Below are positions 1 through 64,000 of a stretch of DNA of 64,000 bases, piece after piece. Every line of letters begins with the position of its first letter. The stretch's first letter is position 1. The position numbers were made by a program, and so were the translations under genes. Origin of the DNA: Haplodiscus bocki. Lineage: Eukaryota. A model generated the notes under the pieces. It was given only the letters and a program-made list of their open reading frames with translations, made no database searches and had not been told where the DNA came from. Where the stretch lies: positions 63,426,001 to 63,490,000 of the forward strand of contig OZ296650.1 in assembly GCA_965655095.1 (NCBI GenBank), read 5' to 3'.

Positions 1-664
1 TTCTTTACAACATTTGATCCAACAATACCGCGACACTACTTCAACAAATTACACCAGTGTATTTAAAATAACCTTTCAATTAAGCCTCAGATGAAAGAAG
101 TTGGATTGATACCTGAGGAGAAAAACACTATTATGAAATATAACTAATATCTACATCATATGCTTTGAAGCAATGTTTGAACCACCATTACCAGAAAAAG
201 AAAAAAATGTCAAACTGAAAGGATAAAACTTTATTGGTAATCCCATGAACATATTGTAGTTTTTAAGCAAACGACAAACCATTCAGAAAATGTAATACCC
301 CTTGTACAAACTAAAAATTTTCTGAAACAACAAATACCAGAAATTTGATTGATTATCATTTCGCATATATCAAAAACAAAAAATTTATGCCGGATTCAAT
401 GCTGAAATTTTTGGTCATTTTCCTGTTTAGAACGTTTTAGCTGCTAGTGCATCCACATTACAGCCTCCACAAAACTGTAGGTTCGGTACGGACAAACGTT
501 TGTAATACAACAAACACAACCAAAAAATGATTACCCTCAAATACTCCTATAAAAAAGATCAAATTAAGCTACCACTGTTACGAGTTTACCATTTTGATTC
601 TTTGGCAGATAATCAATAGAGTGACGGTTAAAAAATAAGTGCAGTGTACATCAGTGGTTGGACT

Positions 665-3018
665 TGTCGCTGGTGTACTAGGGGTATTATCAGTTGTTTA
701 CTATTGTTCTCGCTAGCTAACATTCTTTAGCGACGTGCGCGGCCATACGTTTGCGCTAACGTGTGAGAAAATCTCAGGAGCTTACACTGGTATTAGCTTT
801 GTAAACTTGTCTTACTAAACCGCGCGAACAAAGCTGCGTAAATTCTACTAGCAAGGATTTGGTGAGCACAGAAAGAGTAAAAGTGAAGAAGCAAATTATT
901 TGATGAATATACGGAAATGAGAATTTGGTGATGAAATGTAAATGTGCACAAGATAAGATGGGATTTTGGAATGATGAGTTTATTTCGGGCGAGATTCGAG
1001 AAATCCAATATAGTGAAAGTCAGCAGCAGTTCTTCAAAAAATTTATCAGCCAAATCTCTACATTTTTCTATCAACAATTAAATCCGTATTAACTGTAATA
1101 TACCTGAAAGCATCTGTAAATATCAATTGTAATATATCACAATCCTATTATCCCCGTGACAAAAGAAACATCACTACTGTATATTTTTCTTCCCATCATG
1201 AAGATATCAACAGTCAACAGAAAATCCGTCAGTATCGCAATTTTCGGAGTAATTATCAAAATATACAAACTATTCGAAAAATTTCTATGAAAAATTCGAA
1301 GTTTAAGGCATCGCAGCGTTTAAATAAACGCAGCACGTCAAATCATTCATTAAATTTAGTTTAAATTTGAATTGTTCGAATAAATGAAAAAACAGCAAGC
1401 AATGACGACTAATTTACAAATCATTCCAAAAAACTGGAAAAATTTATCCAATTTAAGAGCTGAGTTGAGGTAATTTTTTTGGCTTTTTTTTTACTTTTGG
1501 CTCGGACGAAAGATTACATTTGTTGTTTGTAGCTCGGCTTTGTTGCCTTCTTGCTTCTTTTTAGTTTTACATTTTTTATATGTAATCAATTTAGCTAAAC
1601 CTTTGGTATTATGCCATAAAAACAGTCAACCGAATCAATTTTCTTGAATCTCTTCAGTTCAGGCCCTGACATAAGTCAAACTGTGTTATTGAACGGGATA
1701 GCATCTTTTATCTAAGACTTTGGTAACATGCGTAAACACAGTCGACTAAGTCAAGTCTCTTAGGGTCCTCTTTCAGTCAATAGAATCTTTTGGTGAGCAA
1801 ATCAAGAGCGAGTAAATTGGTCCTGCAGATCAGATTTCGAGGCTAAGACAAGTTAGTTTTTGAATCAATTCGATGATGAGGAAATTGGTCTTAGAATAGT
1901 TTTGATGATGAAATTTTTGTTTTTTATGGAATTGAATGATGAAATTTTCGCTCCGAAATCATGATGAGGGTGAAGTGGACGAGAGTTTTGCCTCGGGGAA
2001 GTAGGCTGGGTAACTTTAGAGAGCGACTGAATATAATGAAAGTGTAAGGGGTATTTATACTCATTCATAGCGCCATCGGGTAATTATCCAATAGGAGAGC
2101 GCCGCAGATAGCAGTGTTTACTCTTGGATCATTTAGTGGGTATGAGGAGGCGAGGAATGGCTGTTTTTGAAGTTTTGCGGCTAAGTCAATATTCGACTTA
2201 GAAAACTTTCGATGGTGAGCGTTTTGCGACCCAGTCAAAATTTGACTTAGAGAAACTTCGATCACGGCGATTTTGCGGCTGAGTCTAAATTCGACTTGGA
2301 AAAAATTCGAAGAATGGGAGGGGCAAAGAGAAGAGGAAAGTTCGAAATTTTGAGAGTCGGAGACAGAAGAGGAAAGACGAGAGTAAGTTGTTGACGGTAA
2401 GCGAGTGAGTGAAATTATGATTTCTTTCATCGTGCCAAGTGACTCTAAAATGGCATCATGCTGATTTTTCATGACTCCAATAGAAAAACAGCGCATGTCA
2501 ATCATGTCAGAACAGCTGACGAATAAGCTGTTAGTGGGTTTTGGGCAAAATCGAAATTTTAATTTCTGTCTATTTTTGCTTAGTAATCAATTTTGGGAAT
2601 TCCAATCGAGTAATCTCCAAATCTCTTCATGTCAGCGTAAAGTCGGCAAATATTTATTCTCATTTATAATCTTCAGTTTTGCCGTTGCATAGTCTGTGTT
2701 TTCAGTTTTTTCATCTTTCGTATTTCCTGTTGCATCAGGGTCTCTTGTTTGAATTCAAATATTTGTTGCAACAGCTCCTAAACTCCTGCTTGGTTTGTCA
2801 ACTTTATATCCGTTGTAATCTTTACTAGCTCTCAAATCAAATTTAGATACCAAATAATCAGACTGCACTAATCATTTTCCGTATTTCTCTAATATCTGAT
2901 ATATTTTGGGCTTTTCATTTTGAGCCGAAACTTCTCCAGGTTAGTTTTGACTTTTCGTTAAATTTATATTACTAAATAACGCATTTTTTAACGTTTGAAC
3001 GTTAGTCGTAACGCGTTA
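665..3018 (-). mobile_element. Solo LTR (about 2.35 kb) of a family related to the 18.3-kb provirus
   Basis: On the minus strand it starts TAACGCGTTACGACTAACG (degenerate TGTCGCGTTAGACCTAACG) and ends ...GCGACA. Flanks are GACT/GACC. It shares the blocks CTTTGTTCGCGCGG and GGCCGCGCAC, the CCTATTGG plus GTATAAATACCC promoter and the CTAAGAGA...AGTCTTAGATAAAA motif with the other LTRs. Confidence 0.75.
2049..2096 (-). promoter_or_regulatory. Putative CCAAT plus TATA promoter of the minus-strand solo LTR
   Basis: The minus strand reads CCTATTGG...GTATAAATACCC, the same motif pair as at 10486-10553 in the plus-strand solo LTR. Confidence 0.55.
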
Positions 3019-6000
3019 GACCGCTCAGCGGAAAACCGTTTTCGCTCTTAATCCAAAGCGGTAGCTAGCGGTAGCGAGATGGATGGCCCGAATCGCTATT
3101 CTGAACGGTATATTTTCAAATCAATTCACAAAATTTTTTTGAGCATTTTTGGTCAAGCCAGTGACCTGAAACCCCAATTGAACACCTAAACTGCGTGATG
3201 AGCCCTCATTTAAGCGTTTTAGTCAGTTATAGGTTCTTAATTTTGCAGAAATTCGCCTAAAAATTAAAGACATTTGTTCAATCTGTCTCCAAAAACATTC
3301 ATTTCAATTCAGGGAATCTGAAAAATGTAGTAGCGGTAGCTAGCGGTAGCTGTAACGTTAATAGCGGTAGCTGTAACGTTAATAGCGGTAGCTAGCGGTA
3401 GCGGTGAAATCGATTAGCGTTCAAACCACTGCTCTACATAAAACTAAATGTCAGATTCATATTTAAACAATTGAGCTGACGTCAGCATTTCTCACAGTAG
3501 CAATAAATGTGACGTAACCAAAGCTACGGAACCAAAATATACTATTTGGAAGTTTACAAATTCAAACTACAGGTGTGAAGGAAATGTTCTTGAAGAGTTC
3601 TTTTAGGATGGATACCATTGGCTTCGATGTTAAGAAATCAGTATATCATCACACCCAGCTCAAGCATCATTTCTAACAAAGATCTGATAATTCCCTATCC
3701 ATAAAAACTGGTGTAAATTTGGCCAAAGATGTATTAATGAAACTTTTTCATATGACTTATGGAGTCCTTTTTCATACGACATATGTAATTATAGCCGTTA
3801 CCTTCTTAACGTATTATTTCATGAAATAATTTAAGAAAATCATAGAACTGAGAATTTATTGCGCTTGCTAAATTGTGTACTTTATACCCCAAATAATTAG
3901 AACTAATTCGTTTGCAATAAGTATCAAAACGTTTGAATATTCAGTGTAGAAGCTAAGGAAAAGCGATAAAAGAGTGTTTCCTTCTGTTCCCAAGGATAAA
4001 ATACAGATAGTCTTACCGTAGCGAATAACATCAGGGGAACTCGTTCACAACTCAAGTTCGACAAAGCCCTAGATAAAAAGAGTCGAGTCACAAAGGAAGA
4101 AAACACTGCGGAAAGACAGCCAAAAATAGATATATTAAACTATATAGACATTTTAGACCAACAGTCCTAAAAAAAGAAACCTCCAAAATATCCTCCACTT
4201 GAATCAATAGACATGTAAAGAACTTTGATTGAGCCGTAGATGAAAAAAAATTGAGTATTTTCAGATTGATAAAATTTCTATAGACTGCCAAAACTAGCTA
4301 TTTTTGCCATTCAGAACCATCGTATTTGAACAATAGCAACGGAACAAGAAAGTTAGCAGCATTTGAACGGTTTTAGTTGATATCAATCTAATTTTAATTG
4401 CTAAATTGAACCGATTTTACTTATTTCTTGTTGCTAATAAGTAATTTTCGCTGAAATATACGGTTTTTTGAGAAAAGTTATTTTTCAAAAGCATTTATGG
4501 TGGGTAGCGGTTTCGTATACTTTCATGCCATATTTTTTCCCTCGTGCATAAAAAAGTTGGGATATTTTGCTCTTCACATTCGATGGCTGCTAACTGATTG
4601 TATTCTTTTTCGAATGGCTTACAACTTTAAATTTCTCACGAAATTTCGCAGTTCTTATTTTTTGTCTTCCATCTTCAATTTTTTTTGTCAAACTCATCAG
4701 TTGACGAGAAAATGGCTTCCTGCGTTTTTCTGAAAATGCTAAATTCTCAGCCTTTAATGTCCAGCATTTTTGATACAGATGCTTTCAAATTCATTGCATA
4801 ATGATTCTTTGTTATGCCAAACATGCATTTGAGTACACGCCATTGTTACTCTTTTTGCCCACTGCATATGAAATTTTGACAAAAAAGACCACTAAAACGG
4901 ACGATTAACTGCCATAAGTTGTGCCACATTCAAGTTTTTGGTAAATCTAACCAAATTCCGAGCCTCACCTTTGGAACAACCCGCGCAAAGATATTCACAG
5001 AACGAACGGGACTTGGTTTTTATTTAACATAAGTGACACCTTTTTGCTGCAGAAGCCGTTTTAACTGAGCGCTGGCCGAAAAACTCAGGTCAGTAACCAC
5101 TCCGACAGTCACAATGAATTTCAAGAAAAAATACAGCGGAAAAAGATTTCTTCATAATTCTATTCAAACAAAACTCGGTAATTTGTGCTTTGTTTTTAGG
5201 ATCAATGATAAAAAAATCAAGATCTCTGATTTCTTTCAAAAGTCTCTGTCTTTCTTGTTTGCGATTATTTCATAGAGAAATGTTTATGAGTCTTGATGGC
5301 GGAATTTGCTAAACTGAAAAAAGCCCGAAGTTCCATCAGAAATTTGTTCCTTTACCGGGTTTACCACCATACAAAAAACAGGAAATCATAGAAAGTCATA
5401 TATGGTGATCTATGAAAACATGAAAGTCATAGAAAGTTCCATACAAGTTTACGGTAACTCGCAAGTCATAAAAAGACCATACTATAGTATGATTCCATGC
5501 AAGTCATACACTGTACCATAGTATGACCATAGTATGGAAAAGCATGCGCGAATTTTATCAGAGTATGATAACGTATTCTAGCGAACAAAAATTTGATTTA
5601 AAATACTCATGGAAGATATTACATTAAAGTATGAAGCTCAAAATCTCTGGCAATAATATGACTGGGAAACATAATAAATGCCATCTTTTTTCATTTTTGG
5701 TTGCCTACAATTAAGAAGGAGATCTTGTGGAATCCCATTCCTGAACAGTATGGTCTGCAGTGATGTAGTGTTGGACAAACTACGACAAAGGCATAAGTCT
5801 TTCTTTCCTAACAAAATCGCGGAAAGTTGAACACTGAAAGTTGCGGCCGGGCATTCCCCTTGGGTCTTGAAGTTACTGGGAACCATATAAATAAAAAACT
5901 GATGGTTGTATGTCAAAAAAATTCAAGAAAAAGATGAAAATCATTGGATGACCATACAAAATAACATTAAAGTCACTAACTGGCGATACAAGTTTATGGC

Positions 6001-9000
6001 TGGCAGGTTTTCCATTCTATGACCGTAAAAAAAAACAGAAAACTAATGGTAATACCACAAGCTGTTTTTTTGTATGGCAATTTATGGTGCATAGTATGAT
6101 TTGCATGTCAGGTCAACTTGGGTTATTATGGCCAAAAATATCATTCGCACCCAACAACAACCAATGTGATAATCCTAAACATGATCAATACGGGGCCGCC
6201 CTTTTTCGAGGTATGCAAGGACATGTCACCAAAAATATTCCTGCTAGTCTTTTGCAGAAGCTCCAATGTCCGCTATATGGAACTAATAAGTAGAGTTTTC
6301 TGGAGCTGTATCCGTTAATATCTCTAGTATTTGCAACTTTTGATGCATTTTAGTGTGAGCAAATGTGGGCTGCTGAAAAAAGATCGTTTTTCAAATATTT
6401 TCTGATAAATTTCTGTATCTCATTTCTTTTTGCGGCAATCAATCCTTCTAGGGCATCAAACAATTCAAGAATGGAACTCAACCGGACACTGGTAGAAAAC
6501 GACTTCTATTTTCCATCGTAAATTTTTACGGAAAAAAATATAATTTAGTGGTGCAGTTTTTTCCTCACACAGAAATTACCCATGACCTGCAGACTTGCGT
6601 TATTTTTCGAAGCAGAAATAGACTCCGCGCTGCAGATCTTCTACCGTGGCCCCTTGCATAATACGAAAGTGCATTGCTCTCTCGGTTAGGTGGCAGTTTA
6701 GCCTATTTTTCAAATTTATCTCTCTCAAATTTCTATATCTCTTTGAAAGTTTGTTTTAAGAAACAATTGGAAAAGATAACTTGAGTTTTTTGATAAATTG
6801 AGTGTTATCGTCTGGAAAACTCACCCAATTTATGCCTGGTTTTAAAAATTAGTGTTCTGAATATTTCTTTAGAAAAACCAAGAACATATTTGAAAAAGCT
6901 AAGTTTCAAATGCAAAATCTGTCAGAAAGTGCAATTAATTATATTTTTGTTCGAGTTTCAAACTCAATTTTTCCAAACCAACCTGTTGGGATTTTCCAAA
7001 AGGTGTCAAATGAAACAGTACGACTTGCAGAAGGTTTCAGTAGAAATATCTCCGGTTTAGATCCTTGTAGGTGAAACCCAATTCGCCAAAAAATTCAAAA
7101 AATGAAGAAAGTATTGAGTTTTCACGATTCCCTTCACCAATTTTTCTTGGAAAAAACGACTGGGTTTCTTCTCTCGAGGTGAAAAATAACAGATCTGTAG
7201 AGAAAACGGAGTGGACAGAAAAAAGGAAAAAATCAGATTAGTTTCATTTTTTTTCACACATGTCAATTTGACTTTCACCAAAAATAATTGACTGAAAATC
7301 CACCATCACGGTTTAAATTGAAAAAGAAACTGAATCTAATAATACTATCATTGGTTTCATTCTCGCATCGAAAACTTGAAAAGCCAAAAATGCTCAAAAT
7401 TGGAATGAAAAATGAACTTCCTCGATATTGGAACTCAATTTCAACGAATTTTATCGTTTCAATTCCATCCAACAAGCTCTTACTTCGCATTTTTCCTCAA
7501 GTTTAAAGTGTCCCGTTTTCATACATTTTTAGAGTTTCTGACAGGCATAAAATGCGAAGTACATCAAACGATATTGCATTTTTCTGGTTTTTAAATCGAC
7601 TTTGCTCCAATTACAGCTGCGTGCTCACTTTCAAAGAGAGTTTAGTCAACAAATTTCCACATGCACAAGCTTGATCTTTAGCAAAATCATTGGTTCGTTT
7701 TGTGCATTGATTTCCTGATAGACCAGAAATGCGGAACAATGCATTTAGAAATGACTCTTCTCGATATTCGAACTCACTTTTTCGAGAGCAACCCGGTTCC
7801 AATCGACAAACTTTTACTTTGAGGAATATTTTTCAATGAGAGTATTTTCTTCTCTTCCTTTTTCCTCGATGATCACGCTCGTTCTTCTCGAAACCAACAC
7901 ACCAGATCTCATCCAGCATTTTCACCAGCGGAATCCACTTCGGGACCTTATTGGCAATTCTTAGTTTTAATATTGGACATACTTTTAGCATTTGAATCAT
8001 TTCCACACCACTGTCGAGAAAAAATTCGCACTGCCGCAGCGGTTTTTGATTAAGTTTTCAGAGTTATTTTTCGTAAATTCACTTTTCACAATTTATTCCA
8101 ACAAAAATTTTAACAGGAACAAGACGTCGCCCAGCTGACTCCGAAAGACATTTTGCCATCTACATCAGAGTAAAACAACAAATAATGGCCTAATTTGGCA
8201 CCATCCGTATTTTCCATTATACTCATACATCATGAGTTTTTCATGGTCGAAACGTTTTGAATTCTTGGTGTCTTTTAGTACAGTGGCTAATGAAAAAATT
8301 TTCAGCAAATTTCTGTCTCGTAGTGCAAAAAACGTCATGGGGCCCCTTGCTGTGCAGCAAGTTTTGGGCCAGTTCGAAAATGTTTGCAGGGTGTTCCGGA
8401 AGTTGATGCGATTCGATTAGAAAAGACTACAGCGAACTGCAGAAAAAAATAAGCTCACCCTAAAATTTCGATGAATACATACAACGCGGGTGAGCCATTT
8501 TCCCGCAATTTCAAAAAAAAATTTCTTTAAAAAGGTTGGCATGCTGGTTTAGCTTTTGATGAGGTACTTTCTTTACTTTTTTTCTCAGTTTCAATAAAAA
8601 TGAAAGCATTCTGTTCAAAAATTGAGTTTTTCTCCGTTTGCACAAGTTACCCATAATGTAACACCTCTAGCGAATTTTGTAGAATTGGTGGTTGGAATCT
8701 ATTTGGTGGCTTGCATGATGCACGGATGACCTCCGTTAGTTGCTTAAAAAGTGCAGGGTTCAAATATCTGTTACAACCCGTTCCTGTACGTGTTTAGATG
8801 GTTCTATAAACTTCAATGACTTTTGGTAGGTTTTCGTTTTTTATCGAGGATTTTTTCATGAACTGGATCTTATTTTCCCAAAAGATTTCCACTTTCGTTC
8901 ATAACTGTTGCAATTTGTTTGCAAAAAATGATATGATGAACTCCGGAAAGGAATTAGCTGTTTTCCAGAATAGCGGAAAAAAGTACGCATTTTTGTACAA

Positions 9001-10485
9001 AAATCTTTTTCCAAGTTTATAAAACCGAGTTAGTTTTCCTGACAAAACAAAATCCCTCAAATCACCAAACCCTGTTTTTCCTGGACCTCAAAACCGGAAA
9101 AAATGAAAATGAAGTTGTTTTGCGATTCCAATAGTCCATAAAAGCCAAAAAATTCAAATAGTCTTGAATTTTCTCGACTTTCAAAATCAATTTTTTGAAA
9201 ACTCTTGGTTGATTTCTTACATCAAGGTTTCACTCAATAGCATTCTCTTTTTGCAAGGTCATTCGACAAAAGTATATTCAGTTTTGAGCTATGCACCGGA
9301 ACGCTGTCGGCCATAAACGCTATAAATTATTGGAGTGGATACCAGCTGATTTCCATTGCTGCGTTCCGGATATATTGTACAAAAAACAAGCCGTTTGAAC
9401 TAACCACATTTTAAATCATGGCTTATTTCACTGTGGTATCGAAGCTAAGTACGAGGGAGAAAGGAGGAGACCAAAAAAACCTTATACAAACAAAGTATTT
9501 CTTGTTGCATTGAGAGTAATATGGTAGGCAACATAACGTCCACGCGGATGCTTTCTAATTATGTTCCAAACACGAAAATTTGATAATCATTGCTTTTAGT
9601 TCATTTTGAATTCGTTCAAAAAAACGATATTCCTTTATCAAAAACCTCTGATAAAAAGCGTTCTTTAGGAAGCTTGGAACAGTTTTTGTTAAAACTGGCT
9701 GTAGATTTTTTGTTCCTCTTTAGTAACAATTTTTCCATGAAACACCGGGTGGCTTGATTGCTGAAAAAATGGTCGTTTGTTTTGAGGGAGCTGGCGTCAA
9801 CCGATTTTCTGGTCGTTTTGTTCAAATTAGTTAGTTGTATTCGTTGAGACTTGTACCGCTCTAAAAGATTGCACTCCTCAGTCATCAGCTTCAAAAAAAG
9901 TCCAAAATTTGGAATTCAAATTAGTATCTCACAAAGTGCTTTACGTTTTGGCCTAATATCTGTTGAAAAAGATAATTACCAAGAAGAAACGGATTCCTAT
10001 CGCGTTATAAAGAACGCTCAAACCTTACAAAAGACGCTATTTTATAAAACAAAACTAAAGTGAAACTGAAACTAAATTCGAGAACTTTCGGTGATAAAAG
10101 AACACATCGAGAAATTGTAATTTTCAGATAAATACCCAAAGTGATTAGTGCAGTTTGCGTATTTGTTATTTAAACTTGACTTGCGAAACTGATAAGATAA
10201 TACAAGAAATGGAATTTACTTACCAAACCAACAGCTCGAAGTTTTGATAATAAATATTGACTTGGACTAATAGAAGCCCCTGGTGGAGCCGATTACCACA
10301 GGAACTGGGATGATAAAACCGGGACTTGGTGGCTACAAAATAAACATATACAAGTAATCGCCGCCATTATGGCGACAGGATACAAATTGACTGACAGCTT
10401 GAATTATTCGGTTCGAATTGCACAATTTCAAGATTTAAACTTACAAAAACAAAAACTCTACTTCGCCCAGCCTAGCGGGATTTTC

Positions 10486-10553
10486 CTATTGGCTACCTGA
10501 TGACATGCTCCGTCACGTGGCGTGGTCACTTGACCAAACGGGGTATAAATACC
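10486..10553 (+). promoter_or_regulatory. Putative LTR promoter: inverted CCAAT, E-box and TATA
   Basis: CCTATTGG (10486), CACGTG (10514) and GTATAAATACCC (10543). Confidence 0.55.
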
Positions 10554-10692
10554 CAGAGTTCAGCCATAAATTTCAGTTGCTCGCTCCCGCTCACTTGTCT
10601 AATTACTCAAGGCGAAACTCTTTTACAGTTAACTTCGAAGTTCTCTTCTTACTTTACCAATTCCTCTTCTCCTTTGGGGCGAGCGAAATTTT

Positions 10693-10905
10693 TCTAAGAC
10701 ATTTTCAAATTATATCTTTGCCAAATTTCAATTGCATCTCATCGAAATTATTCCAAGACATTTTCAAACTATGTCTTTGCCAAATTTCAATTGCATCTCA
10801 TCGAAATTAATCTAAGACTTTTTCAAATTATGTCCTTGCCAAATTTCAATCCCATTTCATCTAAATTATTCTAAAACGTTTTCAAATTGCGTCTTTGCCA
10901 AAATT
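10693..10905 (+). repeat. 59-bp tandem repeat, about 3.6 copies, inside the solo LTR
   Basis: Units start at 10693, 10752, 10811 and 10870 (TCTAAGACATTTTCAAATTATATCTTTGCCAAATTTCAATTGCATCTCATCGAAATTAT). Confidence 0.9.
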
Positions 10906-11375
10906 CCCTCGTCTTTACTTAGACAGTCCATACTCTTGCCACTGGGGTCTAAACACTGCCCACCAGCGCTAGCTTCGGTAATAGCGTGTGTGGATTCCGT
11001 GGTTGAACTTCGGTTCTGAAGCAAGAGTGAAACTTAAAGTGCACAATCCTCACGAGGTTCCCCAAAAAAGATATAACTGGCGCTACATAGACCAAATCTA
11101 ACCTCATCTGCTGGCGTGGTAATTTAGAATTCTTTCCAAGTTCCTAGTTACGGCCTAAATACGCAGAAACTGTCCCTTTTGCAATTCATTTTACACTTTT
11201 CCCATTCTCATCCTTAAAAACTATTCCCCACTGACCAGTTGGCCAATTTACGACTATCCAACGGAGCTTTACCCTGCAGTCAACCTACAACTATCCTCAC
11301 ACAACTTCGCTATTCGTAAGTTGTAATTTTGCTCTGATCTAGTAGAAGCATTCTCACTAGTCATTTCCCTTTAAA

Positions 11376-11995
11376 AATTCCTTCTCGATAAATCGCGAAA
11401 GAACTGCCGCGTCCGAATTAGAAGGGACTAAGAGAAAACCACCGGGTGCCGCTCACTATAAGCTGTACCTGAATAGTTGTTAAAAGCTAACAAGAACATG
11501 TAATTCCTTTCGACAAAACGCGAAGGAACTGACGCATTCCAGCTAAAAAAAAGGGCTGAGAAAAAATCACCGGTTTGCCGCTTACAGGGAGCTATACCTG
11601 AGCATTAGATAAAACCTAAAATACGTCAACCCCTCCAATAAATCCGGAGTTTTTTCTTCACGATTGGAAATACGGGGAATTCAAGATCTATTGCCCTGTT
11701 GTTTTTCTAAAGCAAGTTACTCGGGTTTTAAATAAAAGGCTAAAAGAATTATTTAAACCTAAAAGTAACATGCATGTAAATTCCTCGTCAGAGATTCACG
11801 CTTGACAAAAAGAGGACCTAAGAACTTTGACTCCGTCGACTGCTTTTATGGCATGTTACCAGAGTCTTAGATAAAATTTGATATCCCGTCCTGTAATTCC
11901 ACCCGATATAAATCTTGGTTCGCACCTCAATGGGATTTGAGAGACATGACTTGGTCAACTACTTTTATGGCATTTTACTAGAGTCCTAGATAAAA
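11376..11995 (+). ncRNA. Four diverged copies of a candidate structured RNA element in the LTR
   Basis: Copies lie at about 11376-11485, 11501-11614, 11778-11876 and 11894-11995. Pattern: AATTCC..stem..GGA-CTAAGAGA-hairpin-hairpin-TACCNGAGTCTTAGATAAAA. Stem sequences differ between copies but stay complementary. Confidence 0.45.
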
Positions 11996-13403
11996 TTGAA
12001 TCAAGTAAGACAAGTAGAACCAAAACTTAAATGAAAAAAAAGCAAAGTCTAGGCTAAAAAAAACGAATGTAATCATTCGTCTAAGCCAAAAAAAGCCAAT
12101 AAAATATTACCTCAATTTGGTACATAGGTTTGATACATCCTACCATTTCCTTTGGAAAGATTTGTAAATTGTTATTGATGACTACTTTTATTTATGTAAT
12201 CGATACAAACTTCGGATGAATTTCATCCTTATGAGTTTTAATATTAAATTTTGAAGTATTACGACAGTGGTTTATATAATTTCAAAATTTTATTAGATGG
12301 CGGAGCAAACACTGAAGCAGAATACGAGTGTGATGTGGGCTACTTCCACACCACCTACGAAAAAGACCCAGGGGTCTATCCTCTTTCCAGGAAACCCCCG
12401 TACTCCGCCAGTCCCTTTAGTTGGACTCGAAGTGTCGAAGGAGGCCAACTATCAAATCGCTCCGCCCTTTGTGTCTTTTGATATTTGGTCAATTTACAAC
12501 AGCCATTAGAGCTCTTGACTGCTCAATTACCTTTGTGTTGTAGCAGAGAATTCCCTTTTCCCAAATATTCCCATACATAGTCAGGAGGAAATCACGGAGA
12601 TTTGTTGTAATCTCTGTTTATTTAACTGAGAACCCAAAACTCATCAATAACCAAACCACTCATCATAAAGAAGTTGGTTACATTAGCCCATTCTTCAGGA
12701 GCCTCCACGTCTTTTCGGCAAAAAAGCCGCAAGAATTTTTTGGACCCATCATCCCCAGCCACCGGAGAAGGAGTCAGCTCGGGATCTGGCATATCTGGAT
12801 CCAGAGGAATTTCAACCCCGGTTCTCGTTTGATTTGGGACCTGATCATGTAACAGTGGAGATTGTGGCGAGATTCTGTTTGCCATTTTATAAATCGTTGT
12901 TAAAATGAATTTTAATATTAAATCATAAGTTCGAAGTTATCATAAAAATTGTCACTAGACTTAATTAATTTGGATTGCTCAAATCTTGCCCCAAATAATC
13001 TCACTGTTCCGAAATTTTAACTTATCTTGTGCACATTTACTTTTATTTAATCGACAGCCATTTCCGTAAATTCACCAAATATTTCATCTCCTATTTGTAC
13101 TCTTTCTTTGCTCATCAAGTCCTTTCCAGTAAAACTTACGCAACTTTGTCCGCGCGGATTAGCGAGGCAAATTTACAAAACGGATTTTAGTCTAAGCTTT
13201 TGAGACTTTCTTACACCATAACACAGACGTTTGGCCGCACACGCCGCCTAATAATATTAGCTAAAGCGAACATTAGTCAATATAATTGTTAAGTAGTCTA
13301 TCTGCACCCACTGTACGCGCGACATTACATACGAAGGAAGTTTTTATTATAATTTCAATGGCGACTTTCAACTTTCATATAATTCGGGGCTGATAATTTC
13401 ATC

Positions 13404-14545
13404 AGGGATGCGAGACAAAACCGCCGATTTTAGAGTGAGACAAAACAGCCGATTTTGAAAACGGGACAAAATCGCCGATTTTGATAATGAGACAAAACCG
13501 CCGATTTTAAAGTGGGACAAAACCGCCGATTTGTTATAATACAACTCGCTAGTCTTTGCAAAGATAAAAGTAATTCAAGATAAAAGCGTCTTGGCCTAAT
13601 TACGAATAATTAGCAATTAAATTACCATTATACTCATGAAATGGTTTTAACTATGAAACCCAAAATAACCAAGCCCAAATTACCCAAATTTGAAAAAATT
13701 TTGACCGAAATTTGAATTTTTGTAGGAAGCGAAGGTTAAAAATCTGGACAGCCACGAACAGAAGATGATGAAAATTGATAATCCTAATATCTGTAAATTA
13801 AATTTTCTGTCACCTAAGGGGTTCCACCCCAAAATACCCAAGCCCAAAATACCCAAAGTCACAAAGTACCCAAGGCCAAAATACTCAAAGCCAAAATACT
13901 CAAGATTGAAACAACGATACCAATTAAATAGTTAAAAAAGTACCCAAGTAATATCAAAAGTACCCAAAATACTTCATTGCTGGGGTATTTTGGGTTTGCG
14001 TATTTTGGGTTTGGGTATTTTGGGCTTGGGTATTTTGAGTTTGGGTATTTTGTCCTGCCACCCACCCAAGGAAATGCCAATGAAACTGAAAAACTACTAC
14101 AAAAACAACCAATTTCAATTTTTGCGTCATATAATTTTCTGAGTTTTCTTGATACTCAATTGCATGAACCGAAAGAATCCGAAAAGACCATTTCTGAAAC
14201 TTTTGGGAATGTCGTTTTTATTAGCCGCAAAAATTAGGAAATTGCATTTAGTTAGTGGTATCTCAGTTTCTATTAGTAATTCGTAATATAATTGCTAATT
14301 ATCAACAATTAGGCCAAGACGCTTTTATCAGAGAAACAATTTTGATGGCAATTTGTTTTTTTTTTACAAAATCGGCCGTATTGTCACACTTTAAAATCGG
14401 CGGTTTTGTCCACTTTATAATCGGCGATTTTGTCTCATTTTCGAAATCGGCGATTTTGTCTCATTTTCGAAATCGGCGGTTTTGTCTCATTTTCGAAATC
14501 GGCGGTTTTGTCTCATTTAAAATCGGCTGTTTTGTCCTGCCCCCT
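13404..14545. mobile_element. Foldback/MITE-like element with long inverted arms built from 21-22 bp repeats
   Basis: A GAGACAAAACCGCCGATTTT array at 13411-13532 is mirrored by an AAATCGGCGGTTTTGTCTC array at about 14368-14540. The block GATAAAAGCGTCTTGGCCTAATT is also inverted (13579 vs about 14307-14329). Confidence 0.75.
13817..14068. repeat. Nested inner foldback element with 15-bp repeats
   Basis: A CCCAAAATACCCAAG array at 13828-13900 is inverted against a GGGTATTTTGGGTTT array at 13983-14051. It ends TTTTGTCCTGCC, like the outer element. Confidence 0.7.
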
Positions 14546-14699
14546 TTCATAAGACTAAGCATTAAGAAGGAAAATATTTGGTTTTGAAGTCACTCGGTAT
14601 ACTGACTTTGGTTTGTGGGTAGAAAATTTGTGGTTGTGTGCTACTTTTGCTTGAGTAGTTACCAAAGTGTTTCTCACAGAAGAATTGAACATCGAAAGA

Positions 14700-17400
14700 T
14701 TTTGATGACTTGCTGTTTATTTGGATTGACTGGATTCTTGTTTACTTTGAATGAAACTTCTGCTGGTATGATTGCAGGCTATTTCGTCATTAGCTCAAAG
14801 TATTCAGTTAAAAATTTAGTATAACTCGGAATGTTGCTTCGTGCTTTTTTTTATTTTTTGAATAAGAGAGTAACATCTGCATATTGTAGCAGTACTGTTT
14901 GATGGAATTGGTTGTACGAATTTCTGAACATACAGTAGGAAATTAGCGGTGTAAAATTTATTCCCTAGGGAACGTTTCCTCACCTTTATACCTTTTAGAA
15001 GAACTTTCTTTCTTCATCAATCCGCGTTATCGATGAGTTTGTTTTCTTTTTAAGAAATGACAGGCAATGTTTCTGAAACCAAACCTGTTCAATCAATAAG
15101 ATTTCATGATCAAGGGAACCAAATGTTTTAGAGAGGCCCAAAGTGGCTAGAATTACATTGTTACTGCATTTAATTTCTGATATCAACTTTTCACTCTGAG
15201 TAAAAATTCACCTCTTGTTCCCAAATTTTGTTGAAATCCAAATTGTCGAGGATTGAGGAGCTGATGGTTTTTTCAGGATTCACATGCTTACCTAGGTTTT
15301 TGAAAATAGGGGCTACGTTAGCTTTTTGGAAGCGTCCGGGACACGTTCACAAATATTAAGTCCTTAATCACCAAAGTAGGTGGTGCTGTAATTAAGCAAA
15401 CACTTTACTAAAGAGTCCCTGTGGCGACTTTAACACAATATTTTGTTCTTGCAAGTTCAAATTTTGAAGATCTAATTGACATTCTTGTTCCGTTACGTAG
15501 TTCAAAAATATACCTTTCAGGGGTGCTTCTTGACATTTGATGAATTGAATTGATAGTAAGTCAAAACTTTCTGCATATTTGATGAATTTCTCATTGAAAA
15601 AGTTGGCGATAACTTTCCTACCCTCTTTTTTTGGCTGAAACTTTCTCTCAGAGAAAATGTTTGCACTTGGTTTTTTCTTCAGTTGAGGATAACGTTGAAC
15701 CAATCACAACTGCAGCTTGAATTCATGTTTTGTAGATTTTTGTTGAGTGGTTTTTGCATGTGATTCGTGTCTCTGCAATTCAATGAGTCATTTGTTGCGA
15801 TAGGTTCTGAACCTGAACAAATCCGTGTTCTCCTTCAATTGATTGTCTGAACATAATAAGTTTTTTTCGAAATGGACAGTTCATGCATATTCATTGGGAG
15901 CTTGAAGATGTTATCGGGGTTTTTTGAAAACTTCATGGTGTTTGTAGCTGTTGGTACGCCTTTAATGAGCGACTTGAAGTCGTGTTACCACAAATCTTGG
16001 ACCTTTCATACACATTCTTGGTTGATTAAAACTGATACAAAACGCATTTTCTCATTTCTTCGTGAAATTGTGGTACTTGAAATTTTGTTTCCTTTCACGT
16101 ACGTCTCTTGCGTGCTTGAGTTCTTTGATCAATGCCTGTAGAACCAGTGTAGCAATGAGCTAATTGATCTGTCAGAAAAAAAATTGATGAACATCATGTC
16201 AATCGACCTGTCTTTTACGACTGTGAATTTATAATCAAATAAGCAATTACAACTCTCAGTATTGCGAGTAAGCTTCGTTTTTGTTTTTGTCCATTCAGCC
16301 CATGTTCAGATTTGGAAGGGAAAAAATCATCGACTCAACGTTTGATTTTTTCCTACGTTTACTTCCTAATTGGAAAACTGCACAAAATTTTACCATTTCG
16401 ACTTTAAAAGTTTTTCAAAACCAAATTATGGCAAATATGCTCCTGAATGCTAATGAAACAGTAGAATATCTTGTAAAGGTATGAAAATAGGGTTCGCTCT
16501 TTGAAATTGTTGAATTTCTCTTGAAAGCAAGATGAATTTCAAAAAAGTTGGCGAAAAGTTTCAACTTTGATGAAGAATGCGGCTTAAATGGTATTACTTC
16601 TTAAAAATCACTTTTTCCGAGGGAAATTTTGCTCTTCTTGGAAACAAGAGCAATTTTTCGGTTAATTTTGAAAAATTTTGATTTTGCTATTTCAAAAAAT
16701 TTAGAGAACGGAAAAATTTCCACTGGAGGCCTGGTGTCTTGTTGTGATTTAAAACCATATAATGTTAATGTTTACTGTAACTTAGTTGATTTCACTTTCA
16801 GTAGATACTTTGCCTATTTTGCCGAGAGAAGATTACTACATTTGGTTATCATTTTTTCTCAATTAATTTTGCAGGGTTCTCAAAGAGTCCCTGGTATGTT
16901 TGTTATTGCTGATGACGGATTTTTCTCGTCGTCTTGCCGTAATTTCTTTTATATCAAAAGCGTCAGTTTCAATTGATTTTTGTATGTTTTCTGTTGAGCT
17001 CAGATGTTGAGTAGCTAAATAGTGGAGTTCCCCACTTTATATTTATCGAGTTATCTGTAATGGTCTATTTTTCCTGAATACTTTTTTTGGTAGTATCTTT
17101 GGTCAAAAATTCGGAACAATGCTGACTTGTCAACCTAGTTTCTGTCAGTGCACCGATAATATTCAGTTTTACAAACTCAACAAGCGATTGGAAATTATTG
17201 CATTTTGTGGAGAAATCCTGGAAATTGACCAGCTGCTGGTATATTTCCAGGTTGTTTTACAGACGAACTGATTTATCTCGGTTTGTTCCATTTTCTGTGG
17301 GTGGACTAGGTCCTGGGTTTTGATTCATTGCATTAGCAAAAGTAGCAGGAGGCCTATCAAGTTTCTACTTAGTCGTTTGCGACGCAATCTGTTTTTTTTT
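14700..17400 (-). pseudogene. Highly decayed non-LTR retrotransposon (CR1/L2-like APE endonuclease-RT); boundaries approximate
   Basis: Minus-strand remnants NIIGALTETRL (about 17150, endonuclease), PGRFQKANVAPIFK (about 15320) and LGLSKTFGSLDHEILL (about 15120, cf. LDLSKAFDTVDH), with many stops and frameshifts. Confidence 0.7.
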
Positions 17401-18625
17401 GCTTTAAAAAACGCTATTAACATAGTTTTACATAGAGCTTGGTTTCTCTAGTGATGCTCATCCAATGTGACAAAAAAGATGATTAAGAAACGTACAAAGG
17501 AAATAGGAAATGTTATTTCGTTGATTTTTGCAGCCTCTTTCAGTAAAAATAAAAAAAATCAATTTTTCAAGGGCCAAAACAATCCAGAACTGCTCAATAC
17601 CATAAGAGCAGTGTTCATTGGGTAGTTGGCATTATCTAGTAATTAGCGCCGTTGTTGATGATAAGGATAATTGATCATTCGTAGCAGCGCATCCTGTCAA
17701 AACATTTTTACGGACAAGTTATTTACAAAAACAAGAGTTTTGTTTTGACCAATGCTGTAGGAGGGAAAATCAATCATGCTTAATTTCTTTGGTAGAAAAC
17801 TAACTGAAGATTGGAAAGTTTTTCGTCTAATCAAACCTGGGGGGCATTTCCTATGGGAAAGCACCATTGAGTATGTCATTTGCCGTATTTTGTGTAGAAG
17901 AAAGTTTTTGTAGATTTTTTTCTTTCCAACTTTCAATGACTTTAAATTTCACTTCACAAAATGATCTTATGTATGGAATCACTTGCACGTCCCTCAGAAG
18001 GTATCCTTCACAATCTCAGCTACAAAGCTGCTTTCAGTGATCACGTTTTAAACAAATTTTTGGATGACACTTGTTCAAAAATTCAAACAGAGTTTTTTTG
18101 CGATATCATTTGTAACTTCAATGAAACCTTTGATTGCGTCCGTATCATTTGTCATTTCTCGTCCAATTGTGAACAATTTGGACTATTTCATATGTTTTTC
18201 ACTTGAATAGAATTCGGTACAGTCCTCAGGCATGCTCTTTTGAACGAGAATTTCCGTTTCGTGCTGTCATTGATGCAAGAAGCATTTTGTTTCAAAGGAT
18301 TTTTTGAAACTGTAGTGACTTCTTACGTTCAATCCATGAGGTAATAGAGATCAAAACCAACAGCTCAAGAAATGACCGGGCTGAGCCGTTGTCTGTTGTG
18401 TAATTAAAATTATATCCGAAATGTTGAGATGCAAAGTAGCCGAATTCTACTATTTTGTATTAGATTTTTTTTCTATTGTCAAATACATATTTCTCGAAAA
18501 AACACCAGAATGATCAAGGGCTCAATGCACAACATTTTATCCGAATAAAGTTGTTCGATCGCGGTCTTTTTGGTGTTTTTCCTGAAAAGGGAAGATTGTT
18601 GTGTGAAAGTGCCAATGAGTGCTAT

Positions 18626-20506
18626 TGTCGCGTTAGACCTAACGCTAAACAGCCATAATAATAAACGTTAAACTGAAGCTATAACGCTAACCAGTAGCCA
18701 TAGTATTAAAGAGTGCTAGTCTTGAATTTACGTTAGCAATAACGCTAAACAGTCCATAACGCTAACTAGTGCAAGTTCTAAATTTAGCAATGACGTAAAA
18801 GAAGTAATAATAGCAACTTACCGTTTGAAGGGATAGTTGTTGGAGAGCGGTAACAAATTTGGAATTGCACATTTTGAAGCTTCAAAATTGCGCTGCCATG
18901 CTTCAAACTGATAAAACGAAGCCTTTCTATTTGTTACCCCCCGTTCTCGGAAGTTTGATTTTATTGCTTCCCGAACGGCACACCCTGCTCTTTTTGGTTC
19001 GAATTTTTGACACTTTTTGACAGATCACCATATTTGGTGCTCCTTGGCGCACGGCTTACCGTACTTGGTCATAGCCTTGAAAAGTACGAGGGCTCCGCCA
19101 TTTTGAACGCCGGCCGCCAAAACGAGAGCTCATAACTTTCCTTTTCGCCTACCGTTGACTACCACCTCCAAAACAGCGAAATTACTAAATTTCTTAATTT
19201 TCCCTACAAGAACCATCGAAAACTTCAGAAAATTATAACTTTCGAACAAAATTCCAATCTTCTTAAAAACTGGCCAAAACTTCTTCAAAGACGGAATAAT
19301 TCTACTATTCACAAAGAAACAGAAAACTACTATCCAAAGACCAAACAGCCCAACGGAAGGAATCGAAAGCAGCGTATTGGAAAATTCTAAAAGTATTGAA
19401 CAAAATGTTAGTATCTAAAATAACTAACCCCTGGCAGAGTACATCTCGCCAGGAAACTTAGTATTTAAGATCGGGCCTGTTAGCATATACTCTAAAGAGG
19501 AGCTAACGGATGACCACGAGCCTAAAAGGACGTGTGAGACTCACAGAGTTCCCGAACCATAAGAGAAATTGCTCGGTGGCTACTTCCGTTTGGGGTTGTG
19601 CCCTTTGTCGGCTGCCTCCATTAAAGTGAAATGATGCTGAGTCTTAGATAAAAACCAACACTAACCCAGACTTCGATCAGAAACAAACGTCAGAGGCACA
19701 TTGATTCTTACTCAATGTTTTAAATTCCTGACCCTAAGAGAAATCGCTCGGTTGCTACGCTGAAGCAGAGTTACCGTGTCATAGCTACTAACCTAACACC
19801 TCTGATCGAAGCTGAATTAATTTAGAGTAAAATTGACTTAGAGGATTAATTGTAAAATGAACTGTTAGAAAAGGCGGAAAAATTTATCTTCCGTCCTAAT
19901 GTAACTTTTAGCAGGTTGACGGTGCTCGACTACGACTCATCTCCTAAACAGGTGAGAAAAAGTATTATAACCAATGCTATTATAGTTTTACTGGTTTTAC
20001 ATCTTATTTTTGAGCGAATTAAAACGCGTGCAACAATATTCTTTTGAAATTTATCTAAAAATTTGGATTTATAATTCTGTCATAAAGTTGTCTGGGTATT
20101 GATAAATTCTGAGCAAATAATTTTGGATAATACAGTTGCTAACTTCTTTACTTTGAATGAAACTGGAATAGAGTGAAATTTGAACTAAATTCTTTATGCT
20201 AGAACTGTACCGTCACCTTTGTGCACTCCCTACCAAGTTTACCAGTATTGTATTTGAAGCCATAACTTTATTTCAATATTATAACTGTTAACTCTGAATA
20301 AATTCTCTGCAAATTCTTAAACCACTTCATAGCAATTCACTAAGTCCTTGCCAGCGAATTCACGCAATACTTTGTTCACGCGGGCCGGCAAGTCAATTTT
20401 GAGACTTAAGTTGTTCAAATAGCAACGGCCGCACACCAACAAGTGAAGGACTTTTGTCAACTTGGAAATTGAACTAAATAAATTTAAACTACTAGACCGC
20501 GCGACA
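18626..20506 (+). repeat. 5' LTR
   Basis: TG...CA ends; direct repeat of 35089-36969; TAACGCTAA repeats near the 5' end. Confidence 0.98.
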
Positions 20507-20509
20507 AAC

Positions 20510-20527
20510 TGGTGCGACCAGTGAGGC
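20510..20527 (+). promoter_or_regulatory. Primer binding site
   Basis: TGGTGCGACCAGTGAGG begins 3 nt after the LTR; TGG complements the tRNA CCA end. The TGGTGC-N5-GTGAGG pattern resembles animal tRNA-Ile(UAU) or elongator tRNA-Met 3' ends, but the tRNA is not assigned. Confidence 0.85.
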
Positions 20528-20551
20528 ACTTGTGTTTTTTGTGATGATGCT

Positions 20552-20737
20552 ATGAGTGAAGTCTACGAGTTTTTTATTTCTATTGTGCTACTCTCTCCAG
20601 GCCTCTTAATTTCAATTTTGGTCATTTTCTTAACTGTGAATTATATAGTCACTCTTGGATCTTTATTCTTGGTGCTAGTGAGATTGAATATCTTAAATCA
20701 ACACCAGATTTCTCCAAGTGACCACGTACGAATTTGA
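20552..20737 (+). CDS. Small hydrophobic leader ORF (61 aa, probable membrane protein)
   Basis: ATG-initiated, with a hydrophobic stretch of about 38 aa; first of a closely packed series of ORFs before gag. Confidence 0.5.
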   Translation: MSEVYEFFISIVLLSPGLLISILVIFLTVNYIVTLGSLFLVLVRLNILNQHQISPSDHVRI

Positions 20738-20752
20738 CTTGAGTCACCGTGG

Positions 20753-20884
20753 ATGAGACGTGACTTGATTGTGACTCTCTATTTTTTCTTTTTGGCGATA
20801 GTGGCACTTCTATTGACACCACCTTATCTTCTCGCTGTGATACGATTGGAACGAGTCATAATTGGACAGGACTGTGATTCCTGA
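20753..20884 (+). CDS. Small membrane peptide A (43 aa; not in the ORF track)
   Basis: Translates as MRRDLIVTLYFFFLAIVALLLTPPYLLAVIRLERVIIGQDCDS and is paralogous to 21104-21229. Confidence 0.65.
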   Translation: MRRDLIVTLYFFFLAIVALLLTPPYLLAVIRLERVIIGQDCDS

Positions 20885-21103
20885 TATTCGATGAACGACG
20901 ATCTACCTATCCTACTCATCTAACGAAGCGACTTCAACGCCCATCTATTTCACCTCTCATTTGCAAATTGGGACACTATTTTCTACAAAACTACGGATCG
21001 TTCTTCTTTGGGTAACGTACTATGAGATTGTTTCGGTAAGGTGGACTTCCTGAACTTTCAAAAATTCAATTATTTTTGTATCCTATTATTCCGATTCTTC
21101 TTA

Positions 21104-21229
21104 ATGAGACAGAATTTGATTTTAATCTTGTACTTCCTGTCTCTTGCAATTCTTTTTTTACTTTTGGGACCCGGATATCTTTTATATGTACTTCAACTAA
21201 TGCAAATCATTAAGGAACTCAACGATTAG
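21104..21229 (+). CDS. Small membrane peptide B (41 aa from the ATG)
   Basis: MRQNLILILYFLSLAILFLLLGPGYLLYVLQLMQIIKELND; more than half of the first 32 residues are identical to peptide A with no gaps. Confidence 0.65.
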   Translation: MRQNLILILYFLSLAILFLLLGPGYLLYVLQLMQIIKELND

Positions 21230-21235
21230 ATTTGA

Positions 21236-21595
21236 ATGCCACATCCAAGTGACCAAAATTCAGTTGTTTGGAATACCCTCGGTGACGACGGATTCGACGA
21301 AATACCACATTTCAACTGCCCTTGGACCATCACTACAAACCAGGAGAGTATTACAGTTAATATTATCTACTTAAAGTGGACCTTCAATTACGATTTTTGG
21401 ATTCGTGTGGAAATTCACCCTCAAGGAAATCCTACAGCTTTTCAATTATTGGATATAGACGAACTCCATCCATTGTTTAAATCTCTAGCAACGGCACTTC
21501 TGAACTACTACGAATTTCCAGAACCCCACTTAACTGAGTTCCAACTTCACGTATATGGCGAATTAATGGACCATTTGCTCTACAAAGTCGATTGA
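21236..21595 (+). CDS. Accessory protein of unknown function upstream of gag (119 aa)
   Basis: The ATG lies 6 nt after the previous stop and the stop lies 9 nt before the gag ATG. Globular composition, with weak similarity to 30656-30994. Confidence 0.7.
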   Translation: MPHPSDQNSVVWNTLGDDGFDEIPHFNCPWTITTNQESITVNIIYLKWTFNYDFWIRVEIHPQGNPTAFQLLDIDELHPLFKSLATALLNYYEFPEPHLTEFQLHVYGELMDHLLYKVD

Positions 21596-21604
21596 ATTAA
21601 AATT

Positions 21605-23053
21605 ATGGCTAATTCTCATCTCACATACCCCGACTTGGCCTTAGACAAGTTCTCTGGCACTGATCCCGACCAAGACGCAGAATCTTTCGTCCAGTTAATA
21701 GAAAGAAAAATTAACTTCGCATTAGGTGATGCACCTGCGGATCCGGACGATCTGGTTAGTTACACTTTCCGTGAAAAAGCACTTTTCTCCTCTCTACTGC
21801 GAGGGCCAGCAGCAGAGTGGTACGAAAATAACATTGAGAATGCCACCACTTGGGCAGACACACGAGAACAGTTCATAACGCGATTCTCTGATGGACGAAA
21901 CAAATTCCGACATAGAAAGGAAGTAGAGCACTGTGTACGAGGCGATGGAGAAGAAATCAGGAATTTCCTATATCGGATAAAGAAAATTGTTGACAAAGGA
22001 TGGCCCGACGATATGGAAGGCATCGTAGAAGCAGATAGAGCTGCAGAACGTGAGGCTCAAGGAAGACAAAGAAGACAACGATATATTGACTATACACTAC
22101 GAGGACTTCGTCCAAGATACTTACAACGAAAAGCTCAAGAGTATCTGATGGAACACCCGAACGCAACATGGAATGATTTCTCCACTAGAATCATTCAAAG
22201 AGACGTGAGTTATCAAGTTTCATCGAACTTCCTCAATGATGAGGAACAGACCAAGGTTCAACTAGCTTCGCTAGGACAAGAAATGAAGAATCTTCGTTCT
22301 CAACTACAGGAACATCAAGTTAGTGCACTAGAAAACCCACGTCAGCCCGATCCTAACCAAAAAGGCCGACAAAACGCTACGCGGTTTTGCAATTATTGCC
22401 GCTCCGACGGACACACTCCAAGTTGGTGTAGAAAGAAAATTCGAGATGAAGAAGTTAAGAGAATACAGGACGGGATGATGGCTGAAAAACGCGTAACGTT
22501 CACTAACGATTACAACAAACGCCGAGGACCTATTCACGGATCTGGACAGTTTACCTACAACAATTCTGAAAACAGACATCCAGCTGGACGGGACATAAAT
22601 GATACACAACAATCGACCTACGATGGGGCTACACAGTTCCACCCACGAAATAATTGGGGTAATCCTCCCAGATACAGCACATTTAACTCTGGTCGAGGAC
22701 GACAGTTCAATCGACACCAAAATCAATTTGTCAGCCGCAATGATAACAATGAATACAGGAACGGCTCTACCGGAGCCCCGTCGAGAGGAAACTGGCAGAA
22801 CATTGGGAGTAATCCACGTTCCCCTTCTAGTCCAAGACGAGACCCACAGCCGAGTCGACACTATCAACCCTCACGGTCTATTACACCTGATAATTCGGTA
22901 TTCCGACGATCCAACAGCCAAGAACCTGGCGGTTTTGTGCCGTACGAACAGCGGTTCCCTCGAAACAATGATCAGACTGGCTCTCACACAGTCCGATTCA
23001 CCACTACGGAACATTCAATCAATGTGTTATCCGACCTCTGCCCGTTAAACTGA
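21605..23053 (+). CDS. gag: Gag polyprotein (capsid, coiled coil, CCHC zinc knuckle, N/G/R/Q-rich tail)
   Basis: Retrotransposon-gag motifs FSG..D and LRGPAAEWY...W...REQFITRF; knuckle CNYCRSDGHTPSWC. Confidence 0.95.
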   Translation: MANSHLTYPDLALDKFSGTDPDQDAESFVQLIERKINFALGDAPADPDDLVSYTFREKALFSSLLRGPAAEWYENNIENATTWADTREQFITRFSDGRNKFRHRKEVEHCVRGDGEEIRNFLYRIKKIVDKGWPDDMEGIVEADRAAEREAQGRQRRQRYIDYTLRGLRPRYLQRKAQEYLMEHPNATWNDFSTRIIQRDVSYQVSSNFLNDEEQTKVQLASLGQEMKNLRSQLQEHQVSALENPRQPDPNQKGRQNATRFCNYCRSDGHTPSWCRKKIRDEEVKRIQDGMMAEKRVTFTNDYNKRRGPIHGSGQFTYNNSENRHPAGRDINDTQQSTYDGATQFHPRNNWGNPPRYSTFNSGRGRQFNRHQNQFVSRNDNNEYRNGSTGAPSRGNWQNIGSNPRSPSSPRRDPQPSRHYQPSRSITPDNSVFRRSNSQEPGGFVPYEQRFPRNNDQTGSHTVRFTTTEHSINVLSDLCPLN

Positions 23054-23105
23054 TGAGGTCTCCGAAGTCTGACTCCAATCGCTCACGGAGTTCAAGACTT
23101 AGTCT
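23044..23105 (+). promoter_or_regulatory. Predicted -1 ribosomal frameshift signal (G_TTA_AAC plus downstream structure)
   Basis: The slippery heptamer sits directly before the gag TGA and pol is in the -1 frame. Downstream pairings CTCCG/CGGAG and AAGTCT/AGACTT are possible. Confidence 0.75.
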
Positions 23106-23934
23106 TAACATTTTCTATTTCGCCACCGAAGACGCTCAAAAAGATAGTGGACTGGAAATCGAATTTATGTTAGATACAGGAGCTTCCTGTTCAATCATCA
23201 ATTATCGGACTTTTTGGGAGATCTCGCAATTCCACCATCCTATAAAAGTTCATAGGAGTAATAAAGTAACAAAGACCTAATCAGGCCAGGTCGTACCGAT
23301 GATCGGTTACGCCAGCATAGATTTCAGTTACGACCCTAATGGTGAATATTCTTTTCCTTTAACTGTCTGGATTACGGAAATGAAAACTCAAGACCTCCTT
23401 GGGATGGACTTCTGTCAGAGTCAGACTTCAGGAATCCACTTTGATTTACCTGGCATTGAGTTATGGCAGCCTCCAAAAACCTTCTGTTATGGAAGTCTTC
23501 ACCAGAATAAAACATTTCCTTACGTTTCTCGAATTCTAACGGTTCGATTACCTTACACTATGTACGTTGACGCTAAAAGCGCCAGATGTTGGAAGTACTC
23601 ACCTGAGGACCCAAAATCTCTCTTCCCGCCTGGATCAACTTTTCAACCCAACAGGGAAGCTGTGTCCACAGGTCTTAGCTTTGTTAACATCATTTGCACT
23701 CAGCCCGAACCGACTCTCCCATTACTGATAGAAAATAACAAAAACCATCAAATAACGCTTCCTAAAGAACGGATTGGATTTTCGTGTCTCGATGTAGCTG
23801 ACAAGGAGGAACCAAAGTACCAGATCAGGAACCCCTATGAATTGACAAATACCATAACCGCTACAAATGATAAGTACAACGACTGCTTTCTTTTACACTC
23901 AACCATTCCCGCACAATCTCCAGATGACTGTCTA

Positions 23935-24360
23935 CAAAAAATTCACGGTACCGAGGATTCAATACTACAACAACCTTACTCGATTGGACATTGTATCTCA
24001 GCAGACGCTAAAATGAGCAAAAGATTCGCCGACTTTCTTTCCCAACGAATTCCTGGACTTCGAGATACGTGCAGACGTACAAAATTATTGATAGGACAAA
24101 TTTTCCCATTCTGGGACCAAACTGGTAATCGACATATCTATAATCTAGTGACAAAAACTAAATCTTCTGAAAAACCTAACCTAGCTACTTTATCTTCAAC
24201 TCTGGAAGAAATGAAGTCTCATGCACAACTGTATGGAATCTCTACCATCGCAATTCGTAAAATTGGATGCGGACTTGATCAAATGAACTGGCAAGAGGTT
24301 GTAAAACTACTCAGAGATAATTTTGCCTACTCAAATATCCGAATAGTAGTTTACACCCTA
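23935..24360 (+). other. TARG1/OARD1-like macrodomain embedded in Pol
   Basis: SIGHCISAD..M, IYNLVTK....KP, LEEMKSH, IGCGLDQMNW..V and IVVYTL mirror OARD1 motifs (SLAHCISED, IYYLITK, IGCGLDRLQW, ITVYTL). Confidence 0.9.
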
Positions 24361-27300
24361 GAAGAAAACGGAGTACATGCTTTGTCCTCAGAAGGAGACG
24401 CCGACTTCTATGCGGAAGATGAAATTGAAAGATACAGCGAAGAGTTCTACTTGAATGATAAAGATTTGGAAACGGACTTCACTAGAGATGCTAAATCCTG
24501 TCAACCGACATGTGATGAACAATTTCCAACCTTCCGGGAAAAAGACTACAATATTCAGCTGATTGAGCATTATTTACAATACCAGCCAAAAGAACTAGTG
24601 CAGTACGTGAAAGAATTTGACTTCCAGTTCTCTGATATTACCGACGAGGAGATGACTCTCCTTATCGACATGTTAATCGATTCCAGAGATGTCTACTCGC
24701 AACACAAATTCGCTGTTGGTAAGACCCGTCAAAAGTTTCACGTAACGTTAAAACCGAATGTGGAATTGAAAAGACAGAGACCTAGCAAAGTACCATTGCA
24801 TTTGAAGGAAAAATTGGAGAAACTTCTAACCCAACTTAAAGACGCAGACATTATTCGAGAAATGGGAGACGACGACGAAATGGGATCACCTTTTGTTAAC
24901 CCCATCATCCTGATGCCTAAAAGTAACTATGTGAAACTAGTCATAGACGCTCGTTTCCTAAACTCTGTAACGGATCTCACTAATTACTCATGGCCTCTGG
25001 AACCTGTACAAATGATAATGACCCGAGTCAACGGAAAAATCTTTTCTGTTAGCGATTTATCCTGTGCATACCATCAAGTACCACTGAAACCCGAAACTCA
25101 GAAGCTGACAAGCTTTATCATTGGTGGTAGACAGTACACGTACACCAGAGGATTCTATGGACTTTGCGGGTTACCTACTTTTTTTAGTCGACTAATGACA
25201 ATTCATTTTGAACCGCTGATTAAAAAGAAGCAAGCAATAACCTACATAGACGATACAATAATGCAATCACAAAACAAAGGTGAAATGTTCTCGATCATCC
25301 ATGAGTACCATAATTTACTCAGGAAAGCTGGCTTGAAAGCCGCCCCAGAAAAGACTTTCTTTTTCCTCAAAAAGGTGAAATTTTTGGGACACGTTATTTC
25401 GTCTGAAGGAATACAGCCAATTGCAAAACGGGTAAAGGATCTGAAGAGTCTTAAATCACCTGAATCTAAACGAGACGTCATGAGAATTTTGGGAAGTCTG
25501 GGATTCTACGGCTGCTACATTAAAAATCTTCATGTGGATAGTAAACCCTTCTACGACCTCATTAGAGATTCTACTTCATTCCATTGGACTGAAGAGCATG
25601 AGAAGATCTTCCAAATGATAAAGGACAGGATCAGCGAAGATACAATCCTCGCCATCCCCTCTACTGAGTATCCATTTCATATCCACGTTGATTCGTCCAA
25701 CGTGGGAACCGGATGTGTTTTGATACAACAATTCCCGGAAGGGAAGCGGATTATCTCTTTCAATTCTTGTATTTTCGATAAAGCAGAACAGAAGATGTCT
25801 ACTCTCCACAAGGAATTGTGTGGAATCGTTTCAGCGTTACAAACTTACGAGCATTACATTATTGGATCTCCTTTTCCAATATACTTGTATTGTGACCATA
25901 AACCAATTCTTTATTTATGGGGGCGCAAGGGACAGTTATCTCATCGCTTCTTTCGATATCAGGTAATAATAACGAAGTTCCAGAATTTGAAGATCATCTG
26001 GACGCCAGGATCTAACCTGGCTTTCCCTGATATGCTTAGCCGGAACGTGACCATTGATGAATACCAACATCACCAGTTACAACACAAGAAGCTACCACGA
26101 GATATTCAGTATTTTGATGAACATGGACAACAAATTACGTACAAAATTAACCACGATGATACTTCAGCTGAAAAGTGTAACGATTTCTACCCCATCAATT
26201 GCCAACAAGGCAAGGACCAGAAGATACTCCGATTACATAATGATGGTAAAAATTTTTCTCTTAACAGCATCAGTACTGAATTTGCCACTTCCACAGCACA
26301 ATTAGCTGCGGATTGTTTCCGAATGGGACGAACTATCAACCAGTTCCGACGGTTATGCCGACCAGGTTCTCCAGTATCTTTATCATCATCTGAAAGCTCC
26401 ACTGGAACCTACAGTTCTATCAGTGTAATTGAGATGGACGGAACCGAGGAAACTGAACCTTCTTCATATGCTGAACGCGTAGTTCACGAAAATTGTGATA
26501 GTGAGGAAGATGAAGATGACTACGTTTATGAGATCAACGCCAACGATCACTACCGCATAGGCAAGGCTCGAGCAGCTCATGAATCACTGATTAGTGACCC
26601 TGACACTCTCTTAGTAAAAAAGACCCTATCAGCTACGGCTGCTCCTCATTTGAAAACCTGGGACTTGATCACTAAACTGGATGACGTTGCAAAAGTCGTC
26701 GATCTTGATATTCCTACCATCTTACAAGAACAACTCAAAGACCCACTACTGAGTATTGTGCGCTCCTGGATCGAAAGAAATCTCTCACCCGACCTCAAAG
26801 CTCCAGAGATTCGACAGTCCAAAGTTCTTCTCAGATACGGTCAAGAGCTAGATCGACTACTCATAGAAGACCACGGACAACTCCTGTGTTATGACGAACC
26901 ATCTGACTCCTTAGAATAAAGGAACTTACGGATCTGTTTGCCATTATCTCTCTTCTTAGCCTGTTGCCGAATGGGACACTATAACGAGCTAGGTGGACAC
27001 ATGGGCGCTTCCAAGACGTACACTAACGCTAAATGATTTTACTATTGGCCTGGGATGTTCGACTGGATCTGCGCTCTCACAGCTGATTGTCTTGCGTGTC
27101 AGAATAATAAACCTAAACCTAAACATCTTAAAGAAGTACCACTGGAAGAATGGCAAGGTGATACTGCACCATTTAGTGCAATACATATTGACCATAAAGG
27201 ACCTCTCCATGCACCGAGCAACTGGAATACTCACTGTCTTTTGATAGTGGACTCTTTTTCGCGTTTCTTAATGGTCTATCCTGTTACCAATACTGGAGCA

Positions 27301-28872
27301 CAAGCTACAATCGCTGCAGTTGAGAAATGGATACTTCCTTTTGGGATTCCCCAGTCAATAATACATGATAGAGGAACAGCTTTCCTTAACACAGACTTTG
27401 TTAATTGGACTAAAGAATTAGGAATTACCCTGCGACCACGCACAGCCCACTCACCGTGGACAAACGGCAAAGTAGAAACTCAAAACCAGCATATCGCACG
27501 TTATTGGAGAAGCTTTCTGAACAATGCTGGTACTAATTGGGCTCCCCTCGCACCAAAGTTTGCCTTCGCGCATAATACCAGCGTTAATTACACTACTGGA
27601 AAAACTCCGTACGAAATCGTCTTTGGTACCAAACCACAGATTCCTATGTCTGTCAAAATGGTACTTTATCGTAACAAACATTAATTATGTTGTTCAGAAT
27701 TCTGCATCGACTTACCTCCTCATACTCATGACGAGAACTCTACGAAGAATGAGCTACTCCAGAAACTACTTCGACCACAACTTTCTCAGGCTCTGTTGGA
27801 TCGAGAGCGAGACTTTAAACGAATTTACTCTTCTACTTTTGAACGATGCAGAGAACAAACAGCGCGCTCCCACGCATACACAAACAGATTTAAACTAGGA
27901 CACCATCTAGACGTTGGCCAGAAAGTCCTTTACGAAAACCACCGGCAAGACCTGTCAAAAAGTCAAAAGCTACAACAACGACGATTGGGCCCTTTCACTG
28001 TTACCAAACGAGTAACTAGCACTACTTATCAAATTCAAGACGACAAAGACCCATCCATTACCAAAACAGTACATCGTAACCATTTGGTTGAATATTATCC
28101 TAAAGAAGAATCACTTCCAGCTATGATCGACGAATACGTACCACACGACCAGCGACATGATGATTTCTATGAACGGTTCTTGGAACAACGAATTGGGAAA
28201 TTGAATAGCTTTACAACGCCACCCGCCGAGGACACCATTCCATTTCCAATTAGACTGGTACCCACGGCTCCGGCAATCGCTTCACACAAACGTGATAGCC
28301 TTACTAGCAGTGATTCGGGAGTTGGCTCACCTCAGGTTTTTTCGCCGACCCAACCCATAACTCCTGAACAACAACCACCGCATTCACAGGAGACGGAAAA
28401 TGAACAGCCATTAACCTCGGCTTCTACTAGACCATTCACTCCGATTCAACAATTTTTGTGGAACAGCCGAAAGTCCAAAGCGAGAGAGCCCAAATATTTC
28501 AGACCTCAGCCACATGACCCTAATCCTCAATCGGCCCTACGCACACTCACCCGTCAGGGCTATAAACTTTGATCAGCAACAATTCGTTGTTGCTCAACAC
28601 TCGCTCACATTCTTGTTCTGAGCAATTCATTACTTATTACTCGTGATACTTCGGACCAGATGCCTAAATGTCATAAATTTTACCCCAATTGCCGGTGGAT
28701 GGTTACCCACTGTTGGCCTAGCCTGACACTTGACAAAGTACTGTTAACAAAAGTTTATTGGAGCTATTCAACACACATCGTCCGTGTGTGCTTTACACCT
28801 CTAATAGAACCTACACTTAAACAGGATCTAAAGCGCAAGCGTAATGTCCAAATAACTTTCAACTCTCCTGCC

Positions 28873-29034
28873 ATGGCAAGCCTTTATGAACTTCTTTGCT
28901 ACCATTCTCTTGAAAATTTCGATCCAATTATGGACGAATTCCTTACTTTTATTCATTCTTCACGATCTTCACTTTCTTCAGCAATTTCCACCGCCCTACC
29001 CGAACCAGCTGATGATCATCTCAACGATTCCTAA
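28873..29034 (+). CDS. Possible small accessory ORF (53 aa)
   Basis: Strong Kozak context GCCATGG; product MASLYELLCYHSLENFDPIMDEF...; no homology recognised. Confidence 0.3.
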   Translation: MASLYELLCYHSLENFDPIMDEFLTFIHSSRSSLSSAISTALPEPADDHLNDS

Positions 29035-29170
29035 ATTTTCCAATATAACTATCTCACAAAAATTGGAATGTGCAATCCCAAAACAACTGAACACTAACTG
29101 CGCAGAGGATTAGTATGGACATACAGTGACTAAACCGACGGGGGAGGATAACCCCGCCGGCAGGAGCCGC

Positions 29171-29635
29171 TCAGTCCAGGCACAGGAAGCCCCCGTCTTC
29201 CGCCAAGGACTTAACCCGCGCCCGGAAGACGATTTGGGGCCACGAGTCCATCGCCTGAGCGAACTCCCCCCTCTGCTCCTCCACGAGGCCGAGCCACCCG
29301 GCGAGGATTGCCCGCAACTCAAACAGCAGAACCTCGCCGGACTCGGACAGGATCATAGCCTCCCAGTCCTCTCCGTAATACCGGACCAGGAAGCTTCTGA
29401 AACCTGCGAACACCGGGGCTTCTTGCGTTGGCGCTTCATCGTCGCCCCAGTGAAACCTCATGAAGGCCCTCCAACCTTCAAGCCAGAATAAGGCAGGCTC
29501 CCCAAATACGTATAGGGGCCCGCCAAAGGAATCTTCCGCCGTGGCGTGGAAGAGTGGGAGTTCCGGGAGAGGGTCAATCCCGTCCCACCCAACCACCTCC
29601 ACGACGACTCCAGGGGGTGATGGAGGATCTGCCAT
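29171..29635 (-). CDS. Antisense accessory ORF (154 aa, acidic, Trp-rich)
   Basis: Occupies a distinct GC-rich island. The ATG (GGATGG) is preceded by an acceptor-like TTGTTACAG, and the composition is protein-like. Confidence 0.6.
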   Translation of the reverse strand: MADPPSPPGVVVEVVGWDGIDPLPELPLFHATAEDSFGGPLYVFGEPALFWLEGWRAFMRFHWGDDEAPTQEAPVFAGFRSFLVRYYGEDWEAMILSESGEVLLFELRAILAGWLGLVEEQRGEFAQAMDSWPQIVFRARVKSLAEDGGFLCLD

Positions 29636-30184
29636 CCTGTAACAACAATGAAATGTAACAACAATCGGACATTAATAACAACTGGAATGAAACCCACCAA
29701 ATCCCTAAAAACGAGACTACTCTTCACCGGAATTTTCCACCCAATTTTTATTCTGAACCCGTCAATTTATCGCGTTCTCCTCAACTTCTGTTACTCCCTA
29801 CCCGCCAATTTTTTCGCTATTTTTCCCCGGAAGGCCCTGCTGTGACAAAGCACAGCAGAGCGGAAGAAAAACAAAAAAAGGAAGAAATGAAGAAAAATAT
29901 TGTTGCACGATTCCGTTTATTAAATTAGCACGATTCCGCTTACACTTAAATCGTCTAAATTAAATGAATAAAATTATTTACTCTGAACTTAATTTCAATG
30001 AATCTTTTAAATTATTAATTAGTTATCTTACGAAATGTTTAAAACGTGGTTCTAATTTGAAGCATCGTTCTCAGATGTGATATGCACTCAGAACGGTACG
30101 AAGCAGCTCAACGCACCTCATATCCGATCCAGCAACGGACAGCAAACACCTAACACTCAACCAATTGGGGGATCTATTGAACAG

Positions 30185-30406
30185 ATGACAATCATATTCT
30201 TCAGAATCAACGGAGACACTTTCATCCTACGGAGGATAACCTACGATTCAACTACAGAAAGCTTTGATGTAAAAACACAAGCTATCGAAACCGGAGTACA
30301 GACAATTTTCAACTGCCCTAAAACTTCCGAACATTATACTTTTGTAGAAGGTCTTTACAAATACCCTCCACCAGCAGAAATAAAAAGCAAAAAAAGAATC
30401 ATTTAA
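30185..30406 (+). CDS. Accessory protein, tandem paralog 1 (73 aa from the ATG)
   Basis: Shares IN.D...L...TY.S.T..F.V.T and F.CP..SEHY.F...LY..PPP..IKS with 30424-30648. Confidence 0.8.
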   Translation: MTIIFFRINGDTFILRRITYDSTTESFDVKTQAIETGVQTIFNCPKTSEHYTFVEGLYKYPPPAEIKSKKRII

Positions 30407-30423
30407 ACGATTACAAAAGTCAA

Positions 30424-30648
30424 ATGAGCAAATTCTTTCTCGAAATTAATAACGACTCTTATCTTCTCGAACACTTAACTTATATTTCTGAAACTAAAGT
30501 ATTTACAGTATTTACAGAAAGAGTCGGTGATTGGACAAAAATTAAATTCAAGTGCCCCGAAGAATCAGAGCACTATTCTTTCATTAGACACCTTTACTTC
30601 AATCCGCCACCAGAAAACATAAAGAGTATAAACAAAATTTTCGAGTAA
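30424..30648 (+). CDS. Accessory protein, tandem paralog 2 (74 aa)
   Basis: Ungapped protein-level similarity to 30185-30406 despite diverged DNA. Confidence 0.8.
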   Translation: MSKFFLEINNDSYLLEHLTYISETKVFTVFTERVGDWTKIKFKCPEESEHYSFIRHLYFNPPPENIKSINKIFE

Positions 30649-30655
30649 AATCTTC

Positions 30656-30994
30656 ATGACTTACGAGCTTAACCTTAAGTGTATTTGGCAACATCCTACG
30701 ACTGGAAACCATCTGGAGATAACAAAAATTGTTTGGGGAGAAGTTGAAAAGCCAATAAAAATAACAGTCAAAAGTCTACGACAAGCTCAGCTTGGAACGT
30801 GGACAATACATATCAAACCAGACACAGAAGACCTGATCAACCTCCTGTCGTCTCTGATAGTTTTCACCAAGTTCCCCTTCTTTGCTCAAGCTCACCCATT
30901 ACAAAAACATCTGGTGAAAGAGCTCATTCTCCTTTGTCAGTCACTAACTCACGACGGACAATCCAGCTCAAAGCGTGCTAAGACTAGTTATTAG
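30656..30994 (+). CDS. Accessory protein of unknown function (112 aa)
   Basis: The ATG lies 7 nt after the previous stop. Possible distant paralog of 21236-21595, with a basic C-terminus (KRAK). Confidence 0.7.
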   Translation: MTYELNLKCIWQHPTTGNHLEITKIVWGEVEKPIKITVKSLRQAQLGTWTIHIKPDTEDLINLLSSLIVFTKFPFFAQAHPLQKHLVKELILLCQSLTHDGQSSSKRAKTSY

Positions 30995-31020
30995 AGCTTC
31001 AACTCAGGCTAGAAAACCCC

Positions 31021-31125
31021 GATTGGCACTTTTTTGACGATCCGGTTTTAGTCCGGCGTCCCTTTTTGACGATACTGGGTTCGGTCCAGCGTCCTTTATA
31101 AAAATCTCGACGTCGTTTTTCAGTA
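31021..31125 (+). promoter_or_regulatory. Candidate internal promoter upstream of env
   Basis: ATTGG (31022), two direct repeats of about 32 bp (TTTTTGACGAT...GTCCRGCGTCC), TATAAAA (31097) and Inr-like TCAGT (31120). Confidence 0.5.
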
Positions 31126-31224
31126 GTGGAGCAACTACTATGAAATTTTTGCTCCCGCTTTGTCTTAGTGCCCACAAAGCTGCCGGTTTGATATTACGGC
31201 TTATTTTTTAGCTACCCTTTACAA

Positions 31225-33399
31225 ATGGGACCTCCGCTACTTAAGTTAGCGATGAAGCTATTATTTCTTCAAATCCTCGCACTTACTTTCGAGGTAGTTT
31301 TCAACTTAACTCCAGATGAAGACCAGGTTGCCCCAACGCTAAAAGTAGCTCATTTTGATTGCAGTGAAATGACTGAAAATACTCTTTCCGCTATAAATCA
31401 GGTACGACCATGCCATATTACGCCTGAAGAATTGGAAGTAAGTAAGGCCAAAGTTGTGCTCTACACCAAACACTTCAGAAAAGAATTAAACGCCACTAAA
31501 TGCCGAGTACAACATCAACGAGAAAAATGGCATTGCGGACACCATGATCATAGCAGCATTGATCATACTATTGCAGGAATCACAAGCGATATTATAATCT
31601 CTCCAGAACAATGCCGAACTTTAGCAAAAGGAAAAGATATTACTTTGCTTGGACATTCGATAAACTTTGGTTTTGATACAAAAAATCCTATTGTGAAAAC
31701 TTATGGTGATACCAGTGATGACTACAGGAACGAATGTGACGGTAAAGGTTGGATCACTCGTGACATCTTCCTCCCTCACATGCAGACAACAACTCTGAAA
31801 GTTACCTTAGAAAGCGGAAAAGTCCTATCCGATACTGGTTTAATTTTACCATGTGCCCTTGAAGAACTGGGATGTGAAACTACTTCGTTAGTCCCCTACG
31901 CTTACATTTGGGACTATCCTCACAATTGTGCTATCTCAATTCTCCGAACAGAGGAAGTCAATATGGTGAAACAAGGAAAGAAGTACTATGTTATCAGTGG
32001 AGTTGATTCCAGCTCTAAATTTGTATTCGAAGTCAAGAACCACCCTCAGAAACATTGTGGAAAACCGACACCTAGTTATCCTACCAACTATGACTCTCTT
32101 TATATGGACCGTCTAAGTGAAGGTTTTGACATGGACACCGGGAGAAACCTGGGTCGCGGTCGAAATGGAGCAACCAAAATCCTACAGTACTTGGGACCAA
32201 AGGAGAAAGGAGATTTTGGTCAACTTTACGTTCATAACCCCCAGTTGGAGGGAACACAAAAAGTACAAACAGCGGACCCCGACAACTACTTAAATATTGA
32301 TTACGAAATGCACCTTGGGACTAAAATTGACTATCAATTTTTTCAGAGCTCGCGATTACTCCAAGCTACGGAAATACAGCTACTGCAGAATCAATGTGAA
32401 CAGGAACGGACTCAAATTCTAACGAATCTTATGCTAGCTCTTGAAAACCCTCGCCTGGCCGGTTACATGCTCACCGGTAACCGATCAATGTTTCTCGAAA
32501 CAGACGGGAGTGTAGCATGGCTCTATCATTGCCCGAAAGTTCACTCGCCCCTTCATACCATGAATCAATGCTATGATAAAATTCCGATTCTTTACCGGGG
32601 ACAGATTCAATTTGTCGATCCTATAACTCGACAAACCTATCCTCATGCCATGACTCAAAACTGTTCCGATCGCATCAAGAACTTGTTCCAACTCGATATG
32701 GTTCAGGATGGTTCTTGGTACACACTAACATCTGGCATCGTACATCAAGACAAGCCTGCCATATTCGGACCTCAGAACATTAACCCAGTCGCTTCTTACA
32801 CTTTTACTGGATCACAGGATGCAGGCATGTACACACGTAATGAACTTAAAGGATTCTGGAATAGCATCCTTATCAACGCCGCTTCGAGAACGGCCTTTAA
32901 AAAGTTCTCACAAAATCTCATTGTCTACTCCACTACTGATGAAGGAACAGATGGATCTCACTATTATACGCCACGAACAGAGTTTTTTGTGGATAAAATG
33001 ATTTCGCCCGGGTACTTTAAAGATCAATTTTTGGACACATTTGGACTTGTTGTCTATGTACTCAAACATTGCGGAATTTACTTCTCGGTCTTTTTGTTCA
33101 TCAAGCTTATAATTGATATGGTAGTTATGATCGTGCGCTACATGGAAAAAGATAAGTTAACTGGTTCCACTCTAGGGTTTGGTAAGACCCTTTTGAGTGC
33201 ATCATACAATATTTTCTTAACAAGTGTCTTAACTTCCATGTATAGCCCACGTGCTCCGGCACTAACCGCTGTTGAGCATATGGACGCAAGCCCATGTGTC
33301 GCAAATGATATGCATGAGGTGAAAGAGGAAGCGAAAAAGAAAGACGAGCACCTCTACCCTGCAATGAGCACAGTCACACTACCATTATCACCGGTATAA
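31225..33399 (+). CDS. env: Envelope glycoprotein, chuvirus/Monjiviricetes-like class III fusion protein (724 aa)
   Basis: N-terminal signal peptide. Cys motifs AHFDC, KCRV....WHCG..HSS, QCR, LENP.LAGY.L...GSVAWLYHC..V and CYDKIPILY....FVDPITR. C-terminal TM GIYFSVFLFIKLIIDMVVMIV and N-glycosylation sequons. The ORF is intact. Confidence 0.88.
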   Translation: MGPPLLKLAMKLLFLQILALTFEVVFNLTPDEDQVAPTLKVAHFDCSEMTENTLSAINQVRPCHITPEELEVSKAKVVLYTKHFRKELNATKCRVQHQREKWHCGHHDHSSIDHTIAGITSDIIISPEQCRTLAKGKDITLLGHSINFGFDTKNPIVKTYGDTSDDYRNECDGKGWITRDIFLPHMQTTTLKVTLESGKVLSDTGLILPCALEELGCETTSLVPYAYIWDYPHNCAISILRTEEVNMVKQGKKYYVISGVDSSSKFVFEVKNHPQKHCGKPTPSYPTNYDSLYMDRLSEGFDMDTGRNLGRGRNGATKILQYLGPKEKGDFGQLYVHNPQLEGTQKVQTADPDNYLNIDYEMHLGTKIDYQFFQSSRLLQATEIQLLQNQCEQERTQILTNLMLALENPRLAGYMLTGNRSMFLETDGSVAWLYHCPKVHSPLHTMNQCYDKIPILYRGQIQFVDPITRQTYPHAMTQNCSDRIKNLFQLDMVQDGSWYTLTSGIVHQDKPAIFGPQNINPVASYTFTGSQDAGMYTRNELKGFWNSILINAASRTAFKKFSQNLIVYSTTDEGTDGSHYYTPRTEFFVDKMISPGYFKDQFLDTFGLVVYVLKHCGIYFSVFLFIKLIIDMVVMIVRYMEKDKLTGSTLGFGKTLLSASYNIFLTSVLTSMYSPRAPALTAVEHMDASPCVANDMHEVKEEAKKKDEHLYPAMSTVTLPLSPV

Positions 33400-33449
33400 A
33401 AATTTCTTTTAACGTAATACGTTACTAATTCTTAGTGTTTAGATTTTCA

Positions 33450-34058
33450 ATGCAGAGCGACGACTCATTGCCTATCCTAACTGATCTGGATTTCATATTC
33501 CCAACCTTAACACCATCAGCATTGGAACAACCAGCCGAGCCAGTTGTACCTCTTCGCTCACCTCCTTCGATAAGTATTCCATCAAACCCTGCTTCACCCG
33601 ACGAGCAATCAGACACAGCTTCAACGACGCGGGGACTATCTTCGGTTACGGGGTATTCAATTGCTACCTTCACTACTGACCAGCAACCAATTCCTACTAT
33701 TGCATCTTCTGTTGGAAACGTTAAGTCCAAGAACTCATCCTCTCGCCGTGCACGCACACGCGCACGACCTAAACGAGTCCGAAAATTGCGACGACACACC
33801 AGCAAAGACTTCCAAAAAGGAGACAGACTAACACTTGCTCGCCAACACAAAAGGGAAAAATTCGCCCAACTCGCGAGGGCCGTGAAGAAACCTCGTTTCA
33901 ACCCCCATTTGTGTTATAGCTTGAAACCAGAATATTCCTCCTGGAAGTTAATTTTTTGGGACAGCCAGCAACAGGAGTTCACCATACAGAACACACTTCT
34001 TCCCACTCAGAGGCTTGTTGTTCCTCTGTGCGCTATTACAGCTAATCCGCAGTATTGA
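33450..34058 (+). CDS. Accessory protein with a Ser/Pro/Thr-rich N-terminus and an Arg-rich motif (202 aa from the ATG)
   Basis: Long open frame between env and TRAF; basic tract RRARTRARPKRVRKLRR. Confidence 0.7.
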   Translation: MQSDDSLPILTDLDFIFPTLTPSALEQPAEPVVPLRSPPSISIPSNPASPDEQSDTASTTRGLSSVTGYSIATFTTDQQPIPTIASSVGNVKSKNSSSRRARTRARPKRVRKLRRHTSKDFQKGDRLTLARQHKREKFAQLARAVKKPRFNPHLCYSLKPEYSSWKLIFWDSQQQEFTIQNTLLPTQRLVVPLCAITANPQY

Positions 34059-34120
34059 TTTAAATGTTAAATTACTCTTCTTGAAATTACTTAAAAGTTC
34101 AACTTAAAAACTTGTGAATA

Positions 34121-35047
34121 ATGAACTACCTACTCCCTGAATCTTTGCGATTACCCGAGGAACCTGCCTCCTCTATCCAAACTCTACCTACAGATGGCAA
34201 TTCAACTTTATCACTTGCGGGGAATATGTATTCCACCTTACTGCAATTGCGTACACATGTGGAAACAGAAAAGTTGGAGCGAACAACACTCAAGGAACTA
34301 GTACAACGTATTCAAAGAGACTTTGCTCTTTTACAACCTCACATTGAAGCGCTTGACCAAAAAACTGCAAACCAGTCTTCCCCACTAGTATCCCTTGAAA
34401 ACAAAATCAAAATTTTAGAAAAACGTTTCTCCACTGAGACGGGCAGGCACAATGCGAAGCTTAATTCTCTACAACTTCAACTATCTACAATGGGCGATCA
34501 AATTTGCCAGTTCGAACATAGTAATTGCAATTTTGTTTTGTGGAAGGTAACATCTATCAAACTAGTTTTCGAATCTGCCAGACTATGGTATCTAAAGCCT
34601 GGACGAGAATATCCGCCGACCACCCGACTTCGAAGCCCTATCTTCCGATCTCACCCATATGGCTATAATTTCCACCTGAACTTGTATCCTTATGGTTTCG
34701 CTGCTGCTATTGGGACTTGGATGTCTCTTTCACTTTCTGTATCGGCTGGCGAATATGACGACATCTTAACCAGGCCTATTTCTAAAACAATTCAAATCAA
34801 AGTGCGGGATCAACTTAACCCTCTGAATGCCTGGAGCCAGACCATTGAACCCAGAGAATTAACACGACCTACAACCACTGACTTCTCTACAGTGCCAACA
34901 GTTCGGTACCCGTACTTCTTCCCGCATACGAAACTTTTTGAAGAAACTGATGGCTACTTTGGTAATGACACTATGTACTTTGAAATTTCTTTCTTTGACC
35001 CCCCAATACCACCTACCCAGTCTTCTCTACTTTTTCCTTTTCCGTAG
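34121..35047 (+). CDS. TRAF-like protein: coiled coil plus MATH/TRAF-C domain, no RING or zinc fingers (308 aa)
   Basis: FVLWKV, SPIFRSHPYGYNFHLNLYPYG, GTWMSLSL..GEYDDIL..P, VRDQ and GYFGNDTMYF match the TRAF-C consensus (SP.FYT..YGYK..L.LY.NG...GTHLSLF..GEYD.LL.WPF...DQ). Intronless. Confidence 0.93.
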   Translation: MNYLLPESLRLPEEPASSIQTLPTDGNSTLSLAGNMYSTLLQLRTHVETEKLERTTLKELVQRIQRDFALLQPHIEALDQKTANQSSPLVSLENKIKILEKRFSTETGRHNAKLNSLQLQLSTMGDQICQFEHSNCNFVLWKVTSIKLVFESARLWYLKPGREYPPTTRLRSPIFRSHPYGYNFHLNLYPYGFAAAIGTWMSLSLSVSAGEYDDILTRPISKTIQIKVRDQLNPLNAWSQTIEPRELTRPTTTDFSTVPTVRYPYFFPHTKLFEETDGYFGNDTMYFEISFFDPPIPPTQSSLLFPFP

Positions 35048-35076
35048 AGAACCCCAATCAATTTCAACACCTTGTC

Positions 35077-35087
35077 AGTGGGGTGAG
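35077..35087 (+). promoter_or_regulatory. Polypurine tract
   Basis: AGTGGGGTGAG lies 1 nt before the 3' LTR. Confidence 0.7.
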
Positions 35088-35088
35088 T

Positions 35089-36969
35089 TGTCGCGTTAGA
35101 CCTAACGCTAAACAGCCATAATAATAAACGTTAAACTGAAGCTATAACGCTAACCAGTAGCCATAGTATTAAAGAGTGCTAGTCTTGAATTTACGTTAGC
35201 AATAACGCTAAACAGTCCATAACGCTAACTAGTGCAAGTTCTAAATTTAGCAATGACGTAAAAGAAGTAATAATAGCAACTTACCGTTTGAAGGGATAGT
35301 TGTTGGAGAGCGGTAACAAATTTGGAATTGCACATTTTGAAGCTTCAAAATTGCGCTGCCATGCTTCAAACTGATAAAACGAAGCCTTTCTATTTGTTAC
35401 CCCCCGTTCTCGGAAGTTTGATTTTATTGCTTCCCGAACGGCACACCCTGCTCTTTTTGGTTCGAATTTTTGACACTTTTTGACAGATCACCATATTTGG
35501 TGCTCCTTGGCGCACGGCTTACCGTACTTGGTCATAGCCTTGAAAAGTACGAGGGCTCCGCCATTTTGAACGCCGGCCGCCAAAACGAGAGCTCATAACT
35601 TTCCTTTTCGCCTACCGTTGACTACCACCTCCAAAACAGCGAAATTACTAAATTTCTTAATTTTCCCTACAAGAACCATCGAAAACTTCAGAAAATTATA
35701 ACTTTCGAACAAAATTCCAATCTTCTTAAAAACTGGCCAAAACTTCTTCAAAGACGGAATAATTCTACTATTCACAAAGAAACAGAAAACTACTATCCAA
35801 AGACCAAACAGCCCAACGGAAGGAATCGAAAGCAGCGTATTGGAAAATTCTAAAAGTATTGAACAAAATGTTAGTATCTAAAATAACTAACCCCTGGCAG
35901 AGTACATCTCGCCAGGAAACTTAGTATTTAAGATCGGGCCTGTTAGCATATACTCTAAAGAGGAGCTAACGGATGACCACGAGCCTAAAAGGACGTGTGA
36001 GACTCACAGAGTTCCCGAACCATAAGAGAAATTGCTCGGTGGCTACTTCCGTTTGGGGTTGTGCCCTTTGTCGGCTGCCTCCATTAAAGTGAAATGATGC
36101 CGAGTCTTAGATAAAAACTAACACTAACCCAGACTTCGATCAGAAACAAACGTCAGAGGCACATTGATTCTTACTCAATGTTTTAAATTCCTGACCCTAA
36201 GAGAAATCGCTCAATTGCTACGCTGAAGCAGAGTTACCGTGTCATAGCTACTAACCTAACACCTCTGATCGAAGCTGAATTAATTTAAAGTAAAATTGAC
36301 TTAGAGGATTAATTGTAAAATGAGCTGTTAGAAAAGGCGGAAAATTGTACCTTCCGTCCTAATGTAACTTTTAGCAGGTTGACGGTGCTCAACTACGACT
36401 CATCTCCTAAACAGGTGAGAAAAAGTATTATAACCAATGCTATTATAGTTTTACTGGTTTTACATCTTATTTTTGAGCGAAATAAAACGCGTGCAACAAT
36501 TTTCTTTTGAAATTTATCTAAAAATTTGGATTTATAATTCTGTCATAAAGTTGTCTGGGTATAGATAAATTCTGAGCAAATAATTTTGGATAATACAGTT
36601 GCTAACTTCTTTACTTTGAATGAAACTGGAATAGAGTGAAATTTGAGCTAAATTCTTTATGCTAGAACTGTACCGTCACCTTTGTGCACTCGCTACTAAG
36701 TTTACCAGTATTGTATTTGAAGCCATAACTTTATTTCAATATTATAACTGTTAACCCTGAATAAAATCTCTGCAAATTCTTAAACCACTTCATAGCAATT
36801 CACTAAGTCCTTGCCAGCGAATTAACGCAATACTTTGTTCACGCGGGCCGGCAAGGCATTTTTGAGACTTAAGTTGTTTAAATAGCAACGGCCGCACACC
36901 AACAAGTGAAGGACTTTTGTCAACTTGGAAATTGAACTAAATAAATTTAAACTACTAGACCGCGCGACA
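35089..36969 (+). repeat. 3' LTR
   Basis: Direct repeat of 18626-20506, followed by the TSD CTAT. Confidence 0.98.
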
Positions 36970-39900
36970 CTATTTTTTACTCTCTCTGCTATTAGAGCTA
37001 TTCAAGAAAACAACTGCCTGTATTTCTTCCATCATAGTTCCGATCGCTTTTTTCATTTTTTTTGTTTATTTGTTTGTCAAAAGATAAAATGATACTGTTG
37101 TCTTCAGTTTTGTTCATTCCTTGAGAATGCTGACTGGCCGAAACAGACAAAAAATACTTTTATATTTCACACTTTTTGAAACGTGGAAGGAATATCATCC
37201 ACTCCACGCGATGCATTTTTTACGTTTTCCTGCCAATTGTGCGACAAGAATGCCCAGACTCAATTTGAAAATCGTTTACCATCAAACTGTTGCAAATTTA
37301 TTGTAAAGTGCGACTTAACAAGTAAGATTTCCCAAATACGTTTGATTTTTGGGTTTTTCTGAAAAGAACAGATGGAAGGCGGTCAATTTGCCGTAAAAAT
37401 GCGTATCTAAAAAAAAATTTTTTTTTCAATGCCAGCTTAATTGTGAAGTTTTCTTCCAAATTATTCATACAATTTTTCAATTGGGAGAAATTAGAAAACA
37501 TATGAAAAATGAGTATTTCCTGAAAGAAAACCTTCTCATCCTTTCAAAAGACGGATTGTAAAAAATTGTAGGGTAGAAAATTTGCTGGCGCTAGCCGGTT
37601 GTCTTGATATTGATGACATCTCTCCGCTTTGTGCTCACATATCACCAAAATTGCTAGTTTGATTTTTTAAAGCAATGTCTCAGTCGACATATTTCATTTA
37701 GCAAGAAAAAAATTGGAAAAGAAGATATGCCATATTGTTCATTGCATTGTCGAAAAATGTAATTAGCAATGACATTTGATATTGAAACTCATTTTGCTCC
37801 AAAACAACTGGCTGGGTTTTTCTCATCAATGTTTCTGTAGAACGTAATAAGTTTTTAACGAATTATTTGAAGCTATTGCCTTCCATTTTGTTGCTTGCTT
37901 CAGGCACATTACCTGGAAGACGGACAAGGTCAAATAGTATCGATTTTTCAGGTTTTGAAAAAAAAATTTTAAGTATCCCATTTTGAAATCCTACTTTCCA
38001 CTTCTTGATTGGCAAGTTTTTAGTCTGGAAAGCTATTTGTTTTTAATGTAACCGGTGCTGCTACTTGCGTTTGATGTTTGTTGGTCTCTAAATTGTCAAA
38101 AATGCCTATTGATTTTGATTGACATGGTTTTTGAAAATCAAATTCTTACAACATTTCTTGGAATAAAGTCTTTGTCGACAGCTCTTGTAAAGCGCATTAA
38201 ATAAATGTAGCTGACGGTTCGCTCTTCGCATGGCAAATCTGATATTCTGGTTCTCCCTCAAGTTGCAGTTCATGTCGTTTTTTTAAAAGAAAATTCGCGT
38301 TCCGTCCAAAGTACCCTGTCTAGTTGTTTGATGCATATTCGATCAATCATATTTGCGCCCTTTCGCTAGAAAGTATCGCAGAGCCCTTGCGATTCTTGTT
38401 TGTTTTCTGTTCTGACATTGAACAAGAACCCTTAACAAATACCCTTAACAAAATAATGGCTGACGCAAAATTCACAAGTGTACACAAAACAGGATACGAG
38501 CTCAATTTGTGAACCTGCCCTAGAGCTAATATGCGAAAACAAAGCAGCAGAATTTCTTTGAGTCAATATTTTATCACGCCTTGATAATTCAAGTTATCCA
38601 TCATAGTGCTGATTCCGCTTCAGAATAATTTGTGAAAATTACCTTTTCGGACTCAGTGTAAGAAAGTTGCATACACTCCGAACTTATTTATGCGACTTCT
38701 ACTTTGATGCCTGGGATAAGCGCCCTTTGTTCCTATGATTGACGAGTGAGCCCAGTATGATTTTAGGCGAGCGGAGCGAAGCCTATTCGCACAATGACAC
38801 GCCAAAATGATTTCGTTTTTTCCTGTCCGTGACGTCCCACTGCGTTTCATCTCTTTAAATCTTTTTTTTTCTCAACACCTATTGGTCGGATTTATCAGAT
38901 TTTTGGATAACCACTATGAGAAGTTCCGGATCTATCAGATCTCAAATTTCCAGCCGCCGAAATTTTGTTTGGCGAGTTGTTAACGAAAAAAAATCAATTT
39001 TCGGATTTTTTAGAGGGCAAGGGCTATGTTTTTGAGTCCTGTCTCTACATTTCTCTACATTAAGCTTGGAAATGCTAATGTTTTCGCACTAATCGATGGA
39101 ACACCCTTCAAATGAACGGCGTGCTTTGGTGTTTTTTGTCAGATTTTTTTCCAACCAGTGTTTGTAAAAAAAAGATAAAGTTTGGAGTTTTTGAACTTTT
39201 TTGGAGACATATTCGACATACCTAATGTCCAATGCGTGTCTTAACTTTGACGTCCCTTTTCTACAAACGAATTAACACGATTCGTGGGCTTTTCATTTAG
39301 TTACATTGACGGGATTGTAATTGACTGGGGCCGAAGTTTTTTGCTGCTGAAAAAAAATGTCGACGGCGAGTTTTTGGCGGAAACAATTAAAAACCGAGGA
39401 TTTTACAGAGAACAAATGCTACTTTATCGCTGTTTCCAGGGCTCAGATAACTTGGTTGGTCTACCGACGTTATCTATTTTATAAAGCAACAAATATTAGA
39501 TGATATAGCTTATAGTTAAAATTTTTTCAGCCTTTCTTCAGATGAATTTTGGCGAAAATGTCTTGGGAAAAAATCTGATATTTCATCTTTATTTCAGTAA
39601 TTTTGTCTCTGTTAAAGCCTGCAAATGCCTTGCTTGGTTTGACCTATTGGTAAACTGAATTGTTGGAAACAAATAAACACTATAGTGACGAAAACATTCA
39701 GGCTTTTTCGTTTTTTTTTGCACTTTTGTCATCGCTAAGGCTTGCAATTGCCTTGGTTGGTTTATATATTTGGTGAACTGTTTCGCTGGAGACGGGAGAC
39801 ATTATGGTGTATGACCAGTTGCTTTGTTCCTTTCTCCGATGGAGAATTGGTTTATAATTTTTTGAAAACAGTCGAGAAACTGACGGTTTTTGGTTTTTTG

Positions 39901-42611
39901 GTCTTTATCAAGGCCTATAGTTATCTTCGTTAGTTCGGTCAATTGGTAAGTTGACTCTCAGAACACACTGACACAATGCAGCAAGTGGGATAAGATTCTG
40001 TAATTTTTCCCGCATTGTTTTGGTGGATTTTTTTCCGATAAAATAGAAAGTTTCGTGTTTTTGTAGCGAAATATAGGCCGTGAGGCTTCCAAGTGGCTCC
40101 TTTCCTGCAGTATTTTTGTTCAATTGTTTCAATACGAGCAGATTTTGTCTTTGTTAAGGCTTCTGTTCTTCACGAACCTTGCGCAAAAAACTTTTGCGCC
40201 TGTGTTTTGTTTTTTTTTCGTTTCTTACAATAGATAAGCCGGGAACGGCCCAAGTGGGCACCGCAATTGGAGCAGGAATATCCATAAGGGTGTCCTGTAC
40301 CTCGAGAAAATTTCGGACCGAACTTCCGAATTTAACACTATTTAGGTGCGTTATTTTCACCTGTTCTGTACTTGTTAGAAGTCGTTTAAGATGCTTTCCT
40401 CGAAAGACCATCTTCTTTTTGGGCGTGCACGAAACCGACACGTCATCTTCGACAAACACATAGTGAAAAAAATTGAAGATCAAAACTATTCACTGTAATA
40501 CTCGCGAACTTCTTTTTTTGAAAAGCAGCTACTAAAATCCATAGGTGCACGAAAGTGTTTCTGATTCTGACGTATTCAAAGAGGTTTCTGGGAAAATATT
40601 TCATAAGTTGGTTAAAGTGTCCACCCTCGTTGAACTTGTCTGAAATTTTTGTAAGGTACATTAATGTCTGCGGGCGAATATATTATAAGACACAGACACT
40701 TCGCACAACTATAAAACATGTATTTTGATTGTTTTCACTGCTGCAGCATACGTTTGGTCAATTTTTAAGAATAACATAAAAGCGTAAAATATCTCACACC
40801 TATTTCTTCATTACTACTCCATACTTGCTACTTTTTGTTCTCTCTTTGATGCTTTTACCGTTGAGCGATTATTTTCGCACTTATAAGTCAGCGTGGGTAG
40901 CTATGAATTTAATATGTTTTTTCTATTGTAATGCCCGATAAAATTGTAGGGTTGTCTGTTACATTTAAAATTATTTGAGCTGCATCCGAAAAACCAAAAA
41001 ACGCCAAGTTTTTATTTATTTTGCACCTGCCATTTTTTGGAAACAACCTACAAAACCCCGCCTAATTTTACAAAATTCTTTGAAGACACTTTGGTGATAT
41101 CGCAGCAGCAGACGTAACTTAGATATGGAAAGCTTATCATGAATCATCTAAAATTATTCACAAACTGTTTGGTAACATATAAAATCTTACAAAACTTCCA
41201 TGCACGTCAAACTAGACTTTTATTAGGTTCATAACTTTTCAAGCGATGGATGGATTTTGAAACAAAGCCTTAAAAACTTCAAAAATTAGAATATTTGCAA
41301 TAAAGTTTTTCAGAAGTACCAATATATTCATGCAATTTAGGCTCAAAATTTGGTCCCTTGCTAAAATGCAGCGACGGTTACTTCCATGAACTAGTATATT
41401 TCACTAACATCAGCTATTTTGTGAGGTGGAACTTTTAAAATGTACGTTTTTGAGGACTGCTAGTAATGGGCATTGAGACAGTTTTGCAGTCACTCATGCC
41501 AATTCGATTTTTTTCTAACAAACGCTAAATTTACAATTGCTATCGTTGTCATAAAATGTCAATCACTTCTCCGATATCGGTTTGAAATCCTTTTCTAATC
41601 TATGATTTGTACAGTTGGTGTGTATTGATTGTGTATATTTGCTGTCTTTTACACTCCGTCAGATAAGATTCAGGAAAAAAATTCGAAACTTTAGGTTTTT
41701 TGTTTTACTCTTTTCCTTAGCACGCGAGTAATCTATTTTTGATCAAACTGTGAAAACCAGAAATATTTTAAAAATAGGATCACTGCAGTGACGCAGAAAA
41801 CGAAGGAAAGCGAACACAATGATGTCCCACCAACTTGCAAAATCCTTAAATTTAACTGAAGCTGTTGTGAAATATTCAGGAATGCAAAACATGTTACTTG
41901 CAAAATGAACGGAAGTTTAGCGTGTTTCGGGAACCAAAAAAATAGTTTCTTCCAACAAAATGCATGTAAATTCTTTACCAAAGTATGAATTTGACATTCA
42001 ACATTACTGCTTTGGATTTTTTCATGAACTTCCGGGAAAACTTACAAAAAGTGCCTTGCAAAATGTAGAAATTTCTCAAAAACTATTTAAGTATTTTCTC
42101 TCCTTGGAAAATTTATGTGAAAGTTCTTGAAAGTATTACAATACACAAACTTTGACTTTCAGCCTTTTTTCCAATTTTAAGAAACATACAATATTTCGAT
42201 TTTGAATGAAAGTAAAGATGAAAGCTATAGTTTCTGAATACCTAGAAACAGATTTTAGTGTGTTTCCAGTCCAGTCAGGAGGAGCGAAGTTTAAAGAGTT
42301 AGTTTTTCATCCGTGTAGAGGAAAAACGGAAAAAGTTATTCGCCCCCCTAAATTTTCGCGAAACGCACCGCGCAAACCTCATCAAATGTAAAATATACTA
42401 TTCAAAAATGATTTTATCAGAACCGTTTAAAATTATTAATTATTTAATTAACTAACTATTAATTATTAATACAAAATGGCGTGTTTGGTTCTGCTTATTC
42501 AGACAGGTGCAAAAAGTGCAGATAAAGTGCCAAAAAGTGACAGAAATGGCGACAATGTGGCCGATTTTGTCGAAAAATTTGGTATTAGTAACTTTGGAAG
42601 ACATGAACTAA

Positions 42612-42745
42612 CTAGCTCTTAGTGACGACACCATCTTCGAGGTCATGGAAGCCACCACACTTGTTGCCTGCCGGGTCATCCTCTGTGCAGCTACTGTTGC
42701 AGTGGTCGTCTTCGTCAGCACTGGCCGACTTCAATGAGATGTCAG
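42612..42745 (-). CDS. Host gene exon 4: second half of the WSC domain
   Basis: Acceptor TTTTTGCAG, phase 1; translation PDISLKSASADEDDHCNSSCTEDDPAGNKCGGFHDL. It ends either at TAG or at the overlapping GTTAGT donor. Confidence 0.8.
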
Positions 42746-44999
42746 CTGCAAAAATAAACGGTAGCTAGGCAATGCTTATTTGCGAATCAAACTTTCATAC
42801 TCAAACTTGGTCACTTAATTTTTATCCTACTCAAACTCCAATTCCATATACTGAGTGTTATCACCTACCATGATTGAATCCATTTTCAATGTACACTTTT
42901 AGCACAATCTTTTCAAACTAAGAAAAACAGCTACCTCAATTGCTTGAATATGTGCCAAGCCCGCAATATTTCAGTGGCCGAACCGAATTTTTAATTTCTA
43001 CGTAGGTTGCTGCGGTCAAGGACTGAAAACCCTAGAGTATAAGATTATCTTCATTGTTTTAAGGTGAAGTAAAACATATAGGTCTTGTATTGTCCATACT
43101 AGCCAAAAACGCCTTGTAATCGAGTCTGCTGTACAATATCATTTATTTTTAATAAAGTTAGTAAAATTGCCACTTTGACGGTCAATATGATATTTTTGTG
43201 GTTCCAACAAACCTGGCAGGAACGCTTTGAAACGCTTCGAGGTACTTGTATACAAAGTTTGCAGTCAATCACAACAATTTTATTCTCTCACCTCTACCTG
43301 AGACCCCAAAACTTGTAAGCAACCTTAAACTAGAGTCTAAAGAACGTGCACTTGTCAAATGTTGTATCTTTTTGAAGAACCTCCATATCATCGTACGATA
43401 CAACGTGAATTAATACGAAACATTTCTATTCGTCTTTATAAATCTTGTGACTGCCAATTTAGTTACTCAGAGTAAAATTTTTCATATTAACCATGTTTTT
43501 TCAAAAATTTTTTGTCTGTTCCAACTTTCATGATTCGTTCCTGATTCTAGAAATTTATCTGCCTTGATTGGATAGTCAAATTATTTCAATCAACCTTCAG
43601 AAATATTTGGATTACTTATCAATGAACACTTTTACCAATCACTTCAGTCGTCATTTTGAAAGAATGTAAACTTATCACTTGTAATTATGACGCTTTTGAT
43701 GTTTAACATCAACTGAATTGACGCGTTTTGTGATATTTCATTTCTCCATTTTTTTGATACACATTGTATGTTATACTTGAATTGCTGGTATTGGTCAACT
43801 CGAGTTCAATTGGTTCTAAAAACGAAGTTTTATCTTCAATTTTTTTCTACTAAAGCATACAACAAAAGTTTCAAATGAAAAGAGATCTGAAATTAAACTC
43901 GCTAGAAAGTCGAAGACGTAATGCGATTCTAGTGAAATCTAATTTCAGAAATATGGTCGGTGGTTGCTGCTTCACCGGACTGAATAACATTCCTTCTGAA
44001 AATAATTGCACTTGCTAAGGCCGGTGTCAAATATAGGAAAATAAGGCTTCTAAACAGTCGTGACGTAGGCGTTTTGAAAGCGTTTCAGCTTGGTGTTGGT
44101 TGCTCACTGTAACTTGTCAACAAATTGGTAGGTTCAAATTATTGTAAACAAAAATTTACCTTTACTTTTCTAACTTTAAAAAACCGAGGCAGAACTCTGA
44201 TATTGAAACGCAAGAATCGGAAACCAATTTCTGAGGCGACCAAGTGAATAATTTTGGTTTCCAGGAGGCGGCAAGTTCGGCTTCTGTTTGCAAAAACAGT
44301 AGATCCTACTAGATGGATGAGACTTGAAAAAATAGAAGTGTAGAATCGTAGCAGTACAAAGTCCCTTTTTATACCACTTGATCTATGGCTAATTGTGGTT
44401 GATTTCAGCGGCGAATAAAAAGCAAAATCAGCAATCGGTTCATCAAGCACGTGTTTTGCAAATATTTTTCAAACTCCGAAGAATTTAGAGCTGTATCGTC
44501 TTTAACGAATCTGTGGTAAATAAAATAATTTAGAAGACAGAAAAATAATTTCCTGCAAAACAATAAAGCACAAAAAACTCATTTTTTGAAAACGTTAAGG
44601 AATTCTGTCAAATTAGGCAAATACTGCTTTGGTACATCAATTCAGTATAGAGAAGTAAAAATTTGATTTGGATAATAGAAGTGCAAAACATCTTCATTTC
44701 TGGGAGAATTATCGATTTCTGACTTGCTCCAAGGCACCAGAAAACACCAATTTTTGACATAATTTGCAAATTCCTGAACAACTTCTCAAAATTTAGCCCA
44801 CTATCAAAAATCATGCCAGATTTGTAGCCAAAAGTTGAATTGATATGCAAAAAAGACAAAAACTCCACAAAATTGCAAAATTTTCCTTTTTAGTATAATT
44901 TAAACCTCTTTAATTATCAAAACCTTTCCAGAACTTAAACATTCCTATTGACTTTACTGTATTCGTAATTAAACAGCTGATTTACAAAGCAGAAGAGTC

Positions 45000-47900
45000 A
45001 GAATTCCAATTCGCAAAATTAGGAACAAAAATCCACATGAAACTAGCGATTTTCAAAAAAAACCAGGACGAAAAACCAATGGCCTAAAAACTAGACTAAC
45101 AACTATTTCAGACGAAAGCCTTGAGTAGCTAGAGAACAGTTGGTTCTATTCACCGCAAAGATTACGAAAAACAATTCAATTGCTCGAGTTCAACTAACAA
45201 GAGCGACACTTGAGAAAATTAACGGTATTGATTTCAATGATACAAATTCTGTTCGATCCTTATTTTTGGAATTAATTCAAACAAATAATGAACGAAAAAA
45301 GGAATTTACTCTCTTGCGTGATGATTACGAGCAAGTTCCAAATCAAAAGATTTAATAGTAAAGAGAGTGACCAAAGTTCAACGGTTTTCTTCTTTTTTGT
45401 TCCTAACTTTTCATCGAGATCGTGATGGTGGTGAGTGGTACATAAAATAGAGGAAATAATCAGGTCAGTACCAAATCCAAGTGAACCCAACAACATTTCT
45501 GCTTGCCATCATTTAACAGGTAACGGTAAGACTAACCCTAATATCATGAAATTCTTATACAGACATCAACGTGATAACATTCGGAAAAAAAAGGAATTTA
45601 TTCTTTGATACTCAAAACAGGAAACAAATGTCGTACCAATGAAAGATTGGCTGAAACGGATCGAGATCTTTACAATTGTTGTAAGAAAGAAAAGAACCTG
45701 GTAACAGCTAGCCACAAGAATCAAGTACGTGTAAAAAGATTTGAAAACGATAAGAAAAGGTTACCTGTCAATACTCGTAACGAAGCTGATTCCTTCGCGA
45801 ATAACAGCTTTTTCACCAGCGATATGAATTAAAGGGATATGGCAGGCCAACCCAAGAACTCAACTAAAGACGTGAAGAAAACGGCATAAAAACAATCGTC
45901 ATGAAGCCTTCAATTCTCCAACCAATAATGTACAAAACGAAGTATCGAGCCAGAATCACAAATTGGGTAAACTCTGCTCTCTCACTGAGAAACTCTTCAC
46001 AGAATTGGTTGAAAAACAATCTCCGCCGTCCAAAAAATATGCGAACGAGCAATAATATTTTTTGTATCCAAAACAGTGAAGGAACATATTGAGTGGCAGA
46101 ATCATGAGCATAAAATCATGCCAAAATGAAGCTCAAAATAAAATGACTGGGCTACGCTTGAATATACAGTTTCAGAATTTCCATCATCCAGAAATAAAAA
46201 TGCTACTTAAAACTTTGCTGATAAAACCTGACGCCATATTTCTAATTGAACCATAGCTTACTGAAAATGATCTAATAACCAATTTGGATATCAAAGTTAT
46301 CAGCTGATAAAAACAAAACCAAGAAAATGTATGAAGCGAAAATCAAGTTGTGTTGCATTCTTTTCTAAGGAAGAAATAAGTATCTATGTAATTGATTTCG
46401 CAGCAAATATTGATCGCTCAATTTTCCGAGGGTTTTTTTTTAAAACAGTAGGAGTAATATTTTCTGCCTAATCTATTGACTTCATTTAAACTGAATCACC
46501 TTTGTAGAATAGGAAAACTTACTGTACTTCCTGAAACCTTTCAAGGAAGAAAGTCTCATTTTCGGTGATTTTAATATAAATACTTTGAAAAATAAAAAAA
46601 ACGAACAATATTTTGGTAACATATTCCAGGCATTTGGTTTCGAATCACAGTTTTTACCAAATAGGGTAACCCTAACATCAAAGACGTGTATTGATCACAT
46701 GATTACAACTAAAAACAGAAGACAGAAACTCTGGAGACAACCATAAATGACCATTTTGCCGTCATTCCTGAAATAACTTTGAAGTTGGAAAGTGGCAAAC
46801 GAACTGCACCAGTTAAAAAAACTCCAAACCTCAATGAGCTTAAAGGAAAAAACTTTATCGAAACGTTGAACTTTATATTTTACCTGGACCATTATTTGAA
46901 AAAAGAAATCTGACGGCCTGAATGCTGATTCGTAGATGGATGCACTGTCCGAAACTATTATAAAATGTGTGGATAAATATGCTTGAGAAAAATATTTGCC
47001 AGTTTCTGGTAAAACATCTACGGCAAGTTGAATAACTAAAAAAATAAAGAATGCGATAGTACAAAGAGATTGTTTGTTTACAATGGATAGAAAACACTGA
47101 TGAAGCGGAAAAACTTGCTTCTAAAAAGTCTCGTAAGAATGTGACAAGATTGATTTGATAAGATAAAACAGAAGACAATTTTCGTAAGCTTGGTCAAAAT
47201 CCAACCCCGAAACAGATCTACAATACAGCGAAAAGTAAGAACTCACAAAATGACAACTTGGAACAGGTACCGGACATTGAAAAACTAAATGAGTTTTTTT
47301 GTATCTGTAAGCCCAAACTTGGCATGCAAAATCAAAAGTTCGCCCTGTGTATGGAAAATGGAAAGACTGCCGTCCTCAATGGTACTGCAGTCAACAAGCG
47401 AACAAAAAGTTTCTAAAATTTTACGTCAGATGAGAAACAAAAAAGTGCTGGCTTTGATGGAATCTCAAACGGAATCCTGAAATATTGTTCTCCAATTGTT
47501 GAACACTAACTTGCAAAAATAATTAACAATTGCAGTTTAGAGGAAACATTCCTTGACCGCTTGAAAAAGACTAAAGTGTTGCTTTACACAAGAGAGGCAA
47601 TAAAAACCAGCCTGGCAATTATAAGCCAATCAGTTTACTGAGCCCATTGACAAAAGTTTTTGAAAAAGTTCTTTTGAAATGAATGATGAAGTTTTGCGAC
47701 AAGAATAACATACTTCCAAACACCCAGTGTGCTTTTAGACCTAACGCATCTTGTATCCATGCAATTGCAACTGTAAGAGTGTATATTAGAAGTGATTGTG
47801 ATAAAAAATCAACGGGTCAACCGTGCATCAGTGATTTCAGTAAGGCATTTGATACGATCAACCATAAAGTCTTACAAAAAAATTAGAAGCTTACGGCTTC

Positions 47901-48430
47901 AGAGGTAAGGTTATGAAAGCTTCAGAAAATTACCTTCAAAATCGATTGCAATATGTCAGCATTATTGATTAGTCATCGTTTGAAAAAAATATTGAATATG
48001 GTATCCCTCAAGGGTCACTATTAAGACTTCTTTTCTCCTCTTTTACATAAACGATTTTAGCACTACTTGCTCTCAAAGCAAAGTAGCAATGTTTACAGAT
48101 GACACTACGGTTATCAAAGCTAGAAAAAAAATGACTCCTTTGTCAACGAGGAAATAACAAAAATGACCAAGTGGTTTGATTCGAACAAATTGACTCTCCA
48201 CACTGACAAATGTGAAGCGATTGACTTCGGCTGAGGCCGACCCGAAAATATAGTAAAAAAGATCAAACACTAAATTACAAATCAACTTGCAATTGTCTTG
48301 GATTTCACATTGATCCACAACTATCATTCAAAAATCCAAAAAACGTGTTGAGGAAGACAATTCGACAAGTTTTGCGGGCTAATTTATCATGTGCGTCATT
48401 TAGAGCCAAGAAAGTGCGTACTTATGTGTT
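45000..48430 (+). pseudogene. Decayed CR1/L2-like LINE (ORF1 plus endonuclease-RT) in the host intron; boundaries approximate
   Basis: Remnants LIFGDFNI (about 46560), CIDH, GNYKPISLL (about 47615), DFSKAFDTINH, YGIPQGS and MFTDDT, with many disablements. Confidence 0.85.
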
Positions 48431-49658
48431 CAATCACCTGAGTCTAATCAATGATTTTTGCATTGTTGACAATAAGGATCTGTTTTGTTTATTTTACTAA
48501 AAAAATTTTTTTGCAAGGTACTTTGATGTGCTTTTAAAAATTTTTTGATGCTGATTAACGCTTGGCCTATCTACTTCCAGGGGCGCAGGCATGAAGAGCA
48601 ATTATGCTCATTTGGCGTTCTAATTGGGTATGATTGGTATTTTTCCGAAAAGAATGGTTATCTATCTATACCCAATTGAAACAACTATTTCTATTTCTAT
48701 TTCACGTCGCTCTCTGGCAGCGGCACATGATTTCTGTAACTGCAAATAAAACTAGTGAGGTCACGTTTATAACAATTACTCAAGCAAGGCGTAAGTGTCC
48801 GATGGCAGATATGTTCAATCTGGGGAAAAGTCAGCATCGTACCATAAAATTTTTTGATTTTGGGTTTGGTTTTAAAAACAAGACGGTCGGTTACCACCTT
48901 CTTATTTTGTGCCTTCCCAATTTGGTAAAGATGCAATTTGAGAAGATGGAAACGTTTTTTTATCGAAAACATAGTTTCTGATTTTTCCAATGTTCAAAAT
49001 TTTTTGATTTTTTGCCAACAAAACCTCATAATTACGGCGGAAAAGAAATTTTTAGGAAATAATATCATTTGATATGCATTCTACAGCAATTTTGCTACCA
49101 TTACCGATTTTGGAAAAATTCAACGTTTTTTCAGAAAAACCCATCTATTTTTGAAAAAAAAACCCCAAATTTTGAACGCTTTGAGAAATCTTACTATTTC
49201 AATCGCATTCTACGGCAAATTTTCTACAATTTGATAAAAAAATAATTTCACGTTCACTTAGACACGTCACGTGGACAACCGATGTTGGCTCGTTTACGCA
49301 AGCTCAATTGGCAAACATCGGCTAAAAAAATGCATCACTTTGAGAGGAAGATTTTGCTTCCATATTGTCAAAATGGCGCAAAATAATAATCATGTTTCTT
49401 GAAATAAGACTTATGTGAATAATGTTGCGTGATAAAGTCCCCCATTAGTCTTTGAAAACTTGTTCTGTAAAAACGTTTTTGTGAATATGGTATGTGTTAA
49501 ATTGGAATGGAAAAAGCATCATTTTTTCGTCAAGATATTAGATTGCACACGCCAAGAATGCTGCAGGGTAATCTTGCAGCATCTTTGTCGAAAGTGCAAG
49601 ATCTCAAATGCCGGGCAAGTTATGTAATAACACACTTTGAGTATTGGGAGCCACTAAC

Positions 49659-49862
49659 GGATATTGTCGGCGCAGAAGCAGAGATCTCCCTCTTGAAGAA
49701 CAGCAAAAGCCGTGTCCTGGTCTGAGCAAGTTTCTCGGCAGCTGTAAGTGTTCAGTTTGAAATGTCTGTAGTCACCTGCAGCCCTCGTTACTACTCTGTT
49801 GGTCTTATCAACCGAGTAGCACCCTTTGGACATGCCGAAGATAGGAGCATTGTAGTTGCGCT
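49659..49862 (-). CDS. Host gene exon 3: first half of the WSC domain
   Basis: TTTCAG acceptor, GTTAGT donor, phase 1-1; GCY..D...R...CRETC....FAVLQEGDLCFC is the WSC pattern. Confidence 0.85.
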
Positions 49863-50295
49863 CTGAAACATTTGACAAACAATTACCATGCTTTGCTCAT
49901 CTTGGCACAGATAAAATTTATGACAATTCCATAATTCCATCCCGATTTTTTCATTTTTGAACCAAAACCACATGTCAGTGCTTTAATGTTTTCGTGTCAG
50001 TTTCTTTGAATTTTTGCATCATATTCTGAACATGACTGTTTGCTGGCTGAAAGTTTTTTCCACAGGAAAATTTGAAAAAGTTCAGAAGTTTGAGTTTTAC
50101 AACGTCAGAGCTTTCATATTATGTCCAAGTAACGATTTTGTAACGAAGGTCTACTTATGAATCATGGAATTTCTACAGCTGTCCACGTATAGGACCAGTG
50201 TGTTCTTACTAAGTTGAATGTATGGACGCAGGGGATTCTTAACAAGATCTTGCTATGGGTTTTATCTTTGGCTGGGCTGGGGTACAAGGCTTCAC

Positions 50296-50346
50296 CGTAG
50301 TAAGTTATCCCTGGGGTAGCAAACCTGGGTTTGACCGAATTTCCAG
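50296..50346 (-). CDS. Host gene probable exon 2 (short linker)
   Basis: TTTAG acceptor and a phase-compatible GTGAAG donor; translation AGNSVKPRFATPGITYY. The donor position is uncertain. Confidence 0.4.
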
Positions 50347-50974
50347 CTAAATTATGTGTAGTAGGTTGTCAGTGAAGCTGTTGCCATATCTGGGTCATTT
50401 TATTTTCCCAGCGATTTCTGAGCGAAAAAACACTCTACTAATTAGGTAGAATTTCGAATCGAATAACAATGAAAAATTTTCGGCAAATTTTTCCTAGTAT
50501 TAAATTGTTGTTTATTATATTATTATATCCAAAACCAAAACAATTATATCCAAATCGATTTGTTTTGAAAATATTGACTCCCATTCAATTTTCGATACAT
50601 TTCGGTTATTATTTTGTCAATATTTTATGTAGATGGAGAAAAATCGTTCAATGGGTGCAAGGAATTATGTCAATGCTTCTCTCTTGGCTCAATTAAAACA
50701 GTCAATTTTTTTGCAAGGCTGACTGCTAAAAAGGTTTTATAGTTTCAACAAAATTGCTCGAAAATCGTCATAAGCCCGCCTGCCTCTATTGGAATTCTTA
50801 AAATTGGAAATGCCCAAAATTTTTGCGAAAAGTGGAAAAGTTTACTCGAAAAGGAACAGTCGCGGGGTAGAAAATCTTTTGACTTTTCGTCCCAAAATAT
50901 GTTGGGCTTGTTTTACTCTTGTTTAATCCTATAAACTTGATCCTTTTTGACAACGCTGTTCAAAATTGATGAAC

Positions 50975-51224
50975 CTTTGCATCCTTCAGCACTGCTGGGA
51001 TCTCCATAGAAGCCATCTTTACACAAGCAATTTTTCACTCCTTCATTACCAGCCGGACCAACGGCCACGCATTCTGTGCCAGCTGGACAGGAATTCGTGG
51101 GACAGACGTCTGCATCTTCGAGGCATTGAGGGGCTGGGGTGTTTGGTACGACGGAAGAACTTTGAACTATTCCCAAGTGAATCAGAACAGCTGTCAAGAA
51201 AACTACTGAAAACAAACATTCCAT
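50975..51224 (-). CDS. Host gene first coding exon: signal peptide plus EGF-like domain (secreted or surface EGF-WSC protein)
   Basis: Hydrophobic N-terminus; C....C.....C...CLCKDGFYGDP....C EGF pattern; phase-1 GT donor. Confidence 0.8.
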
Positions 51225-54200
51225 ATCTATGCCACAAAACCAAGTACAGTTGAGTAATAAAATTAGTTTGCTCAGCGCGAGCCTAATATCTGAGAAACTT
51301 CAATGATTAATGCAAAACTGTAAAATTTTAATCAAGTTTACAATAGTCTTCGCTTAAAATTCTTTCTATCAATACTTCAGCTATCAAAAAATTCCAGCTT
51401 TCGGCCAATATTGTCATTTTTGCGTTCTCTCCAATTTTTCAATTGGTTAGCAGACGCAATTTAGAGACAGAATGTACCCAACAGACGCCTTTAGATCTCC
51501 TAAAGTTTCTGGAGATCTATGCATCGATTTTTTTGCTCAGTCAAAATATTTTATCGTCACACTGAGGTTATCAGTTGAAATTAAAAAAACTCAATTACAT
51601 AGAATTTTTTTATTTTTCTGGCATACAACACTAAAATTCAGGCCGGTAAAATTGAAATACTGTCGACAGTATTTGATCTTAAAATGCTTTTGACAGAAAA
51701 TATGATTTTTTATTGTTAACAGAAACCAAAAAATGCAACTCCTGCTAGTAGTATGAATCATCGCTCAGCGACTTTTGAGATAGAACTAGATGGCGGTAAT
51801 GGGAACAATAGCACGCTGGAAAGTTCTTCTGAAAAGATCTATTGGATTGCTTTGAATTCCAAATTCTGAGTCAGAATATCTTTTGTCAACAGGTGCGCGA
51901 AGATAGAAAAACTACACCAAAAAACTTTGACAAAAAAAAACATTTCACTTTCACCAAAGCACGACTTTGAAAGACAAAACTAACCACCACTACCTCCAAT
52001 TTTTGAAGTTTCAGACAAACAACTCTCTAAAGTGAGCATGAAAACCAAGTCTACATTCACCTAACATCTTTCTTGAGGCAGTTTTGGTTGACAAACGTTG
52101 TGGTCGACAAACGTTGTGGTAGGAAAAGCACAGCCGGTGTATAGCACAAAAAGGATTTTCAAAAAAGACAAAGTAAACTATGATTTCAATTTTTGTCTTT
52201 TCAGCCCTTCAATGATCCGATGCACGAAATCCAACACAAAATAATGTCAAAAAATTCTTCTACAAAGAGAAAGTTGACTTTTGAGACAGTGATGAAGGAA
52301 ATTCATCCACTAGGTTTGGAAAAAACTTCAAAACTCAAAAAAACATTACTAATTGCGCTTTTGGTCTATTTGAACTCTCAAGAATCAATCGGCGCAAAAA
52401 GCAAAAGCGACATGAACAACACCAAAAAATGTTTCAAAATTTCAAAGTTATTTATTGAGGGAAAAGAAGTTCCATGCCAGTGGTTTCTGAAAAAAATTCA
52501 GTTTGAATGTCGGAAGAAAACTCATTTCTTAGTGCAATTTTAAGCCTAATTGGCTAATCAGGGCCTCAATGGAACAAACACTACCACTCGTTTGAAATTA
52601 GAGTCGAAGGAAGCCGTCGAATAGAACGTTGATTGAAGGAAGGACTCCAACGGGTAGTTTTGGAGGATGTTGAGATGGAATATCGCGAAAGTACAAAATG
52701 TGTTTTTTTTCTCGGATTTCTGGCCTATCAGAGCTCACAGCAACTCTGGCCGATTTTTTCGGCACAAGTAGAGCTTGAATGACAACATCAGTTTTAGCAA
52801 ATTGGAGGTTTGTGGTTTTTCTAGCCTATACGGTTTCCAGTGTTAGGTATAAAAATGCCAAAGTCATATGTTTAAAATAATATTTCATAAGCCGAAAGTT
52901 ATCGATTCAGAGCTTGTTGTATGAAGTACACACTTTCGTTCCACACAAGAAAAACTTTGAAACTCGGGAAAAAACCCCACTAAATGCACTTTTTGCGGCG
53001 TTGGTCTATAAATATACCAAGGCGTGGAACGCAACCGACAAAGATTCTGTTGAATATATTTCTACCGTTCAAAAATGTTCGGTAAAATTTTGCTGGAGTA
53101 AATGGAGTCCGTAGTTTTGTAGAAAAAAGAGGAAAGACCGGGAAAACCGAAAAGTCTGTGCAATTCCTACAATGTTGACGTCCATCGAATTTCCCTATCA
53201 AGGACCCAAACCCAAAACTTTTTTGAAGAACTCACCATGAGTAAAAAAACTTTATATTGACGACTTTTTGGAGCAAAAATTCATTTTTTTTGGCTTTGCA
53301 TAGAAGCGGATTCTAAAAAAGGAAAAATCAAAAGTATATATAATTTTTGGGTTTCCGCTGCAAAAAACGCAGCCCGAAATTCTAGGATTGCACCTCCTTT
53401 GAAAAATTTAAATATGTTGATCAGAACCCCAATGGAAGAAATCCAGCTGGTGATTTCGAGAAAAATCCACACTGTTTACATTCATAGTCAACTTCGGTCC
53501 ATCAAGTTTTTGATGCAGAGCACGCAATCTAAAAGTCTAAAAGTGGATATCGAAAAGTGTAGAATTGACGATTTTAATTTTGATAGAAGAAACCGAGCCA
53601 AAAATTTGGAGAAAAATAGGTTTGAAATTCGAGAGCAGTCAGCACTGTTCAACCTCATTGTCAAATTCGATCCATCTGGTTTCCAATGAAGGGAACGTAA
53701 CTTAAAATATCAATATTGAATGACTTTCATGAGTTGAAACTTGTGAATGTAGACGGTGCTGGGAGCAATTGAGCCAGTAGTTTTCACGAAAGAGAGGTAT
53801 AATACCAGGAAGGATCAAATTTACCTGCACTTTTTTCTAAATTTGGCTTTTCTAACTTCTAGTAGAAGGAATGAAAACTAATAAATTGGTCTGAATTATT
53901 TTTATGCAAAGAGAAATTTGTCGGTTCAGAACATGATGGAAATCCTACCAGCAGTAGTTTTGAGAAAAAAATGAAGATCGCGAATATCAAAACGATTGAT
54001 TTCTCGAGATATAGAAATGAGGTTACTACTAGACGTTCTGGGTAAGAATATCTCATTTGAGCTTTGTGTTGTTTTGAAGCCGGTATGAGCCGGAAGCGGA
54101 CGCTCGAACATTTTTTTTGAAGAAAAAGATTAGAATGAAATTTTGATTTCATAAATGTCTTCTATAATTTTTTGAAAACCGAAAATATTCGAACAGTCGA

Positions 54201-57200
54201 GTAAATATTTTATAAAAAAAATTTTAAAATTGAGTTTCTTCAGTTTTTTTGAAAAACAGACGCGTTTCGAGAAAGTAAAATCAATATTTTCAAAAAAAAC
54301 CATTTTTAATAGAAAAAGCCCAGTTGTGGTCCTATGGGTACATTTGAAAAGTGTACAAAGTTCTGAAATTACATAAAGACCAGCCAAAATATTCCATGCT
54401 GCCTAAAAACTTTCAATTCGAAAAAATGGATCAGAAAGCAGAGATAAAATTTTCTATTGTTAAAATTAAGTAATTCCGAGTAGACGTTGACATAAAACGT
54501 GAGATACAATTTTAAAAGGTGGCTGGTGGTTATCGAATCCGTACTTTCGTAGTGAATGAACCACTTGGAACATTAACATTAATTGTCATTAATCACTAAG
54601 CTACGGCAGCAAGTGAAAAAACGATTGAACTAGGCGAGAAGTTACTTGAGAATTTTCCGGTGAATTGGCAAACGGGCCATGAAAAGAAAGAAACGTCTGT
54701 TAACTGTATTGTAAGTTTTCCTTTCGTTTTATATTAAGACGAAAAATATGAGTTCGCAAAAGTTTTGGAACAAAGATTCACATCCCTGTTAGTGCAAAGA
54801 AGTTGTAGCAAACCAATTAGAAAAAAGTTTGTTGCAATCCGACTGCTATTCTTCATGAAATGATTTCTGGTTGAGGAGACAGCATCAGATTTTTTTGGAG
54901 AAGCTACGGAAAAGGTAAACCTATTAGCAAGCATTTGCAATAGTATGAACTCAAAGTCTTCAAAAAACTCATTCGAAAAAAATTGCAACTAAGCTTTCTG
55001 AGTTTAGAATTTCAAAAAATATTCTAATATTTTTATATATATAGCGGGGAAGTCTGTGAATCTCTTTTACTTAGCACATCTCCACCCAGTTAAAAGAGTA
55101 ATTAATTTTAGATGGTCACAGTTTTCGTAACAGTTTGCATGACAACTACTTTCGGAGGAAAACTATCCTGTTGTGTGCACTCAAGCATGTTTTTGAATGC
55201 AATGATATGATTTTCGACGAGCAAAATTCAAGATTTCTAAGAGTTTCTCAAGAGCAACATGTTTAAATCAGTTTGCCGTTGATTGATAACAAGAAAAGAC
55301 ACGCATCAGCCCCGTGATTTCTTTCCGTCAAAAGCCAGTAGAAATGACTAATAGAAGACTAAATTAATTTCGAGGACGAGAATTGTACTTTGACTGGAGC
55401 TTGATTTTGAAAAACAAAACTGACCAACACAAATTGCCGCTTAAGCCTCAGGCCATTTCAGAAGATAAAGTTTCCGAGACGAGTGACAAAACTGAACAAA
55501 TTTGGTTGATAAAAAACATGTTGGAAGCAACACAACTAACTTGCAGCTCTCCGAAAAAATAATGATATCGACTGGCGAGAAACAATCAATGCCAATTGCA
55601 TTTTTTTCTTTTGACCAAGAGGAATTAGTTGCAACGATAACAAGGAAGATTTTATTGTCTCATACTCTTCAAGAGACAGCCGTTGGCAAAAACTTTTTGA
55701 AAGAAAAGAATATCTAATAGTTCCAAAAAAAATTCATTGCAACACTGGGAAAAACACTAAAAGTTTTTTGGCCTTTTTGGGACTAAAGGCTTCCCAATGC
55801 AAATTTTAAAACCTGAGATATTTTGATGCAAAAATTTTCTAACAAAACAAACTTTCGACAGATATTTTAGAGAAGGAATACAAAAGGTAGTTTCTAAAAC
55901 AGAATTTTTTTTTAGAAATTCTATCTTATATTTAGAATTTTCCGGAAATTCTAAAACAAATATTGAGTTCTGAGCAAAATCAATTCTAAATGCACATTGG
56001 GAAATCGCAGACAATCAATCATTCAATGCAGAACATAACATTGACGGTATTACCACGTATTAGGTTTCTCAAGTAAAAAGTTGTCAAAAAAGACGCAGTG
56101 GGATTGTCGAGAAAGTCAATACAAATTGCAATTTGTCAATTTTAAAACCATTAGACTTAACGACAACAAACCAGAACGACCAACAGTGTCATTGAAGTCT
56201 AGCAACCGTGTAGAAACAGAAAACCTGAGGAAAACTGTAGAAATAGACGTTTAAGGAAAAGTCAAAGCTGTCATAAACGAAATTGACGTTAAGATAGAGG
56301 AAATTCATTTTTTTACACGATTTACACGATTTGGCTACCATTCACACTTTTTCAACTATCAGGTTTCCGATGCAATTTACAAAGCCAAAACTTGATAACA
56401 GTTCATCGCCCAACCTTTCTACAGATGAGAAAGTGTCGATTGAGACCTTCATAAAAGCCATCCAGCCGTTACTTTTCTAAAGAAAAAGTTTTTTTTTATA
56501 TCGAGAATAACTCTATGGTGATTCTTGCTTGGCATTCTCGAACTTGAAAACGGGATATTCCGGCATAAACATTTTACAACAAACTTTGTGATTTCAGGAG
56601 AGGAAAAAACAGGATGTGATGTTCGCAGGAGCATTTCTGGTAAAATACAATTTTTTAAATAGAATTTTAATTTTACTTCCAGAAAAAAATTTCATAGTTT
56701 GTTTTGGGTTTTCCTGAAGGATGTCTTTGAAATATTCTTCCAATACTGATATTTTTGTTTTTACAACTTCTTTTTTGAGGAAATTTTTCAACAAGATATC
56801 GTTGAAATTATTGCACTATTTTCAGCTTTTTGGTTACTCAATGTAAATTTAGATGTTGACAACCCGAATGACTCAGCAGCAGTTTCATAACAAAAATGAC
56901 AAACCTAAAAGCTTGGTTGCCAGCGAAGTGTTGAGCGAGGTACTTCCAACAGTTGCCATTGTGGAGAACTCAGCTGAAAAGAAGACAAGAAACTCAAAAT
57001 CAAGAAGTAATATATGGTCAACCACAATAAATTGAAAAAAAGTATTAAAATTAACAGTGCCTACTAACTATAAAATAACTATATTCATGCATAGTCTTTT
57101 CAACTATTCGGTTTCGATAAGATAAGTTGAATCATTTTGCTTGTTGCCGTATTTACAACAATTTTAGGATCTCTTAAAAAGTCTATTGAGAGCTGCTAGT

Positions 57201-58666
57201 TATTGAGCTAAACTTTCAAGAGATTTAAAATAGTAGCCAATGATAAATTTCCGATAGACCTGCGGTACAAAAAATGTGAAATTGATGATTTGTACATAAA
57301 TAAAATTTGTACTTCAAATTCGCTTTCAATTCTCAATAAAAGTAAAAGCGAGCTATACGGTCAAAAAATCAGAGTTTTTTTTAAATTATTACTTTTAATT
57401 TACTCCAAAATAACCAGGCATTCCTAATACAAAATTAGAATCTAAACGACTGTACTAACCTGCTTTCTGGTATTGCCAACCAATATTTATAAAAGTGAAG
57501 AAGATGAAACCATGGGTAATTTGAAACTGCAACTTTCAAGACGTATTTTCAGAAAAGAAGAAGCAGAGTTGTGGTTACCAATATGCCAAAACGCGTATCC
57601 CTCTGGTGGCACAAATGTGGGTTACTTAATAATTCACACGTCAAAAATCGTCCTATGGCAGGTGTTGTGCGTCTCGGCTGTGGGAAGAAAACGAAATTAT
57701 GGAAAAAAAATTAAAATTTCATCAACTGGAAAACTTCCCTTGCAAACACTGACAGGTGTTTTCCATGTACAGCTAAAGCTACAATCAGCTCTTTCTATCC
57801 TGTACTGAAGCAACACATATTCAAGTAAATTCGTTGAGTGCCTCTTATCATTTTGCGCATTTGTTCTCGTTCAACATCTGACAACATGAAAAATTCAGAA
57901 GTGTCCATGAAAATGGAAGCATTAAAGCTGAACAGATTTGAAAACCAGCTCGCTCAAATCGAACCAAATGAGAAAAAGCAGTTTAATGCTCACATGTTAG
58001 ATACCGTGAATCGCATCAAATAGCGGTCTTTATACATTTTTTTGATATTCTCCACCAGAATAACTCGATTAGTTTGAGTGAAAATGTCGATACTCGATTT
58101 CATCGGTTCACAACTGTCGCAGTATATCCGGGAAGCCTACGAGCATACAGAAAGAAAAGGACATCCCCAGATTGCCTGAAAATTACAAGAAACTGTATCA
58201 ATACTTTAGGTTTTTCCACTGCCATTCATATAATAATACTGCAGTAATATTTCATTGCTTTTACATGTAGTTGATACGTATCAAATACGTATCACTCCCC
58301 AGTACATTTTCATACAAATTCTACGTATTTTATACGTAGCACTCCCGTGTATTGAACCAGATTGGGACGCAACTTTTACGTAACGAACACGTACCTACCT
58401 AGCAGCTACTCTAAGCTAGGAATGAATATTTTGTTACGTACGCGTTACGTGGCTACCGATCTGGTGACGTCACAAAACTTTCAACCAATCTGCTGTGCTT
58501 TTGCGCTGTTTCACTTTGGACGGACACGGGACGTCTACGTAGCCACCAGAATCATTCTCCTCAGTAGTATTGCGGAAGGCAGTGCTACAGGCGGCTACGT
58601 AGTCGCCACGGAACGCTCCGGCCAAATTGAGGCTTGAGCTGGTAGAAACGTGGAACGTACTAGGGA

Positions 58667-59010
58667 AAAGCCTAGTTTTGTTCCCAACAGTGGATTTAAT
58701 GGATGCAGTATGTAACCATATGAAAACATGAACTTTTTTGAGCATTTACATGTATTTTATTTCATGTATTTCATTTATTCTTGATGTATTCTTTTTAATT
58801 TCTACTGATGGAAAACCTGTTTGATCTTTGGTATGTTAATATTAAAAGCCTAGTTTCGTTCCGAAAGTGGATTAAATCGATGCAATAGTATTACCAAGCA
58901 TGTAATTATGACTTTGCATGATTATTTTAGTGTATTTTACTTAATCTTGGTGCATTTTCCAATACTTTCCTCTTATGGAAAATCCTTTTGATCATTTGTT
59001 TATGTTATTA
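58667..59010 (+). repeat. Two diverged direct repeats of about 178 bp
   Basis: AAAGCCTAGTTT(T/C)GTTCC..AGTGGATT.AAT.GATGCA at about 58667 and about 58845, with similarity continuing to ...GGTATGTTA/TTTATGTTA. Confidence 0.7.
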
Positions 59011-59436
59011 TTTATTGTGTCGGCGCGGGAATAAGCACTTTGATATCCATTTCCGACTGATCAGACCCGTATATTTTCCGTCGAAAGATGGAAAAGACGC
59101 GGTCTGTAAAGGAAGAAATGGAGGGAAAGTTGTTTATTTCCCGCCAGAGTCGGCATATTTCCTTTGTAATTATTATAATTAAAGTACTTTTCCCTACTTT
59201 GTACCTTTACTTGGCGTGTAAACAATTTTGTTTCCCGCCAAGGAAAAGGTATAAATAGAAGAAATGAAATTACTAAAGGAGGAGATCCTTAATATCACTT
59301 TGATTATCAGTTGACTGTACTGATTGCGACTAGTTGTTTATTTTAAAGAATAACATTTTTGTTATAATGTCAAGTTTATTAACAAATACAAAATCATCCA
59401 GTCTTCATAACTGAGTAGCATTTTCCCTTCAAATAG

Positions 59437-61080
59437 ATGGCAACGTTGAGAAACAAACGAAAGTTGGCAGCCGTTACAAGAGAAACACAAGAGGAAAATC
59501 CTAGGAACGGCCAGTCACGAAGCACGTCCGTTCCTAGAATTAACGAGGAATTTATCACACAAGTTTCTAAGGAGATTGAAGGCAGAGTCAGTAAAAAACT
59601 GTCCCAGGAGTTCAGCAGGACAGAGTCCCGCATTTTTGGTGCTCTGACTAAATTAGACGAATTTCTCTCGAACCAACAGATACATACGCATTTCGAAACC
59701 GTTCCGGGAACATTCCGGAACACAAACGTGGAAAACCAGGGAACGAATGAGGATGACTCCCAGAGTGATCCTCATCCTGAAGCAGGCATCTTCCGTGGCC
59801 AGACTACACAAAAATTAGGCCCAAAAGATTGTCGTGACATGATGACAGGAGCTACAGGAGAAATTCGTCACTGTCGTGACGTGGTGACAGGTGCTACAGG
59901 AGAAATTCGTCACTGTCGTGACTTGGTGACAGGAGCTACAAGAGAAATTCACCACTGTCGTGACATGGTGACAGGAGTTACAGAAGAAATTCGTCATTGT
60001 CGTGACATGGTGACAGGAGCTTCAGAAGAGATGCGCAATGGCCTTGACATAGTGACAGCAGTTCAAGAAGAGATTCCCTACTGCTCCTCTGGAATTTCCC
60101 CAGGAAAACAAAAGAAAGCGCGCTCCACAAGTCAGCCATAATTTCGCAGTGAGAACACCCCTGTGACATTTGAAGCAGACCAGATTTTGTTGGCCCTTCA
60201 GCAATTGGCGACGAACAGTATTTCTGCCAATGTCAATAACACTAGTAACAGAATCTCTAAACTGCCTAAATCCCTCACGACAACAATGCCCACCTTCGAC
60301 GAGAAATCAGAGAAATTTGAACTGTTTGAAGATCAATTCCAAACGAGTTTAAAAATCCACAATCAGCTAACAGAAGAAGACAAAATATACTATTTCCACT
60401 CTCTCGTGCGTGGTGATGCGCTGCAGACGTTCAAAAACATCACCAGCCCCAACAGAGAGAGTTTGGGAGAAATCCTGACTGTGTTCCGTAGAAAATACGT
60501 GGAACTCCAGTCAATGGCTACGGCAAAACACAAATTTCAACAACTGGTGTTCAATCCAGCGAACCAGAAGTTAATTGATTTTTTGGACCAACTCCGGAAA
60601 TTGGCAAAGGATGCGTTCGGAGTTGATGCCCAAGCAATCATTGAGCAATTCATATACGCCAAGATGTCTCCACACCTGAAGAAATCAATAAACCAGGCCC
60701 ACTTGGAGAACGGCACGTATGAACAGATTTTGACACACCTTGAAAGGGAATTAGAGCTTAACAGTTTGGAATACCCTGATGAAACTCAGATGAACACTGT
60801 GACGCACGAACAACGAATTGAAGGCAACCCAGATAATGCTGGAAAAATCAACAGTGACAAAAACGACTCTAACCCCAACAACCACAAAATTGACAGAAAC
60901 TCTAGAACTCTCTACCCTCCCTGTGAGAGATGTGGCAAAACGAACCACTCCACAGAGAGGTGTTACGTTGGAGCCAATGCAGCAAACAGGCCACTTCCCT
61001 GGAAGAACAAACCTCAAGAACAGGACGCACACATCAGTATAATTGGTTGTGTCCAGGCTGCAGCCCAACATCTTAACTAG
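59437..61080 (+). pseudogene. Gag-like ORF with one in-frame stop (60139-60141)
   Basis: ORFs 59437 and 60163 share a frame; motifs PTFD..SEKF..FE and SLVRGDALQ; CCHC knuckle CERCGKTNHSTERC. Confidence 0.8.
59830..60070 (+). repeat. 42-bp in-frame tandem repeat (14 aa, about 5.5 copies)
   Basis: CRDMVTGATGEIRH-type units with GTCGTGAC at 59831, 59873, 59915, 59957 and 59999. Confidence 0.9.
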
Positions 61081-64000
61081 AAATGTCACAATTTCACTCC
61101 GGAACAGTGACTCACAGACCGGAGACCAACAGAAGAATATTCCACCAATCCCATGTGTTGTCTGGCAGCAACCTCTGGAGATATTTGTTGATAGTTCAAG
61201 TTAGCTAATATTCAAAACGACTCTACTGCTGAAACTAATGAAAGCACGCATACGCCCCAACTAAAATAGAGAAATGATGTAGATTGACGAACGACGTCAT
61301 CAAAGGAAACCTCACTTCAAATTCCGGAACCTCTACGGAACAGTTCCGAGAAAATGAAACTAGTAGCAAACAAGTGCTGTGCCTCAATGACTCCCAGAAC
61401 TTTCAAAACGAAACCCAAGAATAACTAACGGCATCACAGCTGAAATGTAACGGAGATGACAATATTTCCCTTCTCACAAAAACAACTTAAACAACTTCAC
61501 CGCTGTTTGGGAAACGATTGTGAGAGATGAGACATGCAAGAGCTGTATATATCAGTGTCCTCCATCATAGTTCCTGAAAAGTGTATCTGCCTCTGGATTT
61601 CGTATATTATCTAATTACACAACCCATTTGACTAGGAGTATACCAGGCACAATACGAGAAGTTTTCCCACAAAGTTTCCAATAAAGAAAGGACATATGAC
61701 GGAATGGATACGGACCATGATTGTAGCTACAAACGGGTCACCAATTGGAAGCATCAAAACCCTAATTCTACGACCCCCGCAGCACAAAATATGATCTATG
61801 CCATCACCAGAAACCGAATTGCAAGGAAACTTACAGACATTGAATTTTTAAATCTGTTCTAGTATGTTCCACGGAACGCCTACGTTCACTTTCCGGAAAT
61901 CCTAGGAACGTGTTATGCAACTGATACGGAGCAAATACGTACCTTTTCCTGGAAGCTCCTGACAGTTTTCTTGTAACAAATACGATGTTTTGACTACTAG
62001 TTCTCAATGGATATTGGTGATTGCATTAGTGAGTTTCTAATTTCTCTTTCTCAGGATAATCCTTGTCGACTGACTCATTTCCCACTCATTCTCTCTCAGA
62101 CTTAAAATCGACGATATTGTGTGCAACTAGAACAATACAGGCAATGAATAGACTGAATGAGAAAAAGCTAGAAATACCCCAGATAAACCCACCCCAGTAT
62201 GGGCAACATCAACGATATTACTTCTTCCACCCAGGAAAAAACAAGGAGTGATACGGAACAATTCCGGAAAGTCTACGGAACGTACCACAAAGGCGTTGCA
62301 GCTGATCCAGTACCCCATTCAACTCTGCCAACATAAAATATGCTTCGCACACACACACACTACTGATTGCCCAAACACAAATCCGACGGGAATGCCCACT
62401 ATTCATTGGAAGATTCGGCAACTGAGCTTTTTCTGCCACACTGACGGAACGACAAAAACAAACAATCTAATGCCCAATGGCATGCACAACAGTGGCGGCA
62501 GGATTCGGTGACGAATTAATCTAACAGGCAAAAACGAGGTGAAATCTGGAACCAATGAGGAACAATACCGGTAAATTCCTCATTTGAACATGAATATTAC
62601 CATCATCAAAAGCCTGCTCCAGTAGCTCCCAACTTCGAGTACGACTGTAGACAACTTCAGAGACGTCAGACTGAAGCCCGCAACTAGCGATACCAGGCGT
62701 CTAAACAGAAGTCTCCCCACCCCCCCCCCCCAGTCGATACGTCATCTCTTCCGGACTCTAGGAGCAAATTCGGCATCACCTGCAAAAACGAGGATAATAA
62801 ACCACTGCCCCAAAAACAAATCCACAATGTAGATTAGAGAGAATCTAACTCTCAAGAGGAGCCGTGAGAGATCTGTTTCTAGAAGCCCCTTTCCGGACAT
62901 CCTCTTCCGAAGTGGGAGCAACAACTTCAAACTGGGATCACGACCGAGTCAATCCGAAAAATCCCGGAGATATCCAGACGAACAAATGGCTCCCCAGAAC
63001 AATTATACGCTAAAACACAATAGCCTCACGATGTCATCTTCATGAAGAGGTGCGCACTGATTACTAGCTTATGGAAAATATGAGTGCACAATATTATTCC
63101 AGCAAACCAAAAGCTAATGAGGTATGAAGATTTGAAAATTCACATTGCGGAGGTAAAGCGGTGTCAAAAACACGCTCAGACAAAGTCAGTCCCTCCAGTC
63201 CTGTTCCCGGAAAATCCCTGAGAAAATGAAACACTGCAACTGTAACCCGGAGATCGCCTACGCGGGAGCACCAAGAACAACATCGACACCCTCACCTTCG
63301 ATGTCGGCTTTTTCTCCGCATCTTCATGAGTTTCGCCATGATCTCCAACCACAAGCTATTCCAGAACTTCACCCGGATTCCCGGACCCTCCTTGTCCATA
63401 TCCCCAAGAAATTTTTCTTCAAGGGCACATGGAGGTTGATAGAAATAAAAAAATGAGTTCTGGCAGAACCTACAACTGACACAGCATCTGCTTGGATGAA
63501 GTGATCGCCTCATGCAGGATCACAGTTTCTCAGAAGTTCCATGGAATAGCAACACTTGACTATCAATTGCTGGATTAACATGCCTTATTAATATATTACG
63601 TACTAATTACAATTTTGATGAATTTGTCTGCCAGCAATGACATCAGCATGATATTTCAAGGAACCATTGAGGAACGAAACTAAAAGTTTCCTCATTTAAA
63701 ATTTTGCTTTCCTTGACTTTTGTACACAGTAACACCCTCAAATTCTACTCACTATTACTTAACTTCATCAATTTTACCTTTCAATACGGAAACTACTAAG
63801 AATTTCCCAGCCGAGGAGAAAACTACGGAGAACCTACGTATGTACTCCGTCACTTGACAACGTACTCTTGGTGAAGTCGTCAACTCTCATCGGCGAGAAT
63901 AATTCTTCATTTATGATTAAAATTGGTACCGGCGATTGGTTATCTTGTGAACTCTGGACAAGTGTGATTTCTATCTGGAACAATCATCAATGAGCAGAGG

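Follow-up and report, generated by a model that had tools for sequence, protein, structure and literature searches.

Cis-acting RNA signals for packaging and export have been well mapped in vertebrate retroviruses and in yeast Ty elements, but barely in the env-bearing Ty3/gypsy elements of invertebrates. In retroviral packaging signals (the G//AGG loop of HIV-1 SL1; the ssPurines of MMTV and MPMV), stem-loops near the 5' end carry exposed one-sided purines, some of them beside palindromes, at several sites per RNA, and the exposed purine bulges are given as Gag/NC sites, also in spliced RNA (PMC13736810). The RU5 PCE of SNV, MPMV and HTLV-1, associated with RNA helicase A, consists of redundant stem-loops in the transcribed LTR (PMC2657110), whereas the CTE of MPMV/SRV-1, associated with NXF1, is a long stem with repeated internal loops (PMC4330393, PMC7551171). 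Within Ty3/gypsy, unspliced RNA of the complex env-type LTR retrotransposon Cer1 of C. elegans is exported with the help of the accessory protein CERV, and the available text of that report describes no RNA element for this export (PMC10309623).

The array of predicted hairpins analysed here resembles the packaging signals in its stem-loops with exposed one-sided purines at several sites, but it is located 5' of the PBS, within the LTR, consists of 2-7 two-hairpin units in tandem, belongs to a Ty3/gypsy clade and has no sequence relation to those signals. Like the RU5 PCE, it would offer redundant stem-loops within an LTR that is probably transcribed, its hairpins lying downstream of promoter-like modules; the PCE is 5'-terminal, whereas some 400-1400 nt separate the inferred start sites from the beginning of the array, which is built of a defined repeated unit. 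With the CTE it shares repeated internal loops and the letters CTAAGA, yet its bulges are one-sided instead of two-sided loops, its units are tandem instead of two-fold symmetric, and it lies in the LTR and not in a 3' UTR; the CTE loop AAGACA occurs in 4 of 489 copies with an opposite strand that is not CTE-like, and the array was not assigned to this class. With Cer1 it shares a complex env-type carrier, an accessory protein and a likely need for the export of unspliced RNA. The array appears to be a hitherto undescribed RNA motif whose kind of function would be a known one, found so far in one clade in one genome, a reach that limits its general interest; a search of the openly accessible literature found no published description of it. 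The short covariation-supported unit and its natural variants in copy number and pairing make the binding partner and its avidity testable on RNAs of 60-120 nt.

Arrays and their carrier elements

The 64,000-nucleotide stretch analysed (the window) sits in a 1.5-Gb eukaryote assembly and contains three array-bearing elements:

18626..36969, plus strand: Ty3/gypsy provirus with 1881-bp LTRs 98.8% alike and a CTAT target duplication
9998..13324, plus strand: 3.3-kb solo LTR of family A, carrier of the array, with termini TATCGCG..CGCGACA
665..3018, minus strand: solo LTR of family B

The provirus codes for gag, a pol with a Macro-like insert, RT-RNase H, integrase, a Monjiviricetes-type fusion env and a MATH ORF, the pol region being split into several broken frames. 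Its LTRs, target duplication, PBS, gag, order of RT-RNase H and integrase, and env are those of an env-bearing Ty3/gypsy LTR retrotransposon, and its RT falls in a large clade without named close relatives (named matches about 30% identical). The Macro-domain match within pol (23299-26919, plus) is weak, and the MATH/TRAF-domain ORF (34121-35047, plus) is a captured one lying 3' of env. The family A solo LTR has a 4-bp target duplication with one mismatch, and in its relatives the LTRs enclose a gag-only interior. The family B solo LTR of the window lacks about 430 nt of array present in relatives. Elsewhere in the window, another LTR element begins at 59018-61080 (plus), where its gag is of the DUF1759 (BEL/Pao) type and a coding repeat of 42 bp is present, and a MITE-like element at 13412-14537 has long inverted arms made of 25-26 bp repeats.

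The initial annotation had reported a unit present four times in the family A LTR, once in the family B LTR and twice in each provirus LTR. The four copies in family A were recovered (11428-11485, 11556-11614, 11818-11876 and 11937-11995), but a fifth unit at 11630-11737 had been overlooked, giving five units within 11378-11995. Similarly, the family B copy was found at 1706-1763 together with an overlooked second one at 1590-1699, while the provirus copies were confirmed at 19559-19653 and 19734-19788, with those of the 3' LTR at +16463. The units and the hairpins resembling them are the following:

11378..11485, plus strand: unit 1, with hairpin 1 at 11378-11427 and hairpin 2 plus tail at 11428-11485
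11504..11614, plus strand: unit 2, with hairpin 1 at 11504-11555 and hairpin 2 at 11556-11614
11630..11737, plus strand: unit 3, of the AGT/ACT form, with AATAAA in hairpin 1
11782..11876, plus strand: unit 4, the best preserved, in which GGT pairs with the ACC of TACC
11883..11995, plus strand: unit 5
1706..1818, minus strand: unit of the family B LTR, with hairpin 2 at 1706-1763
1590..1699, minus strand: second unit of the family B LTR
19559..19653, plus strand: provirus unit with a 58-nt apical insert (3' LTR copy at 36022-36116)
19734..19788, plus strand: second provirus unit (3' LTR copy at 36197-36251)
12049..12085 (approximate ends), plus strand: short look-alike hairpin 3' of the array, with a YTAR stem, a 5x1 A-rich loop and a 7-bp stem
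19865..19899, plus strand: look-alike hairpin of the provirus LTR, recognised by inspection, the family fold being different (3' copy at 36328-36362)

The fold of the look-alike hairpin was seen in the family alignments of A, B, C and the provirus sister family. Repetition of the unit exceeds chance. DNA searches with the three window arrays gave 1343, 1232 and 1260 candidates, that is, more than 1,000 per family when families are counted by DNA-search candidates, and from each candidate set 40 were scored and 30 fetched; once families C, D and H had been added, the collection comprised 489 distinct copies belonging to 20 unit types. A covariance model made from 15 hairpin copies, run on the window and 99 of 100 sampled 10-kb stretches, produced 18 matches at E<=5 in 1,054,000 bases, every one of them in an LTR array, and missed unit 1 and the second provirus unit of the window. 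A sequence-blind descriptor search was dropped, as it did not separate real DNA (23 matches) from shuffled DNA (26 matches). The LTRs had also been described as otherwise poorly alignable, which holds for the provirus LTR, aligning to other LTRs only near its own 3' end, but not for the solo LTRs of families A and B, which align at 69-75% over several segments.

In both solo LTRs, gag-bearing relatives and the location 3' of TATAAATA (10544; minus 2059) agree with the sense orientation downstream of a TATA box proposed in the annotation. The promoter-like module of family A is:

10544..10580, plus strand: TATA box and initiator-like TCAGT, inferred start site

Here TCAGT was assigned by its likeness to the initiator consensus. 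Promoter-like modules, generally of the TATA/initiator kind, precede the array in every long-LTR family, some LTRs holding several such modules; the provirus LTR has no TATA box and its start site is a guess. Tandem repeats of 59 bp and shorter follow the promoter-like modules (10684-10906, plus; 2140-2320, minus), vary in copy number among relatives and form many CTAAG..CTTAG inverted pairs, and one LTR family (L291:3000-4100) carries a succession of TATA/initiator modules with a separate tandem repeat after every module.

Sense-oriented arrays of 2-7 units were found in the gag-only family A, in families B, C, D, F-J and K and in the provirus families, whose RTs, where present, are 76-100% identical. 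No array was found in the short-LTR relatives E, K1, K2 and K5, nor in the single metagenome relative with an LTR among four such loci. Viral contigs contained no relatives, and the more distant RT relatives P0041, P0032 and P0014 have no close copy in this genome. A proposal that the units are amplified in non-autonomous elements was rejected, families B and D carrying pol and env together with 4-5 units.

Fold of the unit

Each unit is predicted to consist of two adjacent bulged hairpins and an A-rich tail. Hairpin 1 has a C-G-rich base, a 3' A-rich bulge of 3-7 nt, a stem and a 5' A-rich bulge of 5-6 nt; this geometry stays constant while the sequence turns over, with nearly all pairs Watson-Crick and the A-rich bulges one-sided. 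The annotation had mentioned another stem often preceding the unit; such a stem exists, but it corresponds to hairpin 1 and is a constant part and not an occasional one. Hairpin 2 has a 5' bulge of 7-8 nt, a 7-bp helix ending in RGT/ACY with at most one bulged base, a variable apex and the A-rich tail. The near-invariant residues of the unit are TAAG, GT/AC and TAR.

The claim of a conserved, covarying, RNA-like cis element in these LTRs is supported by covariation in the helix of hairpin 2 and by a pair swap in a sister family. With the commonest pairs of the 20 types, 136 of 140 cells of the 7-bp helix were canonical, compared with a shuffled mean of 114.2 that reached this value in 0 of 20,000 shuffles, and both sides changed in 6 of 7 columns; since the types are related and a bulge position was chosen manually for each of them, such shuffle counts are not probabilities; subsets of 4 types gave 0.035 and 0.0008. 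When the long hairpin was modelled on a 15-row alignment, two-sided change was detected in 9 of 18 pairs, with a covariation score of 0.315 (0 of 500 shuffles). The swap relied on an A found at a helix position where the provirus family has G, which predicts a T at the partner across the 58-nt insert: the predicted change from G-C to A-T was present in 29 of 30 loci of the provirus sister family and in 1 of 30 of the provirus family. Units 2 and 3 of the sister family also have complete 7-bp helices with further pair types.

In contrast, the three-way junction proposed in the initial annotation did not survive, since the covarying helix is another one and gives a long bulged hairpin, and neither P2 nor P1 exceeded shuffles. 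In the 15-row alignment the junction model had two-sided change in 3 of 13 pairs, none of them in P2, and a score of 0.213 (74 of 500 shuffles). P2 was canonical in 66 of 80 cells compared with 65.0 in shuffles (0.37), did not exceed a median ensemble probability of 0.011 in any of the 20 types and was never recovered in consensus folds of single types, although with a free choice of two registers per type it also beat all shuffles; the 6-bp closing stem P1 reached 99 of 120 compared with 98.4 (0.44). The TACC formerly read as a linker is the 3' strand of the helix, pairing with the GGT placed inside P2, and in the alignment of unit types GGT becomes AGT exactly where TACC becomes TACT.

Consensus folding of single types recovered both hairpins in most of them, the fold of the insert-bearing provirus type being different from the two-hairpin form. 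For the core helix the median ensemble probability reached 0.6 in only 8 of 20 types, chiefly the well-preserved ones. The basal TA/TA pairs are invariant, do not covary, are thermodynamically weak and stay at or below 0.01 in all types, and may therefore be sequence determinants and not a stem. Among copies, helix columns diverge by 6.8% and bulge columns by 11.6%, and variants common to at least 3 copies kept pairing 13 times and broke it 13 times. Complementarity between loops, between loop and tail, or with upstream sequence was not above that of shuffled partners in any of 8 comparisons across 19 types.

Evidence on the folding strand was mixed and a sense fold is only partly supported. 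For hairpin 2 the plus strand gives the better fold in 16 of 21 types (G-U 25 vs. 13), for hairpin 1 the minus strand in 14 of 18 (G-U 23 vs. 4). Among single copies, the plus strand has the greater stability in only 7 of 20 types (mean z -0.95 vs. -1.04), and the mismatches flanking the helices show no strand bias (25 A-C vs. 20 G-T beside Watson-Crick helices). For the whole array (11370-12100), z was -2.8 on plus and -1.7 on minus, with 20 shuffles each. A search for RNA counterparts listed none, and four runs that were examined proved to be contigs extending into the unique flank and gave no ends. The bulges being A-rich on the plus strand, and the structured RNA next door being clearly a plus-strand one, the balance appears to tip towards the sense RNA.

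Rfam 15, whose search had been suggested for the unit, gave no match to units at E<=5 in the window or at E<=10 in 5 related loci, a negative result that covers hammerhead, twister, pistol, hatchet, HDV-like, hairpin, xrRNA and H/ACA families. Apparent resemblances to the hairpin ribozyme, hammerhead, twister, H/ACA, K-turn and Y-RNA did not hold up on visual inspection, and a Pol III microRNA cassette was discarded for the T-runs inside the unit on both strands.

Element U and accessory proteins

The structured RNA next to the array, here named element U, lies in family A at:

10947..11170, plus strand: element U, a structured RNA of about 225 nt with two UUCG-type hairpins and a long-range pseudoknot

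Its predicted fold has 45 pairs, with 92.6% of cells paired in 13 copies, a swap between UUCG and GCAA loops, many G-U pairs on plus and a long-range pseudoknot of 10 bp. It is 81% conserved between families with otherwise unalignable LTRs (L251:6885-7095, L261:4170-4408) and has no Rfam match. In family E, element U is located in the leader, between PBS and gag, whereas in A, C and F-J it is in the LTR just upstream of the array; it is absent from B, D and the provirus family. By its predicted fold it would be a second unclassified RNA motif beside the array, and as a candidate ribozyme or IRES it may be the more promising of the two. In the array-less family E (L251:7100-7450), an 80-bp tandem repeat with GGAG..CTCC hairpins occupies the equivalent place after element U.

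The provirus also encodes small paralogous proteins (21236-21595, 28660-29034 and 30656-30994, all plus) with a C-x-W motif, modelled as a beta-meander and two helices. The family is acidic or neutral. Its AlphaFold model (pLDDT 77) gave a best VIA Z of 5.0, with PH-like rows at about 4, and no Foldseek match at E<=0.001, only PUR/Whirly-type rows reaching E 0.17-0.5; no Pfam match, PDB sequence match or usable Atlas match was obtained.

On the opposite strand, an ORF at 12620-12885 (minus) occupies the 3' part of LTR A, a donor-like site in antisense is conserved close to the end of the LTR (13134-13142, minus), and antisense ORFs of 157-207 aa lie between integrase and env (L257:5141-5614, L264:4578-5183, L280:1700-2323).

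Possible roles of the array

Ribozymes occur in the LTRs of other retroelements, and the compact fixed geometry of the unit, its near-invariant TAAG, GT/AC and TAR residues and its tandem copies could be those of a new self-cleaving ribozyme or of an exonuclease-blocking RNA. We consider this highly improbable. The structural basis of both readings, put forward in the annotation, disappeared because there is no junction and no pseudoknot signal and the loops vary freely, even taking the 58-nt insert; neither the Rfam result nor the complementarity comparisons favour them, the latter giving no sign of the pseudoknot ring round the 5' end of an xrRNA in the 8 comparisons across 19 types, and a leader cut at several places would leave no intact genomic RNA. 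Control of 3'-end formation or stability, with the array in R just upstream of the cleavage site and AATAAA/ATAAAA exposed or hidden differently in each LTR, is also quite unlikely, although some of its features have a precedent in foamy virus, where a donor upstream of the poly(A) signal acts together with RNA structure (PMC3694450). In families A, B, C, H and P the sequence turns from A-rich to T-rich 100-200 nt 3' of the array, one unit of A, B, C and H has AATAAA partly buried in its hairpin 1, and all 8 families have a donor-like GT(A/G/T)AGT 90-180 nt before the array; yet comparison of the family LTRs found no AATAAA or other poly(A) hexamer at a constant position 3' of the array, the donor-like hexamers have poor exon-side context (those of family B being inside a hairpin), and one poly(A) site needs no five-fold repetition.

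A role without sense RNA, in which the hairpins act on antisense RNA, on minus single-stranded DNA during reverse transcription, or as protein-binding inverted repeats in DNA whose arms are held complementary by template switching, has somewhat more in its favour but is still unlikely. It would account for the near-pure Watson-Crick pairing of hairpin 1 and its preference for minus, for the neutral look of the shared variants and for the recurrence of CTAAG..CTTAG inverted pairs near the start site, and the antisense ORFs and donor-like site would suit it. However, hairpin 2 favours plus, pairing is kept across the 58-nt insert, and fixed-length one-sided bulges, which palindrome correction would erase, outlast the turnover of the sequence. 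A DNA element built on a GATA site, envisaged in the annotation, finds no conserved AGATAA: only 8 of 20 types have the motif in 49% or more of their copies, while 9 of 20 have it in no more than 5%, and membership of GATA-site enhancers was rejected. The same sense RNA array could instead be bound by a host export or translation factor, or by a Rev-like accessory protein, for the export of unspliced RNA and ribosome loading. Doubtful as it is when taken singly, such control in the manner of PCE, CTE or CERV is nearly as likely as packaging. The acceptor-like TTTTTTAG just upstream of env makes a splicing and export problem likely, and the array would match the description of the PCE (PMC2657110), Cer1 offers a Ty3/gypsy precedent of protein-dependent export (PMC10309623) and CTAAGA is common to the unit and a half-CTE primer (PMC4330393). 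In addition, the small accessory protein family accompanies the array in 13 elements, and 7 elements without an array lack it, but this co-occurrence concerns one clade and a profile built from that clade; moreover, these proteins are not basic (4 K+R and 17 D+E in the leader ORF), and the scarcity of the AAGACA loop speaks against a CTE.

Tentatively, we favour the array as a multivalent protein landing pad on the sense transcript that would let Gag select full-length RNA for packaging. The array is very probably transcribed, probably folds as sense RNA and may well bind a protein on the genomic RNA, and the chance that this protein is Gag and not a host export factor seems slightly better than even. 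Each bulge would be one protein binding site and the number of units (2-7) would tune avidity, which would explain why whole units are gained and lost by recombination. A hairpin geometry that stays fixed from repeat to repeat, while the loops vary, inserts are tolerated and the number of copies changes, suits a multivalent binding platform better than a catalyst. On a wider and rather speculative view, which we hold to be improbable, an invertebrate retrovirus-like clade would have rebuilt its LTR into a modular RNA control platform, with the array read by an element-encoded protein beside a pseudoknotted RNA of about 225 nt (possibly a new ribozyme or ribosome-entry fold) and with modules gained, lost and moved between leader and LTR independently.

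Against packaging, active short-LTR relatives have no array and the autonomous-type families B and D hold as many units as the gag-only A. Regarding splicing, a donor-like hexamer precedes the array in 8 of 8 families, while the best donor of the provirus (19949) is downstream of it; because the array is upstream of both this donor and the PBS, spliced RNAs may carry it. Palindromes in the bulges, retention in a gag-only element and the relocation of element U point towards packaging. With element U moved to just upstream of the array in A, C and F-J, the LTR segment appears to have absorbed leader functions. The gag-only element of the family A type keeps five units. Purine-rich bulges are predicted to be exposed in 5' stem-loops, as in packaging signals: 87 of 137 bulge bases are purines and nearly all bulges open with G, those of hairpin 1 being A-rich. 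Self-complementary hexamers occur in the bulge, and not in the apical loop, of 5 of the 20 types, the other 15 having no palindrome: AGATCT (15 of 29, 20 of 33 and 6 of 21 copies), AAGCTT (23 of 30) and GGGCCC (21 of 28).

Follow-up and report, generated by a model that had tools for sequence, protein, structure and literature searches.

The element at the locus

The window examined here is a stretch of 64,000 nucleotides of the Haplodiscus bocki genome assembly (contig OZ296650.1, positions 63,426,001 to 63,490,000), and all coordinates below refer to it. A retroelement of 18.3 kb occupies 18626-36969, and a TARG1/OARD1-class macrodomain lies within its pol frame (Table 1). The TG...CA ends of the long terminal repeats (LTRs), the target-site duplication, the protease (PR)-reverse transcriptase (RT)-RNase H-integrase order, the single RNase H and the RT nearest to that of Ty3 identify the element as Ty3/Gypsy; in searches of the PDB, RT scored better against Ty3 (E 1e-37) than against foamy (4e-22) or MLV (6e-15) sequences. 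An RT tree of 18 rows, built without reference elements, placed the family on one long branch. The third ORF, with hydrophobic stretches near aa 19 and aa 629-650, is predicted to encode a fusion glycoprotein, which makes the element by its sequence an envelope-carrying Ty3/Gypsy element, that is, an errantivirus in the wide sense.

Table 1. Positions in the window of the features of the Ty3/Gypsy element, with the basis of each call
Feature	Position	Strand	Basis or remark
Left target-site duplication, CTAT	18622..18625	+	Second copy at 36970-36973
5' LTR, 1881 bp, TGTCGCG...CGCGACA ends	18626..20506	+	98.8% to 3' LTR, 22 mismatches, gapless
Primer-binding-site-like stretch, begins TGG, 3 nt past LTR	20510..20526	+	Sequence
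gag ORF, 485 aa, open	21596..23053	+	Retrotrans_gag E 2.3e-6
pol frame, -1 relative to gag, overlaps gag end	22972..28572	+	77% over 1841 columns to P0009
Aspartyl protease, DTG near 23173	23149..23418	+	Motif; Pfam gag-asp_proteas in relatives; limits projected from P0009
Segment of ~170 aa between protease and macrodomain	23419..23934	+	Subfamilies 70-83% identical
TARG1/OARD1-class macrodomain	23935..24360	+	Lys84 equivalent 24154, Asp125 equivalent 24277
Reverse transcriptase, approximate limits	24750..25400	+	RVT_1 E 3e-17; top PDB match Ty3 RT, E 1e-37
RNase H	25585..25980	+	RT_RNaseH_2 E 3.6e-25
Integrase: zinc finger, core, SH3-like tail	26960..28095	+	Integrase_H2C2, rve E 2.5e-13, p58_C, SH3_Tf2-1
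env-like ORF, 735 aa, open, mononegavirus/chuvirus-type fusion glycoprotein (predicted)	31192..33399	+	PF24664 E 4.2e-39
TRAF-like ORF, 309 aa, coiled-coil region and MATH domain	34118..35047	+	MATH_2 E 8e-15
G-rich tract adjoining 3' LTR, possible polypurine tract	35078..35088	+	Sequence
3' LTR	35089..36969	+	Alignment to 5' LTR

The pol frame was compared with P0009, an open relative of 1827 aa, with the stops of the window copy read as X. The end of gag (23040-23053) reads ...G TTA AAC TGA, and the -1 frame, that of pol, is open there; we take this to be a near-canonical slippery site. The segment between PR and the macrodomain may be dUTPase-like, given its position, as in the planarian element Burro; searches of the PDB, Pfam and the atlas gave no support for a dUTPase identity, and the best atlas scores of the segment (0.84 and 0.90) came without an assigned family. 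Four further ORFs (21236-21595, 28573-29034, 30056-30994 and 33429-34058) had no Pfam match and are possible accessory genes. Elsewhere in the window, another gag region of retroelement type, containing tandem repeats of 42 nt, was seen at 59437-61080, and long inverted arms of 25-26-nt subrepeats, fold-back- or MITE-like, at 13412-14536.

The best PDB matches of the TRAF-like ORF were TRAF5/TRAF1 (E 2e-9), and no RING or zinc-finger match was found in it. The ORF resembles a possible dominant-negative TRAF. The ORF has 150 relatives, and identity ranges from 68 to 94% among the 120 listed.

Class and fold of the macrodomain

The frame at 23935-24360 (+) translates into 142 stop-free residues that contain the motifs LVTK and GCGLD, and an open stretch of 1212 aa (23281-26919, +) encloses it together with RT and RNase H. 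Its place between PR and RT, first read from the sequence, proved correct, the protease DTG lying upstream and RT some 120 residues downstream. When the PDB was searched with phmmer, five of the seven matches were human TARG1/C6orf130 (E 4.7e-21 to 6.3e-21) and the other two were DarG macrodomains (E 4e-4 and 6e-3), while the Pfam Macro profile matched the window domain weakly (E 2.5e-4, barely below the cut-off). The Lys of LVTK aligns with Lys84 of TARG1 and the Asp of GCGLD with Asp125, the residue numbers being counted from the phmmer alignment; these two residues form the catalytic dyad of TARG1 (PMC9411070).

An AlphaFold model of the domain, based on an 80-row alignment, had a pLDDT of 95.4 and was superposed on TARG1 (PDB 4J5R, 4J5S) with a Z of 22.8 and an rmsd of 1.4 A over 136 residues, at a structural identity of 28-30%. 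Lower Z values were obtained with DarG (19.6), Bt_1257 (17.9), Poa1p (17.4), SCO6735 (17.1), ALC1 (14.2) and the viral MacroD-type macrodomains (<=13.8), and Foldseek ranked them in the same order. Based on the sequence matches, the fold ranking and the alignment of the Lys/Asp dyad, the class of the macrodomain is TARG1/OARD1, not DarG. The sequence-only reading had named it TARG1/DarG-class and proposed a classification among the macrodomain subfamilies; TARG1 comes first by sequence and by fold, so the first half of that name stands (E 5e-21, Z 22.8) and the second is to be dropped (E 4e-4, Z 19.6, and the dyad Asp is present).

The domain shares with human TARG1/OARD1/C6orf130 the fold, the Lys84/Asp125 dyad and the HCIS and GCGLD motifs. 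However, TARG1 is a stand-alone nuclear enzyme, whereas the version of the family is a domain of Pol and a predicted enzyme, in which Ser replaces the Asp of the N-terminal G-D-L motif, a short insertion precedes that residue and Phe occupies the position of Ile44. The DarG macrodomain (PDB 5M3I, 5M3E; Z 19-19.6) is similar in its ALC1-like class and its catalytic Lys, but according to PMC9411070 it lacks the dyad Asp, which the family keeps, and a Pfam scan of 12 ORFs of the element found no DarT-type partner. The viral MacroD-type macrodomains (coronavirus Mac1, alphavirus nsP3), polyprotein-borne domains of parasites and the model for countering PARPs, differ in class and mechanism.

The G-D-L position, at which the register of the alignment is uncertain because of the short insertion nearby, is Ser in 100 of 102 rows of the family; among 100 homologues outside the family it is Asp in 79 and Asn in 10. 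The SARS-CoV-2 macrodomain accepts Asn, but not Val, in place of its adenine-binding Asp (PMC7729036). By analogy, ADP-ribose binding in the family may be weaker or different, given the Ser, and a neighbouring acidic residue might stand in for the Asp.

The copy in the window is a dead, non-autonomous member of its family. Its pol frame is broken by in-frame stops at 23278, 26917, 27034 and 27682, of which the first lies inside the protease, upstream of the macrodomain, and the last two inside the integrase. Because of the stop within the protease, the copy cannot produce the macrodomain as part of Gag-Pol. In addition, the domain has Arg at the equivalents of Gly43 (24022) and Pro118 (24256), which is found in only four of 107 and three of 113 family rows, respectively. 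In TARG1, Gly43Glu abolishes binding and catalysis, and Glu at Gly123 also abolishes binding (PMC5928194). The macrodomain of this copy is probably inactive. As for the LTR pair, the first 1013 bp are identical and all 22 mismatches fall within the last 870 bp, a clustering with a probability of about 4e-8 if mismatches were evenly spread. This pattern and the four pol stops suggest that a defective copy was recently mobilised in trans and underwent a template switch, or else that gene conversion or a collapse in the assembly occurred; the identity of the LTRs is no simple clock for this element.

Distribution and conservation of the macrodomain

Thirty Pol-length relatives were found among 270 candidates of the domain search. 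The clusters of five of them contain 854, 617, 498, 201 and 61 members, and some of the relatives are open Pol proteins of 1750-1850 aa. A region of 2.1 kb was covered in 30 of 30 bins by 4332 and 4753 contigs from two DNA-type runs, depths that do not represent copy numbers. A search of sequencing runs yielded five, with no RNA run among those listed; one was a 'coral metagenome' (share 0.07, 205 contigs). No relatives were confirmed in viral and metagenome contigs, among 19 and 79 pattern matches.

All 58 family proteins that span both flanks, out of 100 examined, carry the whole macrodomain, which is therefore a fixed trait of a high-copy family. Residues were counted in 114 family rows out of 194 examined, the rows being related to one another and including the protein of the window itself. 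Lys84 is kept in 107 of 111 rows and Asp125 in 110 of 113; the sequence-only reading had noted both residues in the single copy and would have been contradicted by a consensus without them, and they are retained family-wide. Pocket residues are also kept (Gly123 in 109/113, Ser35 in 98/102, His32 in 99/102 and Thr83 in 110/111), and the Gly43-equivalent position is alike in 95 of 107 rows.

Columns conserved in 100 outside homologues were retained more than variable columns in nine of ten pairs of subfamilies (for example, 34/51 versus 11/48, p = 2e-5; p ranged from 9e-3 to 4e-8, for pairs that are not independent), and pocket columns were preferentially retained down to about 48% identity. 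The exception (p = 0.2) was P0132, a distant relative with a motif-less domain at the same site of Pol. Because conserved columns are kept in nine of the ten pairs, the macrodomain is, as judged from these alignments, under selection in the family; the selection seen in this test is for the fold and the pocket, which a pure binder would equally require. Between subfamilies, the macrodomain is 74-81% identical, RT 91-97% and the flanking spacers 70-83%, so that the domain diverges faster than RT and at a rate similar to the spacers.

The wider surveys were made with TARG1-class queries only. A search of the full library gave 2146 matches, of which 150 were listed; among the 72 that were domain-scanned, several were retroelement or viral proteins. 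In a profile search restricted to longer proteins (120 listed), 19 of the 21 scanned were other integrase/RT-type proteins with a TARG1-class domain, located after the integrase in 11, after RNase H in seven and between PR and RT in one (P0342); by inspection, all 19 domains keep the Lys of LxTK. Named hosts of other retroelement carriers include sawfly, periwinkle and loach, and automatic annotations already flag such proteins. The insertion site is thus flexible, with three Pol positions across elements, and the PR-macrodomain-RT layout is rare but not unique. Taken together, these domain matches identify the TARG1-class domain as a recurrent passenger of Pol in animal LTR elements.

The window family and a sister subfamily form their own clade (97/97), with no supported sister outside it, and most of the branching in the domain trees (129 and 46 rows) has little resolution. 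AU tests did not reject a single clade for the seven post-protease domains (p = 0.052), nor one that unites the 26 domains of LTR elements (p = 0.11), and independent captures are therefore not claimed. The macrodomain of P0179, which follows a stretch called protease-like by eye, groups (100/98) with those of P0320 and P0328 at the RNase H-integrase site, so the domain may move within Pol. Two Pol proteins (P0185 and P0327) have a second, degenerate macrodomain. Fusions of TARG1-class domains were also seen in P0160, P0186, P0144, P0157, P0198, P0230, P0249, P0251 and P0296, the partners being DNA ligase III/BRCT, uracil glycosylase, NADAR, TatD, LINE-ORF1-like proteins, a picorna-like polyprotein and Banna virus VP5; HMG is also among the fusion partners of homologues. 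The class occurs as well in Kadipiro virus VP8 and in insect virga/negev-like viruses.

Macrodomains had been said from the sequence to be known already in some retroelements, which agrees with the literature: fish epsilon-like endogenous retroviruses carry macro domains (Basta et al. 2009, as cited in PMC4977317). These, however, are Retroviridae with another macro position, whereas the element of the window is Ty3/Gypsy. The TARG1-class domain follows the integrase in retrovirus-like Pol proteins that have two RNase H domains, and in a single protein from loach. The planarian giant Gypsy Burro/GYPSM1 (PMC6431247) resembles the window element in having MATH_TRAF_C, an env of the mononegaviral-glycoprotein type and an insert between PR and RT, but that insert is dUTPase-like, and 'macro' occurs 0 times in that paper. 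Burro also exceeds 30 kb and has env between gag and pol in a single polyprotein, whereas the window element measures 18.3 kb and has a separate env after pol; these differences, with a dUTPase undetected, rule it out as a Burro-type giant Gypsy. A 2026 survey of envelope-carrying Ty3/Gypsy 'errantiviruses' (PMC13524379) describes LTR elements with a similar gag-pol-env layout from many animals, some of them with a class III (gB-type) env, but 'macro' occurs 0 times in its main text and the occurrences shown from its supplement are species names. A literature search whose scope excluded Repbase reports and most subscription journals found no TARG1-class domain in a Gypsy Pol. Published precedents thus exist for the macro domain, in retroviruses of fish, and for TRAF, in Gypsy elements of planarians, and the TARG1-class domain in Gypsy Pol is apparently undescribed in the sources searched.

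Possible roles of the domain in Pol

TARG1 removes ADP-ribose from Glu/Asp and from thymidine by means of Lys84 (PMC8501950), and PARPs act against viruses, including retroviruses (PMC7729036). We give an even chance to the reading that intact members of the family carry an ADP-ribose eraser in their particles. An ancestor of this envelope-carrying Ty3/Gypsy lineage would have acquired the macrodomain in Pol, and selection would have kept it. In intact members the domain would be translated with Gag-Pol through a -1 frameshift, as the -1 overlap of gag and pol suggests, would enter the particle with RT and integrase, as expected from Ty3/Gypsy biology, and would be either released by the protease or left attached to a neighbour. 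Its Lys/Asp dyad could then strip terminal ADP-ribose or whole chains from Glu/Asp of proteins that belong either to the element or to the host in the surroundings of the particle and pre-integration complex, and the effect would be a reversal of host PARP action, as MacroD-type domains achieve for RNA viruses. A domain that is functional from three Pol sites fits a diffusible or cleaved enzyme. In the accessible literature on PARPs and retrotransposition, we could not find an ADP-ribosylation defence against LTR retrotransposons. The sequence-only reading had also paired the domain with TRAF as a second counter-defence arm; the analysis confirmed the TRAF-like ORF and its many copies, but found nothing that connects it with the macrodomain.

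The domain may instead be a reader. By binding RNA, or chromatin that is ADP-ribosylated or PARylated, it would tether the particle or pre-integration complex, much as the chromodomains of chromoviruses do, or help to hold the genomic RNA. Conservation of the pocket suits such a binder, as do the change in the adenine loop and the motif-less relative P0132, and 11 of the 19 outside cases lie directly after the integrase, the usual place of targeting modules. TARG1 itself has affinity for both PAR and RNA, and sites of damage recruit it (PMC5928194). However, both catalytic residues are retained at 96-97%, and in the window family the domain is far from the integrase, from which cleavage by the protease would separate it; we consider a pure reader unlikely, though not negligible.

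A role in housekeeping at integration, in which ADP-ribose made by PARP1/2 at nicks, gaps or stalled RT intermediates is cleared to aid repair without any immune conflict, would be in keeping with the many homologues that are joined to proteins of DNA repair (DNA ligase III/BRCT, uracil glycosylase and HMG) and with the action of TARG1 in the damage response. It is improbable, because the TARG1 of the host should already do that job and the same class is found in cytoplasmic RNA viruses, which never integrate.

Quite improbable is an eraser of thymidine-linked ADP-ribose that guards the cDNA. De-modification of thymidine is common to TARG1, DarG and SCO6735 (PMC8501950, PMC9411070), the Lys is retained, and reverse transcription exposes single-stranded DNA. 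But human cells have no known thymidine writer (PMC8501950), the nearest fold is that of TARG1, with the Asp that DarG lacks, and the class is present in RNA viruses without a DNA stage. That the domain is a neutral passenger, once a host exon and now carried along in a linker of Pol that tolerates it, is very improbable and largely refuted: its identity between subfamilies does not exceed that of the flanking spacers, but it is retained in 58 of 58 proteins with its pocket columns selectively kept.

Returning to the particle-borne eraser, the interest of the finding rests more on the recurrence of the domain across retroelements than on the dead copy in the window. An eraser that is kept in an abundant family, and found at three Pol positions elsewhere, would offer a testable case for an effect of ADP-ribosylation on LTR retroelements too, and the Pol macrodomains are small natural domains for assay. 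The thymidine modification that TARG1 removes has no known writer in human cells (PMC8501950), and the cDNA of retroelements is one candidate for its substrate. If the domain proved to be only a reader, it would represent a targeting module of a new kind.

It was through the macrodomains of RNA viruses that antiviral immunity based on PARPs came to light. By a wider conjecture, which we regard as rather improbable, TARG1-class macrodomains recur as a mobile module of Pol, at three positions and in both Gypsy and retrovirus-like lineages, as a response to a so far unrecognised defence of animals in which retroelement particles are ADP-ribosylated. Its agent could be a writer directed at thymidine that modifies the single-stranded cDNA as it is made, and the Ser-for-Asp pocket would be a sign of retuning to the substrate. 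If this were true, the macrodomains of Pol would serve as a tracer toward the missing writer enzyme.
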